64,000 nucleotides of DNA from a virus, in the IMG/VR virus record IMGVR_UViG_3300045988_133735, one strand, 5' to 3'. Made by a program: the position numbers and the translations under genes. The notes below the pieces were generated by a model. It saw only the letters and a program-made list of their open reading frames with translations, had not been told where the DNA came from and made no database searches. Positions 1-64,000 of the stretch are shown here, piece by piece; positions within the stretch are counted from its first letter, which is position 1; each line of letters opens with the position of its first letter.

Positions 1-1217
1 ATACGGAATTTATAAGAACTTGATACGCTCTTGAGTTTACGATTTACCCAACGCTCCAGCTGACGAATCACCGCGAATACAATCATTTGGTCATTTACAG
101 TACACAGATTCAGCGTTGAAGCAGCCGGATCGTCACCGCCGCCAAACAAGATTTTGTTTACACCAGCCTGCGCAAATAGTGTTGCTTCGGCCTTTGCAAC
201 CTCGTTCGTATCACTATTTACACCGCTTTTGTCAAAATTCCAGTCAGTTAATTTCATGGGCGTCAAAATCGCACCAATATTCGGCGGCAACACATTACTC
301 ATCATGTCGTAGAACTCTTTGGCAGTTTCATAGTCAATCAGGAACGAACCATCTTCGTCACTGATAGGGATTTCCATCGCAATGGCTTTGTAGTTGTTGG
401 CTTCGCTTGCGTTCTTGCTAATGGCGCGGTAATCCTCAATATCCGCCAGAGCACTAAATAGACTCACAAACGGCGGAATGGGGATATAGTCATGTTCATT
501 TACCTTAATACAGATTGACTTAGAACTATCCAATTCTTGCCATTTATATAACTGAGTATTGGTTTTATAGGTGTTATACATGGTTTGGAACTCAGGCGGA
601 TAATTCAGTAGCTTGTCTTGGTTTGAATCAAAATATGAAAAGTTAAATGCAAAGTTGTATACACCATCTTCAATGCTGCTGATTTTACAATAGTCTGCAT
701 CTAGGTTCTGGAAAGCAAAACTATCATTTGTCTCCCATGCGTATCCATAATAAACGTCGTCGCGAAATGCAATCGTCAAAATCTTGGTTGCTTCGTGTGG
801 AATATTCATCAGTTCAACAGCTGTGGAGCTTGCGTAGTATGCTTTCTTAAACTTATTCTGATTGATGCTTTTAGATCGATCAAGACCGTAGGGAACAAGC
901 TCATAAGAGAATGTAGACATATTCGCAAAATATTGAATCAGCCGACGATAGTAGTTTGAAATATTGAACAGATATTTGCTCATATTCCGCAGTTGCTTTT
1001 CGTAACTAGCTGGATTAGCAAGATACTTCACGATTTGATCCTTCGTATACTTGGTATATGTCGGATTGGTCTCTGATGTGGATTCAAGATTACGAATACC
1101 GATTTTTGATAAGTTAGCATAGACACCACTTACCAAATCAGAATATGTAACATAAGAGGTTTTTCCACTTTTGGAATTCGTGACCATGACCTTTTTATTC
1201 ATTATATTTTCAGCCAT
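1..1217 (-). CDS. portal protein candidate (N-terminal part; gene runs off the window start)
   Basis: The reverse frame is open from the ATG at 1217 (MAENIMNKKVMVTNSKSGKTSYVTYS...) to position 1. The start overlaps the terminase stop (TAATG). It lies immediately downstream of terL. No competing ORF of 60 aa or more on this strand. Confidence 0.55.
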   Translation of the reverse strand, partial: MAENIMNKKVMVTNSKSGKTSYVTYSDLVSGVYANLSKIGIRNLESTSETNPTYTKYTKDQIVKYLANPASYEKQLRNMSKYLFNISNYYRRLIQYFANMSTFSYELVPYGLDRSKSINQNKFKKAYYASSTAVELMNIPHEATKILTIAFRDDVYYGYAWETNDSFAFQNLDADYCKISSIEDGVYNFAFNFSYFDSNQDKLLNYPPEFQTMYNTYKTNTQLYKWQELDSSKSICIKVNEHDYIPIPPFVSLFSALADIEDYRAISKNASEANNYKAIAMEIPISDEDGSFLIDYETAKEFYDMMSNVLPPNIGAILTPMKLTDWNFDKSGVNSDTNEVAKAEATLFAQAGVNKILFGGGDDPAASTLNLCTVNDQMIVFAVIRQLERWVNRKLKSVSSSYKFR

Positions 1218-2974
1218 TACAGCCCTCCCTTCTTCAATATTGGCGCACGGAAGTTAAAATCAAGCAGCTTCGGTTTGTTATGCCGTTTCTCCATGCTGCG
1301 CTCAACTTGCTGCGCAATATAATAATTGTAGGACAGGGAAGAGTAACGGTCTTTGCGACATCCAGATTTCTCCTTGACCTTGATTACGTTATTTACTGTT
1401 TCGTAGCCCAAATTAACAAGTTCGTTCACTGCAAGACCGGTGTTGATATATGGCATTTGTAGAGCAGCTCGTTCGCTGGGTGACATTTTATCATACCCTT
1501 TATACAACTTGCGTAGCTGATCTTCGCAGCTATACTCGCTTTGTAAAAGGTGGATTCGCCCCTGCTGGAAACCACTACGTAGACCAATAGCAACATCACT
1601 ATTAAATTGTGCGCTACCCATAATAGCCCAAATGACCTTCTTAGCGGCCTTATCAGAACAACGATCAGCAATTTCTGAATTGTTGCAGCAGCTGATTGCC
1701 GGATAAGTTTCGCCAGTTTCAGGATCGTAGATATCACGCATAAGTAGGTCGATCAGCGGAATACCAACTGAGCGAGCGTCGATGCCGAGATAATCACAGT
1801 TAAAATATTCAAAGTAGCGGCGCAGTTTCAGTGCTTGATCTTGTACGCTCATACCTTCAACGTTCTCTGAGTAAACGAAATTACTTGTATAACGTCCAGA
1901 TTTGTTTGGTATCATACAATTAAGGAAGATACTTGTTGCGTCATTGTCATTTTTCTTGGAACTCATCAATGCGATATCGGCAGTTAAAATGCGAATCTCT
2001 CCGTTTTTCTTTTTGGGGATATCTGTTGCAGTAGGGGAGAGCACGATATTTGGCGCGTAGTATGCTTTTTCGATAACGCGAGTTTTGTTGATGTCGTCGA
2101 ACTGGAATAGCCCACCTTCAATTGAGCCAATCCATTCAGTCAGCATTTCCATTGAGAACTTCAGGTCGGAAAAACTTGATTCGGACATTTCATCTTCGAC
2201 GGCCTCTTTCAACAACAAACCTTCTTTGATACTCATTCTGTAATCAAAAGCACAACAATAATATTTTTTACTACGATCAATCATATTTACAAAATAGTCC
2301 TTACATTTTTCGTAGCTCCAGTGATTCTGGAACCATGCAGAACTAAGATAAAACTCTTGATTTCGTTCAGCCATGTGTTTATATTCTGGTTTGTCTAAAT
2401 ATCCGGGATGGCGAACAATATTTAGGAATTTTTTCAAAACCATATTGATGATATCTTCATCCATCATGCGGTATTCGTCGACCAAAATTAAATTTGCTCG
2501 TGCACCACGCGCAGAGTCGGTAGCCGTCACAACTTTAACGTAACTGCCATTTTTGAATATAATTTCTGCTTTCTGATTGTTGATGTCGACTTTTTTGATT
2601 TCGGATTGTAATAAAGGACTGTTTGGTACAAGTTCCTTCATTATTTTTTCGTCCAAAATATTGATAGATTGTGTTCGCACTTTACATGCAATAATACACT
2701 TCGTGCCCGGCCACAATAGGCATTTAATCACAATAAAGACAGCGGTTAAAAAAGATTTGCCTAGACCGCGAGCAGCAATGAAACAAAAGCCTGTACTTCG
2801 AACCATTAAATACAACAAAATCTGCTGAAATAATTTCAAATTCAGATTCAAATATTCTTTGGCGAAGCGTTGCGGATTTTTTCTATAATATCCACAATAC
2901 CAAGCAACTGCATTCATTATTTTTTCTGATTTACTATTTGCTACTTCTTTGTCTGTTAATTTTTCTTTTGTCAA
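1217..2974 (-). CDS. terL: terminase large subunit
   Basis: 585 aa. Walker A-like AARGLGKSF and Walker B LILVDEY, with a C-terminal nuclease-sized domain. Gene order is small-terminase candidate, terL, portal. Confidence 0.85.
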   Translation of the reverse strand: MTKEKLTDKEVANSKSEKIMNAVAWYCGYYRKNPQRFAKEYLNLNLKLFQQILLYLMVRSTGFCFIAARGLGKSFLTAVFIVIKCLLWPGTKCIIACKVRTQSINILDEKIMKELVPNSPLLQSEIKKVDINNQKAEIIFKNGSYVKVVTATDSARGARANLILVDEYRMMDEDIINMVLKKFLNIVRHPGYLDKPEYKHMAERNQEFYLSSAWFQNHWSYEKCKDYFVNMIDRSKKYYCCAFDYRMSIKEGLLLKEAVEDEMSESSFSDLKFSMEMLTEWIGSIEGGLFQFDDINKTRVIEKAYYAPNIVLSPTATDIPKKKNGEIRILTADIALMSSKKNDNDATSIFLNCMIPNKSGRYTSNFVYSENVEGMSVQDQALKLRRYFEYFNCDYLGIDARSVGIPLIDLLMRDIYDPETGETYPAISCCNNSEIADRCSDKAAKKVIWAIMGSAQFNSDVAIGLRSGFQQGRIHLLQSEYSCEDQLRKLYKGYDKMSPSERAALQMPYINTGLAVNELVNLGYETVNNVIKVKEKSGCRKDRYSSLSYNYYIAQQVERSMEKRHNKPKLLDFNFRAPILKKGGL

Positions 2975-3969
2975 GGAGAACCACCGCCCTCACTGATACC
3001 AAAGATGGTTTCACGTAAGCTGGTGTCTGCGGTGTCGTCTTCTATAGCTTCTGGTTTATGCGCGGTATACTTTTCCATTTCCTCATCAAATTCGGTTTGA
3101 TATGGATTGTTTAAATGAAACATTTTTAAAAGTGAACCAAGTACCCACACTCTAAAATACTTTCCAATCCCATCGACATCCTGCCATTCAGGCGCGGGTT
3201 CTGGAATTGGTCTCTCTTCCTCCCATTTTTGAATCAATGTTCCGAAAGTGTTAGTTTCAGCCAGCGCGTTATCGTTCGTCTGATTCGGTTTAATCTGAGC
3301 TGAACCCATTAGATTCTGAAGGTTGTCGTTTGCCTCTTTTATTTTCTTTGTGTCGCCTGTAGCGTCTGCCTTTTCACAATTGAGTTCACCCTTTGCAATG
3401 CGCTTGAAGAGAATTTCCTGTGCAGCAGTTTTACACTCGTGGCGAGTAATTAGATTCTGATAGTGATCCTCGAGAAATAAATAATCTTGTTCATCCAGAC
3501 CAGCGCCCCAGAAATTTCTCATTTTTTGTGTCACTTTTGTATTTGCAACACGACCAGCAGCCAAGGCTTCTTTTTTCTTCCGATCGATCACATCGTCATA
3601 AGATTTTCCTGCATGCTGCTTCATATTGAGTCGTCCCATATAGGTATTGATTTTTGGAGTATATGTTTGAGCATGATCAGAAGCTTCAAGTATTTTATCA
3701 TCTACATAAGTATCAAACATCATAGCTAAACGATCGATCGCTTCATCTTCGTTGTTGTATTTCTTTGCATAGAAATCAAACATTTGCTCACGGCACTCGT
3801 TACACCATGGCAGATATCCATCGTTACCCATAAACCACTGACTCTGCGTTTTTGAGAAATTTCCCTTGCGCACATCATAGATCTTTCCGCAGCACATACA
3901 TTTACCACCACTCCATGAGGCAGGGACCTTAATGCGTGGCGGTTTCTTTTCAACGGCGGTTCTGGCCAT
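2971..3969 (-). CDS. Zn-ribbon DNA-binding protein, possible small terminase subunit
   Basis: 332 aa, directly upstream of and overlapping terL. N-terminal CxxC...CxxC (CMCCGK...WCNEC). The function is positional inference only. Confidence 0.3.
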   Translation of the reverse strand: MARTAVEKKPPRIKVPASWSGGKCMCCGKIYDVRKGNFSKTQSQWFMGNDGYLPWCNECREQMFDFYAKKYNNEDEAIDRLAMMFDTYVDDKILEASDHAQTYTPKINTYMGRLNMKQHAGKSYDDVIDRKKKEALAAGRVANTKVTQKMRNFWGAGLDEQDYLFLEDHYQNLITRHECKTAAQEILFKRIAKGELNCEKADATGDTKKIKEANDNLQNLMGSAQIKPNQTNDNALAETNTFGTLIQKWEEERPIPEPAPEWQDVDGIGKYFRVWVLGSLLKMFHLNNPYQTEFDEEMEKYTAHKPEAIEDDTADTSLRETIFGISEGGGSP

Positions 3970-4210
3970 AGTCCTTCACCACCGTTCCGTCATCTGACAT
4001 ATTGTCGAAGCGATACTTGATATCATCCCACAGTTTTAAAATTTCATTGAGCTTCTTTGTCTTGTGGAACTTTGTATATACAGAGCCCGTAGTTGGATGC
4101 TCTCCGATCTCCTCATAAAAAATTCCCATTGCACGAATAAAGAACGCGCAGCGGCGGGAATAACAGTAGAAGTAATCGCCTCCTAAATCTTTATGAAATT
4201 TTTCTTCCAT
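3950..4210 (-). CDS. hypothetical protein
   Basis: 86-aa ORF co-oriented with and overlapping the next gene by 20 nt. Confidence 0.5.
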   Translation of the reverse strand: MEEKFHKDLGGDYFYCYSRRCAFFIRAMGIFYEEIGEHPTTGSVYTKFHKTKKLNEILKLWDDIKYRFDNMSDDGTVVKDYGQNRR

Positions 4211-4247
4211 CTCCGAATTTTGGAACCCCCTTTACAATTTAATTTCA

Positions 4248-4337
4248 TGGGTACAGGTATGCGAGTCGAACGCATCTAAGATTTCTCTTTTGTCTCAGCT
4301 TATGAGGCTGGCCAGCACACCGGCGCTGTCACCTGCG
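4248..4337 (-). tRNA. unusual tRNA (anticodon CAU) with tRNASec/allo-tRNA-like architecture
   Basis: Reverse-complement read: CGCAGGTG A CAGCGC-CGGT-GTGCTG G CCAGC-CTCATAA-GCTGA, long variable arm (AAGA-GAAA-TCTT), ATGCG-TTCGACT-CGCAT, ACCTGTA C CCA. It has a 6-bp D stem with a 4-nt CGGU loop, a canonical T loop, an encoded CCA and a C1-A72 mismatch. Confidence 0.6.
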
Positions 4338-4341
4338 ACAT

Positions 4342-4376
4342 ATAAAAACGCCCTGAGCAGTTAAGCCCAGAGCGTC
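4342..4376 (-). terminator. Rho-independent terminator candidate
   Basis: On the reverse strand, ACGCTCTGGGC-TTAACT-GCTCAGGGCGT is followed by TTTTTAT. It sits directly after the stop of the 4385-5584 gene and before the tRNA. Confidence 0.6.
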
Positions 4377-4384
4377 TAAATCTG

Positions 4385-5584
4385 TTAAATTACTATCTTT
4401 GCTGGCTTTTCAAGCTTCACATCATACAGACAAGTCAAACCATCATCAGCAATAACGGCTACGGCTTGCTGTGGGATATCATTCTTACGAATACCGACAG
4501 CGTAACCATCAGTACCGCATACGCAGCCGCTTTCAATAACCTTTGTCCCGTGCACAGTTGTCATTCCGTTTGTGTGGCGATGCCCGAGGAAGACTAAATC
4601 AATCGGCTGTTTCACCATCATGGTCAAGTGTTCGACGACGTTGGCAGGGGAGTCTTTATCTCCATGTGCATACATCACCAGACTATTACGAGCCTTAAAT
4701 CCACCAAACGTAGGATCAAGCTTCTCTGTTTTTACTTCAATGCCAGCCAGATTCTGTAGCCGTGCCTTCATATAGAACGGAATCAGCGCTTCGAGTTCGT
4801 CTCCGGCAACTTGTTCTTCCTTGTTGGGAAAAACCCGTGAATGATTGCCGCTGACCGAATACACATCAATGTGTTGGCATACTTCGTACAGTTCTGCTAC
4901 AAAGTTGCTCACCAACTCTGCGGCTGTCATAACCTGTTCGATACTATTTTCATTGTTCTGAACTCGAGTGTTGATATGAATATGGCCATTGATAAGATCA
5001 CCAAGCAACAGCACATGAATCTTTTCAGCGGCATGTCTCTCAACAATGTTAAATACCTGAGTGACATAGCTTTCCAGCCTTGCCTTTAAAATTTCCTTAT
5101 CAAACTTGTTCCATGCGGAGTCAATGCCAACGCCTGTATGTAAGTCAGATAGGCACACAATTAAGTCATGTCCGCTGCCTTCGTACTGTACGATATTCAG
5201 AAAATCATTCTTGTCGTAGGGCACAACAGCACTTGCGATCATTTCCTTGATGGATTCAGCACGCGCAATATCACGATAAACCTTGTTTGTTGCCGCCCGC
5301 TCGTCTCGCATCTTGACCTGTTCTATCTTCAACCGCTGCAACTCGTCTGCCACAGTGCTACCGCACATATGTTCAAGCGCGTAGTCGTAGCCGGCTTTCC
5401 ACGATTTGTACTTTTTTCGATAAGCACATTCCCCAAAATTGGAATTTGTAGCTTCGTTCAAAACTACGGCTGCTTGATCCCATGTTAATTTTCGCTCAGA
5501 GCACGCATTGCCAATACGCATCATGTACTCGTCAAAGGATTCGTCATCCGTCTTTCTGAATTCATTCTTTTTAATTTCGTCCAT
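4385..5584 (-). CDS. calcineurin-like metallophosphoesterase
   Basis: 399 aa with the ordered motifs LSDLHTG, GDLINGH, SGNHS and GHRH. Confidence 0.7.
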   Translation of the reverse strand: MDEIKKNEFRKTDDESFDEYMMRIGNACSERKLTWDQAAVVLNEATNSNFGECAYRKKYKSWKAGYDYALEHMCGSTVADELQRLKIEQVKMRDERAATNKVYRDIARAESIKEMIASAVVPYDKNDFLNIVQYEGSGHDLIVCLSDLHTGVGIDSAWNKFDKEILKARLESYVTQVFNIVERHAAEKIHVLLLGDLINGHIHINTRVQNNENSIEQVMTAAELVSNFVAELYEVCQHIDVYSVSGNHSRVFPNKEEQVAGDELEALIPFYMKARLQNLAGIEVKTEKLDPTFGGFKARNSLVMYAHGDKDSPANVVEHLTMMVKQPIDLVFLGHRHTNGMTTVHGTKVIESGCVCGTDGYAVGIRKNDIPQQAVAVIADDGLTCLYDVKLEKPAKIVI

Positions 5585-5592
5585 TCTGCACC

Positions 5593-5790
5593 TCAGATCT
5601 CAAAATTAGAGTTGGTGCGATGAGTGCGATTTAGCTCGCGCAATGCCTTCTCGGCTTCAACATTGCCGGGCAGCTGGGTTAGAACAGACTTGATTTCTTC
5701 CGCGTACCATTTATGAGTAGTGCGAGTAATATGCACATTAGGGATGATCTTCCGCAGGTAAGTTGCTTCGTTCTTAGTAATTTCAATCAT
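5593..5790 (-). CDS. hypothetical protein
   Basis: 65-aa ORF, co-oriented and tightly packed. Confidence 0.45.
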   Translation of the reverse strand: MIEITKNEATYLRKIIPNVHITRTTHKWYAEEIKSVLTQLPGNVEAEKALRELNRTHRTNSNFEI

Positions 5791-5878
5791 ATGTATTAAA
5801 TCTCCTTTTAAATTTAAAGTTGAAAGAGATATACCCTTTCATATATTAAGAAAATAAAGTTAATTTCGTGTATCTTCG

Positions 5879-6673
5879 TCAATTCCGTTTGATTTTTGCT
5901 AACCGTGCCTTCTCTTTGTCTGTAGCACACTCTTTGCAATATAGACTGGCATTCGGTCTCTTTGCGATATACTTTTCACCACAAACAGTACAATAACATT
6001 CTTTGGGATCAAACAATTCCCGTGCCACTTTACTGAGGTTCAGTCGGTTGTTCTCAAGTGTTACATTGAAGGTGTATGCAATTACGTCATCTTTATCAAG
6101 TGCAAAATTCGGATATGTATATAAGCAGCCAATATCGTCTGTTCCAGTTCGATAGAGTAGATGATGCACATCAGACAGTTCGTACATGCCGCGTACTGTG
6201 TTATATCCATCGTCCCAGTTGGACCCACCGCGATACATGATTTCGGTCTGTTCATCAAAACATTTCCCAAACCGCTTCATTTTAAAATCAGTGTCTAATG
6301 CCACCGTGTCACTGCCATACAATCGGCAGAAGAAGATAATTCCAAGCAAGACTCTAAGTTGTGCCCAGTTGATGTGATAGCGGCGACGAGCGTCGGTGAT
6401 ATAATCTAAATCTTTCTGATATAAAACAACTTGATGTACGTCAAGTATTGGTGCGTTATTTTTGCGCCCTCGGCTGAATGTTTGAATCAGATGGCTGCGA
6501 TCATAACTGACAGACTCGGGGTTTCGCATTCGTTCATAATAAATCGTGGCACATTCAATAGGGGAGAGGCTTGTCCGCTTTAATAAATTACGCAGCATCA
6601 GGTTTGACTCGTGATAGTATTTCCAATTGTCAAGAAGCATATTTTCGTTGCAATAAAATGTCGTATAAGCCAT
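5879..6673 (-). CDS. hypothetical protein with C-terminal Zn ribbon
   Basis: 264 aa, with C-terminal CTVCGEKY...YCKEC. Confidence 0.5.
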   Translation of the reverse strand: MAYTTFYCNENMLLDNWKYYHESNLMLRNLLKRTSLSPIECATIYYERMRNPESVSYDRSHLIQTFSRGRKNNAPILDVHQVVLYQKDLDYITDARRRYHINWAQLRVLLGIIFFCRLYGSDTVALDTDFKMKRFGKCFDEQTEIMYRGGSNWDDGYNTVRGMYELSDVHHLLYRTGTDDIGCLYTYPNFALDKDDVIAYTFNVTLENNRLNLSKVARELFDPKECYCTVCGEKYIAKRPNASLYCKECATDKEKARLAKIKRN

Positions 6674-6682
6674 TTAACCTCC

Positions 6683-6958
6683 TTACTCGATTGGTACAAT
6701 ATTGCCATCAATATAACGACAAAGCTGTCCATGTTCGTTATAGTATGGAGCCATATAGCTCGCTCCTGCACCACCACTAATGTAATAATACATAACTTTT
6801 GTATCCTTGGCGTACACGATAGAAGTATTCAAAATATGATAAAAATTGTCACTATAATTGTCGGCCCAATTACCATATTGGTCTTCTTTTGTACCGCAGC
6901 CAGTCAGCAAACATCCTATCAAACAGATGGAAATCAATATAACAAAAACCCTCTTCAT
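6683..6958 (-). CDS. lipoprotein
   Basis: 91 aa with a signal peptide plus lipobox (MKRVFVILISICLIGCLLTGC). Confidence 0.6.
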   Translation of the reverse strand: MKRVFVILISICLIGCLLTGCGTKEDQYGNWADNYSDNFYHILNTSIVYAKDTKVMYYYISGGAGASYMAPYYNEHGQLCRYIDGNIVPIE

Positions 6959-7215
6959 TCTGTTTTGTCCTCCCAGCCCACAGATTCATGAGCGAATTTT
7001 TGGATACGTTGAGCTTCGTCCCAGCTAAACATCATCTCGCCGCAATTCGCACATTTCATGGCGGTAACATTTGAGGCTTCGAGTTCCTGTCCACGGCAGT
7101 GGAATTTATATGTCAGCCCATTTGTCAGTGTCATAGTTCCGCCGCACTTGGGGCATTCCATCTGCTGCGGGGTTTCTGCGTGCTGTGGTTTCTTTTTTTT
7201 GAACAGATTAAACAT
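6955..7215 (-). CDS. Zn-ribbon protein
   Basis: 86 aa with CPKCGG...CANCGE. ATGA-type overlap with its neighbours. Confidence 0.5.
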   Translation of the reverse strand: MFNLFKKKKPQHAETPQQMECPKCGGTMTLTNGLTYKFHCRGQELEASNVTAMKCANCGEMMFSWDEAQRIQKFAHESVGWEDKTE

Positions 7216-7498
7216 CGATATTCACCTCTGCTGATTCTGGATAAAATTCTGAATCACCTGAAACATTTTTGCATTGTTGGATTATCTCATTAACCTTTGT
7301 TGTATACGCAGTTTTACAATCGGCGCAATAGAATATATTAACGTTCTGAATTTTGATTTCTTGATGAGGTGTATTTTTGTTTTTGACTTTTATATCCTTT
7401 ATAACAGCAGGATATACTCTTGTTGAATAACAAAATGGACAATAAAACATATTCTTTTCAAGTTCAGCTATATTTATAAAATATTTAAAATCATTCAT
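7208..7498 (-). CDS. Zn-finger protein
   Basis: 96 aa with CPFC...CADC. Confidence 0.45.
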   Translation of the reverse strand: MNDFKYFINIAELEKNMFYCPFCYSTRVYPAVIKDIKVKNKNTPHQEIKIQNVNIFYCADCKTAYTTKVNEIIQQCKNVSGDSEFYPESAEVNIDV

Positions 7499-7499
7499 A

Positions 7500-10058
7500 T
7501 CATTTCACCCTCGCCTCATAAATTTTTGGTTCAGCTAAACTATATCGTTGACCAAGGTATTCATACTTGCCATTCGGGTCGTGAACTGGTAACTGCACTG
7601 GAACGGGTTTGATATTTTCAACTACGCCAGCACCAGCCATGTGCCACAAGAACTTTTTAAACTTGTTAGGATATTTTTCATAGCACAGCACCACTAGAAT
7701 GTTAGCCAACTCACGAACATCGGGGCAGACCAGCTTGCACTTGTTACGATACACGTTATAGATTGCTTGCCAGTTGGTTTCATAGGTCTTTGCTTCTTCT
7801 TTCGTCATGATGCCTTCAAGCTCTTTACGATAGAGTTTCCAGTTTTTAGCTTTCTTTTCGAGCTCTAACTGGTTCTTGCGGTATTTATTAAAGTCCAGAA
7901 AGATGGCTTCGATCTCATTAAATACATCCTGATCATAGCCGATTTCAGAATCGTACATTATGTGCCAATTAAAACTGCCAGCGGGCTCTTTATGCCAACG
8001 GACACCACGCTCCCAACGCTCGAGACTCATACAGAGCAGATTCATATTGCTATGTGCTTTACTGAGATTATGTAAACGTGCGTAGTAAGGGCCATTGTAT
8101 TTGAAAAAATAAGGCATTCCGCTTGCTTTTGCCCATTTGCTGATTTGACGAGGAATAGGGTAGAGTACGCCAGTTTTTGCGAAATCCACAGCTTTTCCGT
8201 TTGCAACAGAGAGAAGATCAATATAATCTTCATACAGTTGCTTGGTCTCTTCTGTACGAGCAACACGATTGTGATATACGGAAGCCATATTGCTAATCTC
8301 ACCAATCATGCTTTTCAACCCACGAAGAGTACAGGCAAGTTTATTTTCAAGGTTATCTACCTGAGCGAGACTGGTGACTTTATCTTCGATATCGATCGTA
8401 ACATATCCATCGTCTGGAATAGTATTGATAATAATTGATTCATTTGATAACAAGGTAAGGTCCCCGTCGTAGTCGGCCCCTGAAAGTCTCGCAGGAACGA
8501 TAGATTTTACATTGATCATACAGCAATTAACGAGATGATTGCAATATTTTTGAGTCAAATCGTTATCAACACCCTTTAATTTGACATGTTCTTGGTGGCA
8601 GATGTGGGGGTTGCGTCCCAATGCGCGTTCACCCAAAATGACACCACGTCGATCAAAACTATAAAATTCATCAGAATCAAGGCACCCATTTATGGGAAGG
8701 CCAGCAATTGCTTCCATTAATGCAATTTGGTCAGGAAGTAGAAATTTAAATGTTGCATCAAAAAACAATTTTCCACACTTGAATCCATTACGATATTTAT
8801 CAAGAAGGCTATGAAAATAATCTTTAACGCTAGGTTCGTGAGCCATATCAGGATTACGAATAATAGCAGCGACGTAATGATTAAGAGGTTCAGTATTATC
8901 AGCCAGCGCACCAAGAAAACAGTATGTAAAAATAGGGTCCCCACTTACGATTTTTTCATACCAATCTACAGACTTATCCGCCAAGTGTTTGAATTCTTCA
9001 AATGGAACTGAGGAAAGATCTTGTATGAGCTGATAATTACCAAGGCTAACTAAATTTTCCTTATCTGCTTGATAGTTCCATTTTGCAATGCCTAACGCAT
9101 GATCGTATTTTAAGGAGAGCTCTTTATAGTGATTCCAGTCACTTACAGTACCGGTATGCTTAAAATACTTATAACCTTTATACATACTTTCACAAGCAAT
9201 AAACATTGGCTCAGCATCACGGGTTACAGAATGCTTTACACCCCAAATATCAGTAATTTCGGTAACACCACGTTCTTCATAAAAAGCAACATAGTCCATT
9301 TCATTAAAAACGCCTTTAAAATATGGCATACGGAAAACCATGCTATTAATTCGTTCGGTTGTTCCAATCCGCTGTTCAACTTCACGCATCAAGGAAGGAT
9401 GTGCGATGCCACATCCGTCAAACATGTTGATTTCAATATCTGTTTCTTTTTTAGCAATAGCCTTTTGCTTCCATGTGCGTTTAGTGCCAGTTTTTCGATC
9501 TGTAAATTCAACCTCTTCATCATGGACATATTTGATTTTTTGATTCGGAATAGTCGTGAACGTATCTGGAACAATAACAATTTTTGGGAACCATTCTCTG
9601 AGTGCAATACAATGGCAACTCGAAAGTACAAGACCACGATAAGCATAGTATTTGCTTAAAACGGTTGGATTGTCACTAAAATCCAAATCCATACTAATTC
9701 GTTTATTTACTTCTGGCCAAACATGAGATTCAACCATTGAAAAAATAAATTGGCGAATCATAGAGGCACTTCTGTCTCCAAAAGAGAAATGATATTTACC
9801 GATTTTTGCGCCATGCTCAATTAAGTGACGAACTACTTTTGGTTTGTTTTGCGCTCCAGTTGCGTCGATAAATACAATAAATGGATTATAATCATCATAG
9901 TTATTAGATACGATTCTAATTTGACGAAGTAACATTGTATCAGATTGAAGCACCTGATATTGAATATCGTTCGCAACTTCAGTAGGAATCTTATAATTAT
10001 ATTTTATAAACAAGCTTAGAGGATACTTGCGTACTGTATAACTTTTAGGACTGATCAA
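7500..10058 (-). CDS. YonO-like single-subunit (two-barrel, RdRP-related) RNA polymerase candidate
   Basis: 852 aa containing SGADYDGDLTLL, a DxDGD metal-binding loop like that of cellular RdRPs and SPbeta YonO. The size is close to YonO and it lies in the late block. Confidence 0.5.
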   Translation of the reverse strand: MISPKSYTVRKYPLSLFIKYNYKIPTEVANDIQYQVLQSDTMLLRQIRIVSNNYDDYNPFIVFIDATGAQNKPKVVRHLIEHGAKIGKYHFSFGDRSASMIRQFIFSMVESHVWPEVNKRISMDLDFSDNPTVLSKYYAYRGLVLSSCHCIALREWFPKIVIVPDTFTTIPNQKIKYVHDEEVEFTDRKTGTKRTWKQKAIAKKETDIEINMFDGCGIAHPSLMREVEQRIGTTERINSMVFRMPYFKGVFNEMDYVAFYEERGVTEITDIWGVKHSVTRDAEPMFIACESMYKGYKYFKHTGTVSDWNHYKELSLKYDHALGIAKWNYQADKENLVSLGNYQLIQDLSSVPFEEFKHLADKSVDWYEKIVSGDPIFTYCFLGALADNTEPLNHYVAAIIRNPDMAHEPSVKDYFHSLLDKYRNGFKCGKLFFDATFKFLLPDQIALMEAIAGLPINGCLDSDEFYSFDRRGVILGERALGRNPHICHQEHVKLKGVDNDLTQKYCNHLVNCCMINVKSIVPARLSGADYDGDLTLLSNESIIINTIPDDGYVTIDIEDKVTSLAQVDNLENKLACTLRGLKSMIGEISNMASVYHNRVARTEETKQLYEDYIDLLSVANGKAVDFAKTGVLYPIPRQISKWAKASGMPYFFKYNGPYYARLHNLSKAHSNMNLLCMSLERWERGVRWHKEPAGSFNWHIMYDSEIGYDQDVFNEIEAIFLDFNKYRKNQLELEKKAKNWKLYRKELEGIMTKEEAKTYETNWQAIYNVYRNKCKLVCPDVRELANILVVLCYEKYPNKFKKFLWHMAGAGVVENIKPVPVQLPVHDPNGKYEYLGQRYSLAEPKIYEARVK

Positions 10059-10061
10059 GTT

Positions 10062-10964
10062 TTATCCCACGCTCCTTTTTGTTTTCTTTCCTCCTGGTGG
10101 AGTTGTAATTGCAGCAACGTCATCCCACCCATTAAATATTCGATTATAAATTACACCTCTCGTTAAACCTAGATTAAGAATATCCGCCCATTCAGAATAT
10201 GTATGAGTCTCTCCATTATAAGTAACGTGATGAGTGTCTGTTTTATTATTATTTTGTGTTTTTATATCAGTCCATCTACAATTCTCTGGACAATAATTGC
10301 CATTGACATCAATTCTATCAATTGACAAGCCAGAGTTTTCTTTATAACCATTTGCAAAAGACCACTCACAAAATGCCAATGCACTATTTTTCCATTCATC
10401 ACAAACCGTTATACCTCGTGCACCATAATGGGGATAACTTTCACACTTTTGATTATAACAACGGTCCATCATACCAGAGTATGTTTGATACATTGGTAAT
10501 TTCCAAGCTCCGCCTTGTGTTGCATTAATACATCCACAACTTTGCGTATATCCATGCCTTAAAAGATCAGTTCTTGCAACGGTTTCATTCCCACAATCGC
10601 ATTTACATCTCCATTGTGTGGTTGTTTTCCCTTTGGGCGAAATATAATCTGCCGCTCGTTCAATAACTGTTAATTTCCCAAATCGTTTTCCGGTTAAATC
10701 AATTAGACGAGAGCCCTTATATTCGCAATTCTTATCTCCACAAGTTTTTGCCATCCCTCGTCTTAAAATATCATCTCTTGCAATTCTCGTTCGTCCACAA
10801 TCGCACTGACAAACCCACTGCCTAAATTTTTGACGACCATTATATTTGATTACTTTTTCATCAAGAGCTTTAATAACTGTAAGATGTTCGAATTTCTTTC
10901 CAATCATTTTTTCTCTTGCTTTTATATCTGCTGGCGTGACTTCAATAATTGTTTCATCAGCCAT
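10062..10964 (-). CDS. HNH-like endonuclease / DNA-binding protein with duplicated Zn-ribbon modules
   Basis: 300 aa. The module GKKFEHLTVI..WVCQCDCG..TCG is duplicated. C-terminal YGARGITVCDEW ... SIDRIDVNGNYCPENCRW..QNNN. Confidence 0.45.
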   Translation of the reverse strand: MADETIIEVTPADIKAREKMIGKKFEHLTVIKALDEKVIKYNGRQKFRQWVCQCDCGRTRIARDDILRRGMAKTCGDKNCEYKGSRLIDLTGKRFGKLTVIERAADYISPKGKTTTQWRCKCDCGNETVARTDLLRHGYTQSCGCINATQGGAWKLPMYQTYSGMMDRCYNQKCESYPHYGARGITVCDEWKNSALAFCEWSFANGYKENSGLSIDRIDVNGNYCPENCRWTDIKTQNNNKTDTHHVTYNGETHTYSEWADILNLGLTRGVIYNRIFNGWDDVAAITTPPGGKKTKRSVG

Positions 10965-10978
10965 TTTTCTAAACTCCT

Positions 10979-11317
10979 TTACTTTAATTTGTTATGGAAG
11001 TGATCGTCATCGCCAGAGTCATCATCGCTGTCATCCAACTCGCTATTGCACACAACGTAATAACAATCAATTGCACTGCTAATATAAAATACAAGAAGGG
11101 GAGTAATAACCAGCGCCACGAATAACACTTTTCCAATAATCTGATAGGCCAAGTAGAAGATTACCAGTGTCTCAGCAGCGTGCAGTATCCAATTAAACCA
11201 GTCTTTGCTATTGATAAAAGCAGATACCGCAATAGTCAAAGGAATATTTGTACTCATCATGCCCTGCTGGCCGTCTTCGTCTTGCAGATCGTCAGACTTC
11301 TTAGGATCTTTATCCAC
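10979..11317 (-). CDS. membrane protein (about 3 TM segments, acidic C-terminus)
   Basis: 112 aa with hydrophobic segments and a DDSDDDSGDDD tail. A holin-like role is speculation. Confidence 0.45.
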   Translation of the reverse strand: MDKDPKKSDDLQDEDGQQGMMSTNIPLTIAVSAFINSKDWFNWILHAAETLVIFYLAYQIIGKVLFVALVITPLLVFYISSAIDCYYVVCNSELDDSDDDSGDDDHFHNKLK

Positions 11318-11331
11318 TGTTGCATTCCTCC

Positions 11332-11508
11332 TTACTCTTCATCATCCCACTCGCGGCGTTGCTTGTGGGATTTTTTACTATATTTAGACGCCGGAGCTTC
11401 CTGCGCTTTTTCGATCTCCTGCATAAACTGGTTTTCAATCATGCGCTGTTTGCGGGCTGCTCTCATATATGTACTCTTAGAATTCTTATCTCGTTTGCGG
11501 TCACTCAT
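11332..11508 (-). CDS. small basic protein
   Basis: The start is taken at MSDRKRDKN, where its ATG overlaps the upstream stop (ATGA). Lys/Arg-rich. Confidence 0.4.
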   Translation of the reverse strand: MSDRKRDKNSKSTYMRAARKQRMIENQFMQEIEKAQEAPASKYSKKSHKQRREWDDEE

Positions 11509-11809
11509 CGCCGTAATCCTCCTCACTGTCGTTATCGTATTCTTCCAACCCATATAGCTTATGATATAAATATCGGGTCAAAGAAGGGGACATAGGCGTA
11601 TAGTCTTCCATCCAGAGCGTATCATACAGTGAAGCATCACCAATAACTTCCTGCCAGTCCGCGTATACTTGAATCGCGTCAATGATATTTTCTACTGTGA
11701 CACTATAATTACGCACCGCATCAACTACGGCGAATCCAATATTAAAAATATCCTGTTTTGAAAATTCTTCTTCTTTCATAATAGTCCTCCTTATAGAAGC
11801 GATTTGCAC
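11501..11809 (-). CDS. hypothetical acidic protein
   Basis: 102-aa ORF, co-oriented. Confidence 0.5.
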   Translation of the reverse strand: MQIASIRRTIMKEEEFSKQDIFNIGFAVVDAVRNYSVTVENIIDAIQVYADWQEVIGDASLYDTLWMEDYTPMSPSLTRYLYHKLYGLEEYDNDSEEDYGDE

Positions 11810-12012
11810 CGAAGTGGCTTCTTTAGTTTATCTAATTGGTTGTAAATATCTGCGATTTGCTCTTCTATAGTTTTTATTCTATCCCATGCGGATTCTTCTA
11901 CAGGTTGTTCTTTGGGTATGACAATAGCTGAATTTTTTGCTAAATCGCTCGATATCCAATAACCATAAGGGTTCTCCGGATTTCCAATAAAATCTAAGTC
12001 AATAACATCCAT
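11791..12012 (-). CDS. small protein with C-terminal C-[KRH]-S-L-L tail (CKSLL)
   Basis: 73 aa ending KKPLRCKSLL-stop. Confidence 0.6.
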   Translation of the reverse strand: MDVIDLDFIGNPENPYGYWISSDLAKNSAIVIPKEQPVEESAWDRIKTIEEQIADIYNQLDKLKKPLRCKSLL

Positions 12013-12024
12013 TTGGCGTCTCCT

Positions 12025-12252
12025 TTACAGTAAACTGTGACATACAAATGATTTCTTTTTCTTTATTTCAATACTTACTTCAGGACACCGCTCACGAAAA
12101 AAATCATATATTGCTTTATCTGAAATGCAATCAAGTCCAACTAACTGTCCATCCGAAATTAACAATTCATCATCATAAGACCTGATACTGTCTCCGCGAG
12201 CGACCGCATCTATCAGAAGTCTTGCTCCTTCTTCTGTCCATTCAATAATCAT
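12025..12252 (-). CDS. small protein with C-terminal tail (CHSLL)
   Basis: The start is taken at MIIEW (ATGA overlap with the upstream stop). Ends KKSFVCHSLL-stop. Confidence 0.6.
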   Translation of the reverse strand: MIIEWTEEGARLLIDAVARGDSIRSYDDELLISDGQLVGLDCISDKAIYDFFRERCPEVSIEIKKKKSFVCHSLL

Positions 12253-12461
12253 AAAAGGCTCCTGCAAATAAACGATTTCGAATTTCTAATCATATACACA
12301 ATTTGATCGTATATTTCTTTATCGGTTCTTCCCCAAAATCCATAGTATTCAAAATCTGGTTTAATTTTGCTTTCATCTATATCAGGTGCAAATGGATAAA
12401 GCTTTTTATATTCTCTGACGAAACCTTTAATCATATTGAGTTCATCAATCTCATCTCTCAT
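12249..12461 (-). CDS. small protein with C-terminal tail (CRSLL)
   Basis: 70 aa ending SKSFICRSLL-stop. The tail codons TGC AGG AGC CTT TTA TGA contain the SD and ATG of the next gene. Confidence 0.6.
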   Translation of the reverse strand: MRDEIDELNMIKGFVREYKKLYPFAPDIDESKIKPDFEYYGFWGRTDKEIYDQIVYMIRNSKSFICRSLL

Positions 12462-12865
12462 AATAGGCTCCTACATCTGAGTGGCCGTCTACTGGTTCGA
12501 ATAATATCTTCCAAGCATTCTGGCACGACAGAAAACCCTTTAAACAAATCAAACGTATTGCGGTATATTAAATCATCTATATTTATCTGTCGCATTTTAT
12601 TTTCACAGATGTATCGAACATCAGCTTCTCCATACAGCTTAGTGAATAATTTGCAATATTCAAACGACTTGGCCAATCCAAGATCTTCATCAAAGTAGAA
12701 CATAGTACACTGTGCATTCATTTTACTATAGTCAAACTTTTCACGAAATTCATCCGGCGATTTGCATATTACGATTACTTTGCGGTGTTTTTGTACAGTG
12801 TCTAAATTATCATACCAGTTACATACTGCTTGGTAGTTCTCTGGCTTTACGAATAATACTCTCAT
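12458..12865 (-). CDS. protein with C-terminal tail (CRSLL)
   Basis: 135 aa ending RRPLRCRSLL-stop. Confidence 0.6.
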   Translation of the reverse strand: MRVLFVKPENYQAVCNWYDNLDTVQKHRKVIVICKSPDEFREKFDYSKMNAQCTMFYFDEDLGLAKSFEYCKLFTKLYGEADVRYICENKMRQINIDDLIYRNTFDLFKGFSVVPECLEDIIRTSRRPLRCRSLL

Positions 12866-12895
12866 TGCGGTTTCCTCTGTGGCGCTGCGGCGCTC

Positions 12896-13315
12896 TTATA
12901 ACAAGCTGTGGCATACTAGATTCTTTTTATTTCGTTCATGCCATGATGCTTTGATTTTTACGACATGATCTGGGGTCCACATATAGTCAAGCTCGATAGG
13001 ATGTGCTAAATCCAGATTGCTATCCTTATTAACAAGTCGGTAATAATTCATATCATTAAGCTGATCGAATTCTTTTGCAAGCCGTGTCGCTACATCACTC
13101 ATGGAATTATATGTATACCCGGGTCCAAACCATATCTGATGAAATATTTTTGAACCATCGTTTGCTCTTAAATACCACGCTCTAAGATCGCGATACGATT
13201 TGAATGGCATGACCCACACCATGTTGTTGTCACTTAATGGGACATAGATTCCGTTTTTGGCGTCATAATTTGCAGAAGTCAGCATTGCGACTCTGGCGGT
13301 TACAGTGTAATTCAT
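12896..13315 (-). CDS. protein with C-terminal tail (CHSLL)
   Basis: 139 aa ending KKNLVCHSLL-stop. Confidence 0.6.
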   Translation of the reverse strand: MNYTVTARVAMLTSANYDAKNGIYVPLSDNNMVWVMPFKSYRDLRAWYLRANDGSKIFHQIWFGPGYTYNSMSDVATRLAKEFDQLNDMNYYRLVNKDSNLDLAHPIELDYMWTPDHVVKIKASWHERNKKNLVCHSLL

Positions 13316-13575
13316 AGTAAACTCCTACACGTGAGAGGTTTTAAATACCATGGCGTTGGTTTTGGCTCCCACTGGTTAAACAAACGTTCAAAGTAGAACC
13401 TTTCGTTTTTCTCGTCCAAGCACAATCTCACGTCGTGATAATTCACATATTTAGCGTCGGTATCGGCGAAACATTTTAAAATAGCGGACATCTCATTGTA
13501 AGTTTCTTTGAAGTAACTGGAACGTCCCGTCTGTACGTAATCAATCGCTTCTTTTATAATTTCTTCTCGTGTCAT
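13312..13575 (-). CDS. small protein with C-terminal tail (CRSLL)
   Basis: 87 aa ending LKPLTCRSLL-stop. Confidence 0.6.
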   Translation of the reverse strand: MTREEIIKEAIDYVQTGRSSYFKETYNEMSAILKCFADTDAKYVNYHDVRLCLDEKNERFYFERLFNQWEPKPTPWYLKPLTCRSLL

Positions 13576-13602
13576 ACTATTGGGTTCCTCTAACTGTTGA
13601 AT

Positions 13603-13950
13603 TTATAATAGGCTATGGCAAACAAATGATTTTTTAGATTGCATTGTATACTTGCCGACTAATTGAAGATATTTTTTGTAGATTGCCTCTGCGGCGTCTC
13701 CATCAATTGTTTCTATATGTTGTTCAGACATTATATCGACTTTGAAACGTTCTATTGATGAATCAAGTATGGAAGCTAATTCTGAATCATAATGTATGTA
13801 TCTGCGGTCTACATCGACATGAATTACAATAGAATCTATTTTTTTATTAAGTTCTTCGCTAAGCTGTTCACAGATATCCTTACTTGCGAGTTCTAGTATT
13901 TCTTTCTCATTCTTCTTGTAATTAGTCATTCCAAAAACATCTGTTATCAT
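13603..13950 (-). CDS. protein with C-terminal tail (CHSLL)
   Basis: 115 aa ending KKSFVCHSLL-stop. Confidence 0.6.
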   Translation of the reverse strand: MITDVFGMTNYKKNEKEILELASKDICEQLSEELNKKIDSIVIHVDVDRRYIHYDSELASILDSSIERFKVDIMSEQHIETIDGDAAEAIYKKYLQLVGKYTMQSKKSFVCHSLL

Positions 13951-14432
13951 AGCAAACTCCTACAGGTCAGTTGCACTGTTGGTCTTCCTATGGTTGGATC
14001 GTCCGCGTCCTCGATTTCTGGGTGAAACGCAACTTCGGATGGATCATATGTAGCTATAGAGCAGGCGGCAATATTACGACCTCCTATGATATGTTGCATA
14101 CATAAATCAACATCGTCGATTACAACTTGTTTTGCGTTATATCCAAAGCTGGCGAGTTGGAAATCTAAGGCGTTAAAAACTCGAATAGTCAGTCGTTTTC
14201 CCTCAGTATCAACATAGACTTCTCGCGAATCAACTCTGTATCCTCTATATGTCCATTTCCCGCAAGATGATTCGCATAAAAATATTATTGTTTTTGTCAC
14301 TAGCTCCACATTAAGAGATGTTGGTACAATAATATCACAGTCATTTTCAATTGCGTATTTACATATTTGATAGGTGCGACCACCGCCGCGTGGGGCGAAT
14401 ATTTTATACATACTTTGTAAAGCCTCTATCAA
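13947..14432 (-). CDS. P-loop-like protein with C-terminal tail (CRSLL)
   Basis: 161 aa with FAPRGGGRT and VVIDDVD (Walker A/B-like). Ends TVQLTCRSLL-stop. Confidence 0.55.
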   Translation of the reverse strand: MIEALQSMYKIFAPRGGGRTYQICKYAIENDCDIIVPTSLNVELVTKTIIFLCESSCGKWTYRGYRVDSREVYVDTEGKRLTIRVFNALDFQLASFGYNAKQVVIDDVDLCMQHIIGGRNIAACSIATYDPSEVAFHPEIEDADDPTIGRPTVQLTCRSLL

Positions 14433-15025
14433 TCTTCTGTGAAATCAGAAAATGGAATAAATTCAATATTGTCTGGAAGCTCAATAGTGAGACTTCTTGC
14501 GACTGCAATACCATGTTCTGTGTGATAAAATGTCATATACCGAGCGAGTTGCTTCAATGCTTTTGTGTCAAAATCATGTAATTTACATTCGACTGGGATA
14601 AGTTCTCCATTACGGTCAATCCATGCGTCGGGTTTGTGCTTCGGATTGTCTCTGTGATCCACAATTTTCCCACATCCAAGCTCTTCTGCTTTCTTTTTAA
14701 ATAAATCTTGATAATAAAATTCATTATGCATAAGTTCTTTTAATTTTGCACAAAAAACATATTGTCGCATCATTTCAAAACTGTCGGACCATTCGTTCTG
14801 TAAATAATCAATTGCTCTATTAAGGTCAAATAAAGACTTTTTATTGTCACACATAGCCATCATTTCAAGAAACCAATATTTATCTAAAATAAGTCCGTCA
14901 TGATTTTTTATTATCATATTATCTCCATGTAAATTTTTGAACACTGTATACTTTTCATCATTGAAATTTATTTCTTCATATGGAAATTCTAATTTGATAG
15001 TTTTTTGGTTGTCAGTCATATTCAT
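14429..15025 (-). CDS. PD-(D/E)xK nuclease-fold candidate
   Basis: 198 aa with KPDAWIDRNGELIPVECK (D ... E-x-K). Confidence 0.4.
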   Translation of the reverse strand: MNMTDNQKTIKLEFPYEEINFNDEKYTVFKNLHGDNMIIKNHDGLILDKYWFLEMMAMCDNKKSLFDLNRAIDYLQNEWSDSFEMMRQYVFCAKLKELMHNEFYYQDLFKKKAEELGCGKIVDHRDNPKHKPDAWIDRNGELIPVECKLHDFDTKALKQLARYMTFYHTEHGIAVARSLTIELPDNIEFIPFSDFTED

Positions 15026-15468
15026 TCTCCTACTGCATGCGCAGCACTATGTAATTTGCCAAATGGTGTAATCAAATATCGATGTAGGGCTGTGTCTTCC
15101 ATCTCTTTTTGTAACTGATGGAACTTAGCCATATTATCAAGATAAGAGGGAAGCACTTTTTCTACGATCTCATAGGTCAAGGCGTATATCTGCAACCATT
15201 CTTTCATCGTCATTCCACGATGCACCATAGGACGAATCATCTGCTCAATCTGGTCGCGGATATAATCAATAGAGAAAAAATCAATTTCGTGTAGTATACT
15301 CATTCTTTCTATGTAGTTCTTAAATAACTCCACTGTCTGTTCGGCTTCGGCTTCTCGGTAGCGGTCGTACAATTCTTTTGCAAGACTATCAATGGCGTCA
15401 TAGTTCCATCCGTCAGTAGAAGACCAGTAGTCCGCTACTTTCAGGCCGCTTATTTTTACTTCTATCAT
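15022..15468 (-). CDS. hypothetical protein
   Basis: The start is taken at MIEVKISGL, which has an AAGGAG site upstream. The longer ORF would overlap the phoH 3' end. Confidence 0.5.
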   Translation of the reverse strand: MIEVKISGLKVADYWSSTDGWNYDAIDSLAKELYDRYREAEAEQTVELFKNYIERMSILHEIDFFSIDYIRDQIEQMIRPMVHRGMTMKEWLQIYALTYEIVEKVLPSYLDNMAKFHQLQKEMEDTALHRYLITPFGKLHSAAHAVGE

Positions 15469-15481
15469 CTTGCGCGACTCC

Positions 15482-16807
15482 TTAATCGAGCAGATCAGCC
15501 AGACGGGCAGTCTCAGAACGTTCCGTAATAGGCAAGTAAACCGTTCCAAAGCGTTCATTTCCTGTCAGTTTATCAATCAACTTCTGAATGCCGTTATTTC
15601 GTTCGAAAGCTACATCGTCAATCTGTCTCAAGTCACCGTTAATCCACAGTGTGCTGCCCTCGCCAACTCGACCAATCAATAACTGAATATGCTGCTTAGT
15701 GAGGTTTTCCGCTTCACTGCAGTAAATTATAGATCGATTGAAGCTGCGTCCACGAATAAAGCCGAGCGGCTGAATCTCTACCCATCCATCAGTGATAGCT
15801 CGCTCCAATGCAACCTCGCCGCCAAGACAGTCGGCTAGAATTGCTGCGAATGGATATACCTTTTCAAGCATAGAGCCGGGAAGGAAGCCAATTTCTTTTG
15901 TGTCTTTGACCTCGATATTGTTGCGAACCCAAACGATCTTGTCGTATTTGCCCTTTTCGATCAGATCAACAGCGTGATTAACCATCAGGAAGTCCTTACC
16001 GCTGCCATATACACCAAGAAGCAGTTTGATTGTAATGTCGTCATTCTGAAGTAGGTCAAAGGCGAGCTTTTGCTGATTGTTGAGTGGTTTGATCTTGCCA
16101 GAGTAGGCGGTGTTCAGGTTCTTGTATTTAATAGGTACATAGCGCGAGCCATCCCAGCGAAGCCCAGCCGTGTTGCCATCTGCGTCTGCATTTGGAATCA
16201 ATACATAACCGTTTGTTGGTGTATCAAACAAGTTCTTTTGCTCGATATCTTTGGAGTAAGCCATCGCCAGCGCTTCCTCGCCACCGTCTTCTAGAGCAAC
16301 CTCTGTCCAGCCAGCGTAGTCATTGTGAGCACCGCCGTGATCAAGAGATAGTTCACAGGGCAGTTTCATAACCCGTTGCGCAAGATTGAAGCAGCTTAGG
16401 TCACTGGTAACAAAACGGAAGGAATCAATCAGCGTGGTAAGTTCGGCGGCTTCATTGGCACTGTCGGCGTCTAACTCTTTTGGAAGGTTGTCCAGTTTGT
16501 TCTGCAGTTCATTCAGATACCATCGAGCAGCAGCCATAATCGTTCCGTCGTTGTTGTCTTTGACTGGGACATCATTCAGGATCGAGAATAGCTGATGGTA
16601 ATCAATAGATACTACTGTGTACGCTGCTGGATGTTCGGCGAGCAGACGAGTAACGGTGTGAGCCTTAGCTTTGGTGGCTTCATCCTTCTTGCCACTGGTC
16701 TTGATGTCTTCCAGCTCATAGAGAGTGATGTCAGCAATTAGAAACTGCTGCGCAAGCAACGTGTCAGGTGGGATATCTAGTAAGGCAGAGGTGTCATAGA
16801 ATTTCAT
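15482..16807 (-). CDS. phoH: PIN domain-PhoH family ATPase (YlaK-like)
   Basis: 441 aa. N-terminal PIN-like MKFYDTSALLD, P-loop GVYGSGKD, and the PhoH C-terminal signature INGDLRQID...ERSETARLADLL. Confidence 0.7.
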   Translation of the reverse strand: MKFYDTSALLDIPPDTLLAQQFLIADITLYELEDIKTSGKKDEATKAKAHTVTRLLAEHPAAYTVVSIDYHQLFSILNDVPVKDNNDGTIMAAARWYLNELQNKLDNLPKELDADSANEAAELTTLIDSFRFVTSDLSCFNLAQRVMKLPCELSLDHGGAHNDYAGWTEVALEDGGEEALAMAYSKDIEQKNLFDTPTNGYVLIPNADADGNTAGLRWDGSRYVPIKYKNLNTAYSGKIKPLNNQQKLAFDLLQNDDITIKLLLGVYGSGKDFLMVNHAVDLIEKGKYDKIVWVRNNIEVKDTKEIGFLPGSMLEKVYPFAAILADCLGGEVALERAITDGWVEIQPLGFIRGRSFNRSIIYCSEAENLTKQHIQLLIGRVGEGSTLWINGDLRQIDDVAFERNNGIQKLIDKLTGNERFGTVYLPITERSETARLADLLD

Positions 16808-16935
16808 AGTGGATCATTGTCCTCCTTGATAAGGATATAGTGGGTGTCGCTTTATGGTTAATATGTTTAAGTACTGTTTGTAATGGCGAAATTTTGAGCT
16901 GCCAGAACATAGCGGACGAGAAATGCTCTCAGCAG

Positions 16936-16957
16936 CACAAACATAACTTAAATATAT
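16936..16957 (+). repeat. 22-bp exact repeat, copy 1 (CACAAACATAACTTAAATATAT)
   Basis: Identical 22-mer at 39157-39178. Both copies are intergenic, on the same strand and upstream of forward genes. Confidence 0.8.
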
Positions 16958-17289
16958 CATATCTATATTATACACCAGATTTTTGTTATTTGCAAGCGAA
17001 ATTGCATATATTTTCCGGGGCGATACGTTGTTTTTTGGCGATGCTGCGCAGGACGGCTGCTTAATGGAGCGTTTAACGGCGTTTATGCGCGAAATGTGCG
17101 TTTTTAGTGGCATTTTTAACGACTTTAGGACAAAATTTAACGTTTTTGATCAAAAAATGAGCGAAATTTGATCGATCTGGGAAGGTGATTTTGGTCTTTG
17201 TGGGGCACTAGCGTGATGAAATAACAATGATAGGGGCAATTTGTAACAATATAATACCATGCAATTTTAAACGATAATACGTTGTTTAC

Positions 17290-18500
17290 CGGGTGAGGCT
17301 TCGGGACGTTTTTGAGCTTTGCAGCAGTGCACGGTGATACTTGAAAATACTACAGTGTACGATGTGCTGTGTGATTTTGATGGGTGGAAATAGGGGCTGC
17401 AGAGCGGTGGTTGACATGTCTGTGGGGATCAAAATTGGGAAGTGAGGTGCTGCACTGATGGATGTAGAAATGTTGTGAACTGCGTGGCGAGCTCGGGAGG
17501 TTTGGGACGTGATGGGGAGATAGAACAACTAAGCCCTTCGGGCTTCGCGCGGGCTGACCCCGGATTTTCAACCTGCCCCCCTCTTGCCCTGTCTATCATC
17601 CATTTTTTCTAGGATTCATGCGGCTTTTCGGCTAATATGACCTTTTGTTAAAAGGTGGGATTAGGTAGTCCCTGAATACGGAATTTATACCTATTTATAT
17701 ATAGGCGACTTCCATTCTGTTTTTGTGGGCGGTGGATTTTGCCGTTTGTGCGCTTGTTGCAAAAATAAATAGATGGTCTATACTGTAGACACTCCAAGGG
17801 GAGCGGGAAACACCGGGAACGGCACCCACACCCCGGGGAGTAGTCGCACCTTGAAAATTGCAAAGTTTGGATTTTCCCATGTGGGCGGTTTATACCGCGC
17901 CGGGTATCCGGTCAAGGTTTATGCCTTGCCATTTTCAAAACATGGGTTTCCTATCTGAGCGATTAGTGCGCCCAAACCCCGATGGCCAAACATTACAGGC
18001 ATAATTCCCAAGAACGTGGGAGAAGTGCGGGGGGCGGAGTACCTTGAAAACTGAACAAAAGGCAGAACCTAAGATAACACCACGGGGACTGTTATGCGTA
18101 AGCATAGTTTTGTAGAAAACGCCAAGGCCAGAGCTGGCGATAATAGATACAATACCAAAGATAGCAACGGTTGTTTGATGGCGTAGAACCGCCTAGAGGA
18201 GAAAAAAGCTCTTGTACCACCCCTACTATAAGCTAGAATAGCGGGCAAGGGTGCAAGCAAAAGAACACCATTAGTTCCAGATGGTTAAAGTGCGCCAAGA
18301 CTAACTAACGCACGATGGACAGCACACGGGCTGTATAAGTCCGTGCCATAATGGAACACGGGCAACAGTGCAATGGCCTAGAGAAAAGCACATACCCAAA
18401 AGCATATAAGCTACAAGTGTGGCTTTACATAAAAGAGACGGTCATCGGTATGCACTCTCCAAAAGCGTACCGTACCAGAGCGCTAAACAATCCGGTTTGG
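17290..18500. other. long gene-free, GC-richer region; candidate large structured RNA, origin or genome-end region
   Basis: No credible ORF in six frames. UUCG- and GNRA-capped helices are present (AAGCCC-TTCG-GGGCTT at about 17534). A roughly 30-nt repeat GGGG..AGT..ACCTTGAAAAYTG occurs at 17836-17860 and 18030-18053. Confidence 0.3.
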
Positions 18501-18532
18501 TGCAAGTTTTTATAAGATGAGAGGTAACTATT

Positions 18533-19384
18533 ATGCTGAAAGTTTATGCTGACTACGATGCCATTGCTAAGGCGGGCAAGCTGAACGAACTGACCATCCC
18601 TGAACTGGTAAAGTTCTTGAACGACCAGAAAACCGTTCTGACCGCTGAGCAGTCTCAGAACGTCACCGCTACGCTCAACAAGGCAGTCGAAAATTCCAAC
18701 AAGGCCGCCTGTGATGCAAAGTGTGCTGAGTTCTGTGCTATGGAACGCGCTGAAATGTGGCGCTCCTACGCTCCTAACCCCTACTACGCCGGCGTGAAGA
18801 TCACCATTGACCCCAAGAGCAATGCTCTGTCCACCCAGGATGCAAAGATGCTTATCAAGTTCAAGACCCTCGAAAAGTATTACCAGACCATGAACGCTGT
18901 TGAAACCAACGACAAGGGAGAGCCTATGCCCAACAAGGCGGTTTCTCTCTGCTCCGATGGCCGTTACGAAAAGCTGATTATGCTGTTCAACGGTATGCTC
19001 TCTGAGGAGACTGCAACCGAACTCAACGCGGCCAAGATGGTTCGTAGCACTAAGGTCGAGGAGACTCTCAAAGATATGGGTTTGGACTGCTTTATCGGCA
19101 CTGTCAATAAGGGCAAGCGCCTTGCGCAGCTCCAGGCTATTTGGAACACTATGCTCCCCGAGGAACTGTCTGCAACTTGCACCGCGCTGTCTTGTGACGT
19201 CAAATATCTCAAGATTGCAGCAAACCGCGCAAAACAGGGCTCTGTCAAGGGCATCGGCGACAAGGCCATGATTGACGAGATTGTTGTCACCATCTCTAAG
19301 GGTCTGTCTTTTGATGGCAAGGCGCGTTCCTCTAAGTACTACTTTGCAAGCAAGAGCAAGTTCTTTGCCAAGGCTGAGCAGTAA
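18533..19384 (+). CDS. hypothetical protein (strong codon bias, first gene of the forward block)
   Basis: 283 aa with a GAGAGG RBS. High GC3 creates long antisense shadow ORFs. Confidence 0.65.
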   Translation: MLKVYADYDAIAKAGKLNELTIPELVKFLNDQKTVLTAEQSQNVTATLNKAVENSNKAACDAKCAEFCAMERAEMWRSYAPNPYYAGVKITIDPKSNALSTQDAKMLIKFKTLEKYYQTMNAVETNDKGEPMPNKAVSLCSDGRYEKLIMLFNGMLSEETATELNAAKMVRSTKVEETLKDMGLDCFIGTVNKGKRLAQLQAIWNTMLPEELSATCTALSCDVKYLKIAANRAKQGSVKGIGDKAMIDEIVVTISKGLSFDGKARSSKYYFASKSKFFAKAEQ

Positions 19385-19502
19385 CACGCACAATCGGATA
19401 CCCTTTCGAGGTCGCACCGTTCAAAGCGGCCTCTTTCCAACGCAGTATGCGTAGCGTCTTAGAGTGTGGCGCATTTTGCACACTCAGAAAAGAGGTTTTA
19501 CT

Positions 19503-19943
19503 ATGGAAAGTTATAACGTCAGACTGATGTGCGGTGCGCAGTTTACAGACGTACCCGACAGTGTCATGTTTCAGATGCTGGAACAGCTCAACGTGCGAGA
19601 CGTTGCAAGCTATGAGACAGGCGAAGTCCTGTACCAGAGCAAGGCCGCCAAGGCCGAGGATGGCAAGGTCAGTGGTATCACTCGTGCAAGCGTCGCCGTT
19701 CGTGGCGTTAAAGAGTACGACGAACCTATCGTTTTGCCCATGGCGAAAGAGTGGCTTATCATCACTCATGCCGACATTCCTACTTGCTCTTACAGAACTG
19801 ACGATGAACAGTATGCAACGAAGCGTTTCGAAAGAAGTGTTTCTAGCATGTGGTACGATGGCCCGTTCTATGACGAAGTTCGTTTGTATCACAACGGACG
19901 TGTCATTCGTGCGGCTGTTCTGGGACACGAAATCGTTCTGTGA
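19503..19943 (+). CDS. hypothetical protein
   Basis: The start is taken at MESYNV, after AAAGAGG. Confidence 0.55.
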   Translation: MESYNVRLMCGAQFTDVPDSVMFQMLEQLNVRDVASYETGEVLYQSKAAKAEDGKVSGITRASVAVRGVKEYDEPIVLPMAKEWLIITHADIPTCSYRTDDEQYATKRFERSVSSMWYDGPFYDEVRLYHNGRVIRAAVLGHEIVL

Positions 19944-20350
19944 AAAGGGACGTTGAACAGATGTACATGATTCAAGAAAAATTCAATTGCTGAAAGGAGC
20001 CCCGCCGGGTATGAAACTCCAAATAATACATAGTGTCCTGAGCATGACGTAAAACTGCTTGTGTCCGCACAATGCTATGAAATAATGGACAATACCATTA
20101 TATGCGGGAATACGTAGGGACAAACCATAGCATTCCACCTAAGTCCTGCACTACCAAAGGGCTGAAAAGGCAAGTGCAAAATATATAAATGGCCCTGATT
20201 ATATGCAAGTTTATGAGCGTAGCCTTGCATGTATGAGAGATAGGTATGGCAACCGAAAATGCCCGCTCACTCCCGCAAATTCAGAACGCCTTGACGTGGC
20301 GCGGGGGCTTTAAACTAAGATTCTGAAAAGAAAGAGAGGTAATGCGCTAA

Positions 20351-20938
20351 ATGTTTAAAGACAGAAATGGCATAGTTATCCAGTGCGTCAATCGTAAAGG
20401 AATGACGTACAATGGGTGCAAAGTCCCGTATATGGGACTGTACGGCACGCTCAACGGCAATGAATTTGTTGCGGAGCCTCGTCTGAACGTGAAAACCGGA
20501 GAGATGCGACTCAAGCATCGTGATTTAAAAACCAAGGCTCGCTGGGACGACATTCCCGACAAAAAAATTGTAACTCTCATTGTCTTAGCTGCAAAAGCCG
20601 GATGTGTTCAGCTTTATAAGTGGGATACAAAAATGGTTTCTCCTGACCAAAACAAAGCTAAAAAAGAAGCTGCATTTTGGTGTAAAGAAGCCGCAAATCC
20701 TGATACCATTCGCAGGTTTAAGGTAAAAGTTAAGTACCAAAATTCGCCCATGACAACTCACGAATATGGAACAAGAAGCCATATCCTTTATGGCGAATCC
20801 ATCGACATGAATGGCAAGATCAAAAAAATCGAACAAGTACAAAATTATATGGACGGAACTGGCATGAGTTCTTCTTTTGATAACAGAGATAGAAGGCCAT
20901 TAAATCCGGTTTTTCCAGTCAAAAGTGGAAAGCGTTAA
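20351..20938 (+). CDS. hypothetical protein
   Basis: 195 aa with an AGAGAGG RBS. Confidence 0.55.
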   Translation: MFKDRNGIVIQCVNRKGMTYNGCKVPYMGLYGTLNGNEFVAEPRLNVKTGEMRLKHRDLKTKARWDDIPDKKIVTLIVLAAKAGCVQLYKWDTKMVSPDQNKAKKEAAFWCKEAANPDTIRRFKVKVKYQNSPMTTHEYGTRSHILYGESIDMNGKIKKIEQVQNYMDGTGMSSSFDNRDRRPLNPVFPVKSGKR

Positions 20939-20942
20939 TGAG

Positions 20943-21200
20943 TTATTTATTGTTACCGTGATTCCATTGACCGTCTGAACCTAATTTTGGACTTGAATCA
21001 TTCCCCAAATTTGAGTTTAAACAAGTGATTTTATCGGATTGAAGCTGTTTGAGTTCTTTCGGCGTAAATCGAACTTTGATAAATGTTCCATTCTTTTTCG
21101 CAATTCCTTGTCGTTTGTTACATAAATGCTTATAACATAATCCATCTTGAAAAACTGGGTTGTTACATTTAGGTCTATAACAAGTTAATTTCGGTTTCAT
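20943..21200 (-). CDS. small Cys/His-rich protein (the only reverse gene inside the forward block)
   Basis: 85 aa with CYRPKCNNPVFQDGLCYKH and a GAGGTG RBS. Confidence 0.45.
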   Translation of the reverse strand: MKPKLTCYRPKCNNPVFQDGLCYKHLCNKRQGIAKKNGTFIKVRFTPKELKQLQSDKITCLNSNLGNDSSPKLGSDGQWNHGNNK

Positions 21201-21331
21201 AGTATCACCTCTTAGCTAGATTATAGTTTAAATTTTTAATAAAATCAATTGGTCAACCCCAACGTCATTCGATTAAATTCGGTTGACGTTTTCTTTTTAC
21301 CTCTTTTCTCTGCTCCAAAAGGAGCGATACT

Positions 21332-21366
21332 GGGCGATTCACGGTACCAGGGCAGACGAAACCGTG
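21332..21366 (+). promoter_or_regulatory. conserved 5'UTR element copy A (GGGCGATT + hairpin CACGG-TACCAGGGCAGACGAAA-CCGTG)
   Basis: One of three copies. The loop sequence is conserved and the stem covaries. It lies 44 nt upstream of the ATG at 21410. Confidence 0.55.
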
Positions 21367-21409
21367 GCCAATGCGAAAGCATCATACACACACACGAAAG
21401 GACAAAAAA

Positions 21410-21736
21410 ATGAAAATTATTAACTGCACACCCCACGCTATTTCTTTCGTCGCCGACAACGGTGATGTCATTCGCACAATTCCTGCAAGCGGAATCCTGC
21501 CTCGTGTGGCTACCTCTTACACGGTAGCGGTCACTGTTGACGGTATCCCTGATGAAATCACTGTGTATGGTGATGTCGAAGGACTTCCAGCAGAAGAGCC
21601 CGAAACAATTCTGGTCGTGTCTGCCCTCGTGGCAAATGCGTGCAAGAACCGCAAGGATCTTCGCATTCCCGGGCGACAAGTTCGTGATGAAGCTGGCCAT
21701 GTTATTGGATGCAAGAGCCTGAGCCGTCCTTGCTAA
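21410..21736 (+). CDS. hypothetical protein (C-terminus ..IGCKSLSRPC)
   Basis: The start is taken at MKIINCTPH, after GAAAGGA. 108 aa. Confidence 0.55.
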   Translation: MKIINCTPHAISFVADNGDVIRTIPASGILPRVATSYTVAVTVDGIPDEITVYGDVEGLPAEEPETILVVSALVANACKNRKDLRIPGRQVRDEAGHVIGCKSLSRPC

Positions 21737-21986
21737 AAAGAGGTGTAAGCCATGGCAATCATTGCAATCGAATCCGCCCTCGATGTCGCAATTATGTTTG
21801 GCGACAAAGAACTAGCGGAAATCTACACCGAAGCCTTAGAAGAGGCGGGCGTCCACTACGAAAGCCATGCCAAGTGTTGGGCATGACGAAAGAAGCGAAA
21901 ATATTATTATAGCCTTAACTATGATTGTAGTGTGGGCTGTGGTATAATAAGGGAAGAAAACCCTTAAAGAAAGGAGAAGAAACATC

Positions 21987-22349
21987 ATGGATGCAAGAAT
22001 GATTAGTTTTTGGGGTTGCGAAACTAACCCATGCGCAAACCCTGATACGGCAAATAACGGAGGGGGATACTCTCAACCGTCCGGTGGAATCCTTGTTGCT
22101 CTCGAAAACGGTGAATATCTTATCGTCACCGTGGATGATATGTCTTGCGGCGATTTTGGCAGCAGAATCGGTTGGACTATCGACAGTTCAGACAGTCGCA
22201 GATGGGGCGGCTGTTATGGCACCATGAACGATGCTATGGTGGATAACGAATGGACGGAAGAGTCTCTGGATTCCGTGTCTGGTGTGTACGGGATTGATGC
22301 CCGTGCAATGTTGTCGGATGCAATTTTGGCTGTGCATATTGCCGCATAA
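21987..22349 (+). CDS. hypothetical protein
   Basis: 120 aa with an AAAGGAG RBS. Confidence 0.55.
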   Translation: MDARMISFWGCETNPCANPDTANNGGGYSQPSGGILVALENGEYLIVTVDDMSCGDFGSRIGWTIDSSDSRRWGGCYGTMNDAMVDNEWTEESLDSVSGVYGIDARAMLSDAILAVHIAA

Positions 22350-22375
22350 CGATAACGGAATGTTTCCGTCAAGAA

Positions 22376-22411
22376 GAGTCTTGTAAGTTAATTCTTGCAA
22401 GGCTCTTTTTT
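22376..22411 (+). terminator. Rho-independent terminator
   Basis: GAGTCTTGTAAG-TTAATT-CTTGCAAGGCTC (12 bp including 2 G-U pairs) followed by TTTTTTATTT. Confidence 0.75.
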
Positions 22412-22587
22412 ATTTGAAAGGAGCATTATTATGGATTACTTTAGCAGTCAGACCATTTTCTTTTGTGGTATCGTTGTTGGTATTGGATTTGCCGTATCGA
22501 TTCAGCTCGCAATCAAAGAGCTGTTCCACCAGCGGCGTCCCCACTAACAGCGTCTCACCAGTGCACACAGAAAGGAAGCGTATCATC

Positions 22588-23142
22588 ATGAAAGCAATTC
22601 GGAAATCCCTCCAAGGCGTAGCAGTCGTTATCGCAAGTATTTTTGCAGCGGCTACCGTATTTGCAATCCCTGTTAATGCAGCAGAACCCTCAACCTACAT
22701 CCAGTCTGGCACGATCTGGAGTGAAAGCGCCGGCGAGTACCAAGTACTCGATGATGCTGGCGAGTTGTGGGGCTTTACCGCTGGCGTTTATGACTATGTC
22801 GTTGGACAATACGTCGAGATGACTATGTCAGACGCGGGGACCCCAGATAACATCTACGACGACACTCTCATTGCCGTGTCTTCTGTATGGCGCGACTATG
22901 AAAGCGACATCGTTGGCCCCTTTGGCTACTACGTCGTTGATGGATGGATTGCAACCGATAACACAAGCTGCCTCAGCTGCTGGGTGAGGGATTCTTACGG
23001 ATCTTTATGGTTCTGGAATGCCTATTGCCCCAAGCAGAAGGGCGAGCACGTTGTTCTCATTATGAACAGCAATGGCACACCCGATCAATTCTCAGATGAT
23101 TCTATCGAGGACATCTTGTGGAGCGAAGACGAGGTAGACTGA
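22588..23142 (+). CDS. secreted protein
   Basis: The start is taken at MKAIRKSLQGVAVVIASIFAAATVFAIPVNA (signal peptide), after AAAGGAAG. Confidence 0.55.
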   Translation: MKAIRKSLQGVAVVIASIFAAATVFAIPVNAAEPSTYIQSGTIWSESAGEYQVLDDAGELWGFTAGVYDYVVGQYVEMTMSDAGTPDNIYDDTLIAVSSVWRDYESDIVGPFGYYVVDGWIATDNTSCLSCWVRDSYGSLWFWNAYCPKQKGEHVVLIMNSNGTPDQFSDDSIEDILWSEDEVD

Positions 23143-23278
23143 AATGGATTCTATGAAATTTGATATGCTATCTATTGCGGCCGCTCTGTATGAAGGCGGC
23201 TGGCGTTCCACTATTGATGACTACGAACGACTTGTAAGAGACTATCGCATGTCCCAGAAAGAAGAGAGGTAATCTATT

Positions 23279-23773
23279 ATGAATCAATTGAAAGTACTTC
23301 AGTATGCACAGGCAGCCGCTATGGACAAGTGGTGGCTTTATGATGGGCTTGCCGACAAGTTCACTGGCGAAAAGGCTGGCGAGATGGCACGTGAAATGGC
23401 GAACAAAGTCATGAATGACGTCAAAGAAATCGGCGTCATGATTGATGCAGAAGAAAAGCGTCTCCGTGCCGAGGCTGAAAAACAGCGCAAGCAGGAGCAG
23501 GCCACAAGAGCGCCGCAGGCACAGCAGGAGAAAGCGCCGCAGCAGCAGGAGCGTCCCACTGCCGGACGTATTGTGGATGATGGCACGAAATGGACTGTTG
23601 CTATCCGATATAAGGATGGGAGCGAAACCGTTTCCCGATTCTCTCATGAGGACATCGCCCGCAAGGCATACGAAACAATCCGGATGTTGGATAGGGGGAT
23701 TGCCAAATCGAATCTTTCCCGTATGACCTTGACCCACAAGAACAGCGTCGTGAAAGCATACGAAAGAGATTGA
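23279..23773 (+). CDS. hypothetical protein (central Q/E/K-rich coil)
   Basis: 164 aa with an AGAGAGG RBS. Confidence 0.55.
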   Translation: MNQLKVLQYAQAAAMDKWWLYDGLADKFTGEKAGEMAREMANKVMNDVKEIGVMIDAEEKRLRAEAEKQRKQEQATRAPQAQQEKAPQQQERPTAGRIVDDGTKWTVAIRYKDGSETVSRFSHEDIARKAYETIRMLDRGIAKSNLSRMTLTHKNSVVKAYERD

Positions 23774-23797
23774 CATGATGGAAAGGAGCACAACCGT

Positions 23798-24199
23798 ATG
23801 ATCGTCAGTGAAATCTACGAAACCATGGCGGGCGACCTTTATGGCGTGGTTCTGAATGAGGATATCAAAATCATTCGGGTTGTCAAAATCAATGACCGCG
23901 AACTTACCCCTGACTTTTTCCGGCGAGCAAGAATGGGATTCCTTACTGAGCATTCGTATGATCGGTTGCCCAAGGAAAAGATGTGGCGGTGTATTGAATC
24001 AAACTGCCGTCTGGTAGCAACCATTACAAACTGCCACGGATTTATCGTTCATGCAGACCACGATATGACCCGCAGCAGCCGTAAGATGTTCGGTAAGAGA
24101 GCTCGAATGAATTACGATCGCAGATACAACGGAGGCGATTATGGTGGAACAATTCACAGTCAAGCCAACTACTGCCGCAAAGCAAACCAGTTCGCCTAA
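23798..24199 (+). CDS. hypothetical protein
   Basis: 133 aa with an AAAGGAG RBS. Confidence 0.5.
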   Translation: MIVSEIYETMAGDLYGVVLNEDIKIIRVVKINDRELTPDFFRRARMGFLTEHSYDRLPKEKMWRCIESNCRLVATITNCHGFIVHADHDMTRSSRKMFGKRARMNYDRRYNGGDYGGTIHSQANYCRKANQFA

Positions 24200-24401
24200 A
24201 GCAATCGCAGTGTGTCCTATCTCGAATTTCGGCGGTTATGAAATCTATGAATGTGACGATGAGCGCGTTCATGTAGGTATCAACAACGGCGATACAATCG
24301 AGGACTATGGGACACGCCAAGTCAAATATACGTCAAGCGGGCGTACGTACTTCAATCTGGGCGGGCAGCGTCACTATCTTGATGATTTCATCAGAGTTTA
24401 A
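24141..24401 (+). CDS. hypothetical protein
   Basis: 86 aa with a GGAGG RBS. Overlaps the previous ORF by 59 nt. Confidence 0.45.
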   Translation: MVEQFTVKPTTAAKQTSSPKAIAVCPISNFGGYEIYECDDERVHVGINNGDTIEDYGTRQVKYTSSGRTYFNLGGQRHYLDDFIRV

Positions 24402-24413
24402 GGAGAATAGAAA

Positions 24414-24692
24414 ATGCTTGAATGGCAAGAGCTTTGTAGCCACGCCATCTGGGTCACAGTTGGAATCTTTGTTGTTCCATATGCTGGGCTTCAGATTTGT
24501 CGGGGGTTTTATTACCTAGATGAGTTCCCGCGATTCAATCGAGTCTGTCGGGGGTTGTATCGTGCAGTGAAAAATCTAGTGGATGGCATCGTAGCCGTCT
24601 ATCAGGATTGTCCGTGTGAATTCGTTCTGTATACCACAGCGGCGATTGTAATCATTGCTGTTGCGATAAATAAAGCGGCGGCACTCATTTAA
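24414..24692 (+). CDS. small membrane protein
   Basis: 92 aa with two hydrophobic segments. Confidence 0.5.
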   Translation: MLEWQELCSHAIWVTVGIFVVPYAGLQICRGFYYLDEFPRFNRVCRGLYRAVKNLVDGIVAVYQDCPCEFVLYTTAAIVIIAVAINKAAALI

Positions 24693-24736
24693 GAGTACGC
24701 CACTACTACACACATCAAAAGAGAGAGGTAAGAAAA

Positions 24737-25156
24737 ATGTTGTTTTATCGTACTAAGCGTGAGGCCAACAACAAACCCATGTATCGCGGCAAGGGCAAGC
24801 GCAAGGATGAGGAAATTTGGAGTATCTACATCGCAGACGAACTGTTCACCGAGGCCGAAGTCAAGCGGTTGAATCTGAATCTGGCTTACCTCGAACAGGT
24901 TGAAATCTCCCGGCGGCAGACACACCATCAGGGCTGTTATCGTGTGGCGAATTTTGACGCCAACATTACGGCTGTGAAACCGGTAAAGCAGGCTCCGGTC
25001 AAGATTCTTCCTAAGCAGGCCGAGATTGAAGTTGTCAAGCGTCTGAATGACCGGCGCGTATATAAGAAGCATAAGTGCCTTTGCCCCGACAATCGGCCGA
25101 CGACCAAATTCGTTCGATACCGTGTTGCAAATGATGCGGCGGTGGCAAACAAGTAA
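24737..25156 (+). CDS. hypothetical basic protein
   Basis: 139 aa with an AGAGAGG RBS. Confidence 0.5.
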   Translation: MLFYRTKREANNKPMYRGKGKRKDEEIWSIYIADELFTEAEVKRLNLNLAYLEQVEISRRQTHHQGCYRVANFDANITAVKPVKQAPVKILPKQAEIEVVKRLNDRRVYKKHKCLCPDNRPTTKFVRYRVANDAAVANK

Positions 25157-25801
25157 GAATTTCCAGCAATTTCCTACATACATAATGCGAGTCCAGATGA
25201 TATTATAAACGAAGTTTTCGCAGAGGGAACTCCGGTAGTGTGAAAACGCACCGCCGGGGTTTAATGCGGCTACTGGTTCTGCAGAACTGGTACTGGTCCC
25301 AAGCCCAGAAATGCAATCGCAAGTGGGGCACATAGCGTCACGATCGAAGCGGTAGCACAAACAGAAGGGCGCTCCACTGATCCTAATGAAATTGACACTG
25401 ATTTGATGTGATGGCCACACAAATATAATCAGAAGACTAAAGTAGATTAGGCAGTTCCACATTAAGTGAGCGAAACTAAACGAAAGGAGGGTTTATAGCT
25501 TGAATTGTAAAATCAGTTACCGCTCGCTAGGAGTGGTCTTTGGTGCAAGGGTCGCGTCTTACTCCAATGAGAAAATTTTCATGGGATGGCGATACAAACT
25601 GTTTTGACGTTTAACTGAAATTTCCAAATTAAATAGAATTGACGTTGCAAGTGCTCGTTGCATCCGAGCATAAGTTCGCATCATACATACGAGTTTAGCG
25701 GTAGTCGCAAATAGGCGTAATCGACCTATAAGGTTCGCTATAATGCGGGGCTGGGTGATTCCCGAACGGACAAGTTAAACGTATGTTAAGGATAAGAAAC
25801 C

Positions 25802-25836
25802 GGGCGACTGGTGGTACCGGGGCAGACGTAACCACA
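25802..25836 (+). promoter_or_regulatory. conserved 5'UTR element copy B (GGGCGACT + hairpin GTGG-TACCGGGGCAGACGTAA-CCAC)
   Basis: Second copy of the element. It lies about 50 nt upstream of the ATG at 25885. Confidence 0.55.
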
Positions 25837-25884
25837 TCCACTACTTGCGTAGCAAACACACAAAAAATGAAAGGATACACAATT

Positions 25885-26112
25885 ATGGACATCACAAAAC
25901 TGATTGAATCTCTTCCGTTAGAAATCAAAGACTACGTCATCGACTGGCAGGATATCCAGATGGGTGAGCAGCATGGAATGTGCGTGATGCTTGACTGTAT
26001 CTTGTCGCCGGGTCAGAAAGCGCTCCTACAAGGCAACAGGCATATCATGGGATTGGAATGTGTTGCTCAGTACGCCCCTGAAATCAAGCATTCTTACTTC
26101 TACATGGTATGA
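25885..26112 (+). CDS. hypothetical protein
   Basis: The start is taken at MDITK, after GAAAGGA. An alternative ATG exists at 25867. Confidence 0.5.
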   Translation: MDITKLIESLPLEIKDYVIDWQDIQMGEQHGMCVMLDCILSPGQKALLQGNRHIMGLECVAQYAPEIKHSYFYMV

Positions 26113-26170
26113 GCGCTGCTATGTATAATCCGCAAAGAACGCAGCGGGTAAAAAGGAGGAAGTTGTAACA

Positions 26171-26431
26171 ATGATGGTGTATATTTTTGATAATTCTTAT
26201 TCCAGGCGAGCCGAAGGTCAGCCGTGGGTGATGTTTAATCATTACAATGGGGATGTTTATGGCAGTCGTGAGCGTGCTATGAAAAAGTTGGCCGAAATGG
26301 CAAAATCGGTGAGTGCAGACCCAGAGTGTTATGACGTTGAATTTGATGGCAATCTTCGTTATCGTTGGAAAAACTGGAGCGGTGATGAGTTCGAACGCTA
26401 TATTCAGATCGAATCAAGAGAAGTGAAGTGA
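26171..26431 (+). CDS. hypothetical protein
   Basis: 86 aa with an AAAGGAGG RBS. Confidence 0.55.
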   Translation: MMVYIFDNSYSRRAEGQPWVMFNHYNGDVYGSRERAMKKLAEMAKSVSADPECYDVEFDGNLRYRWKNWSGDEFERYIQIESREVK

Positions 26432-26637
26432 GGGCCTGCAGCATGGATGATTATGCAGACGCTAGCTATCAGCTCCAGCATTACAAGATTACATTTCATG
26501 GGGAACTTGAAGGTAATTGGCTGAACTTTAAAACATATCACCGTGCATTCGCCAGCTACGATTGTGCACGAAAGTGGGCGGCTAATGTGTTATATCGAAA
26601 TCGCAAATATCGCGGCGTTAAGATTGAAATGGAATGA
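26428..26637 (+). CDS. hypothetical protein
   Basis: 69 aa. GTG start overlapping the upstream stop. An alternative ATG exists at 26443. Confidence 0.45.
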   Translation: MRACSMDDYADASYQLQHYKITFHGELEGNWLNFKTYHRAFASYDCARKWAANVLYRNRKYRGVKIEME

Positions 26638-26653
26638 AAGTGGCGTAACAACT

Positions 26654-26935
26654 ATGAATACCTCTGTATATATCGTTGAGAGTTCTTATTACAAGCATGA
26701 CGATAAATTCTCTTGTAATGAATACACTCACAGCATTATGTCCGTACACAAGAATTTTGAGGACGCGCTTGATGTTCTTCGCGCTATTCATAAGAAAGCA
26801 ACTCAGACTCCCGACGCTTTTGATATTAGGCTTGATGAAAAAGTATATAGACCATATGTGATTTATCGTTGGTTGAACGAAGAAAACAAACAATACGATC
26901 GTCTTGTACAAATCATCACTCGTGACCTGACTTGA
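26654..26935 (+). CDS. hypothetical protein
   Basis: The start is taken at MNTSVYIV. Confidence 0.5.
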   Translation: MNTSVYIVESSYYKHDDKFSCNEYTHSIMSVHKNFEDALDVLRAIHKKATQTPDAFDIRLDEKVYRPYVIYRWLNEENKQYDRLVQIITRDLT

Positions 26936-26950
26936 AAGGAGGCGCACGCC

Positions 26951-27265
26951 GTGATTATCAATATGACGGAACTTCCCATTATGAGCTGGTCGCCGGAACA
27001 GCTCGAAGCAGCTCGTAAGCTCTGTACGGATGGTATCATTCGTGGCTATGAGATGCCCACAATTCTTCCGAGTGATTCGTCTCTTCGGGTTCGTTTTATC
27101 GCATGGAATACCGCCGATGAAGTCAAAGCGTTAGATCCCGAAGCAATTATCATTCAGGGCGAACCTGTTTTCGTAGCCGCATTCATTGAGCGGTACGGTA
27201 GAAGAACAAAATGTTACTCGCCCTGCTATAAGGACGATAAGTTCGTGCAGTTCAGGAGGTTTTAA
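26951..27265 (+). CDS. hypothetical protein
   Basis: 104 aa with a GTG start after AAGGAGG. Confidence 0.5.
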   Translation: MIINMTELPIMSWSPEQLEAARKLCTDGIIRGYEMPTILPSDSSLRVRFIAWNTADEVKALDPEAIIIQGEPVFVAAFIERYGRRTKCYSPCYKDDKFVQFRRF

Positions 27266-27290
27266 CGCTGTAGCGTGTAAGGAGTCCCTA

Positions 27291-27503
27291 ATGAAACCAT
27301 TAAGAGATAATCCTATCGAAGAAGGAATAGATGCTTTCTTTGAAGAAAAACAAAGACTCGAAGAAGAAAAGCAAGAACTTGAAAATGAAATTCGAGAATA
27401 CGAAGAGAAATATTTGGACCAATATTATGATCGGTTAGAGGAGGAAGAACGGGAATTCAACTTGGAGTTTGATCGGGAATTATGGGAGGATGAAGTATTA
27501 TGA
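27291..27503 (+). CDS. small acidic coiled-coil protein
   Basis: The start is taken at MKPLRDNP, after AAGGAG. Glu-rich. Confidence 0.5.
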   Translation: MKPLRDNPIEEGIDAFFEEKQRLEEEKQELENEIREYEEKYLDQYYDRLEEEEREFNLEFDRELWEDEVL

Positions 27504-27784
27504 GCACAGTAGATACATCGTCGCGTTGGAAGCTCGGTAAGGATATGATTTCCAGCGATACGATTCTTGATTCTGTTACGTTCGATGACTTGATTCTGGC
27601 TCTGAAATGCAACTGTGAGCACATCACGCCGGACGCAGTCATTGTTCAGGCAACAGAAATCATCAATCAGCGGCTGGAAGATGTCAAATATCTGATCGAA
27701 AACAACATTGACGAGATCATTGCGCTGGCATCGGATGAACCGCTTGAAGATGCTGGCCACGATGATATCACACTCGAAGAGTAG
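27500..27784 (+). CDS. hypothetical protein
   Basis: 94 aa with ATGA coupling. Confidence 0.5.
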   Translation: MSTVDTSSRWKLGKDMISSDTILDSVTFDDLILALKCNCEHITPDAVIVQATEIINQRLEDVKYLIENNIDEIIALASDEPLEDAGHDDITLEE

Positions 27785-27793
27785 GAGTAAGAT

Positions 27794-28066
27794 ATGTTTG
27801 TCTTGACTGAAATTGTGGCCAATAATGTTTCTGCATACGTTGGCAATATCCATGTATCAAACAATGTGGAAGAGCTTCAGAAAATTATGAATGCCGATTT
27901 TGACCACGATTTGAAAGAAGCAAATGATCTTTGGATGGATTGCGGATCTAATCTCAATGATAAGCCGCTGTCTATTTGTCACACATATTCTGCAAGAATC
28001 AAAACGTTAAAAGAATTCAAAAGCTGGTCGATTATGAAAGTGCCAGGGGAGGCGGCGCAGCCGTGA
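27794..28066 (+). CDS. hypothetical protein
   Basis: 90 aa with a TAGGAG RBS. Confidence 0.5.
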   Translation: MFVLTEIVANNVSAYVGNIHVSNNVEELQKIMNADFDHDLKEANDLWMDCGSNLNDKPLSICHTYSARIKTLKEFKSWSIMKVPGEAAQP

Positions 28067-28350
28067 GAAACTTATCTAAACAGAACCGCAAAAAGATCTT
28101 TGATCTGATCAAACGTGATTGTACATTTGTTGGTTCTTACGATTTGGAACATTCTGAAGAAACTGTTTTGACCTATCTCCCGAAACCCGGCACACAGATT
28201 CACAAAGATGTTGAGGAAGTTCGTGTCGTAAAAAATCGTAAGACCGGGAACTGGGTTGAATCCGTTGTTGACATTCGGTGGAAGCACGGCATGACTTTGG
28301 TGGAAGCCGAAATGATCGAGCGAAAATATCAATGCAAGTCTAACAAGTAA
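28063..28350 (+). CDS. hypothetical protein
   Basis: GTG start overlapping the upstream stop (GTGA), after GGGAGG. Confidence 0.45.
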   Translation: MRNLSKQNRKKIFDLIKRDCTFVGSYDLEHSEETVLTYLPKPGTQIHKDVEEVRVVKNRKTGNWVESVVDIRWKHGMTLVEAEMIERKYQCKSNK

Positions 28351-28364
28351 GGAGGGACGCAGTT

Positions 28365-28733
28365 GTGACACTCGAACAGGCATGCGGCATCGTTTGCAAT
28401 ACTGTTGATAAGCGAACGGGCAGAGAACTCGATCATCGTGAAATTTATGCTCGTTATATCGACTATCTGGGTGGTCTGGATAAGGTCAAACAGTACATTC
28501 CTATTTCACTGAAAGAGCTGCGGCGAGCCTACAAGAAGGACAAGCTGTTCAATAATACTGGTCTGGGTTTGTGGCAGAATGCAGCTGGTTATACTGCTGG
28601 CGACCCGGTATGTTTCTTTGGCGGGATTTGGATGCTGTATAAACAAAACGATATCGATGTGGCGAGTTGTGCACAGGGCGTCTGCATCCTGAAAGAAGCG
28701 GCGAGAATGTTGATTGAAAGGGGTGAAGTATAA
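28365..28733 (+). CDS. hypothetical protein
   Basis: 122 aa with a GTG start after AAGGAGGG. Confidence 0.5.
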   Translation: MTLEQACGIVCNTVDKRTGRELDHREIYARYIDYLGGLDKVKQYIPISLKELRRAYKKDKLFNNTGLGLWQNAAGYTAGDPVCFFGGIWMLYKQNDIDVASCAQGVCILKEAARMLIERGEV

Positions 28734-29011
28734 TGAAATCAATCGAAGTTACATATGACGTCGCTAAGTGGAATAGCGAAACAGGTCGCTGGGAAGACGG
28801 CGAGGCGGGTGCTCGACTGGACTTCCTCGATGACTATATCGTTGGTGAACTTCAAGCAACCCTGAGTGCAAAAGCAAAACAGAGGTACAAGCCAACTAGC
28901 TGGCATACGCTTCTCGATTTCCTGTCAAAGTTGGAAGAGCTTCGTGGGCGGAGTTTTTCGCCGGGCTCAATCAAAACGATCGAAGTGATTCCTGAAGGAG
29001 GTGACAACTGA
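28733..29011 (+). CDS. hypothetical protein
   Basis: 92 aa with TAATG coupling. Confidence 0.5.
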   Translation: MKSIEVTYDVAKWNSETGRWEDGEAGARLDFLDDYIVGELQATLSAKAKQRYKPTSWHTLLDFLSKLEELRGRSFSPGSIKTIEVIPEGGDN

Positions 29012-29427
29012 TGAAAGTATCAATTGAAGAGAAGCGCGCCGAAGCCATCAAGCGGATGAAAGCGTTTGGATTCTTTCATGAAGCAATCGAACTGTTCGAG
29101 GCAGACGGTACGCCGCTTTCCAGTGAGCCGCCTTGGGGTGCATTTTACGCTCTGGACGATAAACAGAAAGCAGCTGTCCACGAATTTGAAGAAGAGTACG
29201 GCGGACTTGTTTACAGTGTGATCCGGTCATTCCATCAAGAGCTTGGCATCATTGATAACTTGCTTTATGTCAGTGATGAAAAAGATGAATGGCCGATGGA
29301 TTTGGACGACATTGAAAATATGTGTCCTTGTGTCTATGCTGTCAATTACAATACGCCAGAATTTTCCGAGTTTGGTTCAATCGGCGTGAAAATGGGTGCT
29401 GGAGCAGGGCTGATTCGCATTAGTTAA
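29011..29427 (+). CDS. hypothetical protein
   Basis: 138 aa with a GGAGGTG RBS and ATGA-type coupling. Confidence 0.55.
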   Translation: MKVSIEEKRAEAIKRMKAFGFFHEAIELFEADGTPLSSEPPWGAFYALDDKQKAAVHEFEEEYGGLVYSVIRSFHQELGIIDNLLYVSDEKDEWPMDLDDIENMCPCVYAVNYNTPEFSEFGSIGVKMGAGAGLIRIS

Positions 29428-29495
29428 ACTTCTTTAAGTGTTACTTAATTCACCCCATACAGTTGTAAAATCTTCAAAAACCTGCGCTAACTCAC

Positions 29496-29524
29496 TTGAC
29501 TATAACATCATACCGTTGTATAAT
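29496..29524 (+). promoter_or_regulatory. sigma-A/sigma-70 type promoter (TTGACT-17 nt-TATAAT with TG extension)
   Basis: TTGACT at 29496-29501, a 17-nt spacer ending in ..TTG, and TATAAT at 29519-29524. Confidence 0.65.
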
Positions 29525-29723
29525 AGAAGCTGAAGAGCTATATATTTTGATCAGTTTGGGCGAATTGGTCAATATGCAACGAAATGTATATTTATTCAAA
29601 TGTTCAATCATTCAATTCACAATTCAAAAAAATCAGAAACGAAATAGCGAATGGGTTTGGGCGAAGTCCAATCGCGAAGCGCCTCTGATTTGAAGCCGTG
29701 GCGAGCGATGAGCGAGTGGCGGC

Positions 29724-29910
29724 GAAAAAAATTTAGAAAAAGAATAGGATGTTTGATGTAGTGATGATGATGTGATAGTGATGGTTGTGTAGTAAGAGGA
29801 TTATAGGAGTTAAAAGGATTGTTAAGGGAAAAAGAACCATCAGGGAGAACGGAGAGAAGGAAGCGAAAGCGAAGAAGCAGCGGAGAAGAAAGCAGGGAAG
29901 GAGAAAACCT
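29724..29910 (+). other. C-free, polypurine, GGA-rich leader segment
   Basis: There is no C from 29724 to 29836 (113 nt) and no T from 29841 to 29909. Eleven GGA motifs occur in about 170 nt. It lies between the strong promoter and the ATG at 29913. Confidence 0.7.
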
Positions 29911-29912
29911 TT

Positions 29913-30260
29913 ATGACTAGTTTTGAGTGCGGCCAGTACAAATTCACCCTCGATAAGTTCGTTGAGCTGGTTCAGCAGTACGATCAGTTCTCGATTCGGA
30001 GCGGTGATGATTCGTCGTTCGCCATGATTCGAGTTCCGACCAAGTGGGTTAAGATCGAGAAGGGCGCGGCTGGTGAGGACTTTATCACTTGTCGTAACAA
30101 GCGTAAGCGAGATGGTCATCTGTTCGAGATCAACGGCGACAAGGTGACTTACGAGATCAAAAGTACTGTTGGAGGTTTGGAGGGGTATCTTAAGTCGGAC
30201 CTCGGCGAAGCCGCGTTCTACGTTTCGATGTGGTCGGATAGCGGCGACACAGACAAATAA
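29913..30260 (+). CDS. hypothetical protein
   Basis: 115 aa with an AAGGAGA RBS. Confidence 0.55.
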   Translation: MTSFECGQYKFTLDKFVELVQQYDQFSIRSGDDSSFAMIRVPTKWVKIEKGAAGEDFITCRNKRKRDGHLFEINGDKVTYEIKSTVGGLEGYLKSDLGEAAFYVSMWSDSGDTDK

Positions 30261-30284
30261 TAACGAAAGAAGGAACGATAAATC

Positions 30285-30629
30285 GTGGAAGAAATCATAA
30301 TGAAAGCCATTCCTGAGCACGGCGGCGTGTCGATGACTCGAGCCGAACAGGAAACCATTATCACGATCGGGGCGCTGGACAAGATTGCCGAGGTATGTTC
30401 TAACGATCCAATCTATTGGCGCAAGCTCGATGCTATGTGTGAAAAGTCTCCCGATGACTATAAGCTGACGAAGATTCATCGCACCAAGGACGGTTTGATT
30501 CTGTGCAAGTGGTACACAGTGCCGCGCAAACTGCTTGGGTTCAGATCTTCACGTGTCTATACGGAAGAGCAGCGGGCACAGATTGCAGAACGATTCAAAC
30601 AGTATCGAGAAGCGAAGGTCGAGCTTTGA
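30285..30629 (+). CDS. hypothetical protein
   Basis: 114 aa with a GTG start. An alternative ATG exists at 30300. Confidence 0.5.
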   Translation: MEEIIMKAIPEHGGVSMTRAEQETIITIGALDKIAEVCSNDPIYWRKLDAMCEKSPDDYKLTKIHRTKDGLILCKWYTVPRKLLGFRSSRVYTEEQRAQIAERFKQYREAKVEL

Positions 30630-30862
30630 TCGCTTCCAGAATCAATTCTTAGCCTGAAACGTCCTTATACGATAAGGGTTTCTCAGACATATAGTGATTC
30701 TGTAATGAAACTGCTATATCAGCACCAAATATGTGTCTACACCCCTTATTGCATAAGGGGGAAATGGCATAATATGAAACGAGGTGATATCGTGAAGGCA
30801 TTCGATAACACATCTTAGGCGAATACACTCGTGGCAATCACCGCAAGACAGTTATCGTAAAA

Positions 30863-31186
30863 CATCGAGATGAATACGTATTTCAGTTACGGCTGCCGGT
30901 TGACCGACAGTTACGCAAAGGTAGGATGAGGTATCCCGGGGCGGAGGGGCCTGCTTTCAGCCTCTGAACGAGTCGACGGAGTCAGACCCAGAACCACTGA
31001 ACGCCGAGCAAGGCGATTTGGTTGCAAAACGCCCGAAACTCAACAAAGTAGCTCATCAAAGTTCGACAGAAGCTCATCAATTGAACTCAATCAACGCGAG
31101 TTGAACGGGTACTGATCAACTTCGGGACCTTTTTAAGATCAATCTTGAGAGCTTAAAAGAGCAACAACATCATTTAGATCTCGATG
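30863..31186 (+). ncRNA. retron-like structured element X1 (orphan paralogue of the element upstream of the RT)
   Basis: Closed by the 9-nt inverted repeat CATCGAGAT (30863-30871) / ATCTCGATG (31178-31186). Contains GAATAC, the 18-nt hairpin CTGCCGGTTGACCGACAG (30893-30910), and CATTTAGA before the right repeat. Confidence 0.4.
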
Positions 31187-31334
31187 AATAATAATGCATA
31201 AATATGCAGAAAGGACGAATAATATACAATGATTTATGCATAGCTAATTGAGGCGCTGCCTAACGCCTATTATAAATAAGGTAGTCGACAAAAATGACAC
31301 AAAAAATATATTTAAGTTCTGTTTATAATGACAA

Positions 31335-31363
31335 TTGACGACACAGAGAAAATGTGTTATCAT
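31335..31363 (+). promoter_or_regulatory. sigma-A type promoter (TTGACG-17 nt-TATCAT with TGT extension)
   Basis: TTGACG at 31335-31340 and TGTTATCAT ending at 31363. It lies 45 nt upstream of the GTG start at 31409. Confidence 0.55.
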
Positions 31364-31408
31364 CATTTCACAAACAGGACTTAAATATACATAAGGGAGG
31401 AAAAACAA

Positions 31409-32908
31409 GTGAATGAGAACGAAAACGTAGCGATGCAGCTGGCGACCACAAGGAAGTTCGGCGAGCTTGAGATTCAGGTCTACGAGAATCCGGCGGTCGG
31501 TCACAGCAGGGTACAGGATGATTTCTGGATGACACGGGAGCAGATTGGCACTGCATTGGAATACGATAAGCCGAATGAACGTATCGGCAAGATTCATCAA
31601 CGTAACGCAGATCGTCTTGACCCACTTTCAACTTTGGTCAAAATGACCAAGGTTGAAGGCAATAGAACGGTAAAACGTGAAATTATTTGTTACAATCTGC
31701 GTGGTGTTATGGAGATCTGCCGCTACAGCACCCAGCCTAAAGCGAACGCCTTCATTGATTTCTGCTGGGATGTGATGGTCGCTCTGATGCAGGGCGAAAC
31801 CGTATCTCTGGACAGAGGGAAGATGAGTGATGTAGAGTTGCGGCGACAGGCACGCTTTGATGTTATGACTCAAGGCATTGAAGAACTTCGCCAGTCTCAG
31901 ATTCAGCTTTGTTCTCAGATGGCCGAGATGGAAGAAAAGCGCCGGCAGGACAGGGAAGCTCTTGAGAATTTGATCCATTTCACAAAAGCAGACCTTGAGA
32001 AGGCAGAACGCATTGTGAGCAAGAACGACATCATTATCTCCACAATTGAACAGATCAAGAAGCAGCTGGCAACGACTATCCAGCAGCCAACTTATCAGAA
32101 TGGTTCTTATACTCCGCGTAAGACTTACATTCAGCCAGCAGAAACTTCGTGGAAACATGACGTTAAGGAGATGGTGAGAAAAATCTCCCACATTGAGGGT
32201 GTGCCCCAAAAAGACATCTTTAACGGCATGTACAAAACCTTCGAGAAAGAGTTCGGATGGTCGGTATACGAAGAACGAAAGCTCTACGCGAAGAAAAAGG
32301 ATATTTCGGATATTTATTCGATCCCGCTCATTGATATTGTGGAGATGGCCAACGATAACATTCGGTCAAGTTTCTATTGCCGACTCAAGGATCGCTATGA
32401 GAACGATCTTTTTGATCCCGAGGAAGCAAAGAGGCAGCCGCATGTGAGCAAGCGAAATCCGCCGATGATCCCTGCCAGCATGATTCCTACACGGCATAAG
32501 TTTGAAGATTTTCCGAGTGTGTTGTCTCCTGAAAATCCGGGCGGCAATGATATCAAGGTTGTAGCAGAGGTTCAGGCAGTTGAAGTTGAAGCTCCAACGG
32601 TTGAAACGCCGGTGGCTGAAGCTCTGGTGGTCAAAGAACCGAAAAAGAAATATTACTACAAGCCGAGCATTACACTTCCGATCGTTGAACCCATTGCAAA
32701 AAAGCTGGGTGATAAGACGATTGGGTATTGGGTTACCTATGCAAAGATCTATGACACGATCGGCGTTGTCAAGATGGATCGTATGCGCAAGGCGTATGTA
32801 CGTTCTCATAATAAGCCGCCCAAGGCTACTCCTGATATTTTCCAACATTCTGATAAGAATATGAAAGTGTTTAAGGAAGCCGCAAAGATTGTGGCGGCAG
32901 CTATCTAA
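31409..32908 (+). CDS. Bro-N domain protein / antirepressor-like
   Basis: 499 aa. The N-terminus FGELEIQVYENP...DDFWMTREQIGTALEY...NLRGVMEICRYSTQPKANAF resembles Bro-N. Confidence 0.55.
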   Translation: MNENENVAMQLATTRKFGELEIQVYENPAVGHSRVQDDFWMTREQIGTALEYDKPNERIGKIHQRNADRLDPLSTLVKMTKVEGNRTVKREIICYNLRGVMEICRYSTQPKANAFIDFCWDVMVALMQGETVSLDRGKMSDVELRRQARFDVMTQGIEELRQSQIQLCSQMAEMEEKRRQDREALENLIHFTKADLEKAERIVSKNDIIISTIEQIKKQLATTIQQPTYQNGSYTPRKTYIQPAETSWKHDVKEMVRKISHIEGVPQKDIFNGMYKTFEKEFGWSVYEERKLYAKKKDISDIYSIPLIDIVEMANDNIRSSFYCRLKDRYENDLFDPEEAKRQPHVSKRNPPMIPASMIPTRHKFEDFPSVLSPENPGGNDIKVVAEVQAVEVEAPTVETPVAEALVVKEPKKKYYYKPSITLPIVEPIAKKLGDKTIGYWVTYAKIYDTIGVVKMDRMRKAYVRSHNKPPKATPDIFQHSDKNMKVFKEAAKIVAAAI

Positions 32909-32966
32909 GCTATCTACTTTCCTCCATTGTCCTTGGGACTGACAGCCGGGAAAGACCGGCATATAT

Positions 32967-33044
32967 CCGGGTGTAGCGAAGCTGGTATCGCGCCAAATTT
33001 GGGATTTGGAGATTTCGCCCGTTCAAGTCGGGTCACTCGGACCA
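32967..33044 (+). tRNA. tRNA-Pro (TGG)
   Basis: CCGGGTG TA GCGA-AGCTGGTA-TCGC G CCAAA-TTTGGGA-TTTGG (7-nt variable) GCCCG-TTCAAGT-CGGGT CACTCGG A CCA. G37 is present. Confidence 0.7.
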
Positions 33045-33157
33045 TGGTGCAGGGTCTTTCCTTTCTACCTGTGCCTATTGTGTGTATAAAACGGTTTCCA
33101 TTAGACGAAACCGCGTGGCTGAAAATGCCGAGCAGGTACGATAATCCTGCCTTATAT

Positions 33158-33544
33158 GGGCCCGAAAGGTTTTCGACAGGGCTATGAAAATTCACAATTC
33201 GCAGGTCGGCCATCACCTTACGAGGCAAAAAACAATAAACGCTAACTACAATAGTTATCGCTGCGCGGCTTGATGCCGTGCCCAAAACAGCATCCTGATA
33301 GGCAGGTAAATGTTTGATGGTTCAAAGAATAAATCCCGGAACCCGATGTAAACGGTAATAAACACCGGCGTTCTCGGACGCTAAAACCGAGTGGTGGAGT
33401 GATGTAACAAACCGTTACGTCCCTGGGTTTGCTGTGTTGGCGGCATGAATTCCTTTCAAAAATTCTAAATGCTAACTATTGCGTAAGAAGATTGTGTACG
33501 AGTAATAGTTCTGGACGTGGGTTCGAATCCCACCGGGTCCACCA
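33158..33544 (+). ncRNA. ssrA: tmRNA
   Basis: The 5' end is GGGCCCGAAAGGTTTTCGACAGGG. The 3' end is GGACGTGGGTTCGAATCCCACCGGGTCCACCA. The acceptor has a G3-U70 pair. The internal tag frame is ..AAA ACA ATA AAC GCT AAC TAC AAT AGT TAT CGC TGC GCG GCT TGA (33229-33273). Confidence 0.85.
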
Positions 33545-33907
33545 GTGGCGCAAGCCGCAAAGCTAGGTTCGATGCGACAGCGTAGTGTAGTGCGAGGTCG
33601 CTGGGGTGGCGCAATTCCACCGTGGATGCAATGCATTCATAACGCTTTGACCGAAATTGTGCGAACAGACTGCGACGGGGTAGCTCCTCGTGGAGTGAGG
33701 GTCTGGTGACAACATGAGTAGGCGATAGGATGACCTGCGAAAGTGGTCTAGTCAGTTTGGTGCCCGGACTGGCGGAGAGTGGATTTAAAAGGGCAGCCTT
33801 TGAGGATGGACTCTGGGGAAGACAAAATGTACCTAGTTGTATCTGCTGACGCGGTTAAGTCGCATTGCACATCGCCGATGCTGTTACATGGTTAAATCCT
33901 CCTCTCT

Positions 33908-33983
33908 GTGGCGTTAGTTCAGTTGGCAGAACACTTGGCTCATAACCGAGTAGTCGTGGGTTCAAAGCCCTCACGCCGCACCA
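33908..33983 (+). tRNA. tRNA-Met or tRNA-Ile2 (CAT), elongator type
   Basis: GTGGCGT TA GTTC-AGTTGGCA-GAAC A CTTGG-CTCATAA-CCGAG TAGTC GTGGG-TTCAAAG-CCCTC ACGCCGC A CCA. Confidence 0.8.
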
Positions 33984-34026
33984 TTTCGTGTACGAATATC
34001 AACAAATCAAAAAGAGGTAAATCAAA

Positions 34027-34290
34027 ATGGCTGAGAATGCAGCTAAAAATACCGAAAGATATCAATCCTATAAACTTCAATGGATGTTGGATCATGGACA
34101 CACATTAGAGGAAATTTTTAGAGAACTCTACATGATTCAAAAGGAATACTTGGAAGACGGAGAGTCATGCCCAAGCATTTGGACGTTGTTGGATCGATGG
34201 GAAAAGGATATTGGGTTTGGTGGAGAATGTTGGGCTTGCTTTGATGAATGGCTGGAGAATGAAGGTAGAGAGGTAAATCAAAATGGCTGA
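34027..34290 (+). CDS. hypothetical protein
   Basis: 87 aa. Its RBS and start are identical over 22 nt to those of the next gene. Confidence 0.5.
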   Translation: MAENAAKNTERYQSYKLQWMLDHGHTLEEIFRELYMIQKEYLEDGESCPSIWTLLDRWEKDIGFGGECWACFDEWLENEGREVNQNG

Positions 34291-34954
34291 CAAGTATCTC
34301 AGTATCATTACAAACTTCGGCTGCCACTATAGCTGCCCTGAGTGTATTGTCCGCAATAACAAGCTCAAGATGACACCGACAGACGAGTATTCTTCTTATA
34401 TGCAGTTAGAGCATGTTCTGAAGAACGAATGTAATGACTGTAATTGGGTATCTGTGTCTGGCGGCGGTGATCCACTTTATCACTGGTGGGAACATCAGGC
34501 GTGGTGGACAGGATTCTTTTCGGTGTGTAAAGAACTTGGTCGCAAGATTGAGTTGCATACGAGCTATTATGATTTTGATCATGATGATGGAATTTTAATG
34601 TTTCCATTCGAACAGTTTGATAGAGTTGTGTATCATTTGCATTGTGCAGAGGAGCTTTATAAGATTTGTCGCCGGGGTAAAGAAATCGTTCGAGTGGTAT
34701 TCGTTGTGGACGATTCTATGGACGAATACGAAGTTAGCAGGATTTCAGCTATTGTTCAAGAAAGCGACGATATCGACGAGCTTACATTCCGGCAACGCGT
34801 GGATGCAAACTATAAGCCGACCTATCATTTGCGCGGTCTCCTGCTGGCGGGGCATAAAAAGGCTTGGTGGTATGTGACACAGTGCGATTACAATACTTAC
34901 TTCCACAACGGTAAACTGTACACGAAGTACACGGATATCTTTGAGAAGGAGTAA
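34283..34954 (+). CDS. radical SAM enzyme (minimal, 223 aa)
   Basis: CxxxCxxC cluster motif FGCHYSCPEC near the N-terminus, and a SAM-binding GGE-like motif VSGGGDPL. Confidence 0.65.
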   Translation: MADKYLSIITNFGCHYSCPECIVRNNKLKMTPTDEYSSYMQLEHVLKNECNDCNWVSVSGGGDPLYHWWEHQAWWTGFFSVCKELGRKIELHTSYYDFDHDDGILMFPFEQFDRVVYHLHCAEELYKICRRGKEIVRVVFVVDDSMDEYEVSRISAIVQESDDIDELTFRQRVDANYKPTYHLRGLLLAGHKKAWWYVTQCDYNTYFHNGKLYTKYTDIFEKE

Positions 34955-34959
34955 TTCAG

Positions 34960-35268
34960 ATGTACATTGTCGTAAGCGATTATACCAACGAAAAAGTTGA
35001 CATCTACAAATCAGTAAGTTTCGATAAAGCATTTCAGGCGAGAAGCGATGCGATTGATTTTGCTGCCCGTAGCTATCAGAGCTTCTTTGACAATATGCCC
35101 AGCGATGAAGCTGCACGGTATGAAAACGCAACGCGAATTAACACTGACTCTTATGCGGATTTCTGTGGGTGTGCTTTGTGTCCGTATCCCGAGTATGCTA
35201 TCGGAGCTGCGGTTGATAATGGTGAAGATAATCACATGTACTACATGGTATTTAAGGTGGAGGAGTGA
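34960..35268 (+). CDS. hypothetical protein
   Basis: 102 aa with an AAGGAG RBS. Confidence 0.5.
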   Translation: MYIVVSDYTNEKVDIYKSVSFDKAFQARSDAIDFAARSYQSFFDNMPSDEAARYENATRINTDSYADFCGCALCPYPEYAIGAAVDNGEDNHMYYMVFKVEE

Positions 35269-35360
35269 TTTCATGAAGCGATACCTTGTAAGCGTTTGGA
35301 TACGACAGTCTTATTCCATTTGTGGCAAAAAGCTGAGACCGGATTCTGAGGTAGTAAGTT

Positions 35361-35585
35361 ATGAAAAAACATAAAGATTTATTGCTGGCAGCCTGCGCAT
35401 CGGCTGTTTCGTTTTTGAGTCTCGATGATGTTTTTGAGAAACTTCTACGGCACATCTCGCTTGTTCAAATGGCAACAGGAAACATAAGTTCTCTTTACGG
35501 ACGTGTCAGCGAGTTGGCTCTTTCGGTATCTGTGGCTCTGTCGCTTGCGATTGGAGCTGTGGTATATATTTTATTCAAAAATTAA
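35361..35585 (+). CDS. small membrane protein
   Basis: 74 aa with N- and C-terminal hydrophobic segments. Lies upstream of the SPFH gene (an NfeD-like role is speculation). Confidence 0.45.
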   Translation: MKKHKDLLLAACASAVSFLSLDDVFEKLLRHISLVQMATGNISSLYGRVSELALSVSVALSLAIGAVVYILFKN

Positions 35586-35597
35586 AAGGAGGAACGA

Positions 35598-36509
35598 ATG
35601 AAGAAGTTCAAAAAGATTTTCGTGGTTTCGTGTGCAATCGTGATGGCGTTGACCTTTACGGGGTGTACCAAGAAAGAGGTGTATACAATCGAACCTCATG
35701 AAACTGCATTTCTGATTTCACTCTCTGAGGGCGGTGGGAAACAGGCGTCCTTTGAGAGTGAGGCAATGCTCGCTGAAGCAAAGGTGGCAGCCAAACAGGT
35801 GTACATTACTTACTCGAAGCGACATCTGTCGCCGACTGACATCATTGGTACTTGGGTACCGGATAACATGTTGGTTGTCGTCAATAGAACTCCTGTTACT
35901 CGTGAATGGTCCGAGGGCAAGGACAGTGGCACCAGCACTGTCAACCAGTCCATCTCTGCCGAAAGCAAGGAGTCTATTGGCTTCTCTGTCGGTATGAACT
36001 GCTCTGCTCAGATCTACACTGAAAACGATGCAGTCAAGTTCCTGTATTCCTACAACAACAAACAGCTCTCCGAGATTATGGATACTGAAATCCGTGCTCG
36101 TGTTGAAGCTGACTTTGTTGAAATGTGCGCCAAGTACACCATGAATGAGATCCTTGAGAAGAAGGCCGAGATCATGGAGTATGTCCGCAAGGATGTGACT
36201 GAGTATTTTGCAGAACGCGGTATCACGATTACTGTCCTTGGTATGAAGGATGGCATTGAGTACGACGATGCGTCTGTTCAGGCTGCTATTAACAAGTCCT
36301 TTGTGGCTGAGCGCAATGATGAGGCGCAGGAGATTGAGAATCAGACTAAGATTTCCAAGGCGAACGCAGAAGCCGAGGCGAATAAAATCATCTCTGAGTC
36401 TCTGACTGACCGGCTGATTCAGCAGCAGATGTATGAAAAGTGGGATGGTAAGCTTCCTACTTATGTCGGCGGCGATGCCAGCATTCCTGTACTGAACGAT
36501 ATGAAGTAA
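35598..36509 (+). CDS. SPFH/band-7 (prohibitin-like) lipoprotein
   Basis: 303 aa with a lipobox (ALTFTGC). SPFH-like core followed by an Ala/Glu-rich coil (AEANKIISE). Confidence 0.55.
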   Translation: MKKFKKIFVVSCAIVMALTFTGCTKKEVYTIEPHETAFLISLSEGGGKQASFESEAMLAEAKVAAKQVYITYSKRHLSPTDIIGTWVPDNMLVVVNRTPVTREWSEGKDSGTSTVNQSISAESKESIGFSVGMNCSAQIYTENDAVKFLYSYNNKQLSEIMDTEIRARVEADFVEMCAKYTMNEILEKKAEIMEYVRKDVTEYFAERGITITVLGMKDGIEYDDASVQAAINKSFVAERNDEAQEIENQTKISKANAEAEANKIISESLTDRLIQQQMYEKWDGKLPTYVGGDASIPVLNDMK

Positions 36510-36598
36510 CCTCGTAGGAACGGAGACATTAAACCCGTGTCCTGAGATCAACACAAGATCTAAAAACTGTGTGGCAGCTCGGAAAGACGAGCAAGTAT

Positions 36599-36681
36599 GT
36601 TTCGGTGCTGGAATCGGCAGACAGGGGAGTCTCAAAAACTTCTGCGAAAGCATGTGGGTTCAAGTCCCATCCGAAACACCA
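36599..36681 (+). tRNA. tRNA-Leu (CAA), class II
   Basis: GTTTCGG TG CTG-GAATCGGCAGA-CAG, GGAGT-CTCAAAA-ACTTC, variable arm TGC-GAAA-GCA, GTGGG-TTCAAGT-CCCAT, CCGAAAC A CCA. Confidence 0.8.
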
Positions 36682-36804
36682 TGGGTGAGTTGCGTCGCCC
36701 AAAAATCTCCTTTTCCTCACAAATGCTTAGTGGCTCATGAGTTCCAGACATGAATCACCGTGACTGAACAAGTCGTAGCAGGTACGCAATCCTGTTTTTG
36801 ATAA

Positions 36805-36890
36805 GTCGGTATGGTGGAATAGGCGAGACACGTCTGCTTTAGGGACAGATGCTTAAGTGCATGTGAGTTCAAATCTCACTACCGACACCA
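36805..36890 (+). tRNA. tRNA-Leu (TAG), class II
   Basis: GTCGGTA TG GTG-GAATAGGCGAGA-CAC, TCTGC-TTTAGGG-ACAGA (one C-A mismatch), variable arm ATGC-TTAAGT-GCAT, GTGAG-TTCAAAT-CTCAC, TACCGAC A CCA. Confidence 0.7.
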
Positions 36891-36948
36891 ATCTCGCATG
36901 GGTAGGATCTTTAGCGGTCAGATCCGGCCGCGCCTGTGCGAGATACCA
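36891..36948 (+). ncRNA. tRNA-minihelix-like element ending in ACCA
   Basis: ATCTCGCA ... TGCGAGAT forms an 8-bp closing stem around the GGATC-TTTAGCGGTCA-GATCC hairpin, followed by ACCA. It abuts the CCA end of tRNA-Leu(TAG). Confidence 0.3.
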
Positions 36949-37040
36949 CCCCCCTGTGGGGAATGTTAAATTTTTCCATGTACGTTATTCTCGGCTCGCT
37001 CGAAAGAGTGCAGCGTGCCTTTGTAAGCCGAGTATTTTAT

Positions 37041-37109
37041 GTGGCTGTAGCTCAGATGGTAGAGCAGCAAGCTAACTGCGCGCCGTTGGTTCAAGTCCAA
37101 CCAGTCACT
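37041..37109 (+). tRNA. aberrant tRNA-like gene (3-bp anticodon stem; loop AGCTAAC, possibly CUA)
   Basis: Canonical acceptor (GTGGCTG/CAGTCAC), D arm (GCTC-AGATGGTA-GAGC) and T arm (GTTGG-TTCAAGT-CCAAC). Only 19 nt separate the D and T arms, where 22-23 are expected. Confidence 0.45.
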
Positions 37110-37228
37110 CCGATGCCCGCTTATAGGGTCTCATTCCTCCTATTCGGGCTTTACCTCTTTTCTTCCTTGTTATTCCCGGCTCCATGGCGAATGCTGTGGC
37201 AATAAGGCGTAGTAAGCTGGGTTTATAT

Positions 37229-37303
37229 GCAGCGGTCGTACATCGGCTAGTATATCAGCCTTCCAAGCTGAGGAGGTGGGTTCGACTCCCATTCGCTGCT
37301 CCA
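37229..37303 (+). tRNA. tRNA-Gly (TCC)
   Basis: GCAGCGG TC GTAC-ATCGGCTA-GTAT A TCAGC-CTTCCAA-GCTGA GGAG GTGGG-TTCGACT-CCCAT TCGCTGC T CCA. Confidence 0.8.
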
Positions 37304-37611
37304 TCGTGTGCGACGGTTTGAGACTCCTACATGCAAATCCAGCCGGGTAAGTCCGTCCACAACCGGTGTAGGTAGACATCTTTACTCATTAGGTCTCTAA
37401 CTAAATGAGGAATAGAAAATCAGTTGTTCCAGCTAGATCGGGGATTGGCCGTTCATTGGCAAACGACAGGCATCACACCGGTAAATGATGCTGAGCCAAA
37501 TAGGAAGGGGAATAAGGTGCAAGTCGAGTAGCTGTCGGACGAATACTCTTCAGGTAGCCAGTAAACTGGAACGTAAAACGAATGTTGGCTGTTTCTGATT
37601 TTCTTTTATAT

Positions 37612-37698
37612 GCTACCATGATGTAACTGGCAGGCATGAGGGACTTAAAATCCCTTGCTGGAAACAGCGTGCGGGTTCAAGTCCCGCTGGTAGCACCA
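37612..37698 (+). tRNA. tRNA-Leu (TAA), class II
   Basis: GCTACCA TG ATG-TAACTGGCAGG-CAT G AGGGA-CTTAAAA-TCCCT, variable arm GCTG-GAAA-CAGC, GCGGG-TTCAAGT-CCCGC TGGTAGC A CCA. Confidence 0.8.
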
Positions 37699-37739
37699 TT
37701 GTTCGAATATCAACACATAAAAAATAGGAGCAAAACAAC

Positions 37740-37988
37740 ATGAATATCGTTATTGAAACTAAGGACGACAAATATGTAGCCGGTGTTTATGCTGACGAGG
37801 GAGAGAATACCGAAAACGATACGATCATTGATTGTGCTGTAAACGGGCTTCTTGCTATTATTCGTTTTTATATTCTTAAAGACGAAACCCTTACGATGGA
37901 AAACAAGAAGAATGTTGTGTCTGACCTATGCGATGAAATTAAGAAAAAGCTTTTGGAAGCAATTGAAGAGGAGAGCGCAGTCGTATGA
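37740..37988 (+). CDS. hypothetical protein
   Basis: 82 aa with a TAGGAG RBS. Confidence 0.5.
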   Translation: MNIVIETKDDKYVAGVYADEGENTENDTIIDCAVNGLLAIIRFYILKDETLTMENKKNVVSDLCDEIKKKLLEAIEEESAVV

Positions 37989-38374
37989 ATTCTATTATCA
38001 GTCCGTGGGTGTTTTATCTGATTGGCATGGCTGACACCATTCAGATTTTGGCGCTTTTCGCTTCTATTTGTTTTGTTGCCATCTCTGGTTATTTGTGGTT
38101 TGATTGGATGAATGATTTCGCTCGTTATGGAGAAAAGGATGAAGATGTTTTAAGAGAGCGCAAGATTGTTGTAAAGGTGTCAATTGCGGCAATTGTGAGC
38201 CTAGCGATTCTTGTCTTTACCCCTTCTTCCAAGACCTGTTATAAAATGCTCGCCGCCAATATGTTTACAGAAAAGAATGTAACTGCTGCAACTGAATATG
38301 TCACTGACGTAATCGACTATGCAGTCGACAAAGTAAAAGAACTTGACCCTGCAACTGAAAATGAAAGGAGCTAA
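37985..38374 (+). CDS. membrane protein
   Basis: 129 aa with 2-3 hydrophobic segments and ATGA coupling. Confidence 0.5.
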   Translation: MNSIISPWVFYLIGMADTIQILALFASICFVAISGYLWFDWMNDFARYGEKDEDVLRERKIVVKVSIAAIVSLAILVFTPSSKTCYKMLAANMFTEKNVTAATEYVTDVIDYAVDKVKELDPATENERS

Positions 38375-38379
38375 ACATT

Positions 38380-38646
38380 ATGATCACCATGTCACATGAG
38401 GAAGTTCTTGAGACGATTCCGTTTATGTTTGTTTGCGAAACTCGGGAAGGTGCTCGTTGGAACAGTGGTACTCGCCGTAGGCTCTGGAACGAACAGTTTA
38501 CCAAACAGGAACAAGCAGCGTGTGCAAGTTTGTTTAAGATGGCGCATGAGTGGGCGCTCATTCGCGGTGTCCCTGATGTTGTTCGGATGGATCAGTCTAC
38601 ATATTGGCTGTGGATCAAGCTTGGCGAGTTTTGTGAAATGCTTTGA
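38380..38646 (+). CDS. hypothetical protein
   Basis: 88 aa with an AAAGGAG RBS. Confidence 0.5.
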   Translation: MITMSHEEVLETIPFMFVCETREGARWNSGTRRRLWNEQFTKQEQAACASLFKMAHEWALIRGVPDVVRMDQSTYWLWIKLGEFCEML

Positions 38647-38661
38647 TCGCGAGGTGATGAC

Positions 38662-38919
38662 GTGAAGGTTTATGTTCTTTATGACTGTGTCGAAAATCCA
38701 GACGAGTGGGCGTTTGCTGGTGTTGAACACATTTATGCGAATCATGCAGACGCGGTAGATCGGATGCAGGATTTGTTCTTAGAGTGTTTGAACGAACACG
38801 ACATAAATAATGCAGAAAGTATGCGAGATAGCTATATTGACGATTGGGGAGCGCGTGTCGCGGACGTTCCGGCTGGTTATCGTCACACATGGACAATTAC
38901 AGAGGAGACAGTTGTATGA
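38662..38919 (+). CDS. hypothetical protein
   Basis: 85 aa with a GTG start after GAGGTG. Confidence 0.5.
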   Translation: MKVYVLYDCVENPDEWAFAGVEHIYANHADAVDRMQDLFLECLNEHDINNAESMRDSYIDDWGARVADVPAGYRHTWTITEETVV

Positions 38920-39140
38920 AATACGATTTACATGTTGGGCAATTAGTTAGAATCGGCAATGAAGTGTCTGAAAACGATGTGAATCGCAACAAAAGAGGGC
39001 GCATCGTAAGATTTGATAAAGATTACCCAGTTGTAGAGATGTTAGACCCATTTACAAGTGGAGAAACAACGATTACTTGGTGCCCGCAGAGACTTTGGGA
39101 GCCGTGTCCAACAAAACTTACTTGCAAATCACTTCTGTGA
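38916..39140 (+). CDS. small beta-rich paralogue with C-terminal tail (CKSLL)
   Basis: The start is taken at MKYDLHVGQLVRIG (ATGA overlap). Ends PTKLTCKSLL-stop. Confidence 0.6.
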   Translation: MKYDLHVGQLVRIGNEVSENDVNRNKRGRIVRFDKDYPVVEMLDPFTSGETTITWCPQRLWEPCPTKLTCKSLL

Positions 39141-39156
39141 TTTTATTTTTTGGTCA

Positions 39157-39178
39157 CACAAACATAACTTAAATATAT
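39157..39178 (+). repeat. 22-bp exact repeat, copy 2 (CACAAACATAACTTAAATATAT)
   Basis: Identical to 16936-16957. It lies immediately upstream of the RBS of the 39193 ORF and the PRTRC-like cluster. Confidence 0.8.
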
Positions 39179-39192
39179 AAAGGAGCGAAGAA

Positions 39193-39318
39193 ATGGTTAT
39201 CAAGTATGTTGACGGCCACTATGAAATCGTATCGGCGGATAGTGGTCAGTTTATTCAGTCGGCCGATACATGGGACGAAGCTCTGGATAATATGAAGGAG
39301 CTACTACAAACCGCATAA
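39193..39318 (+). CDS. small hypothetical protein (41 aa)
   Basis: AAAGGAGCGAAGAA then ATG. Encodes MVIKYVDGHYEIVSADSGQFIQSADTWDEALDNMKELLQTA. Below the ORF-track cutoff and read by eye. Confidence 0.35.
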   Translation: MVIKYVDGHYEIVSADSGQFIQSADTWDEALDNMKELLQTA

Positions 39319-39377
39319 GGTACAACGGGTGATTGCCCGTTTACATATCAATCTTTAATTACAAAGGAGAAAACATT

Positions 39378-39800
39378 ATGAAAGCAATCGTTAAGTTCAA
39401 CAATCTGTTCGTCACTTCCGCATACGATGTCGCTACCCTGAAGAAGGTCGAGAAGTTCCGTCCCGAGGCTTTGAAGCTGTATGAGGGCGAGGGCAAGGAG
39501 AAGAAGCTTGTGAGCGCCATTGCTGTTGCTTCTAAGGATGATATTAGCAAGTTCGGCGTGGCTTTTGCTCAGGATGCAGTCACTGGCGATAAGGTTGCCG
39601 TTTTGAGCCGTCCTGTTCCTGCTGGTATGAAGTCTGAGGCAGAGATCAAGGAGTGGGTTCGCGACATGATTGGTCTGACCATTGTTCGCGGCACCAAGAT
39701 CGAGGAGCAGATCGCAGCCGCTATGGAGTCCATCAATGCTGATGAGGCTGCCATGAATGCTGCAATCACTATCGATGGTGAGGACGCAGACGCCGAGTAA
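39378..39800 (+). CDS. hypothetical abundant-type protein (PRTRC protein E-like by position)
   Basis: The start is taken at MKAIVKF, after AAAGGAGA. Strong codon bias and an acidic C-terminus. Confidence 0.5.
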   Translation: MKAIVKFNNLFVTSAYDVATLKKVEKFRPEALKLYEGEGKEKKLVSAIAVASKDDISKFGVAFAQDAVTGDKVAVLSRPVPAGMKSEAEIKEWVRDMIGLTIVRGTKIEEQIAAAMESINADEAAMNAAITIDGEDADAE

Positions 39801-39897
39801 GAGCGCTGCTGAGGTTCCACGCCGGATGTTCCTGCGCAATACGTCCGGCATTTTAACGAGTAAACGATATTTTTCAAATTAAAAAGGAGTACATACT

Positions 39898-40137
39898 ATG
39901 ATTAAGATTTGGGTTACCACTAATGACGACAAGATCGAGGACGTTGTTGCTACCAGCATGACCCCGAAGGACGTGTTCGCAAAGCATGGCGTGAACTACG
40001 CCAATGGCCAGAGCACTCTGGATGGCTGCATTCTGACGGTGGCACAGCTGAACACTCCGCTGTCTGAGCTGGGCGTCGGCGATGAGGTGTATCTGGCCTC
40101 CATCTCCAAGCACGACAATGCGACTGGTATGAACTGA
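39898..40137 (+). CDS. small ubiquitin-like (beta-grasp) candidate
   Basis: 79 aa. Its size and its position upstream of the JAB and E1 genes support the call, along with the pattern LDGCILTVAQLNTPLSELGVGDEVYL. There is no terminal GG (ends NATGMN). Confidence 0.3.
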   Translation: MIKIWVTTNDDKIEDVVATSMTPKDVFAKHGVNYANGQSTLDGCILTVAQLNTPLSELGVGDEVYLASISKHDNATGMN

Positions 40138-40280
40138 TCGCGCTGATCCGAAAATAAACAACTGAATTCGTTATTGGTTACAACGATATTCTAAACACTG
40201 CAGCCGCTGGCAGGCCGGTTAAAGTCTGCCTTATATGTGTCCAGTATCTGGGCTTTTAAATTAAACAGGAGGAAATACAT

Positions 40281-41798
40281 ATGGCTTTCACAGCTTATTC
40301 CAGCAAGATCGGTTCGAGAGATTGCGACGAAGCATATCCGTTGATTCTGAATTGCGACAATAGCAATCTCAACGATAATGTGATGTTGTCTGTACTGCGC
40401 GTACTGATCAATGATGACCGTATCAAGCATTCTATTTCGGGAGGGCATCGCATTCAGTCAATTATTGATTGCCAACAGTTCTATATGGGCGACGACGAAA
40501 AGTTCACTAAGGACATGTTCGTTCATGAAGATAACGCTTTCAATCAGATGAAATTTGGCATCATGTTTCAGACGATCGACGATAAGAAAGCAGACGCCAT
40601 TATTTCTGAGTTCAAGAAGTACAATGCGGATTACGAAGCTGCCGGTTGGAAGATCATGGATGTCGCAGCTAAGTACATCGATAAGAATGGCAACGTCTAT
40701 GTATATCAGAATGAAAAGAAGCAGGGTGTTGTCGTTGTTTGTGCTAAGAAGAATCTGATTCAGGCCATGCACATGGCGGCGAGTTGTTTGCCAAACCTGA
40801 TGCCGTGGTTTTTCGCTGATCAGCCGCTGACTGATGATGAGAAGGCGATGCTGCGTACTCTTTATGATCAGGACAACGAAGCTTTCGGCAAATACATGGA
40901 GAAGGCATACGAGACCGGCGATTTCTATGGTAAGAAGTTGCGTGGCGCTCTGAAGGGATTTTGCAAGAAGGATTATGCAAACGAAATTACCCGGCAGGAG
41001 CGATATATTCGTGAAATCCAAGATGAAATCGAAAGAAAATATAACGATATCCGTGAGAGAAATAAAAATCTTGAAGAAGCTCAATTTAAACTCACTATGA
41101 TCATGGACCGTGCTTGCTGCACTGAGGATGACGAAGCTGCAATTGTTAATTTCCTGAAGCGCTGCAAGACGCTGGTTTATCTTGACTCCAATAGTGATCG
41201 AATCTCTATTGGTTATGTTGGCACGCTAAACGATTGTGATGAGGGCGAGTTCCGCACTTGTGTTGAGAAAAAGGCAAATAGTCGAAGCTACATTTTTCAG
41301 CGTTCGCCGTATGACACGGAACTTACGAAAGATTTCTTTGTGTCAATTTGGAAGACCCATCGGTTCGCTATTCGCACCTACTGTGAATGGCGACTGTATT
41401 CCAGCTGCAAGGTTGAAGCAATTCGTGGTTCTGATATGCAAGGTCGCTCTGATTTGATGAAGGATCGTATTCGTCAGCCCCATATCGATCGGCATGCGTG
41501 CTATAGCGGTTATCGAGAGATGCTCAATGCGCTTAGTGTAAAACACGATTACATTGGCGTCCTGACTACGATTATTGGTTCAAGCGCATCTATCAACTGG
41601 AAGGATGGCACCGTTGTAAGCGACCTCATGTACGATTTGTTTGACGAATCCTATATCAAAACTCGTAAGTGTATCGAGGATAACGCGGGTAATCTGTACA
41701 CGGTGGCAGAAGTATTTGATATTCTCAAGAACGAAAAGGACGCAGCAGCAACAGCAGAAGCAGTAAAGAAGGAGGTCGCTAAAGATGAAGCCCATTAA
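40281..41798 (+). CDS. large cassette protein, possible E2-like C-terminal region
   Basis: 505 aa between the Ubl candidate and JAB. The C-terminal QPHIDRHACYSGY resembles an HPN..C E2 active-site context (weak). Confidence 0.3.
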   Translation: MAFTAYSSKIGSRDCDEAYPLILNCDNSNLNDNVMLSVLRVLINDDRIKHSISGGHRIQSIIDCQQFYMGDDEKFTKDMFVHEDNAFNQMKFGIMFQTIDDKKADAIISEFKKYNADYEAAGWKIMDVAAKYIDKNGNVYVYQNEKKQGVVVVCAKKNLIQAMHMAASCLPNLMPWFFADQPLTDDEKAMLRTLYDQDNEAFGKYMEKAYETGDFYGKKLRGALKGFCKKDYANEITRQERYIREIQDEIERKYNDIRERNKNLEEAQFKLTMIMDRACCTEDDEAAIVNFLKRCKTLVYLDSNSDRISIGYVGTLNDCDEGEFRTCVEKKANSRSYIFQRSPYDTELTKDFFVSIWKTHRFAIRTYCEWRLYSSCKVEAIRGSDMQGRSDLMKDRIRQPHIDRHACYSGYREMLNALSVKHDYIGVLTTIIGSSASINWKDGTVVSDLMYDLFDESYIKTRKCIEDNAGNLYTVAEVFDILKNEKDAAATAEAVKKEVAKDEAH

Positions 41799-42681
41799 TA
41801 TCACGGAGCAGGTTGTAGCAGATATGGCACGTGAATTTGTTCAGGAGCTGTATAAGACCGGTAGGGTTAAGACGGATTCTTTCTCATACAAGAAGAATTT
41901 TGCGTCTGTTAAAAAGGATGCTGTCGAGGTGAATTTCACCTATGAAGCGTATTCTCAGATGTTTGCGTTGATTGATCACTTCGATTGTGAGGTTGCATGG
42001 CGCGGCATTGTGAATCGTATCGATAAGACGCATTTTCAGATTACCAAGATTCTGCTGTATCCTCAGACTGTGACTGGTACCACAGTGGACACCGATCAGG
42101 AAGAATTTTCAAAGTGGTTTCAGGCGCTGCCTGTTGAAACGATTCGCAACCTGAGATTTCAGGGACACAGCCATGTCGATTTCGGTGTAACGCCGAGCAG
42201 TCGCGATATGGAGGATCAGTGGCGATTCATTGACGGACTCAAGCCGACGAGTTATCAGATTTTTATGATTTGGAACAAGAAGCGTCAGTATAACGTTCGC
42301 GTCATTGATCTGGCCGACAATGTCATCTATGAGGGAGCCGATGTCAAGGTTACTGTTGGAGATTTTGACTCGACTCGATTTCTCGAGGATGCAGACAAAA
42401 CGGTTCGAAAGCGCCCTGTATATGTCGCAAGCACAGTCGCAAATTACGGAGCTTATGGAGCAGGCACCTATTATGGTAAAGCAGTTACGCCGCAAAAAAC
42501 GTACCCGCAAACAGTTACCACGCAAACGCCAGTGCCGCAAATCAAGACGGTAACTGGCGCAGCGGCTCCGAAAGTCAAGGAAGTGTCTGAGACTCGATAT
42601 CCATTGGTCAATCATTACAAGGAGAATCCAGAAGATCTTGATACGTGCTGGAATTCCAGCTGTTTTCCGTATGACAATTAA
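41785..42681 (+). CDS. JAB/JAMM (MPN+) metalloprotease
   Basis: 298 aa with the exact JAMM pattern H-S-H-x7-S-x2-D (GHSHVDFGVTPSSRD) and an upstream Glu (CEVAWRG). Confidence 0.7.
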   Translation: MKPINITEQVVADMAREFVQELYKTGRVKTDSFSYKKNFASVKKDAVEVNFTYEAYSQMFALIDHFDCEVAWRGIVNRIDKTHFQITKILLYPQTVTGTTVDTDQEEFSKWFQALPVETIRNLRFQGHSHVDFGVTPSSRDMEDQWRFIDGLKPTSYQIFMIWNKKRQYNVRVIDLADNVIYEGADVKVTVGDFDSTRFLEDADKTVRKRPVYVASTVANYGAYGAGTYYGKAVTPQKTYPQTVTTQTPVPQIKTVTGAAAPKVKEVSETRYPLVNHYKENPEDLDTCWNSSCFPYDN

Positions 42682-42696
42682 AGAAAGGACTACAAA

Positions 42697-43371
42697 ATGA
42701 ATCTGAGTAAGCTTGAAATGGTATTCAACCCCGATGATATCAGCGGCCAGATCCACATTGTTGGTTGTGGTTCGGTTGGCTCCACTGTGGCGGAACTTCT
42801 CGCACGGTATGGTCTGAAGAATTTCACGCTGTGGGATATGGACGAGGTCGAAAGTAAGAATATCGTTAACCAGATGTTCTTCGCCAACAATATTGAAGCT
42901 CCAAAAGTCGAGGCGGTTCGCGATATTATCTGCGCCATCAATCCTGATGCCAAAGATGAAATCGTTCTGAAGCCGAATGGTTGGCAGGGCGAGATGATTC
43001 GCGGTTATGTATTCCTCGCGGTCGACAATATCGAAATTCGCAAGCAGTTCATGGAAGCGAACAAGTACAACCCGAACATCAAGGGTGTGTTTGATATCCG
43101 CACTGGGTTCCATGATGCACAATGCTGGGCAGCAGATTGGAGTAAGGACAAAGACCGAGAGAATTTATGGAATTCTATGAATTTCTCTCATGAAGATGCA
43201 CAGGCTGGCACTCCGGTTTCCGCATGTGGTATCGTTCAGGGTCTCGCCCCGACTGTTCGTTTCGTGTGTTGTTTGGCGGTTACGAACTTTATCAATTTCG
43301 CGACTAATATCGCACCTTTGAAGAAAATGATCGTTGCAAATCCGTACACTTTTAACGTTACGGCTGCATAA
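42697..43371 (+). CDS. ThiF/MoeB/E1-like adenylyltransferase (short form)
   Basis: 224 aa with a Rossmann motif IVGCGSVGS and DMDEVESKNIVNQ (DxDxVxxSNxxRQ-like). Confidence 0.7.
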   Translation: MNLSKLEMVFNPDDISGQIHIVGCGSVGSTVAELLARYGLKNFTLWDMDEVESKNIVNQMFFANNIEAPKVEAVRDIICAINPDAKDEIVLKPNGWQGEMIRGYVFLAVDNIEIRKQFMEANKYNPNIKGVFDIRTGFHDAQCWAADWSKDKDRENLWNSMNFSHEDAQAGTPVSACGIVQGLAPTVRFVCCLAVTNFINFATNIAPLKKMIVANPYTFNVTAA

Positions 43372-43385
43372 AGAATAAATAAAAA

Positions 43386-43650
43386 AAATCGTGATGAATT
43401 ACTGTTGAAACATACAGTCCTGCCGGATGACCGACAGGTTCGTAAAGGTAAGATCATATACATCCCACCGGGAAACCGAGGCGTGTGATCGCATGCGACG
43501 TACGTCGACTCCGCAGGTATGCTGATTCGCTGATCGAAATAATCAACGTAGGTACGTACCGGCAATGAGCTCAAAACGCAAACTCGCAGGAAGGACGTCC
43601 CGTCGAAGGCACCTCCCTGAGCATACAAACCACCATTTAGATCACGATTT
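43386..43650 (+). ncRNA. candidate retron msr-msd type ncRNA (element X2)
   Basis: The 265-nt gene-free segment directly 5' of the RT is closed by a perfect 10-nt inverted repeat, AAATCGTGAT (43386-43395) / ATCACGATTT (43641-43650). It contains the hairpin CTGCCGGATGACCGACAG (43419-43436). Confidence 0.5.
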
Positions 43651-43665
43651 AGAAGAGGTAAACAT

Positions 43666-44901
43666 ATGTACGTTACTTATTGGAATCCGCCGAGAACAAG
43701 GCAGATTACGTTTGATGAAATCCTTAGTGGAGTCGTTGACGTGAACCAGTTGAAATATGCTGGCGATGAAACTTCTACTCGAACTGTACAGCGTAATGGG
43801 TTGAATGATCGTCTCGTAGCAATTACAAACGTTACCAATATGATTGCACGGCTCGCGGAATTCAATCAGAAATACGCTCGTCTTGAAGCAGTACGTGACC
43901 TGTCGACGTATTACTATCACTTTGAAATCCCTAAGAAGACCGGCGGCTTTCGTCCAATTGATGCACCGACTAATGAATTGAGCGATGCGTTGGTTGAGTT
44001 GCGGACGCTGTTAAAAAGTTTCATGATTGCTGATTATCACACGGCAGCACACGCATATATCAACGGGCGCGGCACTCTAAGTGCAATTAAAAAGCATCAG
44101 GCAGGGCACAGATATACAGTAAAAGATCGTGAGACTGGGAAAGAAAAGATCGTCACCTATGAAAATAACTGGGCTGTCAAGTTTGACTTTCATGGATTCT
44201 TCCCGAGCTCCACTCCTGAGTTTATCTACGGTATGTTCAGAAAGATTTATCCGTTTTCTCTCATTATGAAGGATCGAAATGGATACAACCAGCTGACTAA
44301 AGCGATGCGTCTGTGCTTCTTGAACGGCGGTCTTCCGCAGGGAACACCAATCAGTCCGTGGATCACGAACGTTATGATGATCCCGTTTGATTATATGTTA
44401 AACAAGAAGCTTTCTTACAAATATACCATGAAAGACGGCATTTCTCGCACTTTTACATACACCAGATATGCAGACGATATCACCATCAGCTGCTATTTGA
44501 GTTTTGACCCGATGGAAATGCAGGATATTATCAAAGAGACGTTGGATGCAATCAATGCTCCGTTTACTTTGAATGAAGAAAAAACGCATTATGGTAATCG
44601 GCATTCGAGCGAAAACTGGATGCTCGGTCTGATGTGGAACGCCAATAACGATATCACAGTCGGATGGCGCAATTTTAAGGACTTCAAGAAGATGGCATCT
44701 AATTACATCGTCTGCAAGAAAGAAGGAAAAACGTGGGATCTTGAAGACCTGCAGCAGTTTAATGGCAGGTTGAATTACTACCGTATGGTAGAAAAAGAAG
44801 CGGTCGACACAGTGATCTCTCGGTACAACGAAAAATATCGTGTTGATATGATGGCAATGCTCAAAGCTGACTTAAAACCAAAAGAAGGAGTTGTTTTCTA
44901 A
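43666..44901 (+). CDS. reverse transcriptase, retron/retron-like type
   Basis: 411 aa with the RT motifs IPKKTGGFRPIDAP, KFDFHGFFPSS, GGLPQGTPISPWITN and YTRYADDITISC, plus the thumb-like WMLGLMWN. Confidence 0.8.
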   Translation: MYVTYWNPPRTRQITFDEILSGVVDVNQLKYAGDETSTRTVQRNGLNDRLVAITNVTNMIARLAEFNQKYARLEAVRDLSTYYYHFEIPKKTGGFRPIDAPTNELSDALVELRTLLKSFMIADYHTAAHAYINGRGTLSAIKKHQAGHRYTVKDRETGKEKIVTYENNWAVKFDFHGFFPSSTPEFIYGMFRKIYPFSLIMKDRNGYNQLTKAMRLCFLNGGLPQGTPISPWITNVMMIPFDYMLNKKLSYKYTMKDGISRTFTYTRYADDITISCYLSFDPMEMQDIIKETLDAINAPFTLNEEKTHYGNRHSSENWMLGLMWNANNDITVGWRNFKDFKKMASNYIVCKKEGKTWDLEDLQQFNGRLNYYRMVEKEAVDTVISRYNEKYRVDMMAMLKADLKPKEGVVF

Positions 44902-45239
44902 TGATTGAAATGATGTGTAGAGATGGCGGCACTCCAGTTGAATTGCTCGATCAAGCGGCAAGTGTCGTAGAGGAATCCATCGGGTGTCCAGTTGACCTGT
45001 TGGATATCGACGACCACAGAGCAATGGTCTATTGGGGGCCGTCTGATGTTGCAAGCGCAATCAAGGAGCTTGGCATCAAAGAAATCGATGCAGAGGATAT
45101 GAGCTTATGTGCAGATCTCTTGTGCGATTTTGAAGTGAATATTCATCAGGCAATGCTTGAGGCCGGACACGACGCTCTACAGAGCTGTTTGGAATGTCTT
45201 GTTGATGAACTGCGAAAACAGGACAAAGAATCCAAGTAA
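44901..45239 (+). CDS. small acidic protein translationally coupled to the RT
   Basis: 112 aa with a TAATG overlap with the RT stop. Confidence 0.5.
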   Translation: MIEMMCRDGGTPVELLDQAASVVEESIGCPVDLLDIDDHRAMVYWGPSDVASAIKELGIKEIDAEDMSLCADLLCDFEVNIHQAMLEAGHDALQSCLECLVDELRKQDKESK

Positions 45240-45250
45240 TTATATATTGT

Positions 45251-45580
45251 AATCTCTTTTGAATATCGGGCGTTTTACGTCGCGAGCTGCCGGATGACCG
45301 ACAGTTATGAAGAATACCATAGCACGCTCATACGGGCTCCATGGGCTGCCTGAGTTGGCAGCCTCGCCCTCCTGAGCTATGGATCAAATTAGTTCGCAAG
45401 GGCGGAGTCTCCGTTCTGCAGCCTAATCCCAGCAGAGCTGGAGATCGCGGCTGCAATCGCTGCGACTCATTGGCCATCAGAACATTTACTCGACAATGCT
45501 TCCGGGATCAAAGATCCCTCCAAATTATCTCGCAAATGTTCTTCTAGCCAAACTGTTACTCACAATTTAGAAAAGAGATT
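45251..45580 (+). ncRNA. retron-like structured element X3 (paralogue)
   Basis: Closed by the 10-nt inverted repeat AATCTCTTTT (45251-45260) / AAAAGAGATT (45571-45580). Contains GAATATC, the hairpin CTGCCGGATGACCGACAG (45287-45304), and AATTTAGA before the right repeat. Confidence 0.4.
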
Positions 45581-45584
45581 GATT

Positions 45585-45845
45585 ATGGATTACAAATATA
45601 AAATTGGACAAAAAGTACGAATTCGGAAAGACTTGACAGCCGGCGCAGAATATCCAATGCAAAGCGGAAGTCGTTGCGGTTGGGGCCCGGGAGTAGCTGA
45701 GGATATGGAAAAATACCGAGGGCAGATTATGACAATTGATTATATTAAAGGCTATTATACCCTCTGCGAAGATAATAGATCGTGGTCGTGGAGCGACACA
45801 ATGTTCGAAACACAAAAGCGGCTTACATGTAAAAGTCTTTTGTAA
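45585..45845 (+). CDS. small beta-rich paralogue with C-terminal tail (CKSLL)
   Basis: MDYKYKIGQKVRIRKDL...WSWSDTMFE...QKRLTCKSLL-stop. Confidence 0.6.
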   Translation: MDYKYKIGQKVRIRKDLTAGAEYPMQSGSRCGWGPGVAEDMEKYRGQIMTIDYIKGYYTLCEDNRSWSWSDTMFETQKRLTCKSLL

Positions 45846-45859
45846 AGGAGTGAATTTTA

Positions 45860-46675
45860 ATGGCAGAAACCGCAAAGAAAGTGGCACAAAAAACCATTCT
45901 TTTCCCAGTTGAAGATCGGCCTGCAAAACTCGTCGTTACAGAGGACGATATTGAACGAATTATTCAGCAGGCCGTTAAAAGTGCCACTGCAACGAAAAAA
46001 GCACGGAAACCTCGTCGGACGGATAGTCTTTATCTCAAGGATGGGCGCAGAAAGCCAACCCCGGCAGATCCCATCAAGTCAAAGGAAGATTTCAAGAAGA
46101 TTGTTGATTACCTTGGGTCTAACGGACCTGAAGAAATCGCGCTTAGAAATAAAACGATGTTCATTCTCGGTTGTTCAATTGGTGTTCGATGCGGCGATTT
46201 GTTGAAGCTTAAAACGGCTGATGTTTATTATGAGAACGCTCATGTAAAAGATCATGTTGAACTGATCGAGCAGAAGACCGGCAAGCGAAACGTGTGTAAG
46301 ATTTCTCATATGGCAAAAGAAGCTTTAAGAGAATATTATCAGGCAATTGGTTTTCGAATTGACCGTGACACGCTTCTTTTTCAGAGCAAGAAAGGTGGAC
46401 AGCTTAACGTTAGATCGGTGAGCAACCTTTTGAAGAAAGCTGGTAAGGCGTGTGGTTTAAATATTGAGTTATCTACTCATAGTATGCGTAAAACTTATGC
46501 CATGGCAGCATTACAAAGCGCTGAGGGTACAGTTGATGGAGCGAACATCTTGAATATTCTCCAAACAAAATTTAATCACAGCGACCAGCGTATTACGATG
46601 AGATATATCAAAATGGATCAAGAAAAACTTGATGAAGTCTCTGAAAATGTTTCTGACTGGTTTGAAGGAGAATGA
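45860..46675 (+). CDS. tyrosine recombinase / phage integrase family
   Basis: 271 aa with Arg in GVRCGDL, HxxR in THSMRKT, and the catalytic Tyr context ITMRYIK. Confidence 0.7.
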   Translation: MAETAKKVAQKTILFPVEDRPAKLVVTEDDIERIIQQAVKSATATKKARKPRRTDSLYLKDGRRKPTPADPIKSKEDFKKIVDYLGSNGPEEIALRNKTMFILGCSIGVRCGDLLKLKTADVYYENAHVKDHVELIEQKTGKRNVCKISHMAKEALREYYQAIGFRIDRDTLLFQSKKGGQLNVRSVSNLLKKAGKACGLNIELSTHSMRKTYAMAALQSAEGTVDGANILNILQTKFNHSDQRITMRYIKMDQEKLDEVSENVSDWFEGE

Positions 46676-46678
46676 ACT

Positions 46679-46951
46679 ATGAACTATAAGTTTAAACCCG
46701 GAGATAAAGTAACAGTTAGAAAAGATTTATCAGATCGTAAAATATACAAGATGTTGTCAGGAGAAACTCCATATGATGACATTATTGCTATTCATTCTAT
46801 GGAAAATCTTCGAGGGAAACAAGTAACAATCGAGAGTTATGATTGTTGTGGGAATGTAATGTGTTACAGGGTAAAAGAAAGCTCCAGATATTGGACAGAT
46901 GAAATGTTCGAAGAATCTAAAAAACCGTTTACATGTAAAAGTTTATTATGA
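46679..46951 (+). CDS. small beta-rich paralogue with C-terminal tail (CKSLL)
   Basis: MNYKFKPGDKVTVRKDL...YWTDEMFE...KKPFTCKSLL-stop. Confidence 0.6.
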   Translation: MNYKFKPGDKVTVRKDLSDRKIYKMLSGETPYDDIIAIHSMENLRGKQVTIESYDCCGNVMCYRVKESSRYWTDEMFEESKKPFTCKSLL

Positions 46952-46967
46952 AAAGAGGTAAGAGAAC

Positions 46968-47252
46968 GTGTCGAAAAGCAAGTACAAATATAAGAATGAA
47001 GAAGCAGTTCGCGTCAGGGAAGATCTTCAATCTGGAACAGTTTATTACATGAGATCCGGTCCAGAACCGGATACCAATGGTGTGGAGACATCATGGAGTG
47101 GACGTGGGCAAGTAGGTTATCGTGGACAAATTGTACATATTTCTCACAAGGCAAACGGTCGATACAAAATTCTTGAAGACGGAAAAACATATTATTACAC
47201 AGATGAAATGTTTGATCGTCCAAAGAACTTAATTTGCAAAAGTTTGTTGTGA
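46968..47252 (+). CDS. small beta-rich paralogue with C-terminal tail (CKSLL)
   Basis: GTG start. ..AVRVREDL...YYTDEMFD..PKNLICKSLL-stop. Confidence 0.6.
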   Translation: MSKSKYKYKNEEAVRVREDLQSGTVYYMRSGPEPDTNGVETSWSGRGQVGYRGQIVHISHKANGRYKILEDGKTYYYTDEMFDRPKNLICKSLL

Positions 47253-47261
47253 GGGTTTGAA

Positions 47262-47519
47262 ATGGAATACAAGTATAAACCCGGCGACAAAGTTAGAGTC
47301 CGCCCAGATCTTCATGAGTCCGGAAGTTACAAAATGGTAAGTGGAACAAGACGAGGATTTAGCCCCGGAGTTAATAGTGCTATGTGTAGTTACGCTGGTA
47401 AGATTGCAACGGTTTCACATTGCTACATTACATATGTTTTAGAAGGATTCGGTAATTGGTCGTGGAGTGATGAAATGCTTGAGCCGGCTAAACCGCTTTG
47501 TTGCAAATCATTGTTGTGA
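47262..47519 (+). CDS. small beta-rich paralogue with C-terminal tail (CKSLL)
   Basis: MEYKYKPGDKVRVRPDL...WSWSDEMLE..AKPLCCKSLL-stop. Confidence 0.6.
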   Translation: MEYKYKPGDKVRVRPDLHESGSYKMVSGTRRGFSPGVNSAMCSYAGKIATVSHCYITYVLEGFGNWSWSDEMLEPAKPLCCKSLL

Positions 47520-47528
47520 GGTGATTGT

Positions 47529-47807
47529 ATGAATGAAATCTGGTGCGTGATTGAATGCAGTTCAGATGGCGAAATCTTTCAGCCTGATTTTTTTACTTCA
47601 AAGGAAGAAGCGGCTGCATTTATTGAGGAAGAGACAAAAGAATGTCTTTTCAATATGGCAGATTTACCCGGGGCTGATAGAATGACCGATATCGTTGACG
47701 GGGAACCGACTGGCGAGGTATGGACGGATAAATACAGTTGGGTTTGGCATAGTTTTGAAGTTACAAATAAAATTGAAAAATTAAAGGAGAATAATAACAA
47801 TGTCTGA
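47529..47807 (+). CDS. hypothetical acidic protein
   Basis: 92 aa. Confidence 0.5.
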   Translation: MNEIWCVIECSSDGEIFQPDFFTSKEEAAAFIEEETKECLFNMADLPGADRMTDIVDGEPTGEVWTDKYSWVWHSFEVTNKIEKLKENNNNV

Positions 47808-49872
47808 TTTCAAGAAATTTCGTGCGCTGCTGCAGGACCACTTCAATGAGATGGTGAAGAGTGAGAATCCACTGTTTGTCACTGACGCTGATGAGGATGA
47901 ACTGTACAATCTGTATCTTGACAGCTTCCCGGCTGGCACGAATGAGCTGTTCCGTAAGCGTCGTGAGTATGACTGTTCCTGCTGCCGCCGTTTTGTAAAG
48001 AATATCGGCAAGCTGGTGGCGTTTGACAAGAATTATAATTTGATTTCCATCTGGGATTTCGATGCAAAGTCTGCCAAATATCAGCCTGTTGTTGATGCAC
48101 TGGCCGCCTATGTAAAGAGCCGCGCCATTGTGAATCCGTACTTTGTCAGTCGCAATATGATCGGTTCTGGGGACATGTTCGGCACCGAGATGAACTACGA
48201 GTACGATGAAAACCACAAGGATGTGCATACTTGGGATCATTTCGCAGTCAAGATTCCGCAGCGTTTTATTACCAGTGGAGATGACGTGGCTACCAAGATG
48301 GCACAGTGGCGTGACTCCGCAAACGTGTTCAAGCGTTCTCTGGAAGAGCTAACCATGGAGGCTGTTGATACTGTGCTGGAGCTGATTGCGCAGAATAGCC
48401 TGTATCGCGGCAAGGAGTTTGAGCGGTCTGTAAAGGAGTTTAAGCACGATAAGATTGATTATGACAAACTGTCTGTTAATGAAAAGGTTGCCTTTGTATG
48501 GCTTGCTCCTACATATGCTACGGCAGCGCAGCTTCGCATTCGTAACACCGCTATCGGCACCCTTCTTATCAATTTGAGCGAAGGTATGGATGTGGATTCT
48601 GCCGTTACTGCCTTTGAGAAGGTAGTTGCTCCTGCAAACTATAAGCGTCCAAAGGCGATTTTCACCAAGAAGATGCTGGAAGATGCACAGAAGACTGTCA
48701 CCGAGCTGGGTTATATGAGCAGTCTGGGCCGTCGGTTTGCTACTCTGGACGATATCACCGCCAATAATATCTTGTTCTGCAACCGTGATGCTGCTCCTCG
48801 TGTGCTTGGCGCTATGAATCCGTTTGAAGCAATGGCTAAGACTGTTGCGATTGACCCCAAGAAGTTCGGCCGCGCAGAGGAAATCAGCATTGATAAATTC
48901 ATTAAAAATGTGCTGCCGACTGCGACTGGGCTGGAACTGTTCATGGAGAATCGTTTCGAGAAGAATATGATGTCTCTGATTGCTCCGCAGGATAAAAATG
49001 CGCCGTCTATGTTCAAGTGGGCAAATGGCTTCAGTTGGGCGTATGCCGGCAATATGGCAGACAGCGATATTCGCGAAAATGTTAAGGCTGCTGGCGGCAA
49101 GGTCGATGGTGTGCTGCGTTTTTCTATTCAGTGGAACGATAAGCCGGGCGAGTGGGATGAAAACGATGAGGATGCTCATTGCATTGAACCCGATAAGAAT
49201 CATATCTATTTCAGCAACAAGTGGCACCCTCGTACTGATGGCCGCCTGGATGTTGATATCATTCATCCTAATCATGGTAAAGCTGCGGTCGAGAATATTA
49301 CATGGCCTGACATCGAAAGGATGAAGGAAGGTGAGTACAGCTTCTATGTGAACTGTTTTACTAGTCGTGGAGGTAAAACTGGTTTCCGTGCTGAGATCGA
49401 ATTCGATGGCAACATCTACTCGTTTAACTATGATAAGCCGCTGCATCAGGGTCAGAATGTCTCCGTGGCAAAAGTCACGCTGAAGGATGGCAAGTTCTCT
49501 ATCAAGGAGCTGCTGCCCAGTTCTACCAGTACCCGCGAGATCTGGGGTGTGAACTCCAATCAGTTTGTGCCTGTTTCTGTGGCAATGTATTCTCCGAACT
49601 ACTGGGATGAGCAGACTGGTAATGGCAACCGCCACTACTTCTTTATGCTCAAGGATTGCGTCAACCCTGAAAAACCCAATGGCTTCTACAATGAATTTCT
49701 GAAGGCGGAACTGTTACAGCATAAGCGAGTATTTGAGGCTCTCGGTTCTCAGATGGCAGTCCAGTCAGTAGATGACCAGTTGTCTGGCGTTGGATTCTCT
49801 GAGACGAAGCATGATTCCTTCATTGTTAAGGTGCAGGGAGCTACTGAGCGAGTTCTGAAAGTGGTGATTTAA
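47800..49872 (+). CDS. large hypothetical protein
   Basis: 690-aa uninterrupted ORF. No motif I can assign. It is followed by a tail paralogue, a coiled-coil protein and an AAA+ ATPase. Confidence 0.6.
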   Translation: MSDFKKFRALLQDHFNEMVKSENPLFVTDADEDELYNLYLDSFPAGTNELFRKRREYDCSCCRRFVKNIGKLVAFDKNYNLISIWDFDAKSAKYQPVVDALAAYVKSRAIVNPYFVSRNMIGSGDMFGTEMNYEYDENHKDVHTWDHFAVKIPQRFITSGDDVATKMAQWRDSANVFKRSLEELTMEAVDTVLELIAQNSLYRGKEFERSVKEFKHDKIDYDKLSVNEKVAFVWLAPTYATAAQLRIRNTAIGTLLINLSEGMDVDSAVTAFEKVVAPANYKRPKAIFTKKMLEDAQKTVTELGYMSSLGRRFATLDDITANNILFCNRDAAPRVLGAMNPFEAMAKTVAIDPKKFGRAEEISIDKFIKNVLPTATGLELFMENRFEKNMMSLIAPQDKNAPSMFKWANGFSWAYAGNMADSDIRENVKAAGGKVDGVLRFSIQWNDKPGEWDENDEDAHCIEPDKNHIYFSNKWHPRTDGRLDVDIIHPNHGKAAVENITWPDIERMKEGEYSFYVNCFTSRGGKTGFRAEIEFDGNIYSFNYDKPLHQGQNVSVAKVTLKDGKFSIKELLPSSTSTREIWGVNSNQFVPVSVAMYSPNYWDEQTGNGNRHYFFMLKDCVNPEKPNGFYNEFLKAELLQHKRVFEALGSQMAVQSVDDQLSGVGFSETKHDSFIVKVQGATERVLKVVI

Positions 49873-50144
49873 TGGCTCGTTACAAAGTTGGGGACAAAGT
49901 GCGCTTAATCGATAATTTTGTGCAATATAAAGAGTATTTTATGCGAGATCGGAATAACAATCCCGGATATACTATAACAGTCAAGTGGTCATTAGAAGAA
50001 AGAATGGAACTTGCTGGAAAAATTGTGACGATTTCTGAAGTCGGAGAATACTACCGAATCGAAGAAGACGACTATCGTAAACATTGGACTGATGATATGT
50101 TTGTTGGCACGGCAAAATGTTTTGTTTGTCGGTCATTACTGTAA
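49872..50144 (+). CDS. small beta-rich paralogue with C-terminal tail (CRSLL)
   Basis: MARYKVGDKVRLIDNF...HWTDDMFV..AKCFVCRSLL-stop. Confidence 0.6.
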   Translation: MARYKVGDKVRLIDNFVQYKEYFMRDRNNNPGYTITVKWSLEERMELAGKIVTISEVGEYYRIEEDDYRKHWTDDMFVGTAKCFVCRSLL

Positions 50145-50163
50145 TTTGTAAAGGAGAAATATT

Positions 50164-50547
50164 ATGGAAAAGAATCTGTTCGAAATCGCAACTCGTAATC
50201 GCTACCGCTTCACCTACAAGGGTGTCATGACTGTTGAGGATCTGTGGGACCTGAATGTTGAGGCTCTGGATGCAATCTTTAAGACTCTGAATCGCCAGAA
50301 GAAGACTGCCGACGAGGATTCTTTGCTGGCTGTCAAGAGCGCCGAAGATACCGAACTGGCAAATAAGATCGAGCTGGTGAAGTATATCGTATCTGTTAAG
50401 CTGGCTGAGTCCGAGGCACGTGTGAATGCTGCCGAGAAGAAGGCGCAGCGTGATAAGATTATGAAGATCGTGGCAAAGAAGAAGGACAAGGAGCTGGAAG
50501 ACATGGATGTTGAGCAGCTGATGAAGAAGCTGGAAGAGCTGAACTGA
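50164..50547 (+). CDS. coiled-coil protein
   Basis: 127 aa, Lys/Glu-rich with heptad-like character. Confidence 0.5.
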   Translation: MEKNLFEIATRNRYRFTYKGVMTVEDLWDLNVEALDAIFKTLNRQKKTADEDSLLAVKSAEDTELANKIELVKYIVSVKLAESEARVNAAEKKAQRDKIMKIVAKKKDKELEDMDVEQLMKKLEELN

Positions 50548-50564
50548 GAAGGGAAGTATCAAAA

Positions 50565-51668
50565 ATGAAAGTTGTTGAAAGCGCAAGCAATCTGTTCCTG
50601 TATGGCGACGATATGAAGGCGTATGACAAGATCCCGGCGGGTACCTATGATATCCACTGTTCTGAGATGACCGGTTTCTATCTGTCCCGCCGCCCTGATA
50701 TGGTCATCAACGAAAAGGTGTATGGTGTCCAGAGTGGCAAGGTTGCTAAAGTGCTGAATTCGTTCAAAGCGTTCAACCGCAACTTGGGTGTCATCCTCAG
50801 CGGCAATAAAGGCATCGGTAAATCTCTGACCGCTAAGATGATTGCAATCGAGGCCATCAAACAGGGCTATCCTGTCATTCTGGCTAACCGCTATATCGGC
50901 GGTATCGCCAATTTCATTGAATCCATCAATCAGGAAGTTATGATCCTGTTTGACGAGTTTGATAAGACCTTCAAGTCCCGGGACAATGAAAATCCGCAGG
51001 ATACGATGCTGAGTCTGTTTGATGGCACCAGCGCGGGCAAAAAGCTCTTCGTTGTCACCTGTAACCAGCTCAATGGCCTGAACGATTATCTGGTCAACCG
51101 TCCCGGTCGCTTCCACTATCACTTCCGCTTCGATTACCCGGGCGCCGACGAGGTCGAAACCTATCTCAAAGATAAGCTCGAAGAGAAGTATTACGATCAG
51201 ATCCCAGCTGTGGTCGATTTTTCTGGCAAGATCGATCTGAACTACGACTGCTTGCGGTCTATTGCCTTTGAATTGAATCTGGGCACTCCATTCGCAGAGG
51301 CCATCAAGGATCTGAATATCATCAATATGAACGAGACCAGTTACAAGATCACTGTTCTATTCAAGGATGGTTACCGTACATCCTGCACCAAGCGTTTTGA
51401 TATGTTCAATGGTGCACAGCGTATCTATTTTGAGATCAAGCTGAAGGATGGCTTCTGGCCTGATTGCTACATCAACACCGAGGATATCCAGTATAACCCC
51501 GCCAACGGCGAGCAGTTCATTGATGGCAAGAAGGTTGATGTGGTCAATCCGTATTCCAAGAACGTAGAGGATGAAAAAGATCGCTATGAAGCCTTTGAAA
51601 AGGATAATGGCGTGGCAAAGGTCATCATTTCTCGTGCTCGTGAAAGAGACATTCACTACATGGTCTAA
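50565..51668 (+). CDS. AAA+ ATPase (MoxR/CobS-like)
   Basis: 367 aa with Walker A SGNKGIGKS and Walker B VMILFDEFDK. Confidence 0.65.
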   Translation: MKVVESASNLFLYGDDMKAYDKIPAGTYDIHCSEMTGFYLSRRPDMVINEKVYGVQSGKVAKVLNSFKAFNRNLGVILSGNKGIGKSLTAKMIAIEAIKQGYPVILANRYIGGIANFIESINQEVMILFDEFDKTFKSRDNENPQDTMLSLFDGTSAGKKLFVVTCNQLNGLNDYLVNRPGRFHYHFRFDYPGADEVETYLKDKLEEKYYDQIPAVVDFSGKIDLNYDCLRSIAFELNLGTPFAEAIKDLNIINMNETSYKITVLFKDGYRTSCTKRFDMFNGAQRIYFEIKLKDGFWPDCYINTEDIQYNPANGEQFIDGKKVDVVNPYSKNVEDEKDRYEAFEKDNGVAKVIISRARERDIHYMV

Positions 51669-51679
51669 GGAGGCTCAAT

Positions 51680-52507
51680 ATGGTCAAAGCAAATTATTAT
51701 GAAATCAGTTCTTTCCCTGATGGCACTCCGCTGATTAAGAAGGATAAAGCTATCAATTATCTCAATGCGATCAATATCGTCTGGACGTTTGAATCCATGG
51801 CAGAGCTCCCCACAGTCATTATGATCGCAAAGGACGCAAAGGATAACGGGGCAGAAGTCGAGCTGTTTATGCCGTATATTCCGAACGCTCGTATGGATCG
51901 CGCTTATCACGATGAGGATGTGTTTACTCTCAAGTGGTTTGCCGATGAGATCAATCGGTGCGGATTTAACCGCGTTGTTGTATTTGATCCTCACAGCGAT
52001 GTGGCTCCGGCTCTGATCGATCGTTGTGAAGTACACACTCCGATTCGTGAGATTTGTCAGGCAATCGAAAAAAGTAAGCCTGATGTGGTCTATTTCCCAG
52101 ATGCCGGCGCAATGAAACGGTATGAGGAAACTGTTCACTGGGCACTCGATCGTGTCGGTTGTAAGGCTTATATCATTCACGGAGACAAGAAGCGTGACTG
52201 GAAGACCGGAAAGATTCTCGGCTTGGATGTCACCGGTTATCCTCCCAAGGGCGGCAAGGTTCTGATGATTGACGATATTTGTTCTTACGGTGGTACCATG
52301 TACTACTCAGCCAAAAAGCTGAAGGAACTAGGTGCTGGTGATATCGATATGTACGTCAGTCATTGCGAGAACAGCATTCTGGATAAGGAACGCGGTCATT
52401 TGTTTGACGACCCGGAGCTGATCCATACGATTTTCACGACTAACAGTATTTTTACTGGTCATCACGAAAAGATTCATGTGTTGGAACCCCGTTGGGACGA
52501 GGACTGA
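51680..52507 (+). CDS. ribose-phosphate pyrophosphokinase (Prs)-family enzyme; candidate ADPR-pyrophosphate synthetase (NARP1 Adps-like)
   Basis: 275 aa with SFPDGT (compare FSDGE), PYIPNARMDR (compare PYxxYARQDR) and the PRT loop VLMIDDICSYGGT. A NAMPT-family gene lies 0.7 kb downstream. Confidence 0.65.
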   Translation: MVKANYYEISSFPDGTPLIKKDKAINYLNAINIVWTFESMAELPTVIMIAKDAKDNGAEVELFMPYIPNARMDRAYHDEDVFTLKWFADEINRCGFNRVVVFDPHSDVAPALIDRCEVHTPIREICQAIEKSKPDVVYFPDAGAMKRYEETVHWALDRVGCKAYIIHGDKKRDWKTGKILGLDVTGYPPKGGKVLMIDDICSYGGTMYYSAKKLKELGAGDIDMYVSHCENSILDKERGHLFDDPELIHTIFTTNSIFTGHHEKIHVLEPRWDED

Positions 52508-52508
52508 T

Positions 52509-52955
52509 ATGGATATTTGGGAACTAGATATCTCGTTTTATACCGATGGAGATTTTGGTTGGAATTTTGCCCAAATCGATATGAAGTGTGATCATTATCG
52601 AGAATCATATTCGCTGCATATTTATCGTGAAATCAATGAAAATCAAACTGAAGCATGTGTAAAAGATGAATTCTATTCAATCTTAGATTTCCTAATCGAT
52701 AATGTCCATGGAAAGGACTATGCAGTTAAGTATGTAAAGGATTCTATCTATGATGCTTTCTGTGATGTTGGTGAGCGCAATTATCATAAAGAATTATCCG
52801 GGAATTATGATGGATCACATATTGATTTTAAAATTCATTCACCAAAGGATAAGCGCACTTTTAAAATCGAATGTACGGCTGATGAACTTGAAAAGATTCA
52901 AGACAGGTATCTTGGAGATTGTCATGAGATGGTAAAGAAACTTCTGGAGGACTGA
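52509..52955 (+). CDS. hypothetical protein
   Basis: The start is taken at MDIWELD, 1 nt after the upstream TGA stop (GACTGATATGG). Confidence 0.5.
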   Translation: MDIWELDISFYTDGDFGWNFAQIDMKCDHYRESYSLHIYREINENQTEACVKDEFYSILDFLIDNVHGKDYAVKYVKDSIYDAFCDVGERNYHKELSGNYDGSHIDFKIHSPKDKRTFKIECTADELEKIQDRYLGDCHEMVKKLLED

Positions 52956-52956
52956 T

Positions 52957-53157
52957 ATGCGGACATTTAAGGAAGTTGAAGTAGGAAGCCGATTCTTTGA
53001 TTCATCGGACTACTATGCGACTTTGTATATCAAAATACCTCCTATTAAGGACAATTTTGGATTTGAATTCAATGCGCTATATGACGTGTATGTTGATGAA
53101 GCCCATCCGAATGTAAAACGTCCGGCATTTTTCAGACCAGACGATCCAGTAAAGTAA
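52957..53157 (+). CDS. hypothetical protein
   Basis: 66 aa with a GGAGG RBS. Confidence 0.45.
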   Translation: MRTFKEVEVGSRFFDSSDYYATLYIKIPPIKDNFGFEFNALYDVYVDEAHPNVKRPAFFRPDDPVK

Positions 53158-53172
53158 AGGAGAGAATTTAAA

Positions 53173-54651
53173 ATGATCAATATTAACCCTATGCTGCTGT
53201 GCGATTTCTACAAGACGACTCATAGTAAGCAGTTCCCGGCTGGCACTACTAAGCTTGTTAGTTATTTCACTCCGCGCATGAGCCGTCTGGATGGCGTGGA
53301 TGAAGTCGTTGTGTTTGGTGTTCAGGCGTTCTGCAAGAATTATCTGCAGAATTATTTTAAACGTTGGTTTTTTGATTTCCCAAAGGAGTGGGTTGTCTCA
53401 AATTATCAGCGTGTCCTGGACGCAACCATTGGCAAGGACGCTTATGATATCGATAAGATTGCTGCCCTGCATGACCTGGGCTATCTTCCTGTCGAGATCA
53501 AGGCGCTGCCAGAAGGCACTCGTTGCCCCATCCATGTGCCGTTCCTTGAGATGAGCAATACACATCCTGATTTCGCATGGGTTCCGCAGTTCCTCGAATC
53601 TTTTATGAGTTCTGAGCTGTGGCATCCGATGATTTCTGCAACGGTCGGAACTCTGTATCGCGATATCGTGGACAAGTATTACGATGAAACCGTGGATGAT
53701 GGCGTACCGCATGCTCGTGCTCTAGGCGATTTCAGTTTCCGTGGTCAGGAGTGTATGCAGTCGGCAGTTAAGTCAAGCGCCGGTTGGTGTCTGAGTTTTC
53801 TGAATACGGCTACTGTCCCTGCGATTCCGTATCTGGAAGAAATGTATCGCTGCAATTGTGAAGAAGAGCCTGTTGCGTTTGGCGCTGTTAGCACCGAGCA
53901 TAGTGTGATGTGTTCTAACTTCGCTGTCGATGGTGACGAGATTACTTTCATCCGCCGGGCACTGACTGAGCTGTATCCCAATATGAGCTTCAGCATGGTA
54001 TCTGATTCCTACGACTATTGGAATCTAGTCGATAATATCCTGCCGCAGCTCAAGGATGAAATTATGGCGCACAACGGTACGATGCTGATTCGTGGCGACT
54101 CTGGTGATCCGGTCGAAATCGTCACGCAGACCGTCTATCATCTGTGGAATATCTTCGGTGGCACGGTCAACAGCAAGGGTTATAAGGTGCTCGACCCTCA
54201 TGTAAAGGCTCTGTATGGCGATTCCATCACTGTGCAGCGCTGTGAAAAGATTTATGCCGAACTCAAAGCACATGGTTTCGCCTGCAACAATGTCAGTCTT
54301 GGCGTTGGTTCGTTCTCCATGCAGTGCATCGAGCAGAATGGTCAGTTGAAGCCGTTTACTCGCGATACTTTTGGCATGGCAGTTAAGGCAACTTATGGCG
54401 TTGTCAATGGCAAGGAGATTCAGATCTTCAAAGATCCCAAGACTGATACCGACCACTTCAAGAAGAGTCTGAAGGGCATGTGTTATGTCACTAAGGATGA
54501 TTCTGGAAAGCTGGTTTGTACTGATGGTCTGATGGATCATGCTGCTCATTCGGATGGCAATCTGTTGCAGCCCGTATTCCGTAATGGCGTGATGGTCAAG
54601 GAATACAGTTTGAAGGAAGTTCGCGACCGGCTGTGGGAAGGAAAGTTCTAA
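53173..54651 (+). CDS. nadV: nicotinamide phosphoribosyltransferase family (NAMPT/NadV; or NARP1 Namat-like)
   Basis: 492 aa. The N-terminus NPMLLCDFYKTTHSKQFPAGTTKLVSYFTPR matches the NAMPT signature (compare LATDSYKVTHYKQYP..YSYFECR). Confidence 0.75.
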   Translation: MININPMLLCDFYKTTHSKQFPAGTTKLVSYFTPRMSRLDGVDEVVVFGVQAFCKNYLQNYFKRWFFDFPKEWVVSNYQRVLDATIGKDAYDIDKIAALHDLGYLPVEIKALPEGTRCPIHVPFLEMSNTHPDFAWVPQFLESFMSSELWHPMISATVGTLYRDIVDKYYDETVDDGVPHARALGDFSFRGQECMQSAVKSSAGWCLSFLNTATVPAIPYLEEMYRCNCEEEPVAFGAVSTEHSVMCSNFAVDGDEITFIRRALTELYPNMSFSMVSDSYDYWNLVDNILPQLKDEIMAHNGTMLIRGDSGDPVEIVTQTVYHLWNIFGGTVNSKGYKVLDPHVKALYGDSITVQRCEKIYAELKAHGFACNNVSLGVGSFSMQCIEQNGQLKPFTRDTFGMAVKATYGVVNGKEIQIFKDPKTDTDHFKKSLKGMCYVTKDDSGKLVCTDGLMDHAAHSDGNLLQPVFRNGVMVKEYSLKEVRDRLWEGKF

Positions 54652-54884
54652 TGAGTGGTTCAAGAACGTGGATGGGCGAACCAGAGCTATTATACTTCAT
54701 TGTTGATGGCAAAGCAGTTGCGTGTGAGTATCGAAATGAAGCTAGAAAGCTTATTCAAAATGGATTTTTCAGGAAATATGGGTATGGCAATGTTATAGTT
54801 GTGAATCCTACTTTTGAAAAATTCAATCTAAATAGTCCGAGAGCAGCACAGTATTTTGCAATTAAAAATTTAGATAAGAGGTGA
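54651..54884 (+). CDS. hypothetical protein
   Basis: The start is taken at MSGSRTW (TAATG overlap). Confidence 0.45.
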   Translation: MSGSRTWMGEPELLYFIVDGKAVACEYRNEARKLIQNGFFRKYGYGNVIVVNPTFEKFNLNSPRAAQYFAIKNLDKR

Positions 54885-54888
54885 GTTC

Positions 54889-55362
54889 ATGGCCATAATT
54901 ATCAAAGAGGGCAACGTATTTGATTCCGATGCCGACATTATTTGCCATCAGGTGAATTGTCAGGGTGTAATGGGGTCAGGTGTTGCTAAAGAAGTTCGCG
55001 AGCGTTATCCAGATGTATATGCTCAGTATAAGTATCTATGTGATATAAATAAGGATTATTCTGCAGGATTACTTGGAAAGGCACAAATCATTTCGGCTGA
55101 CAACGCATTTTCTCGATACATCGCTAATTGTTTCGGTCAGGATAAATACGGTTATGATGGTGCTCAGTATACTTCAGTTGGTGCATTGATGGAAGCTTTT
55201 GTCTATGTAGCGGAGATTGCACGAAAGAATCACTTAAAGGTCGCTATGCCGTATAAAATCGGTTGCGTTCGTGGTGGTGCTGACTGGGAGACCGTCAAGA
55301 AGATCATTGATGTTACATTTCAAGACGTAGATGTAGAACTGTGGAAACTGGAGGGTAAATAA
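54889..55362 (+). CDS. macro domain protein (ADP-ribose binding/hydrolase)
   Basis: 157 aa with GNVFDSDADIICHQVNCQGVMGSGVAKEV, a typical macro-domain N-terminal pattern. Confidence 0.6.
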   Translation: MAIIIKEGNVFDSDADIICHQVNCQGVMGSGVAKEVRERYPDVYAQYKYLCDINKDYSAGLLGKAQIISADNAFSRYIANCFGQDKYGYDGAQYTSVGALMEAFVYVAEIARKNHLKVAMPYKIGCVRGGADWETVKKIIDVTFQDVDVELWKLEGK

Positions 55363-55363
55363 T

Positions 55364-56128
55364 ATGCGTAAGTATGAATTTGATGCAGCAAAGACAAAGG
55401 ATGAAATCATTACGTGGATTCGGAATTATTTCCGAAAGAATGGCCCTGATTGCAATGCTGTGATTGGTATTTCTGGCGGCAAGGATTCAAGTATCGTCGC
55501 TGCTCTGTGCTGCGAGGCGCTTGGCAATGGCCGCGTGATCGGAGTTCTGATGCCGCAGGGTGTACAGGAAGATATCGATGTGGCGCGGGAACTGGTTGCT
55601 CATCTAGGGATCAAGTCCTTCGAGATCAATATCGCCGAGACTGTGAATACGCTGTTAGCCAATGGACGGGCAGCGGGGCTGTGTGATTCAAAGCAGGCTC
55701 GTGTAAATCTGCCGGCACGAATCCGTATGGCAACCCTGTTCATGGTGTCTCAGAGTACGAATGGGCGAGTGGCTAACACTTGCAACGCTTCAGAAAATTT
55801 CGTCGGGTGGCAAACTGTGGGAGGGGATGGATTTGGCCAGTTCAGTCCTCTTAGTAAGCTGACTGTTACTGAGGTAAAATCCGTTGGTCGTGAGTTGGGT
55901 CTTCCTGAAAAGTTCATCGAGAAAGCACCTGCAGATGGGCTGACTGGCAAAACCGATGAAGATAATTTCGGGTTTACTTATGAATTCCTTGACAAATATA
56001 TCCGCACTGGTGAGTTTGGTGGCGATACCGCAACTGCAGCTAAGATCGATCGGATGCATGAGGCGAATTTGTTTAAGGATTTGCCGATGCCTACGTATGA
56101 CCCATCCTTGTTTAATTGGTGGGGCTAA
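55364..56128 (+). CDS. nadE: NH3-dependent NAD+ synthetase
   Basis: 254 aa with the PP-loop GISGGKDSS. Size and context fit NadE. Confidence 0.7.
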   Translation: MRKYEFDAAKTKDEIITWIRNYFRKNGPDCNAVIGISGGKDSSIVAALCCEALGNGRVIGVLMPQGVQEDIDVARELVAHLGIKSFEINIAETVNTLLANGRAAGLCDSKQARVNLPARIRMATLFMVSQSTNGRVANTCNASENFVGWQTVGGDGFGQFSPLSKLTVTEVKSVGRELGLPEKFIEKAPADGLTGKTDEDNFGFTYEFLDKYIRTGEFGGDTATAAKIDRMHEANLFKDLPMPTYDPSLFNWWG

Positions 56129-56535
56129 TGATTTGGATCGTACTGTTTTTAAGTATGATATGGCTTCATATTTATGACGATTATCATACACAAGGGATTC
56201 TGGCGCAATTCAAACAGAAGAAATGGTGGAAAGAAAATTATCCACAGGATCTGTACAAACACGATTGGAGGATTGCTCTATACGAACATGCTTTTCAATG
56301 GTCGTTCACCACGATGCTCCCGCTGCTTGTGTATTCTATGTGGGCATGGAAAGAAACAGGTTTATATCATGGTTTGATATGGTGGACTGGATTGCTTGTC
56401 ATAAATACAAAGGTTCATGCTGAAATAGACAATGAAAAAGCAAATAATCTGACGATCAGTTTGTTTATAGATCAGATTCTTCACATTCTTCAGATCGGAT
56501 TTACGATTATACTTTTTATGATTGGAGTGAATTAA
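56128..56535 (+). CDS. membrane protein (DUF3307-like?)
   Basis: The start is taken at MIWIVLFL (TAATG overlap). Four hydrophobic segments. Contains HIYDDYHTQG. Confidence 0.45.
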   Translation: MIWIVLFLSMIWLHIYDDYHTQGILAQFKQKKWWKENYPQDLYKHDWRIALYEHAFQWSFTTMLPLLVYSMWAWKETGLYHGLIWWTGLLVINTKVHAEIDNEKANNLTISLFIDQILHILQIGFTIILFMIGVN

Positions 56536-57108
56536 ATGGAAAAGACAAAGGTTGATGTCTTGATTGTTGTCGATATGCAGAACGATTTTGTTACTGGCGC
56601 TCTTGGCACTCCTGAAGCTCAGGCCATTGTGCCAAAGGTCGTGGAGAAGATCAAGAACTGGAATGGTCCGGTATTCTACACGATGGACACTCATGATGAA
56701 GACTATCTTAATACTCAGGAGGGCAAACATCTTCCCATTATTCATTGCGTTGAAGGAACAGACGGATGGAAGTTGATAAACGAAATCGGAGATGGTTTTG
56801 TCACAGACTACGATCAAATCTATCATAAGAAAACGTTTGGTAGTTATGAGTTGTTCATTGATGCAACGTTAGACGATAATCAAAAAATCTATCAGACGTT
56901 GTTTCCTGGGAATGTTAATTCCATCACTTTGATTGGGCTTTGCACAGATATTTGCGTGATTACAAATGCGTTGCTTTTGAAAACGGCAAAGCCTGAAGTT
57001 CCTATCATTGTGGATGCAAGCTGCTGTGCCGGTGTTACTCCTGAGTCTCATAAGAACGCACTAGCTGCCATGAAGATGTGCCAGATTGAGATTGTCAACG
57101 AGGGATAA
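56536..57108 (+). CDS. pncA: nicotinamidase / isochorismatase-family hydrolase
   Basis: 190 aa with VLIVVDMQNDFV and the catalytic Cys context GLCTDICV. Confidence 0.75.
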   Translation: MEKTKVDVLIVVDMQNDFVTGALGTPEAQAIVPKVVEKIKNWNGPVFYTMDTHDEDYLNTQEGKHLPIIHCVEGTDGWKLINEIGDGFVTDYDQIYHKKTFGSYELFIDATLDDNQKIYQTLFPGNVNSITLIGLCTDICVITNALLLKTAKPEVPIIVDASCCAGVTPESHKNALAAMKMCQIEIVNEG

Positions 57109-57109
57109 A

Positions 57110-57298
57110 ATGCACTACGTTAATGGAGATATTATTTTGAGTGCTGATGGAGCGGAACGGCTCCAGTATCTTTTAAGTCATCCAAACCCAGAGGAAGTAC
57201 AAAAGAAATTAAAGGCATGTATAGAAGATCTCGCTAAAATGAACTATCGAGAGAATGAGGATGGCACTGCTTCTTTTGATATTGATATTGAGGTGTAA
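57110..57298 (+). CDS. hypothetical protein
   Basis: The start is taken at MHYVNGD. Confidence 0.45.
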   Translation: MHYVNGDIILSADGAERLQYLLSHPNPEEVQKKLKACIEDLAKMNYRENEDGTASFDIDIEV

Positions 57299-57334
57299 TC
57301 AATGGAAGAAATTATGATTTTCGGTTAATTCACA

Positions 57335-57377
57335 GCGGATGCCAGGTGAGTAGCGGTACTGGGGCAGACATAACCGC
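57335..57377 (+). promoter_or_regulatory. conserved 5'UTR element copy C (hairpin GCGG-TACTGGGGCAGACATAA-CCGC)
   Basis: Third copy of the element. It lies 34 nt upstream of the GTG start at 57411. Confidence 0.5.
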
Positions 57378-57410
57378 CGCCAGAATAAAATTGTAAAGGA
57401 GAATTGAATT

Positions 57411-57824
57411 GTGTGGACTCTTATTCAAACTGAATCCCACGGTGGATATAACAGAATTGGATATATTGACGGACATAATCCAGAATATGGGACTGTCATG
57501 GCAATGTATCGCGTCAACAATTATGGTGAACTCGACTTCTATTACCAGTACGAAATGAATGATGATGTTGTGGCGAGTTTTGAATACTGGGCAAAAAGAG
57601 TTATTGGTGAACTCCGAACTAAAAAAGATACAGTCACGAAATGTGCGGATTGTTGTTATCTTGGAGATAAATACAGTTTTCCACTTCCTAATGACAAGAT
57701 TGATGTCGATGATAAAAATCCGTTTCTAAAGCATTATTATTGCTGTTGCGGAGATTCTGAAAGATACGAGAAAGATGTTACGAGTGAGATTGTATCTGAC
57801 TGTGACTGTTTTGAGGGGATTTGA
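57411..57824 (+). CDS. Cys-rich hypothetical protein
   Basis: 137 aa with a GTG start after AAAGGAG. Contains CADCCY..YYCCCGD..DCDC. Confidence 0.5.
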   Translation: MWTLIQTESHGGYNRIGYIDGHNPEYGTVMAMYRVNNYGELDFYYQYEMNDDVVASFEYWAKRVIGELRTKKDTVTKCADCCYLGDKYSFPLPNDKIDVDDKNPFLKHYYCCCGDSERYEKDVTSEIVSDCDCFEGI

Positions 57825-57826
57825 TT

Positions 57827-58090
57827 ATGTTTGTAATTGATGAAACGACTCCAAAGATTGCAATTCCTGACGGATATTTTGTGTGTCTACCAACTGGAGC
57901 CACGGACGATTATCCGGGTCTTGGCATCTTTTTCTCTAAAGACGGAAAAACAGTTGATTGGAATGACTTGATTTCAATCACTGAATACAATTCTGTATTT
58001 AAAAATATCCAAACGGTTGGCTTTCAGCAGGGGCAGGAAAACTATGTCGCTGCTATTCGTTTTGAAGACGGAAACATTATTGAAGAATGA
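57827..58090 (+). CDS. hypothetical protein
   Basis: The start is taken at MFVIDE. Confidence 0.5.
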   Translation: MFVIDETTPKIAIPDGYFVCLPTGATDDYPGLGIFFSKDGKTVDWNDLISITEYNSVFKNIQTVGFQQGQENYVAAIRFEDGNIIEE

Positions 58091-58101
58091 GGTAGAGCAA
58101 A

Positions 58102-58650
58102 ATGAACGCGGAAAACATTAAGAATGAAGCATATCAGCTGATTGATAAATATTTCATGCCAGCTAAAGCAATTATCGTAAAGGATTTTCTTAATACATAC
58201 GGATTCTGGGACGCTCCAGCTTCTACCAAATATCACGGCAATTACCCGGGCGGCTTAGCTGAACACAGTCTAGCCGTTGCAAAAAATCTTCTGATGTTAA
58301 CGGAGAAGCTTGGTTTGAAGTGGGATAATCCCGGGTCTCCATTTGTTGTTGGTCTCCTTCATGATGTTTGTAAGATGGATCAATACAAGCTGATTAGCAC
58401 AGAAAATGGTTATCAGTACGTTTATACAAATGATTCAATCTACAGTCATCACGGTGAAAAATCTATTTGTATGTTGGCGAATTGTGTTACCTTGACCCAA
58501 GAGGAGATCGCTTGTATTCGCTGGCATATGGGCGCATATGAGACCGATACAAACGAGTGGAAATATTATGGCAACGCCATTGCAAAATATCCAAACGTGC
58601 TCTGGACGCACACGGCGGACATGATGGCAAGTCATATCGAAGGAGTGTAA
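58102..58650 (+). CDS. HD-domain phosphohydrolase
   Basis: 182 aa with GGLAEHSLAVA and LLHDVCK (H...HD). Confidence 0.6.
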   Translation: MNAENIKNEAYQLIDKYFMPAKAIIVKDFLNTYGFWDAPASTKYHGNYPGGLAEHSLAVAKNLLMLTEKLGLKWDNPGSPFVVGLLHDVCKMDQYKLISTENGYQYVYTNDSIYSHHGEKSICMLANCVTLTQEEIACIRWHMGAYETDTNEWKYYGNAIAKYPNVLWTHTADMMASHIEGV

Positions 58651-58652
58651 AT

Positions 58653-58901
58653 ATGCTTGCATATGGAGAACTTAGCTGTCAAAGATGTGGAACTACGTGG
58701 TATGGGCCCAAATGTGGAATAAAATATTGCAAAGAGTGTCGACGAATTGTCAATAGAGAAAAGGTCGCTCGTTGTAATCAGAAAAAGCGGGCAGAAAAAG
58801 AATCCAAAGACAAAACTCGTGAAGCATTTCTGGATATTGTAAGAAAGGCCGACGCAGAAGGATTGTCTTATGGTCACTATTGTTTAAAGCATGGAATTTG
58901 A
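58653..58901 (+). CDS. Zn-ribbon protein
   Basis: The start is taken at MLAYGELSCQRCG...YCKEC. Confidence 0.45.
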   Translation: MLAYGELSCQRCGTTWYGPKCGIKYCKECRRIVNREKVARCNQKKRAEKESKDKTREAFLDIVRKADAEGLSYGHYCLKHGI

Positions 58902-58909
58902 GGTGTAGT

Positions 58910-59080
58910 ATGAAATATACGGTATATGCTTCTGCAATTAGATACTATGAGACTGTCATTGAGGCAGACTCAAAAGAAGAAGCGGAAAGAATCGCAAAAA
59001 TCATGTATAACGAGAATGAAATGAATGATTATGAAGACGAATTGGTGTCGATCGAAGTTGAGGGAGAAAATGATGAATGA
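58910..59080 (+). CDS. small hypothetical protein
   Basis: The start is taken at MKYTVYAS, after GAGGTG. Confidence 0.4.
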   Translation: MKYTVYASAIRYYETVIEADSKEEAERIAKIMYNENEMNDYEDELVSIEVEGENDE

Positions 59081-59225
59081 CATTAATGATTTATATGATG
59101 TGATTCAGTCTGGACTAGCTCTTGCTGGACTGTCGATTATAGATTTCGATAAAGATGGAATGATTGTTCGCGATAAAATCAAGGACAATGATTATCGAAT
59201 CAAAATTACAGAGGAGGTTAACTGA
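59070..59225 (+). CDS. small hypothetical protein
   Basis: The start is taken at MMNDINDLYD, after GAGGGAG. Confidence 0.4.
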   Translation: MMNDINDLYDVIQSGLALAGLSIIDFDKDGMIVRDKIKDNDYRIKITEEVN

Positions 59226-59557
59226 TGAAGGTAAAAAGTACGACGGCAGATATTACATACGAAATGACCGAAGATCAAATCGAGGCAGCATATCGGTATC
59301 AGGAATTCAAATATCGAGTTGAGGACGCAAAGGGCCACATTTACGACATGTTCAATTCATGCGATTGCGACGAAAAGGCGTTCAAAGAAGAGTATGGCGT
59401 TACTTACAGTGAAATTCTGGATTGCGCAGAAAATGTTGCGGAGCAGTTTTTAGACGATTATGATTGCAACATTCCAGAAAACGATGAGTTTGATTTTATC
59501 ATCTGGGACAACATGCGACAGCTTCGTGAGGCAAAAAAGGCTGTTGATGTCAAGTAA
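59225..59557 (+). CDS. hypothetical acidic protein
   Basis: 110 aa with ATGA coupling. Confidence 0.5.
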   Translation: MKVKSTTADITYEMTEDQIEAAYRYQEFKYRVEDAKGHIYDMFNSCDCDEKAFKEEYGVTYSEILDCAENVAEQFLDDYDCNIPENDEFDFIIWDNMRQLREAKKAVDVK

Positions 59558-59861
59558 ATGGAGAAATGTGCGACTTTCAGAGATTCAAGATCGACGAGTA
59601 AAACTTACAAGTGAAAAGAAAAAGGAAATTCTGCGCAAATATCAAACTGGTGGATGTTCGCTTAGAAGTTTGGCTAGAGAATACAATGTGAGTCATAAAA
59701 CAATCGCACTGATTGTGAATCCAGAAACAAAAGCAAAAAACGATCAATACATAAAGGACCACTGGATGTTTTACGCTCTTGATTCAGAATCTCAACGGGT
59801 GGCACATCGACGTACAGAAGAATATAAAAAACGATTATATCAAAAAGGAGAATTAAAGTAA
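59547..59861 (+). CDS. helix-turn-helix DNA-binding protein
   Basis: The start is taken at MSSKWRN. Contains GCSLRSLAREYNVSHKTIALIV (HTH-like). Confidence 0.45.
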   Translation: MSSKWRNVRLSEIQDRRVKLTSEKKKEILRKYQTGGCSLRSLAREYNVSHKTIALIVNPETKAKNDQYIKDHWMFYALDSESQRVAHRRTEEYKKRLYQKGELK

Positions 59862-60445
59862 TGGGACAGAGATTAGTTATCACGATTCATGCTTTTGATG
59901 AAGATATCGCTAAGATCTATTATCATTGGTCTGCATATACCACAAGTGCCCTTCAGGAGACAAAAGACATCATCGATAACGTGGATTGGTTTAATTCTAC
60001 TAGCAAGGACGAACTTATTCTTCGTATTACAAGACAGCTTGAGAAATGCGGTGGTGGAGTGAGTATTCGCGACAGAGAAGTGTTCAAGAAAAAATATCCA
60101 AATGAAACATTTAAGGATAATATCAACAGAAATTATGGTTTGATTGCAATCACGGACGACGGTATGGAAGAATTGGAGCACTGGTCGCAAGGTGATCTAA
60201 CAATCGATTTCGATACGGAAAAAGTTTACAATGATGTAATGTTTACATATGAATCTGATGAAGAATTTAAGCAAGATAGATTGGATGCTGGATTTAAAGA
60301 TGACGATATTGATGTGAAAAACATCAAGCAGCTTTTATTTGATCCGACTGAAGTGTATTTCTTTGCGCTCGATTCAGCAATTGAGACGTTGGATGGTTTA
60401 CAGTTCTGTCGCTATTTTGATCAGATTTATGAGTTGATTATTTGA
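59861..60445 (+). CDS. hypothetical protein
   Basis: 194 aa with TAATG coupling. Confidence 0.55.
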   Translation: MGQRLVITIHAFDEDIAKIYYHWSAYTTSALQETKDIIDNVDWFNSTSKDELILRITRQLEKCGGGVSIRDREVFKKKYPNETFKDNINRNYGLIAITDDGMEELEHWSQGDLTIDFDTEKVYNDVMFTYESDEEFKQDRLDAGFKDDDIDVKNIKQLLFDPTEVYFFALDSAIETLDGLQFCRYFDQIYELII

Positions 60446-60453
60446 GGTGAATT

Positions 60454-61293
60454 ATGACACACGAATGGGTGGAACAGAAGAATAAAGAATATCATGAACA
60501 GTTTAAAGATTATCCACAGGCATTGGTAGATGAATGGAATCGAATTCCTGAATGGGCTAAGAACACCATTGATCGTCGTGTTGTTGATGTCGAGATAAAA
60601 CTGTTTGAGGCGCTTGCAAAGCTTAACGAGGAACCAGACAGTTTCGATGTACATAGATTGGTCGCAGAAACGGATAGTGGTTCTTTTTTTGTGAAATGGT
60701 ATATTAATCATGATATCGAAAGTGGCGCAGATCCAGATGAAGCGCTGAAGAAAATCTCGAAGGAATTTGAAAAACTGCGAGATATGGCAGAAAAATATGA
60801 AGAATTCTTAGAGTATAAAGATCGTTATCTTGAAGCAGAAGATCGTATTATGGAGTTTGATGGGGATATTATCATTACAGATCCATGTTATCTGTCTCAT
60901 AATATGTCAAATGACGAGCGGAGAAAATTTGAATGTTGCGATATCAGCAGTCATGGCATCATTGGGATAGAGTCCAATACTTACTACGGTGATTGGGGTT
61001 GTACTACATTCGTGCCAGAAACGAAGGTTAAACTGGGCGAATTCTGCGCAGATGCCGGTATGGTATGTGCAGCTGATTTGGTCTCCGTCTTAAAGTTTAA
61101 TCCAAAATACAATGATCATCTTGAAAAGCCTTGGTGTGCAACTTGGATCAAAAATTTCAAAGGTGTTGTTCGTATCGCCATTGATGAAAACAAAGAGCGC
61201 TGGCCAGCTTATATCGTTCATGTGGTAGGGCATGGTGTCAATAAAGAAACAGGAGAGACGATCGAATTTGATACGGTGCAAACAGGGTTATGA
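60454..61293 (+). CDS. hypothetical protein
   Basis: 279 aa with a GAGGTG RBS. Confidence 0.55.
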   Translation: MTHEWVEQKNKEYHEQFKDYPQALVDEWNRIPEWAKNTIDRRVVDVEIKLFEALAKLNEEPDSFDVHRLVAETDSGSFFVKWYINHDIESGADPDEALKKISKEFEKLRDMAEKYEEFLEYKDRYLEAEDRIMEFDGDIIITDPCYLSHNMSNDERRKFECCDISSHGIIGIESNTYYGDWGCTTFVPETKVKLGEFCADAGMVCAADLVSVLKFNPKYNDHLEKPWCATWIKNFKGVVRIAIDENKERWPAYIVHVVGHGVNKETGETIEFDTVQTGL

Positions 61294-61419
61294 TGAACTA
61301 TATTTTGTTATTTCAATTTATTGATTTTTGCCTTGATTGGGCATGGTTAATTGTTCCGATATGGGCATTTTGTTTTATTGCTGTGATGTTAATAATCTAA
61401 AGCGTAAAGAGGTGGTAAA

Positions 61420-62223
61420 ATGACACGAGAAGAATTACAACGCATCATTGATAGCGAACCCTATGATTTTCTACGTACTGATCCTCACCTTGGCAAGCAT
61501 TTGATGTTTCTGACCATTGGCGGCAGCCATGCTTATGGAACGAATGTAGCAGGATCAGATGTTGATATTCGCGGTGTCGCTTTGAACTCCAAAGAGGATC
61601 TACTCGGGTTGGGTGAGTTTGAACATCGTGTAGATACGATGACGGATACAACGGTATTTAGCTTCAACAAGGCTGCGAAGTTATTGTGTAGCGGGAATCC
61701 AAACATGCTGGAACAGTTTGGTAATCCAGACGAGCTTGTTATCACTTACAGCCCGACCGCAAAGCTGTTGTTCGATAATAAGAATTTGTTTCTATCAAAG
61801 CGTGTGATTTATTCATTTGGTGGATTTGCAGGGAAGTTAATTAAAGAAGCAGATGCTAAATGGCGTGCGTACCTGTATGAAGTTGAAGTATCTGGCGTGA
61901 ATCCAAATGTTAAACCGTATATTCCATGTGGAGAAAAACGTTTCAATAAGATCGTAATGAATGTGATTCGCTTATATCATATGTTGTTTGACATCTTAGA
62001 AAAAGGTGAGATCAACACTTATCGTGGGGCTGAGCACGATATTTTGATGCAGATTCGAAACGGGGACTACGACTACGAAGAGTTGCGCAAGCATACGATT
62101 CCTATTTATGAGGCAAGACTGCAGGCAGACAAGAAAGAAACAGAGCTGCCTGACCGAGTTGATATGAAACAGGTCAATGAGTTAGCCGTGACTATCAATG
62201 AGCAGGCGCTAAAGGTGGTGTAA
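61420..62223 (+). CDS. nucleotidyltransferase (pol-beta superfamily)
   Basis: 267 aa with the GS-x9-SD-x-D pattern GGSHAYGTNVAGSDVDIRG. Confidence 0.6.
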   Translation: MTREELQRIIDSEPYDFLRTDPHLGKHLMFLTIGGSHAYGTNVAGSDVDIRGVALNSKEDLLGLGEFEHRVDTMTDTTVFSFNKAAKLLCSGNPNMLEQFGNPDELVITYSPTAKLLFDNKNLFLSKRVIYSFGGFAGKLIKEADAKWRAYLYEVEVSGVNPNVKPYIPCGEKRFNKIVMNVIRLYHMLFDILEKGEINTYRGAEHDILMQIRNGDYDYEELRKHTIPIYEARLQADKKETELPDRVDMKQVNELAVTINEQALKVV

Positions 62224-62224
62224 A

Positions 62225-62371
62225 ATGAAAATTGAAGACTATTCGCCAGATGAATTGGCTGAAATTTTTAAGGAAGAATTAGATCGTCTTGGCATCCCAT
62301 ATCATTATGATCTGGACGTGGAATCGAAATTTGAACCCTTAATGCCTGATGAGCCGGTTTTGAAAGTGTAA
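62225..62371 (+). CDS. small acidic hypothetical protein (48 aa)
   Basis: The ATG lies 1 nt after the upstream stop. Read by eye, below the ORF-track cutoff. Confidence 0.3.
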   Translation: MKIEDYSPDELAEIFKEELDRLGIPYHYDLDVESKFEPLMPDEPVLKV

Positions 62372-62446
62372 TTTATTGTACTATTAGGATGATATAATTA
62401 TAAGGAAGGAGTGCGCCCTCTTAAAGTGAGGGTGTAAAAATTGAAT

Positions 62447-63049
62447 ATGTTGAAGCTGTCAGTGTCGAACGCAAACAGCAAGATGGGTAATGTTAAATCC
62501 ATCTCTATGCCACGAGTGGTTACTTGTGCGCCTGACGTGCCTTGTGCGAAGACGTGCTATGTTAGTCATTTCGATTGGCGACGAACGGTACAAAACGCAT
62601 ATGAAAACAACCTGAATCTTTGGTTGACAGACCCTGACAGCTTCGAACAGCAAGCAATTGCTGCAGCTTACGGGTCTTTTTATTTTAGGTGGCATGTCAG
62701 TGGAGACATTATCAGTCAGGATTATCTTGCGATGATGTGCCGCGTCGCTCGTAAGTTGCCGCATACTCACTTCCTGGCGTTCACAAAACAGTATAAAATC
62801 GTTAACCAGTATTTGGCAGCGAAAAAGAAAATTCCCAAAAATTTACATATTTTATTTTCAGAATGGCCGGGTTATAATATGGATAACACCTATAATTTAC
62901 CAGTTGCTTATGTATCGTTCAAAAATGGAGTTTGCGATGCACCGGCAGACGCAAACGAATGTGGCGGTCATTGTGAAGATTGCGCATATGCCGGCAAGAA
63001 CTGTTGGGTGTTGAAAAAGGGGCAGTCTGTAGTACTGCGGGAGCATTAA
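62447..63049 (+). CDS. Cys-rich phage protein (GP88-like?)
   Basis: The start is taken at MLKLSVSN. Contains VVTCAPDVPCAKTCY and C-terminal CGGHCEDC. The family assignment is from memory only. Confidence 0.4.
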   Translation: MLKLSVSNANSKMGNVKSISMPRVVTCAPDVPCAKTCYVSHFDWRRTVQNAYENNLNLWLTDPDSFEQQAIAAAYGSFYFRWHVSGDIISQDYLAMMCRVARKLPHTHFLAFTKQYKIVNQYLAAKKKIPKNLHILFSEWPGYNMDNTYNLPVAYVSFKNGVCDAPADANECGGHCEDCAYAGKNCWVLKKGQSVVLREH

Positions 63050-63081
63050 TCTGCAGACCCCTATTATAATAAGGTAGGAGG

Positions 63082-63318
63082 ATGCGCATGAACTGTGTTA
63101 TTACAAACGGTGCGTGCTACATTAAAAGAAACAGCGAGAACTTATTGGTCGCAACGGATAGCCTTGGAGACGCATTTCTGTTTCCGGCTGAAAAAGCACA
63201 AGCGACAATCACATGTCTACCAAAGGCATTACAGGACAAAGGATTCAAAGTAAAAAAGTGTCTCAGAGATTCTTGGACGTATAGAATCGACCGTGATGGC
63301 CGAGGTTGGAAGAGCTGA
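63082..63318 (+). CDS. hypothetical protein
   Basis: 78 aa with a GGAGG RBS. An alternative ATG exists at 63088. Confidence 0.45.
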   Translation: MRMNCVITNGACYIKRNSENLLVATDSLGDAFLFPAEKAQATITCLPKALQDKGFKVKKCLRDSWTYRIDRDGRGWKS

Positions 63319-63712
63319 ACAGGAGCAGTATGATGCCGGCGTTCCCATCAAAGAAGGGGAGACATTACATAATCTGAAGCAGGCACTGTTGATTGTAGAC
63401 GAGACTCTTGGATCGATTCAGTCATTATATGTTGATGCTTGTAAAGAGCTAAATGATGTAAGCCTCGAAATTATTGATCTTCAGCATGCCATTGAATTCG
63501 CAAAGGCGAATGCGGTTAGAAAGTGCTATCTTGAAACAGAATTGCAAAAAGCGTTGCTTAAACGACGAGAATGCAAAGATGTAAAAGTACTTATCGAGTG
63601 TGTTATGGAGTTTGACAGAGGAGATTGGGGCACAGGAAAACTGCAAAAAGTTTTTGATCGGTCTGAAAAACGGTCTTATATGCCGCGTATCCGTAATGAT
63701 TTGTTTGAATAA
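63293..63712 (+). CDS. hypothetical protein
   Basis: 139 aa. Overlaps the previous ORF by 26 nt. Confidence 0.45.
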   Translation: MMAEVGRAEQEQYDAGVPIKEGETLHNLKQALLIVDETLGSIQSLYVDACKELNDVSLEIIDLQHAIEFAKANAVRKCYLETELQKALLKRRECKDVKVLIECVMEFDRGDWGTGKLQKVFDRSEKRSYMPRIRNDLFE

Positions 63713-63734
63713 AAAAATATAAAGGAGTCTTATC

Positions 63735-64000
63735 ATGAGTGGAGCTATTTCGTTTTTCCTTGGGTTGTTCGGTCTTGGTGCGGCTGGTGCAGTCAGCGCG
63801 GGACAGAACGCAAAAATCAAGAAGGCAGATTATCAGTATGGCGAAGAGCATGGCCTTCATGGCACCTCTGAGGTTCTGCAAATGCGGGAGCGAGTGCGTA
63901 AAGAATGGTGGAGCATCTGCGGCAAAACCTACAACGCATGTGAGCGGCCTGCATCGAGTTACGGCGACCTCAGCAGAACCCCGTGGTGCTATCTGAAAAA
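63735..64000 (+). CDS. hypothetical protein with N-terminal TM segment (partial; runs off the window end)
   Basis: AAAGGAG then ATG at 63735 (MSGAISFFLGLFGLGAAGAVSAG...). The frame is open to position 64000. Confidence 0.45.
   Translation, partial: MSGAISFFLGLFGLGAAGAVSAGQNAKIKKADYQYGEEHGLHGTSEVLQMRERVRKEWWSICGKTYNACERPASSYGDLSRTPWCYLK

Follow-up and report, generated by a model that had tools for sequence, protein, structure and literature searches.

A shared C-terminal peptide on unrelated gut phage proteins, spelled differently by lineage, as a likely docking motif

RESULTS

Fourteen genes of one phage window share a C-terminal tail

The window, a 64,000-nucleotide stretch of viral DNA analyzed at its full length, contains 14 open reading frames (ORFs) that end in C[KRH]SLL followed directly by TAA or TGA, eight in a minus-strand array (11791-14432) and six on the plus strand (Table 1). 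The preliminary description of this DNA had reported a common peptide on 14 genes; all 14 were confirmed, and the tail turned out to be more widespread than first stated. Six-frame translation of the window gives the motif 14 times in terminal position and never internally. The count also stands against a shuffled control (200 shuffles; mean, 0.035; maximum, 1), and amino acid composition predicts only 2.4e-4 terminal occurrences per 139 ORFs. We found no published description of such a shared phage tail in the literature.

The protein bodies preceding the tail had been described as heterogeneous. The eight minus-strand proteins have no mutual relationship, but five of the six plus-strand proteins are clear paralogues within one SH3-like family; the remaining one, from 38916, clusters apart from them and only looks SH3-like. 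The PHROG family phrog_7488 matches 5 of the 14 tail proteins, and most tagged bodies are acidic. A body noted earlier as P-loop-like (13947-14411) has, in its folded part (residues 11 to 108), a weak likeness to a terminase ATPase subdomain. This protein belongs to family 0, the one family modeled, and its final 45 residues are predicted to be disordered (AlphaFold2 pLDDT below 50), which places the tail at the end of a disordered linker.

The eight-gene array lies upstream of, and co-directional with, genes for RNA polymerase, a metallophosphatase, and TerL. Head genes follow just outside the window, and the matching block of the cultured relative TR-TP1 includes the lysis genes as well. Half of the tagged genes reside in an accessory island that also contains tRNAs, NAD-salvage genes, and a retron-type reverse transcriptase. 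Interleaved with tagged genes is a candidate partner cassette encoding a ubiquitin-like protein (Ubl), p505, a JAMM protease, and an E1/ThiF protein.

Table 1. Tagged genes and other features of the window
Feature	Coordinates	Strand	Length (aa)	Tail or motif	Body
Tagged gene	11791..12012	-	73	KKPLRCKSLL	Acidic, coiled-coil-like
Tagged gene	12025..12252	-	75	KKSFVCHSLL	
Tagged gene	12249..12461	-	70	SKSFICRSLL	
Tagged gene	12458..12865	-	135	RRPLRCRSLL	
Tagged gene	12896..13315	-	139	KKNLVCHSLL	
Tagged gene	13312..13575	-	87	LKPLTCRSLL	
Tagged gene	13603..13950	-	115	KKSFVCHSLL	
Tagged gene	13947..14432	-	154 (ATG 14411) or 161 (TTG 14432)	TVQLTCRSLL	
Tagged gene	38916..39140	+	74	PTKLTCKSLL	Small, SH3-like
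Tagged gene	45585..45845	+	86	QKRLTCKSLL	SH3-like paralogue
Tagged gene	46679..46951	+	90	KKPFTCKSLL	SH3-like paralogue
Tagged gene	46968..47252	+	94	PKNLICKSLL	SH3-like paralogue
Tagged gene	47262..47519	+	85	AKPLCCKSLL	SH3-like paralogue
Tagged gene	49872..50144	+	90	AKCFVCRSLL	SH3-like paralogue
Candidate partner cassette	39898..43371	+			
Ubl gene of cassette	39898-40137	+			
p505	40281-41798	+			No recognizable E2, E3, or peptide-binding fold
JAMM protease	41785-42681	+		HSHx7SxxD	
E1/ThiF	42697-43371	+			
Phage tmRNA	33158-33544			Tag ANYNSYRCAA	
Radical SAM-like gene	34283-34954			CxxxCxxC	

The tail is retained and portable among relatives

The relatives of this phage are ~145-kb human gut phages, possibly infecting Oscillospiraceae, with 13 to at least 19 tagged genes each, the tail being found on about one-tenth of the small, otherwise unrelated proteins in this phage group. 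The array content varies between genomes, and across the relatives the tail is attached to about 25 unrelated families of bodies. This diversity, together with retention by orthologues, bears out the earlier view of a portable tag on heterogeneous phage proteins. Of 120 homologues in the family of 13947..14432, 118 end in the tail and the other two are fragments, so there is no sign of orthologues losing it freely. The family of 11791..12012 occurs in 14 related PhoH loci and is tagged every time, and in the PhoH-locus families generally the tail is missing only in a few truncated ORFs or single-residue variants. The SH3-like body is widespread without the tail, as tandem repeats or with other C termini, and the existence of such untagged distant homologues of one body points to portability of the tail. 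The tail is therefore a portable element with a strictly C-terminal position.

The spelling of the tail shifts in concert by lineage

Three dialects of the tail are apparent: K-x-[LF]-x-C-[KRH]-S-L-L (A), x-E-C-x-C-[ED]-S-L-L (B), and Φ-x-F-x-S-L-L (C), with the common core Φ(-7)-x-[C/F](-5)-x-S(-3)-L(-2)-L(-1)-COOH. In 5.1 Mb of related loci, the dialect A motif is terminal in 397 cases and internal in 17, and the dialect B motif in 710 and 5, respectively. Position -5 is Cys or Phe in 100% of tails and position -4 is K/R/H, E/D, or variable, depending on the dialect; S-L-L-COOH ends 97% of dialect A, 83% of dialect B, and 73% of dialect C tails, position -3 being occasionally Pro, Thr, Asn, or Gln. 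Lineage C has Phe for Cys in every one of its at least 19 tails, 7 near PhoH and 12 near DUF8224.

All tagged genes of one genome share one dialect, and where two loci lie 25 kb apart on the same contig their dialects agree (for example, A, contigs 119762, 114761, and 125079; B, contigs 120088, 110647, 119057, and 115253; C, contig 127729). Within orthologous families 0, 1, and 2, the dialect changes with the genome. Orthologues of 12458..12865 in lineages A and B follow the dialect of each genome, for example, and those of 13603..13950 in lineage B end in SEYYCESLL. PhoH, RNA polymerase, and TerL do not track the dialect. The dialects are thus concerted within lineages.

Conservation is at the peptide level

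Ser is encoded in the window tails by AGT, AGC, TCA, and TCG, and Leu by five codons over positions -7, -2, and -1, with four each at -2 and -1. We compared the number of tail pairs sharing a codon with random draws from the codon usage of the window. Sharing was close to expectation at position -5 (observed, 42; expected, 45.6) and at positions -2 and -1 (observed, 19; expected, 18.6 for each), indicating that the peptide, not the DNA, is what is conserved, as had been claimed at the outset. Selection on the tail acts at the protein level. At position -4, AGG is over-shared (observed, 22; expected, 11.2). In four of the eight array genes, the Cys-Arg-Ser codons TGT/TGC AGG AGY double as a Shine-Dalgarno sequence and the ATG of the next gene lies inside the Leu-Leu-stop codons; in 12249..12461, these are TGC AGG AGC, with the next start within TTATGA. 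This overlap is a DNA constraint that accounts for only part of position -4.

DISCUSSION

A probable docking motif with one receptor

The tail is, in our view, likely to be a short linear docking motif, C-terminal and portable, for one common, probably phage-encoded receptor. Concordance of the dialect across a genome, at two separate loci, argues for a single shared receptor that would read about nine residues and the free C terminus, the tail probably being bound as an added β-strand with its free carboxylate. Such a receptor would differ between phage lineages and is therefore more likely to be encoded by the phage than to be a conserved host protein. The tail behaves like a portable address label, whose spelling shifts in step across the tagged genes of a lineage.

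Possible destinations

As for the address, the virion is the candidate destination that we favor, with low confidence. It is conceivable, and we put it forward tentatively, that the tail is a cargo-targeting signal that would load a rapidly changing repertoire of small accessory proteins into proheads or virions during assembly. The cargo would probably consist of host takeover or antidefense effectors, which would enter the next cell along with the DNA. The tail would then be a C-terminal counterpart both of the T4 capsid-targeting sequence (CTS), which marks a variable array of internal proteins, and of encapsulin cargo-loading peptides. In T4, small unrelated internal proteins share a terminal 10-residue CTS that is transplantable and read by one assembly component, and the set of proteins varies among related phages (PMC9026906). 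The placement of the eight-gene array ahead of TerL and in the same direction fits this reading. Against it, none of the head and portal-proximal genes within 10 kb downstream of TerL is tagged, and the net charge of portal, scaffold-like, capsid, and neighboring proteins shows no shift that would compensate for the change from basic (A) to acidic (B) tails. The internal proteins of T4 are basic (PMC9026906), in contrast to the mostly acidic tagged bodies; the island with half of the tagged genes has the look of an early region, not a late one; and 13 to at least 19 cargo species would be unusually many.

The main alternative destination, a rather unlikely one, is the Ubl-p505-JAMM-E1 cassette, onto which, and most plausibly onto p505, the tail would plug target-recognizing bodies. 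The targets would then be modified or demodified, in a logic like that of the F-box/PRANC adaptors of eukaryotic viruses. Tagged genes flank the cassette, at 38916 and at 45585. Each of the four lineages that bear tails (A, A2, B, and C) has the cassette, which makes an indirect docking link conceivable, and it is absent from 24 tail-less loci that share DUF8224. Like the tail, p505 is restricted to the clade; 5.8 billion proteins include 13 clusters of it, all from contigs no longer than ~150 kb. Between lineages, p505 is 39 to 49% and JAMM 44 to 52% identical, compared to 85 to 95% for the flanking genes DUF8224 and NAMPT; AAA is 60 to 100% identical, in a pattern unrelated to lineage. The SH3-like family has expanded, and its members are hypervariable (36 to 47% identity), as target recognition modules would be.

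These associations are weakened in several ways. One lineage B contig, L242, still has at least seven intact tails after losing JAMM and E1 together with the reverse transcriptase and the recombinase, and two further loci (L252 and L256) have three or four tails with no cassette within 10 kb. Divergence of the cassette is nonspecific, as the whole island is divergent, including the reverse transcriptase and the recombinase, and the cassettes of A and A2 are only ~50% identical while their tails are nearly one dialect. A second tagged array lies 25 kb off, the tail-less comparison phages lack many other genes too, so that co-occurrence is weakly specific, and p505 has no recognizable E2, E3, or peptide-binding fold. 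Nor do the enzymes of the cassette appear to act on the tails directly, as had been suggested. The cassette has its own natural E1/JAMM substrate, a Ubl-like protein of 76 to 82 aa with a conserved C terminus, K-x-D-N-A(+1-4), and, judged by eye, a β-grasp fold. We rejected the tagged proteins as Ubl/E1 substrates themselves, as their bodies are diverse (SH3-like, terminase ATPase-like, coiled coil) and they end in Leu-Leu rather than in small Gly, Ala, or Asn residues. We are likewise doubtful of the fuller proposal of a modular ubiquitin-like targeting system encoded by the phage, with the tail as its docking motif and with tail and receptor co-evolving as lineage dialects. If true, it would provide dozens of interchangeable recognition domains, each with its own host or phage target, as a phage equivalent of F-box/PRANC adaptors.

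The tail might also mark proteins for timed destruction, whether by a host enzyme of the ClpXP, Lon, or Ctp type or with the help of an adaptor from the phage, so that effectors would act in a single phase of infection; we judge this improbable. Established C-degrons, among them ssrA with its final LAA, act through free C-terminal residues. The tail resembles this mode in its strictly terminal position, nonpolar last dipeptide, and flexible linker, and the phage encodes a tmRNA and so engages a C-terminal tagging pathway. However, the tag of this tmRNA is unlike the tail, and L242 has no tmRNA at the syntenic place. With about nine conserved residues, charge-reversing dialects, and an invariant position -5, the tail also exceeds ClpX-type recognition, which needs the last two or three residues. 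As host proteases are conserved, concerted dialect shifts would be unexpected unless the adaptor were encoded by the phage.

More improbable still is mimicry of an added-strand C-terminal ligand of a host hub, for example, the β sliding clamp (QL[SD]LF type) or a PDZ-type protease, which the tail would recruit or titrate. Clamp-binding pentapeptides include QMSLL and QLSLF, and S-L-L-COOH corresponds to their last three positions; the hydrophobic residues at -7, -5, and -1 and Leu at -2 are compatible with an extended β-strand. Distant tail-less SH3-like homologues also end in sequences resembling short linear motifs (DLLSLYEGK and DLMRLFMP). The clamp motif itself was rejected: its defining Gln is always Cys or Phe here, and its hydrophobic position 2 is a charged or variable residue. 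A PDZ ligand had been proposed from the class I rule, with which the tail agrees only formally, and Pfam scans of ~90 ORFs within the window gave no PDZ domain and no other domain known to bind C termini. The PDZ proteins of bacteria are nearly always extracytoplasmic, and by eye the tagged proteins have no obvious signal peptide-like N termini. Rapid change of dialect speaks against any conserved host target, and 13 to at least 19 different proteins at one host pocket are hard to rationalize.

Very improbable is a chemical handle, with the Cys modified (AIP-like thiolactone, lipidation, or radical SAM cross-link) or the C terminus itself adenylated and conjugated by E1, as for cGAS in type II CBASS. 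The AIP ring has its Cys five residues from the C terminus, exactly as in the tail, and the window encodes E1, JAMM, and a CxxxCxxC protein. CBASS Cap2 is reported to be an E1-type enzyme whose substrates include the tail of a protein other than a Ubl (PMC10097602). The consistent replacement of Cys by Phe in dialect C argues against Cys chemistry, including a thiolactone or CaaX-like modification, and largely refutes the Cys handle of the preliminary description, whose consensus has this Cys throughout. The terminal residue is a bulky Leu rather than Gly or Ala, and E1 has the Ubl of its own cassette. The radical SAM gene, also suggested to act on tails, does encode CxxxCxxC but has a homologue in related phages without tails within 10 kb and is therefore not tail specific.

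Finally, we give almost no credence to an annotation artifact or a translated gene boundary element (Shine-Dalgarno sequence plus start, recombination linker, or attC-like site), for which the Shine-Dalgarno/start overlap, the over-shared AGG, and a tyrosine recombinase among the tagged genes could be cited, but which the codon analysis refutes for the motif as a whole, Ser alternating between AGY and TCN, the Shine-Dalgarno sequence lying 3' of the stop in 10 of 14 tails, and intergenic gaps of 3 to 30 nucleotides being too short for attC-like sites.

Comparison with known systems

Type II CBASS combines an E1-E2 protein (Cap2) with a JAB protease (Cap3), and both are reported to work on cGAS/CD-NTase, which is not a β-grasp Ubl, at its disordered C-terminal tail (PMC10097602). 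The likeness is that E1 and JAMM proteins are encoded here beside tagged genes. The differences are that the tail ends in Leu-Leu rather than Gly/Ala, that the cassette has its own Ubl, that one contig keeps its tails after loss of E1 and JAMM, and that CBASS is a bacterial defense whereas the present system is phage encoded.

The T4 CTS, on IPI, IPII, IPIII, and their variable relatives, is likewise a terminal peptide of ~10 residues that is the sole common part of small unrelated proteins, in a set that differs among related phages; here the set comprises eight adjacent unrelated genes and six others. Unlike the tail, which the stop codon directly follows, the CTS lies at the N terminus and is removed by the prohead protease at L/I-x-E, a site that does not adjoin the tail, and the two have no sequence similarity. 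The T4 proteins also differ in having basic bodies.

Viral adaptor families, through C-terminal PDZ-binding motifs or the F-box-like tails of poxvirus ankyrin/PRANC proteins, bring many recognition modules to a hub by one short C-terminal motif, an arrangement shared by the tagged proteins. We found no such hub here, whether PDZ, Skp1-like, or of another kind, and those families hijack eukaryotic host hubs, whereas the dialects point to a phage-encoded partner.

Encapsulin cargo-loading peptides, compared on their general features, have a Gly-Ser-Leu-centered consensus that is not necessarily terminal, in contrast to Φ-x-[C/F]-x-S-L-L, and their cargo genes adjoin the shell gene, whereas 13 kb or more separate the tagged genes from that of the capsid. 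These peptides are C-terminal, span ~10 residues on a flexible linker, and bind extended inside an HK97-fold shell, with a motif that varies with shell lineage. The likeness to the tail lies in a conserved C-terminal peptide, carried on a flexible linker by diverse proteins.

A C-terminal peptide shared by unrelated phage proteins

Fourteen ORFs in the window end in C[KRH]SLL directly before the stop, as both the ORF listing and a six-frame scan found. All have plausible starts with Shine-Dalgarno sequences and are called as genes by two public gene catalogues. The pentapeptide never occurs internally in any frame of the window; its chance level is a mean of 0.035 in shuffled windows and 2.4e-4 expected from composition. 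The count of 14 given in the preliminary description therefore holds and is unmatched by shuffling, as does its claim that conservation lies in the peptide and not in the DNA. Tail Ser is written AGT, AGC, TCA or TCG, Cys with both its codons and each Leu position with four, and tails share codons pairwise at the level expected if codons were drawn at random according to their usage in the window (42 observed versus 45.6 expected at position -5, and 19 versus 18.6 at both -2 and -1). This codon analysis rules out a DNA-level signal as the conserved element, and an integron or attC origin was rejected too, the 3-30 nt between genes being too short for attC-like sites. In four genes of the minus-strand array, the Cys-Arg-Ser codons (TGT/TGC-AGG-AGY) also form an AGGAG Shine-Dalgarno sequence, with ...TATGA as the next start; this overlay accounts for an excess of AGG at position -4, and the motif itself is not explained by it.

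Features of the window, with positions, strands and remarks
Feature	Position	Strand	Remarks
YonO-type RNA polymerase	7500-10964	-	RdRP-fold, single-subunit; HNH endonuclease gene directly upstream
Array of eight consecutive tagged ORFs	11791-14432	-	
Sparsely coded stretch, ~14 kb	17000-31400		few long ORFs, weak Shine-Dalgarno signals, no Pfam matches; flanks densely coded
Twister-P5 ribozyme match	25219-25308	+	47.1 bits; Rfam gathering score 37.6
Cluster of 6-7 tRNA genes	32967-37698		
tmRNA, within the tRNA cluster	33158-33544	+	Rfam 96 bits
Radical-SAM-like ORF, 223 aa	34283-34954	+	CxxxCxxC and SGGGDP motifs; phrog_17662; no Pfam match
Six tagged ORFs	38916-39140, 45585-45845, 46679-46951, 46968-47252, 47262-47519, 49872-50144	+	
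Ubl-like ORF, 79 aa	39898-40137	+	upstream of p505
p505	40281-41798	+	directly upstream of JAMM gene
JAMM protease	41785-42681	+	canonical motif HSHVDFGVTPSSRD; weak PADLOC JAB match
ThiF/E1 domain	42697-43371	+	
Retron-type reverse transcriptase with the acidic 112-aa ORF and ~340 nt that follow it	43666-45580	+	best PADLOC models RT_II-A and RT_III-A, E 2e-37
Tyrosine recombinase, 271 aa	45860-46675	+	Phage_integrase family; amid tagged SH3-like paralogue array
NAD+ salvage/reconstitution block	51680-57108	+	phosphoribosyltransferase-like protein, NAMPT, macro domain, NAD synthase, isochorismatase/nicotinamidase

The tail is a portable module

Relatives were sampled as +/-10 kb around PhoH, ThiF, TerL and DUF8224 in IMG/VR, covering ~250 loci and 5.1 Mb, and clustering places their tagged genes in ~25 unrelated body families, the body being the protein without its tail. 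Retention of the tail in related phages was checked, and orthologues keep it. Three array families (0, 1 and 2, family 0 being that of 13947-14432) have orthologues in 61-66 loci with the tail virtually never missing, and 118 of 120 family 0 homologues in databases end in [CF]-x-S-[LM]-[LI], the other two being fragments. In the two regions sampled per genome, 13-19 tails were counted (7+12 in contig 127729, 5+12 in 115253, 7+6 in 119762 and 14 in the window); the tag marks ~10-15% of a phage's genes. No recurrent C-terminal motif was found in 24 loci from a second phage group, which has DUF8224 in common with these relatives.

The bodies themselves reveal little: Pfam, PHROGs and PDB sequence searches returned only phrog_7488 (unknown function), a weak coiled-coil and a weak SH3_15 match, and Foldseek gave the family 0 model a weak terminase-ATPase-like match. 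The SH3-like body of the plus-strand family is a widespread domain (3,820 matches), often found in 2-7 tandem repeats without the tail, and its distant single-domain homologues have different endings right after a conserved WTDEMFE. It follows that the tail is a portable module, added onto the body. Two tail-less, single-domain SH3-like homologues from other phages, P0280 and P0304, share a different recurring ending (...KVKGIFNGLEE and ...KVGKVFNSLKA), a hint that elsewhere among phages this domain may bear C-terminal tags of another kind.

Concerted dialects point to a probable common reader

The tail is spelled differently in different lineages, in what we call dialects A, B and C. Every tail of a genome follows one dialect, the same at both loci, 25 kb apart, on a single contig, and the tails of orthologous bodies match whichever genome they reside in. 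Contig 119762 uses dialect A, 115253 dialect B and 127729 dialect C. In at least three independent orthologous genes, the same positions have changed alike since the lineages diverged, with no homogenisation of the DNA; such concerted change is most economically read as co-evolution with a single shared reader of the ~9 residues.

Residues by tail position in the three dialects, from distinct proteins (A, n=236; B, n=478; C, n=26)
Position	A	B	C
-9	K 60%	mostly N/D/S	variable
-8	P/Q/S	E 87%	variable
-7	L 55%, F 41%	C 93%, Y 6%	L/V/I/F
-5	C 100%	C 100%	F 100%
-4	K/R/H 94%	E/D 76%	variable
-3	S 97%	S 83%, P 15%	S 73%
-2	L 100%	L 100%	L 100%
-1	L 98%	L/V/I	L/I

Several properties of the peptide constrain what such a reader might be. 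In the sampled related loci, the dialect A motif is terminal 397 times and internal 17 times, and that of dialect B 710 and 5 times, which points to recognition of the free carboxylate. In the AlphaFold2 model of family 0, the tail follows a 45-residue low-confidence segment, and the hydrophobic residues at -7, -5 and -1, together with Leu at -2, would fit binding as an extended beta-strand. The switch from basic to acidic residues between dialects argues against membrane or nucleic-acid binding. The tail had also been proposed as a handle for Cys modification, an idea we reject: all 19 lineage C tails seen have Phe in place of Cys, making thiol-dependent mechanisms (thiolactone, lipidation, radical-SAM crosslink, disulfide capture) unlikely. 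We consider it very likely that the tail is a short linear motif, portable and C-terminal, and that a single receptor, specific to the lineage and probably encoded by the phage, reads it.

Scans of ~90 window ORFs with Pfam, PADLOC and PHROGs detected no PDZ, clamp, TPR or tail-specific protease. A search for genes whose subtype tracks dialect did not single out PhoH, RNA polymerase or TerL, whose identities do not depend on dialect and are mosaic when set against the other genes, several of them adjoining HNH genes; the structural module tracks dialect only as the general lineage signal by which the lineages are defined. The dialects amount to a natural specificity experiment, as any candidate receptor must tell A, B and C peptides apart, and with these built-in controls the receptor question can be put to a direct test by means of peptides, co-folding or fusions to reporters. 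In practice, the tag also offers an easy way of extracting functionally linked "dark matter" genes from gut viromes.

Possible destinations of tagged proteins

Of the destinations considered, we rank loading into the virion first, ahead of docking to the Ubl cassette, a degron and a host hub, in that order. By analogy, the tail would load tagged proteins as cargo into the prohead or virion, a reading that we put forward tentatively. It has the closest precedent, the T-even internal proteins, and the array lies upstream of, and co-directional with, the genes for RNA polymerase, metallophosphatase and TerL and the head genes just past the window. In a scan for promoters and terminators, the counts matched those of shuffled sequence. 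Several observations oppose cargo loading: no gene of the head module bears the tag, most of the tagged bodies are acidic, half of the tagged genes lie in an accessory island, and no complementary charge shift was seen in portal, scaffold-like or capsid proteins. One apparent shift, in the 332-aa protein upstream of TerL, disappeared once ORF boundaries were controlled. If the virion is the destination, abundant gut phages would hold a large repertoire of injected effectors, and the tail would be a ready-made 9-residue packaging tag.

The preliminary description had also speculated that the E1/JAB cassette and the radical SAM gene act on the tails. The E1 domain and JAMM motif were confirmed, and together with the Ubl-like ORF and p505 they make up a self-contained cassette at 39898-43371 on the plus strand. 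We judge it unlikely that these enzymes act directly on the tails, the cassette having a putative Ubl of its own. Orthologues of the 79-aa ORF look, by eye, like a beta-grasp Ubl and share a conserved K-[HLM]-D-N-A near the C-terminus, with 1-4 variable residues after it, the layout expected of a Ubl trimmed by JAMM and activated by E1; this ORF would thus give the cassette its own substrate. The radical SAM gene does contain CxxxCxxC, but a homologue occurs in phages with no tails within 10 kb, and its role as a tail enzyme was not upheld.

A docking relation between tails and cassette is possible, although we hold it to be unlikely. All four tail-bearing lineages (A, A2, B and C) have the cassette, the tail-less DUF8224 phages lack it, and it is much more diverged between lineages than its flanks, which are 85-95% identical. 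Its p505 protein is restricted to the clade: among 5.8 billion proteins it forms only 13 sequence clusters. The AlphaFold2 model (pLDDT 84.7) has no PDB fold match and matches a single entry of the viral library, an uncharacterised gut phage protein. Docking as a required link is opposed by one lineage B contig that has lost JAMM and E1 and kept its tails, and by two recombinant contigs with tails and no cassette nearby. Were the tag to feed the cassette, the system would be of a new kind, as modular adaptors serving ubiquitin-like modification would then be described for the first time in a bacterial virus.

That the tail is a degron seems rather improbable to us. Less probable still is a ligand for a host hub. 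The change from basic to acidic residues also speaks against any host pocket that evolves slowly, ClpX and the beta clamp being examples, though an adaptor could intervene.

The phage and its genomic setting

The window is part of a ~145-kb human-gut phage and encodes TerL, metallophosphatase, the YonO-type RNA polymerase, PhoH, a tRNA cluster, tmRNA, reverse transcriptase, tyrosine recombinase and the NAD-salvage block. No close annotated relative was found among GenBank phages. The nearest cultured phage, Thomasclavelia phage TR-TP1, has in common only RNA polymerase (37% identical), TerL and metallophosphatase; it shows no recurrent C-terminal motif and therefore offers no experimental handle. 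One related contig was binned in an Oscillospiraceae MAG, a weak hint of the host. Identical copies of the ThiF protein appear in 437 blocks of the collection, and among the 23 ThiF-carrying contigs listed are some of 266 and 352 kb. As these exceed the phage in length, they may be concatemers or prophages integrated in a host genome, perhaps of Oscillospiraceae, and could show which host is infected.

The HNH gene upstream of the RNA polymerase occurs in only a few relatives, and in loci L110, L136, L137, L139 and others the TerL match spans 10001-12014, not 10001-11755; the ~255 extra bases suggest an insertion in the terminase gene, such as an intron or small intein-like element. The tyrosine recombinase keeps its position in all lineages (52-61% identity). 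Downstream of the reverse transcriptase are a very acidic 112-aa ORF and ~340 nt in which no ORF is convincing and a non-coding RNA might lie. Several ORFs of the sparsely coded stretch are nonetheless conserved in relatives. The NAD+ block, absent from the tail-less DUF8224 phages, is likely a counter to NAD-depleting defences. A link between tmRNA and tail was rejected, as the unusual predicted tmRNA tag (ANYNSYRCAA) is dissimilar and lineage B contig L242 has no tmRNA at the syntenic place.

Comparison with known systems

Terminal address peptides on unrelated proteins include the T4 capsid-targeting sequence and those of encapsulins and microcompartments. Encapsulin cargo peptides are the C-terminal version, on an HK97-fold shell, and share with the tail their C-terminal position. 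T-even internal proteins are small, unrelated and different between relatives, with only a 10-residue capsid-targeting sequence in common, which suffices for packaging foreign proteins (PMC9026906). Both that sequence and the tail are short terminal peptides common to a relative-specific set of small unrelated proteins. Literature searches on peptide strings, shared C-terminal motifs and phage capsid targeting returned nothing relevant but reviews of the T4 sequence. We know of no address peptide that combines an extreme C-terminal position in a phage, presence on ~10-15% of genes and concerted lineage dialects. The tag belongs to none of the families tested and represents a new form of a broader concept, that of terminal address peptides common to several proteins.

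Follow-up and report, generated by a model that had tools for sequence, protein, structure and literature searches.

Three elements around one reverse transcriptase

The DNA analysed here, a stretch of 64,000 nucleotides from a virus (IMG/VR record IMGVR_UViG_3300045988_133735; hereafter the window), carries a gene for a reverse transcriptase (RT) and three non-coding elements of common design, X1, X2 and X3. It raises the question of whether a single enzyme has several RNA templates or merely lies beside a family of structured RNAs. A first-pass annotation of the sequence had left both possibilities open. Our analysis indicates that X1 to X3 are probably retron-type template RNAs (msr-msd), each complete in itself, and that one retron-clade RT (43666-44901) probably serves all three. 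This reading starts from what was observed, namely the anatomy of the units, their conservation and covariation, and their association with the RT in both position and strand.

All three elements lie on the plus strand, which is also the strand of the RT. X1 (30863-31186) is a complete retron-type ncRNA unit with the RT 12.5 kb downstream. It consists of a left arm, a1, at 30863-30871 (CATCGAGAT), a G at 30872, the stem-loops SL1 (30877-30891) and SL2 (30892-30911, including the 18-nt hairpin CTGCCGGTTGACCGACAG at 30893-30910), a structured core (approximately 30925-31170), an AG at 31176-31177, and the right arm, a2, at 31178-31186. X2 (43386-43650) is situated directly 5' of the RT gene, its end being 15 nt from the RT start, and comprises a1 at 43386-43395 (AAATCGTGAT), G at 43396, SL1 at 43401-43418, SL2 (the 18-nt hairpin) at 43420-43437, a long hairpin domain at about 43438-43622, AG at 43639-43640 and a2 at 43641-43650. 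X3 (45251-45580) follows the RT and a 112-aa open reading frame, with a1 at 45251-45260 (AATCTCTTTT), G at 45261, SL1 at about 45266-45284, SL2 at 45286-45305 (18-nt hairpin at 45287-45304), a structured core, AG at 45569-45570 and a2 at 45571-45580. The order of parts is the same in each: a1, an unpaired G followed by AAU(A/U)(A/U)C, SL1 of variable sequence, the 18-nt SL2 of the form CTGCCGG(A/T)TGACCGACAG, a variable core, CA..AUUUAG, and an a2 complementary to a1. In the units a motif AUNNAG abuts a2.

The first-pass annotation had given these positions and this shared architecture, and every element that it listed was found in the sequence as described. It had also called the 18-nt hairpin nearly invariant; with up to 3 mismatches allowed, this 18-mer occurred exactly three times in the 64-kb window, always on the plus strand, against 0.02 times in shuffled sequence. 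The compensatory change that it had proposed between the closing repeats of X1 and X2 is a true double change, from A:U to U:A, and the closing pair of X3, as it had pointed out, is unrelated to that of X1 and X2 while its arms are complementary to each other. The first 67 nt of X1 and X2 were 73% identical; beyond this 5' similarity, the cores of X1 to X3 resembled neither one another nor anything else in the window. The covariance model R1, which represents the 5' domain, was run on the window with filters off; it scored X1 at 39.6 bits (E 1e-6), X2 at 32.5 and X3 at 20.5, and recovered no further copies. A site at 47256 was considered as a fourth unit and rejected as a false positive of R1, since a small coding gene starts there and an a2 partner is lacking. 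None of the three elements matched Rfam, either at curated thresholds or at permissive E-values. When folded without constraints, X1 closed a1 on a2 and formed both SL1 and SL2 (z = -2.8), X2 gave three stems within the closing loop, and the core of X3 had a z-score of -5.3.

The flanks of the elements showed several local features. Within the a2 arm of X3 is a sequence (AAGAGA, 45573-45578) that is likely to be the ribosome-binding site for the gene that follows, with its ATG at 45585; this overlap is a trait of X3, not general in the family. A scan of X1 to X3 for promoters and terminators found a sigma-70-like site only in front of X3, ending at 45248, just 5' of its a1, and this is not decisive. 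Immediately 5' of the X1 a1, at 30840-30863, there is a short motif, TATCGTAA(A/G)AC, which is partly a1-like and varies from one to three copies between relatives (upstream of X1 in L014 and L031). A similar sequence, ATCGTAAAT, lies upstream of X2-type units in the relatives of group B. Such motifs could be a promoter element or the remnant of a unit duplication. On the 3' side of X1, the interval 31188-31260 has a 10-nt inverted repeat (ATGCATAAAT ... ATTTATGCAT) and a GC-rich hairpin (AGGCG...CGCCT), which together may end the X1 transcript; they were not called by a simple terminator scan.

The reverse transcriptase

The RT (43666-44901, plus strand) is a protein of 411 aa with a YADD active site. 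It matched Pfam RVT_1 at 1.6e-13, PADLOC models of retron RTs at E-values down to 2e-37, and the NCBIfam model retron_St85_RT at 2.4e-43, with a score of 148 bits that is under the cut-off of 235; indeed, it did not reach the curated cut-off for any named retron family. A profile built from 18 members of the RT family was searched against PDB, and the best match was retron Ec83 (3.6e-31), with retron Ec86 at 2e-17 and retrons Ec78, St85-type, Ec67 and Kva2 at E-values between those two. After the retrons came a group II intron RT (4e-13), a DRT9-type RT (1e-8), Drt2 (2e-5) and Drt3a (2e-4). In all three libraries (PADLOC, NCBIfam and PDB) the enzyme was closest to retron RTs over its full length. 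Because its best matches are retron RTs and its scores fall below the family cut-offs, the enzyme was called, on sequence grounds, a divergent branch of the retron clade.

A VTG after the YADD is a signature of retron RTs, and ordinary phage-borne retron RTs have EVTG, IITG or EITG. At the aligned position the present family has NW[MILC]LG[LV]M, in which only the G is kept. The active site itself was YADD in 17 of the 18 aligned family members and YSDD in the other one. Some weaker RT matches in phage records were followed up as well, and turned out to be ordinary retrons.

Units in related phages

The RT family is large and was found in contigs of gut phages of approximately 100-150 kb and in contigs binned into metagenome-assembled genomes (MAGs). 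The loci compared comprised about 15 near-identical phage contigs of approximately 145 kb, about 45 loci with RT identity of around 65%, about 20 with RT identity near 45%, and 76 from MAG contigs with RT identity of 36-45%, mostly labelled Clostridia, which probably represent phage contigs that were binned together with those of the host. An inverted repeat of 8-14 nt enclosed 210-440 nt of sequence in most of the related loci that were inspected, ending 20-40 nt before the RT start, with a G after the left arm and usually an AG before the right arm. A unit in the position of X2, 5' of the RT, is found in most of these loci, down to 37% RT identity. The X1 locus is also present in close relatives. 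The sequence of the arms is specific to each clade while their complementarity is kept (ATCGTGAT, GTTTGTGTT, CTTGTAAT, CTAATAAA, TTGCAAT, TTGTAAC and others), and the equivalent of X3 in the relatives with 65% RT identity has a different, again complementary, a1/a2 pair (AAATCATTTT / AAAATGATTT).

With the covariance model (E <= 0.1), 169 matches were found in the 76 genome loci and 47 in 33 further sources (the window and 32 other loci). A search of related phages and metagenomes with such a model had been suggested in the first-pass annotation, and it returned units near RTs with a uniform orientation, all 216 being on the strand of the RT. At least one unit was present in 67 of the 76 genome loci and at least two in 55; the mode was two to three and the maximum seven. 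By position, 50 units were directly upstream of the RT, 81 were within 2.5 kb downstream, and 26 were a few kilobases away. This clustering around the RT holds where the RT shares only about 37-45% identity with that of the window. One locus (L201) has seven units of approximately 300 nt each in tandem, head to tail, the first beginning 28 nt after the RT stop and each having its own a1 and a2, with G-U pairs in some of the helices. In two loci (L151 and L167) the gene order is rearranged and the units still adjoin the RT. Within one genome the closing helices of the units are often, although not always, different.

The arrangement in the window, with one unit upstream of the RT, one downstream and one 12.5 kb away, is therefore typical of the family. 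The first-pass annotation had rightly remarked that a retron of standard layout would not have several units for one RT, yet across this RT family several units per RT are the rule, given that 55 of 76 loci have at least two. Of its two suggestions, multiple templates for one RT or a merely coincidental neighbour, these counts, the clustering of units around the RT and the common strand of all 216 exclude mere coincidence and favour the former, with the reservation that reverse transcription itself is inferred.

Covariation and RNA structure

The covariance model was derived from the aligned 5' domains of 43 diverse units, all 43 of which have the G that follows a1. In SL1 and SL2, 80.7% of cells were paired and 166 cells had changed on both sides, giving a covariation score of 0.679; shuffled alignments gave 0.247, none of 500 reaching the observed value, and slid partners scored at most 0.21.

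The closing helix was examined in 146 model matches from distant relatives, by scanning the downstream sequence for bases complementary to those that precede the conserved G, with the upstream sequence as a control. Complementarity over at least 8 bp was detected downstream in 115 of the 146 matches, compared with 22 in the upstream control. The helices involved 44 different a1 7-mers and contained 65 G-U pairs, which can form on the plus strand only, for example ATTGTGAT / ATCACGAT in L048. A terminal helix under selection, which had been put forward on the strength of the three window copies, is well supported by these figures. The base before a2 was G in 121 of 131 units (NG), and AG was found in 91. 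The units had a median length of 295 nt.

Minimum-energy folding without constraints closed a1 on a2 in 109 of 134 units, and the recurrent fold had SL1, SL2 and one long domain filling the rest, which is the layout of a retron msr plus an msd hairpin. In the cores of 40 X2-type units of group B, 95.4% of the pairing in core helices was kept, G-U pairs were frequent, and 17 pairs showed double changes compared with 4.5 in shuffles. The double changes and frequent G-U pairs indicate that the structure has been selected in plus-strand RNA. Among close relatives, the lengths of the units vary by amounts that are not multiples of 3, which argues against coding.

Variation of the cores

The core of X2 was more variable than its surroundings. 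Identity to the window ranged from 71 to 96% where the RT was 94-98% identical, and comparison of the X2 core (43456-43625) with that of L035-L041 revealed two forms, approximately 71% identical, in phages whose RT genes are 94-98% identical. The X1 core also occurs in two forms; the X3 core does not, and is as conserved as its neighbours, so that hypervariability of the cores as a general trait holds only in part. No similarity to the cores that might indicate a target was found in the window or in GenBank phages. Patterns in which A was replaced by N, as expected of a diversity-generating retroelement (DGR), retrieved nothing but the element itself: when each A of the X2 core was turned to N, the pattern matched the X2 locus alone, once in each related contig of 113-145 kb.

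Proposed mechanism and comparison with retrons

Transcription of the units, priming at the G, the extent of the cDNA and the biological role are all inferred, from the anatomy described above and from the affinity of the RT to retron RTs. In each transcript, a1 would pair with a2, and this pairing would place the invariant unpaired G beside the conserved AG that precedes a2. The RT would then recognise SL1 and SL2, as the msr-like part, and use the 2'-OH of the invariant G after a1 as its primer. The enzyme would go on to copy the neighbouring structured domain of approximately 200 nt, in part or in full, into a single-stranded DNA still linked to RNA. The phage would in this way obtain three different msDNA-like molecules from one enzyme, and its relatives from one to seven. 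To our knowledge, a template of about 200 nt exceeds any known msDNA, and for that reason it may be that only part of the domain is copied.

The canonical retrons (Ec86/Eco1, Ec83, Ec78/Eco7 and St85/Sen2) have the enzymes closest to the RT of the window, and the likeness extends to the RNA. In both, the ncRNA is 5' of the RT and on its strand, is bounded by the inverted repeats a1 and a2, has an unpaired G at the inner end of a1 with an opposite G beside a2, and continues with small msr-type hairpins and then a hairpin-like template. The branching G of Ec86 has the same geometry, being unpaired at the inner end of a1 and facing a G beside a2. The differences are also considerable. Canonical retrons have one ncRNA per RT, whereas there are three here and up to seven in tandem in relatives; their template is shorter than the approximately 200 nt seen here; they are tripartite, with an adjacent effector, while here none was recognised (no PADLOC effector was found next to the RT) and the neighbours encode E1-like and JAB-like proteins and an unknown protein of 505 aa; their RTs carry the VTG signature and the present RT does not; and they occur in bacterial defence islands, not in large gut phages. 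Counting against a retron reading are the score of the RT below all cut-offs, the NWxLG[LV]M in place of xVTG/ITG, the lack of a recognised adjacent effector, the length of the template domain, and the detection of a sigma-70-like promoter only in front of X3.

Retrons are known as one-RNA, one-enzyme systems and as a bacterial weapon against phages. In the present case, the owner of the retron is the phage, and one enzyme apparently serves several different templates. A search of the literature for natural multi-ncRNA retrons, or for retrons linked to ThiF, found only a preprint on the UG27 system, considered below, and engineered arrays, so that a phage-borne retron-clade RT with multiple autonomous units, and natural retron-clade arrays in general, appear to be unreported in the literature that was found. 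The engineered arrays ('multitrons', PMC10370050) resemble the natural ones in having tandem msr-msd units at one locus that are read independently by one retron RT, and differ in being man-made from Ec86 with an identical repeated msr, while here the closing helices are often different. The natural units, with closing helices of their own and templates of approximately 200 nt, are possible scaffolds for multiplexed or longer retron DNA in genome editing.

The most likely role of the units, itself only inferred, is in phage-host or inter-phage conflict, because the number of units per RT varies among related loci and the X2 core takes two forms in near-identical phages. A wider proposal is possible and no more than tentative. 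It holds that these loci represent a distinct and widespread clade of phage retrons, which make several long msDNAs (up to approximately 200 nt) from msr-msd arrays, work together with a conserved module of the E1-like, JAB-like and 505-aa proteins, use the sequence or shape of the msDNA to set counter-defence or inter-phage specificity, and are either independent of the UG27 system or ancestral to it.

Alternative explanations

The closest published analogue in concept is UG27, a group of RTs described from gut phages together with a putative ncRNA (Mestre et al. 2022, PMC9226505). UG27 loci have variable arrays of units of 135-167 nt, each templating a cDNA hairpin of 50-100 nt; the cDNA requires the RT, which is of class 2 UG/Abi and has a YSDD active site, along with two proteins without domains, its role is unknown, and the units have motifs AUC-N7-UANAG and UUYA bracketing a central hairpin, as well as a pseudoknot (bioRxiv 10.64898/2026.09.22.753630, September 2026, Minerva preprint). 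Membership of the present locus in that system, although unlikely, deserves consideration, since the two agree in concept and in setting: in gut phages of Bacillota and Bacteroidota, one RT is accompanied by an array of units that are diverse in sequence and conserved in structure, with extra units in neighbouring intergenic regions (bioRxiv 10.64898/2026.09.22.753630). The number of units is likewise variable, the cores lack complementarity to phage or host, and the role is equally unknown. Moreover, UG27 RTs also match the retron-type CDD domain, and YSDD was seen in one of the 18 aligned RTs of the present family. Against this, the window RT has YADD and is retron-like, its profile reaching retron RTs at 1e-31 to 1e-17 and DRT9, Drt2 and Drt3a only at 1e-8 to 2e-4, or 10-25 orders of magnitude closer to the retrons; this comparison is indirect, having been made without a UG27 profile. 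The units are longer (250-330 nt, and 295 nt at the median, compared with 135-167 nt), carry hairpins of the msr type and, at the closing helix, an invariant G, and lack the UG27 motifs, no AUC-N7-UANAG being present in the window units or in L201. The neighbouring proteins have a recognisable ThiF domain and a JAB fold, where the UG27 accessory proteins have no detectable domain. The UG27 arrays do demonstrate that RTs outside the retron clade use arrayed templates, with another manner of initiation, and retron-style priming should therefore not be presumed here. If the retron-type reading is correct, this would be the second gut-phage RT with a library of templates, and two such libraries suggest that phages make some general use of structured single-stranded DNA that has yet to be explained.

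Three other explanations dispense with retron-type templates altogether. The units might be structured RNAs that are not reverse transcribed, such as protein sponges, regulators of neighbouring genes or processing signals, with the RT no more than a syntenic neighbour. This cannot be excluded, since covariation and G-U pairs prove an RNA structure on the plus strand and not cDNA synthesis, the a2 of X3 covers the ribosome-binding site of the following gene, and all of the loci come from related phages with a conserved gene order. It is nevertheless improbable, as it leaves unexplained the feature-for-feature match to a retron msr-msd, including the invariant G and the opposite G, and the fact that units follow the RT through rearrangement (L151 and L167) and that arrays begin right after the RT stop. 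A variable insert between short inverted repeats, with a tyrosine recombinase gene nearby (45860-46675), might equally suggest that the repeats act as DNA, being ends of miniature transposable elements, recombination sites or operators. Such a role is very hard to reconcile with arms that differ between copies in one genome, and so could not all be recognised by one transposase or recombinase, with 65 G-U pairs that would be A-C mismatches on the other strand, with the single orientation of 216 out of 216 copies relative to the RT, and with internal hairpins that covary; in addition, no target-site duplications were seen at X1 to X3. Finally, several templates for one RT and cores that vary between strains are reminiscent of a DGR, in which the cores would be template repeats for rewriting a target gene elsewhere in the phage. 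This idea is barely tenable: the cores have no similar sequence elsewhere in the 64-kb window, in related contigs (113-145 kb) the A-to-N pattern of the X2 core finds only the X2 locus, the RT does not belong to the DGR type, nothing like an Avd gene was recognised, and strains differ at bases other than adenine as well. Retron-type templates for the neighbouring RT remain the best explanation of X1 to X3.

Neighbouring genes

The order of genes around the RT (505-aa protein, p298, E1-like protein, unit, RT, unit or units) was kept in relatives down to 37% RT identity. As all of these loci come from related phages, synteny alone is no proof of a functional link. The gene found most consistently beside the RT or its units, at 74 of 83 related loci, encodes a ThiF/E1-like adenylyltransferase of 224 aa (42697-43371, plus strand; Pfam ThiF, 6e-21), the PDB matches of which were UBA5, TcdA, MoeB and MccB. 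Upstream of it is p298 (41785-42681, plus strand), a protein of 298 aa identified by motif and AlphaFold model as similar to JAMM/MPN (JAB) metalloproteases; the motif E...HSH-x7-S-xx-D was invariant in 28 homologues, and the model matched Rpn11 (E 8e-9), CSN5 and archaeal JAMM1. Synteny of p298 was seen at 66 loci. Next to it is p505 (40281-41798, plus strand), 505 aa long, of unknown fold and syntenic in 54 loci. No family or PDB match was found for p505, and its model (pLDDT 84.5) matched only one uncharacterised phage protein in BFVD. The trio of p505, JAB-fold and ThiF/E1-like genes (40281-43371) adjoins the RT in almost all relatives, and resembles a module for ubiquitin-like conjugation and deconjugation, without an E2 or Ubl being recognised.

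On the other side, the 112-aa frame taken from the list of open reading frames (44901-45239, plus strand) has a start that overlaps the RT stop (ATGA). It has no match to a known domain or family, and by tblastn it is present in closer relatives only (groups A and B). A tyrosine recombinase of 271 aa, belonging to the phage integrase family (45860-46675, plus strand), is encoded just 3' of X3, and in 17 related loci a homologue was found no more than 10 kb from the RT. The same region has four genes for paralogous proteins of 85-94 aa (phrog_7488-like, beginning M-D/E-Y-K-Y-K), at 45585-45845, 46679-46951, 46968-47252 and 47262-47519. The first of these directly follows X3, and its allele is 78% identical among phages in which the neighbouring genes are 94-97% identical.

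Several other RNA genes were identified in the window. A type-P5 twister ribozyme is located at 25219-25308 (plus strand), with a score of 47.1 bits against an Rfam gathering score of 37.6. A phage-encoded tmRNA (96 bits) is found at 33158-33544, and seven tRNA genes lie between X1 and the RT module, in the stretches 32967-33980 and 36599-37695 of the plus strand.

Follow-up and report, generated by a model that had tools for sequence, protein, structure and literature searches.

A conserved phage module joining a putative ubiquitin-like tagging kit to a retron-type reverse transcriptase and RNA

Next to a reverse transcriptase (RT) in a 64,000-nucleotide stretch of viral DNA (the window) lie five open reading frames that a preliminary description had read as a ubiquitin-type cassette inside a phage. 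The locus raises the question of whether these genes belong to one of the known cassettes of this kind, or to a different system in which the RT has a part. The five frames (proteins A to E, of 140, 79, 505, 298 and 224 aa) were confirmed in position and all lie on the + strand, and the general description is supported, with a ubiquitin-like (Ubl) candidate in B, a JAMM/JAB peptidase in D and a ThiF-type E1 in E. The carrier is a large gut phage: the window encodes TerL, PhoH, eight tRNAs and a tmRNA, and the related contigs in IMG/VR measure 100-150 kb. The five genes share an accessory region with host-takeover genes, among them one for NAD salvage (NAMPT).

Comparison across loci revealed a conserved phage module with seven parts, namely A, B, C, the JAB protein, the ThiF protein, a structured non-coding RNA (ncRNA) and a retron-like RT. 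The whole block is retained by all 86 viral loci and by nearly every MAG locus, its surroundings being otherwise variable and its carriers almost exclusively phage contigs; the six proteins had identical order and strand in all 86 viral loci and likewise in the MAG loci. Apart from one MAG locus with no RT within 9 kb (L105), the RT was present in every MAG locus with enough downstream sequence as well as in all viral ones. In 21 representative loci the six module families were the only ones present throughout; the next commonest family occurred in 11 loci and the remainder in 8 or fewer. The preliminary description had noted adjacency to the RT, which is correct but understates the relation, since both the RT and the ncRNA belong to the block as constant components.

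It is quite unlikely, in our assessment, that the Ubl cassette and the retron are two independent units kept side by side only by shared phage ancestry. Such a reading would fit the fact that the carriers are all related large gut phages, the ThiF-RT spacing, which ranges from 0.2 to 7 kb and can hold unrelated genes, and the lack of a nearby RT in L105. However, the module families are kept even where JAB identity falls to about 30%, while the flanking genes turn over, and in one lineage (L131) the ncRNA and RT have moved jointly to a position between the JAB and ThiF genes. Since all carriers are related uncultivated phages, the linkage to the RT could still partly reflect shared ancestry.

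The ncRNA region (43386-43650, + strand) is closed by an inverted repeat with the arms AAATCGTGAT (43386-43395) and ATCACGATTT (43641-43650), the first of which is followed by a conserved G (43396) and by hairpins at about 43402-43418 and 43417-43438. An inverted repeat of at least 8 bp was found at this position in 93 of 112 unique loci, compared with 22% of shuffles. RNAalifold together with counts of pairs showed 96.4% of the cells in the stem to be paired (31-40% in slid controls), with compensatory changes in 14 of 17 pairs; the RNA matched no Rfam family. The RT itself (411 aa, 43666-44901, + strand), the sixth constant gene, carries a YADD motif at 44467-44478 and matches the NCBIfam retron St85 RT model at 148.5 bits (under its cut-off of 235), PADLOC RT_II-A at 127 bits and Pfam RVT_1 at 51 bits.

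Judged from these features, the locus has the architecture of a retron: its long-range closing stem shows covariation, a conserved G comes after the 5' arm, and the RT bears YADD. The likeness to retrons extends to the closest RT models (St85 and type II-A), to an upstream ncRNA of about 250-340 nt closed by covarying inverted repeats, and to accessory genes that are co-conserved with the RT. The module differs from retrons in that its RT falls under every family cut-off and that it has five accessory genes rather than one or two. We know of no type with Ubl, E1 and JAB accessory genes in the published retron classifications, and a literature search found no such retron.

Of the two recognizable enzymes among the accessory proteins, protein E (42697-43371, + strand) is, by its motifs and profile matches, a minimal ThiF/MoeB-type E1 adenylation domain. 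It matches Pfam ThiF at 75 bits (cut-off 28.1) and contains GCGSVGS and DMDEVESKNIVNQ; the short ThiF/E1 noted earlier is confirmed as a Rossmann domain. Its nucleotide-binding residues are intact: the GCGxxG motif (42763-42780) is conserved, as are D47xD49, K70, D110, R115 and Cys177 in 21 lineages, with Cys177 (43225-43227) invariant. In the position of the arginine of the canonical SNLxRQ motif the protein has Asn58, and adenylation could therefore be altered or weakened.

Protein D (41785-42681, + strand), which begins 14 nt before the end of protein C and has a low-complexity C-terminal tail, is a divergent JAMM/JAB metallopeptidase with a complete active site. The exact JAMM motif reported from the window (HSH-x7-S-x2-D, 42166-42207; H128-S-H130-x7-S138-x2-D141) turned out to be family-wide: E69 (41989-41991), H128, S129, H130, S138 and D141 do not vary among 30 homologues, whose identities go down to 32%. 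Although the window's protein alone matched no Pfam JAB model, 13 of the 30 family members weakly matched Pfam Prok-JAB, PADLOC JAB models matched D at E=0.003, and the family profile aligned to Rpn11 over the Glu and the HxH..S..D motif (E=0.006). The motif is therefore not a chance occurrence, as its residues are invariant in the family and the profile aligns to a JAMM protein.

A substrate for these enzymes is suggested by protein B (39898-40137, + strand), which we identify with moderate confidence as a small ubiquitin-like beta-grasp protein. Profile searches of B for Ubl families gave nothing significant. An AlphaFold2 (AF2) model, of modest confidence (pLDDT 62.5, built on an alignment of just two near-identical sequences), has beta-beta-alpha-beta-beta-beta topology. 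In a Foldseek search of the PDB its top 50 matches were all SUMO, ubiquitin, ISG15 or other ubiquitin-like domains (probability 0.99-1.00, query TM-score mostly 0.5-0.6, E from 2e-3), in support of the earlier beta-grasp prediction.

The C-terminus of B reads ..KHDNATGMN. In the family it consists of an invariant K-x-D-N-A, here K71-H-D-N74-A75 finishing at 40122 (K71, N74 and A75 invariant), after which come either 0-4 variable residues or an entire 140-aa protein A. As an extension or a whole protein follows the invariant Ala, B is probably made as a precursor, and since only the K-x-D-N-A end is constant, the processing site is predicted after Ala75, with removal of TGMN (40123-40134). The earlier proposal that JAB trimming could expose a Gly is not supported, as Gly77 is not conserved.

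Protein A (39378-39800, + strand; ATG at 39378, with an AAAGGAG Shine-Dalgarno sequence 8 nt upstream) is the constant first gene of the module, present in 21 of 21 representative loci, and has no match in Pfam, NCBIfam, PHROG or PDB. It is tied to B by fusions and by duplicated A-B pairs. In L093, L095 and L096 it is joined to the C-terminus of the Ubl (junction ..KADNA|ACIKIAG.. in L093 and L095), and in L128 and L141 a single frame has both the A and the B profile.

The CysO/Mec+ and QbsE/QbsD pathways are built from a Ubl, an E1 and a JAMM peptidase and lack an E2, and B might thus be a sulfur carrier of the ThiS/MoaD/CysO/QbsE type, adenylated by the ThiF protein, converted to a thiocarboxylate and matured or recycled by the JAB protein; the molecule to be thiolated would be a nucleotide, a tRNA or the product of the RT. 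In CysO/MoeZ/Mec+ and QbsE/QbsC/QbsD the Ubl likewise has a C-terminal extension that a JAMM protein removes before or after E1 activation; the best NCBIfam matches of E are the ThiS adenylyltransferase ThiF and MoeB, and the phage has its eight tRNAs and tmRNA. We nevertheless think this unlikely. Known carriers expose Gly-Gly whereas the B family ends in Asn-Ala, and the neighbors of CysO and QbsE are sulfur-transfer and biosynthetic enzymes, while the conserved phage block has no rhodanese, cysteine desulfurase or sulfur-insertion enzyme; the B-A fusions and the RT linkage would also go unexplained. The Ala terminus in place of Gly-Gly counts against conjugation of B as well.

The preliminary description had pointed to an E2-like C-terminus in protein C (40281-41798, + strand), a protein with a central coiled coil. 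Its RQPHIDRHAC segment is indeed the most conserved spot of the protein: H401 (41481-41483) and C407 (41499-41501) are invariant in 36 members with identities down to 16%; D32 and E187 of C are invariant residues too. The E2 assignment was not upheld, however. For the AF2 model of C (pLDDT 84.5) the PDB held no similar fold at E<=1e-3, and its sole BFVD match was an uncharacterised Siphoviridae protein; C, a family with 1,795 representatives at 50% identity, matched no Pfam (including E2 families), NCBIfam or PDB profile. Neither A nor C has detectable relatives of known function. We suggest that C is a candidate thiol-dependent partner rather than a recognizable E2.

No gene matched UBC or Prok-E2, and no E2 or E3 was detected by profile or fold, which argues against identity with Bil or Cap2/Cap3, to which the cassette had also been likened. 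A Bil-like or type II CBASS-like system, in which a Ubl or the C-terminus of an enzyme is conjugated by way of E1 and E2 and JAB acts as the antagonist, would account for the matches of E to the E1 domain of PADLOC Cap2 'E1-E2' (56 bits) and to NCBIfam 6A-MBL cap2_3 (55 bits, under cut-off, as is NCBIfam ThiF at 67 bits), and for the weak matches of D to PADLOC JAB models. The matches of E do not reach beyond the generic Rossmann part (residues 16-87), though, E is only 224 aa long and has no E2 domain, and the block has no CD-NTase, making this very unlikely. What the module shares with type II CBASS and Bil (BilABCD) is E1 adenylation chemistry with a JAB antagonist in a conflict system, and Ubl machinery that may regulate a co-encoded enzyme; it differs in having a dedicated, Ala-ended Ubl and in being encoded by the phage and not the host.

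The gene order recalls the PRTRC (ParB-related, ThiF-related) cassette of plasmids and ICEs (TIGR03734-03742). In the Halopseudomonas pSMJS2 operon, E (147 aa), C (69), a large protein (416), B (235) and ThiF (252) are mirrored by A (140), B (79), C (505), JAB (298) and ThiF (224), that is, by a small protein, one of about 70-80 aa, one of about 420-500 aa, one of about 235-300 aa and a ThiF; PRTRC C is likewise small, and ends in Gly in the Azotobacter copy. While the likeness in order and sizes stands, membership does not, and a direct phage offshoot of PRTRC is highly improbable. None of the components shows detectable similarity in sequence: the PRTRC_A, B, C, E and F models gave zero matches in the window's proteins or among 7, 8 and 36 members of the families, PRTRC_ThiF reached 19 bits (cut-off 144.75), and hhalign and BLASTP comparisons with PRTRC proteins were negative, whereas a genuine operon used as positive control scored 41, 58, 120 and 253 bits. 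Furthermore, the fourth PRTRC gene (PRTRC B) has no JAMM motif, ParB is absent from the conserved families of the phage module, and PRTRC has no RT or ncRNA. Since no PRTRC or Bil profile matched beyond generic hits, the module cannot be filed under either.

Close parallels in composition are archaeal SAMP/UbaA/HvJAMM1 and Thermus TtuB/TtuC, which also combine a small beta-grasp modifier, one MoeB/ThiF-type E1 and a JAMM peptidase with no E2 or E3 gene. The phage module differs from these by its Asn-Ala end in place of Gly-Gly, by an E1 lacking the SNLxRQ arginine, by two additional dedicated proteins (A and C), and by being phage-borne with a linked retron RT and ncRNA. In the proposed mechanism, D would cleave B after Ala75, E would adenylate the new C-terminal carboxylate, possibly followed by a thioester on Cys177, and the activated tag would be transferred, as in these systems, without a classical E2, a step that is hypothetical because no E2 or E3 was found. 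Protein C, with its invariant His401 and Cys407, is a candidate carrier or ligase and A a candidate partner or target; D could also undo the modification. The 14 CxSLL-tailed proteins of the phage, mentioned earlier as possible targets, are unlikely to be general ones since such tails are confined to one clade while the cassette is universal.

Alternatively, the genes may serve as counter-defence decoys, with the JAB protein stripping host Ubl or CD-NTase conjugates (anti-Bil, anti-CBASS), ThiF and the Ubl acting as competitive inhibitors, and the RT being a separate anti-defence neighbor. Consistent with this are the location among host-takeover genes and the near restriction to phage contigs. 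Decoys, however, would not need a complete, co-conserved set of Ubl precursor, E1, JAB and two partners with catalytic residues intact in every lineage, nor an RT embedded within the cassette as in L131, and we regard this explanation as rather improbable.

We favor an E2-less Ubl activation and conjugation pathway that operates together with a retron in conflicts between phage and host or between phages, a reading whose biochemistry and targets we infer and which we consider evenly balanced between holding and failing. The Ubl and retron arms probably act as one conflict system, for exclusion of rival phages or for counter-defence, in which the response would be controlled or carried out by the Ubl machinery, comparable to the tuning of the CD-NTase by Cap2/Cap3 in type II CBASS. 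A literature search found no published combination of a Ubl tagging kit with a retron-type RT and RNA; the block described here would couple the two in large gut phages, joining a minimal ubiquitin-like tagging kit (tag, activating enzyme, trimming protease and two partners) to a retron-type RT and its RNA.

Five closely packed open reading frames (ORFs) occupy 39378-43371 on the + strand of the window, as the preliminary description had laid them out. The first, A (39378-39800, +, 140 aa), has a strong Shine-Dalgarno sequence and is followed by B (39898-40137, +, 79 aa), the ubiquitin-like (Ubl) candidate, C (40281-41798, +, 505 aa), D (41785-42681, +, 298 aa), a candidate JAMM/JAB peptidase whose ORF overlaps that of C by 14 nt, and E (42697-43371, +, 224 aa), a ThiF/E1 protein. 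Two terminator-like hairpins at 40209-40253 (+), between B and C, could raise the expression of A and B above that of C-E; the promoter and terminator scan as a whole did not rise above chance.

To place these genes in context, profiles of A, B, C, D, E and the downstream retron-like reverse transcriptase (RT; 43666-44901, +, 411 aa) were built from seven loci and run over every fetched locus. C, D, E and the RT kept the same order and strand in all of the viral loci (86/86), with A or B absent only at contig ends, and the same arrangement was found in the 47 loci from MAGs, at JAB identities down to ~30%. MAG loci without an RT match were those whose contig stops ~7 kb or less downstream of ThiF, except for L105, in which there is no RT within 9 kb. 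In another locus (L131) the RT is placed between JAB and ThiF, and the non-coding RNA (ncRNA) region that accompanies the RT has moved along with it. Clustering of + strand ORFs further showed that six protein families alone are present in 21/21 representative loci, the next family reaching 11 loci and the others at most 8. The block is therefore a conserved island within a changing neighbourhood, and the RT is part of it. Set beside L105 on one side and the 86 viral loci and L131 on the other, the reading in which the Ubl cassette and the retron are merely adjacent is one that we rank lower. A decayed copy of the module was also seen in a 244-kb contig (L149).

The RT has a conserved YADD motif, and its best matches were retron RT models (148.5 bits to St85, cut-off 235, and 127 bits to RT_II-A), at scores below the cut-offs. 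E and the RT are separated by 294 nt, and an inverted repeat, AAATCGTGAT (43386-43395) and ATCACGATTT (43641-43650), closes this gap. Repeats of 8 bp or more at this position (3' arm no more than 70 nt from the RT start, 5' arm 120-420 nt further up) were present in 93/112 unique loci as compared to 22% of shuffled controls, and the arms vary with compensation by lineage (CTGTAAT/ATTACAG, CTGCAAT/ATTGCAG, CCGTAAT/ATTACGG and TTGTAAC/GTTACAA). The 5' arm is directly followed by a conserved G, and then come lineage-specific hairpins. Single-sequence folding of this ncRNA was not significant (z-score -0.85) and a first alignment of the RT-upstream regions gave no consensus structure; the signal emerged only once the alignment was anchored on the inverted repeat. 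RNAalifold, applied to 25 lineages, recovered the closing stem and a second hairpin, and pair counting found 96.4% of cells paired (shuffles, 74%; slid partner, 31-40%), with compensatory changes in 14 of the 17 pairs and a covariation score of 0.70 against 0.26. Helix 1, which was partly selected for complementarity, was 100% paired, with 6/8 pairs compensatory; helix 2, independent and unselected for complementarity, was 93% paired, with 8/9 compensatory. Rfam has no family for this ncRNA. The hallmarks of a retron ncRNA, namely a location next to the RT, a1/a2 inverted repeats and a conserved G after a1, are all found here, and the RT and ncRNA appear, as read from sequence, to form a retron-type architecture.

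Of the proteins upstream of the RT, E scored 75 bits against Pfam ThiF (PF00899, threshold 28.1), and its earlier assignment as a ThiF/E1 protein is confirmed. Over 21 lineages the E family keeps G23-C-G-x-x-G28, D47-x-D49, N55, K70, D110, R115 and Cys177, which make up the nucleotide- and Mg-binding set of the MoeB/ThiF enzymes, with Cys177 corresponding in position to the cysteine of ThiF and MoeB. The elements expected of a ThiF/MoeB/E1 enzyme (Rossmann GxGxxG, DxD, Lys and Mg-binding Asp) are present, except for the Arg of the canonical SNLxRQ, which is replaced by Asn58 in 21/21 lineages. E is an adenylation core alone, without a further domain. Its best named matches were to ThiS adenylyltransferase, at 67 bits, to Cap2-type PADLOC models, at 56 bits, and to the E1 part of 6A-MBL cap2_3, at 55 bits; all were under the family cut-offs and span only residues ~16-87.

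The exact JAMM motif previously noticed in D, H128-S-H130-x7-S138-x2-D141, also held when its family was examined. A homologue search returned 335 relatives, with a precomputed Pfam domain in 0/335, and an alignment of 30 homologues, down to 32% identity, showed E69, H128, S129, H130, S138 and D141 to be invariant. The zinc site of JAMM/MPN+ proteins (Glu ... HxH-x7-S-x2-D) is thereby present at the sequence level. Moreover, the D-family profile aligns to Rpn11 over exactly its invariant JAMM positions (E=0.006), and 13/30 family members weakly match Pfam Prok-JAB. The invariant site, the Rpn11 match and the weak Prok-JAB matches together argue that D is a divergent yet complete JAMM peptidase.

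For B, the homologue search found only 2 proteins, and the structural model therefore rests on an alignment of two near-identical sequences. The model is of modest confidence (pLDDT 62.5), with a disordered tail and the strand and helix order typical of a beta-grasp (beta-beta-alpha-beta-beta-beta), and its best 50 Foldseek matches in the PDB were without exception ubiquitin-like domains, SUMO, ubiquitin and ISG15 among them, with probabilities of 0.99-1.00 and, in most cases, a query TM-score of 0.5-0.6. Comparison of B with ubiquitin and with MoaD by hhalign was not significant, and B-family sequence profiles, including a profile search of the PDB, gave no significant match. A sulfur-carrier pathway for B, in whose favour the ThiS adenylyltransferase match of E counts, is a reading that we rank lower than a ubiquitin-like one.

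The C-terminus of the B family is highly constrained: in more than 80 loci it reads K-x-[D/N/S/E]-N-A, with K71, N74 and A75 invariant, after which the protein either ends or continues with R, A, TGMN, VVM, LAA or TSK. In L093 (4942-5562) and L095 (6444-7079), and likewise in L096, this terminus runs directly into a whole protein A, the junction reading ..KADNA followed by ACIKIAG.., and the A and B profiles also fall on a single ORF in L128 and L141. A fixed end with dispensable residues behind it is what marks a Ubl precursor, and a cut after Ala75 (40120-40122) is predicted. From its model and its terminus, B thus bears the signature of a ubiquitin-like precursor ending in Ala, not Gly. Gly77, which the preliminary description had envisaged as the exposed end, is unconserved, and the conserved terminus is Asn-Ala.

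Protein A had no match in Pfam, NCBIfam, the PDB or any other database searched, and proved unrelated to B when the two were compared. Nevertheless, the B-A fusions, together with the duplication of the A-B pair in L122 and L125, tie A functionally to the Ubl. The family of C comprises 1,795 representatives at 50% identity, nearly all of them 440-550 aa long (exhaustive profile search), and D32, E187, H401 and C407 are invariant in 36 members reaching down to 16% identity. The segment 'PHID..HAC', singled out earlier as E2-like, is indeed the most conserved core of C, as H401 and C407 are invariant over these 36 members; its likeness to an E2 did not stand, with no recognisable UBC motif, fold or profile. 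The C model is confident (pLDDT 84.5), and Foldseek against the PDB gave nothing at E<=1e-3, nor did the 50 matches listed include an E2; the sole match in BFVD was an uncharacterised Siphoviridae protein. C also had zero matches to Pfam, NCBIfam and PDB profiles. An E2 in C was therefore rejected, being supported neither by Pfam and PDB sequence profiles nor by Foldseek against the PDB and BFVD.

The gene order of the cassette had been likened to that of PRTRC operons, and we compared it with a genuine one on the Halopseudomonas plasmid pSMJS2 (L022 7229-10868), which runs ParB - E (147 aa) - C (69 aa) - 416-aa protein - B (235 aa) - ThiF (252 aa); an Azotobacter plasmid carries the first part of the same series. 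The order given in the preliminary description is correct and the sizes are strikingly parallel, both cassettes having the layout small - ~70-aa - large - mid-size - ThiF. The sequences, in contrast, do not support membership. The NCBIfam PRTRC models scored 41, 58, 120 and 253 bits on the genuine operon, which served as a positive control, whereas phage E scored 19.1 bits against PRTRC_ThiF (TIGR03736, cut-off 144.75; 253 bits for the control ThiF) and had no BLASTP similarity to PRTRC ThiF. PRTRC_C and PRTRC_E matched 0/8 members of the B family and 0/7 of the A family (57.6 and 40.6 bits in the controls), with hhalign probabilities of 12.8% and 0.4% for the small proteins. No PRTRC_B/A/F-type match was found in the C family (0/36) or in the window's D (other JAB-family members were scanned against Pfam), the JAB family aligned to PRTRC B at 1% hhalign probability, and PRTRC B, the fourth protein, lacks the HxH..S..D JAMM motif. 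ParB lies directly upstream of E in the genuine operons fetched, and no ParB-like family is among the six conserved around the phage cassette. A true relationship to PRTRC was therefore rejected on NCBIfam scans, hhalign and BLASTP against the Azotobacter and Halopseudomonas proteins, and ranks lower; the likeness is one of layout only, without detectable sequence similarity. The PRTRC papers that we found assign no function to that cassette.

The suggested likeness to Bil or Cap2/Cap3 conjugation systems fared no better. Both of these systems need an E2, and CBASS also needs a CD-NTase. No gene had a Pfam match to UQ_con or Prok-E2 at E<=1, and PADLOC gave no CD-NTase match. In type II CBASS, Cap2 is an E1-E2 fusion, whereas the 224-aa phage E matches only its E1 part; Bil and classical ubiquitination use a Ubl with a C-terminal Gly, whereas the phage family ends in Asn-Ala. 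An E2-dependent Bil/CBASS-like system, to which the Cap2-type matches of E might point, accordingly ranks lower as well.

Fourteen small proteins of the window, of at least 2-3 body types, carry a C-terminal C-[KRH]-S-L-L (six on the + strand at 38841-39140, 45579-45845, 46679-46951, 46968-47252, 47262-47519 and 49872-50144, and eight ORFs on the - strand at 11791-14444). As this CxSLL tail is limited to the window's clade, these proteins were rejected as general targets of the cassette. Other module-carrying clades have multi-copy small proteins with a tail of the form acidic-x-acidic-L/F-L/M-x-x-L-E/G, for example '..FEDELMALLGG' plus 0-4 residues in L088. In the C-terminus of JAB (42560-42681 in the window), a motif NSS[CS]xPY is confined to loci with CxSLL-tailed proteins (23 loci with both, 57 with neither, 3 discordant); this association, confounded by phylogeny, may point to some connection of JAB with the tails. 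A tyrosine-recombinase-like ORF (45860-46675, +) is set among the tailed genes.

The window belongs to a ~145-kb phage that encodes a large terminase, PhoH, an exonuclease and a NAMPT-like gene, and its close relatives are IMG/VR contigs of 100-150 kb. Only one GenBank phage record has the cassette, an unannotated human-faecal contig, and more distant copies are in MAG bins, mostly of Clostridia (Oscillospiraceae, Ruminococcus, Lachnospiraceae). The module is widespread, yet confined to uncultivated phages. Upstream of the cassette lie a cluster of eight tRNAs (32967-37698, +; Pro, Met, three Leu, Gly, and one more at 37041-37109) and a phage tmRNA (33158-33544, +; tag ANYNSYRCAA), and a type-P5 twister ribozyme is found at 25219-25308 (+; 47.1 bits, gathering score 37.6). 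The NAMPT-like nicotinamide phosphoribosyltransferase (53173-54651, +; 542 bits to phrog_448) may serve NAD salvage against NAD-depleting defences.

What can be read from the sequence is thus a putative Ubl precursor, an intact JAMM site, an E1 core that is likewise intact and has a conserved Cys, two dedicated partners, of which C has an invariant His and Cys, a retron-type RT with its ncRNA, and strict co-conservation of them all. We propose that D would trim B after Ala75, and that E would then adenylate Ala75 and may hold it on Cys177. The tag would be handed on without a classical E2, by analogy with SAMP/UbaA or TtuB/TtuC, with C as the likeliest carrier or ligase and A as the likeliest partner or substrate, and D could reverse the modification. 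That the cassette is coupled with a retron points to a role in conflict, where control or execution of the response would fall to the Ubl arm, as it does to Cap2/Cap3 in CBASS; that this virus-borne cassette is instead a counter-defence decoy is a reading we rank lower. Our confidence in the parts list and its linkage is far higher than in the conjugation step, and we hold the overall picture, an E2-less Ubl pathway coupled to a retron in conflict, to be about an even bet. More tentatively, and with the odds somewhat against it, the module may represent a new retron-like class, widespread in uncultivated phages of gut Clostridia, whose accessory module is a complete E2-less Ubl activation system placing the Ubl on A, C, the RT or its nucleic-acid product, and so arming or restraining the system.

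An antiviral role has recently been shown for bacterial Ubl systems (Bil, CBASS Cap2/Cap3 and Bub), but these are encoded by the host and work through an E2. In the present module a full set of tag, E1 and peptidase is encoded by the virus, the tag ends unusually in Asn-Ala, and there is no E2. We know of no connection between Ubl systems and retrons as conflict-system families, and full-text literature searches returned no paper linking a retron or RT with a ThiF/JAB or Ubl system; the set being locked to a retron-type RT and ncRNA, the two families would be joined. The kinds of component are known; the novelty lies in how they are combined, in the Asn-Ala terminus, in the lack of an E2 and in the location in a phage. 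The module also places two large uncharacterised families in a genomic context, that of C alone comprising ~1,800 clusters at 50% identity, and, as a sequence-unrelated look-alike, may help to interpret the still unexplained PRTRC cassette. It would offer a defined system for studying how an E1 conjugates without an E2, and, if the reading as a new retron-like class is true, it would give retrons their first Ubl effector or regulator and phages their first complete Ubl system of their own.
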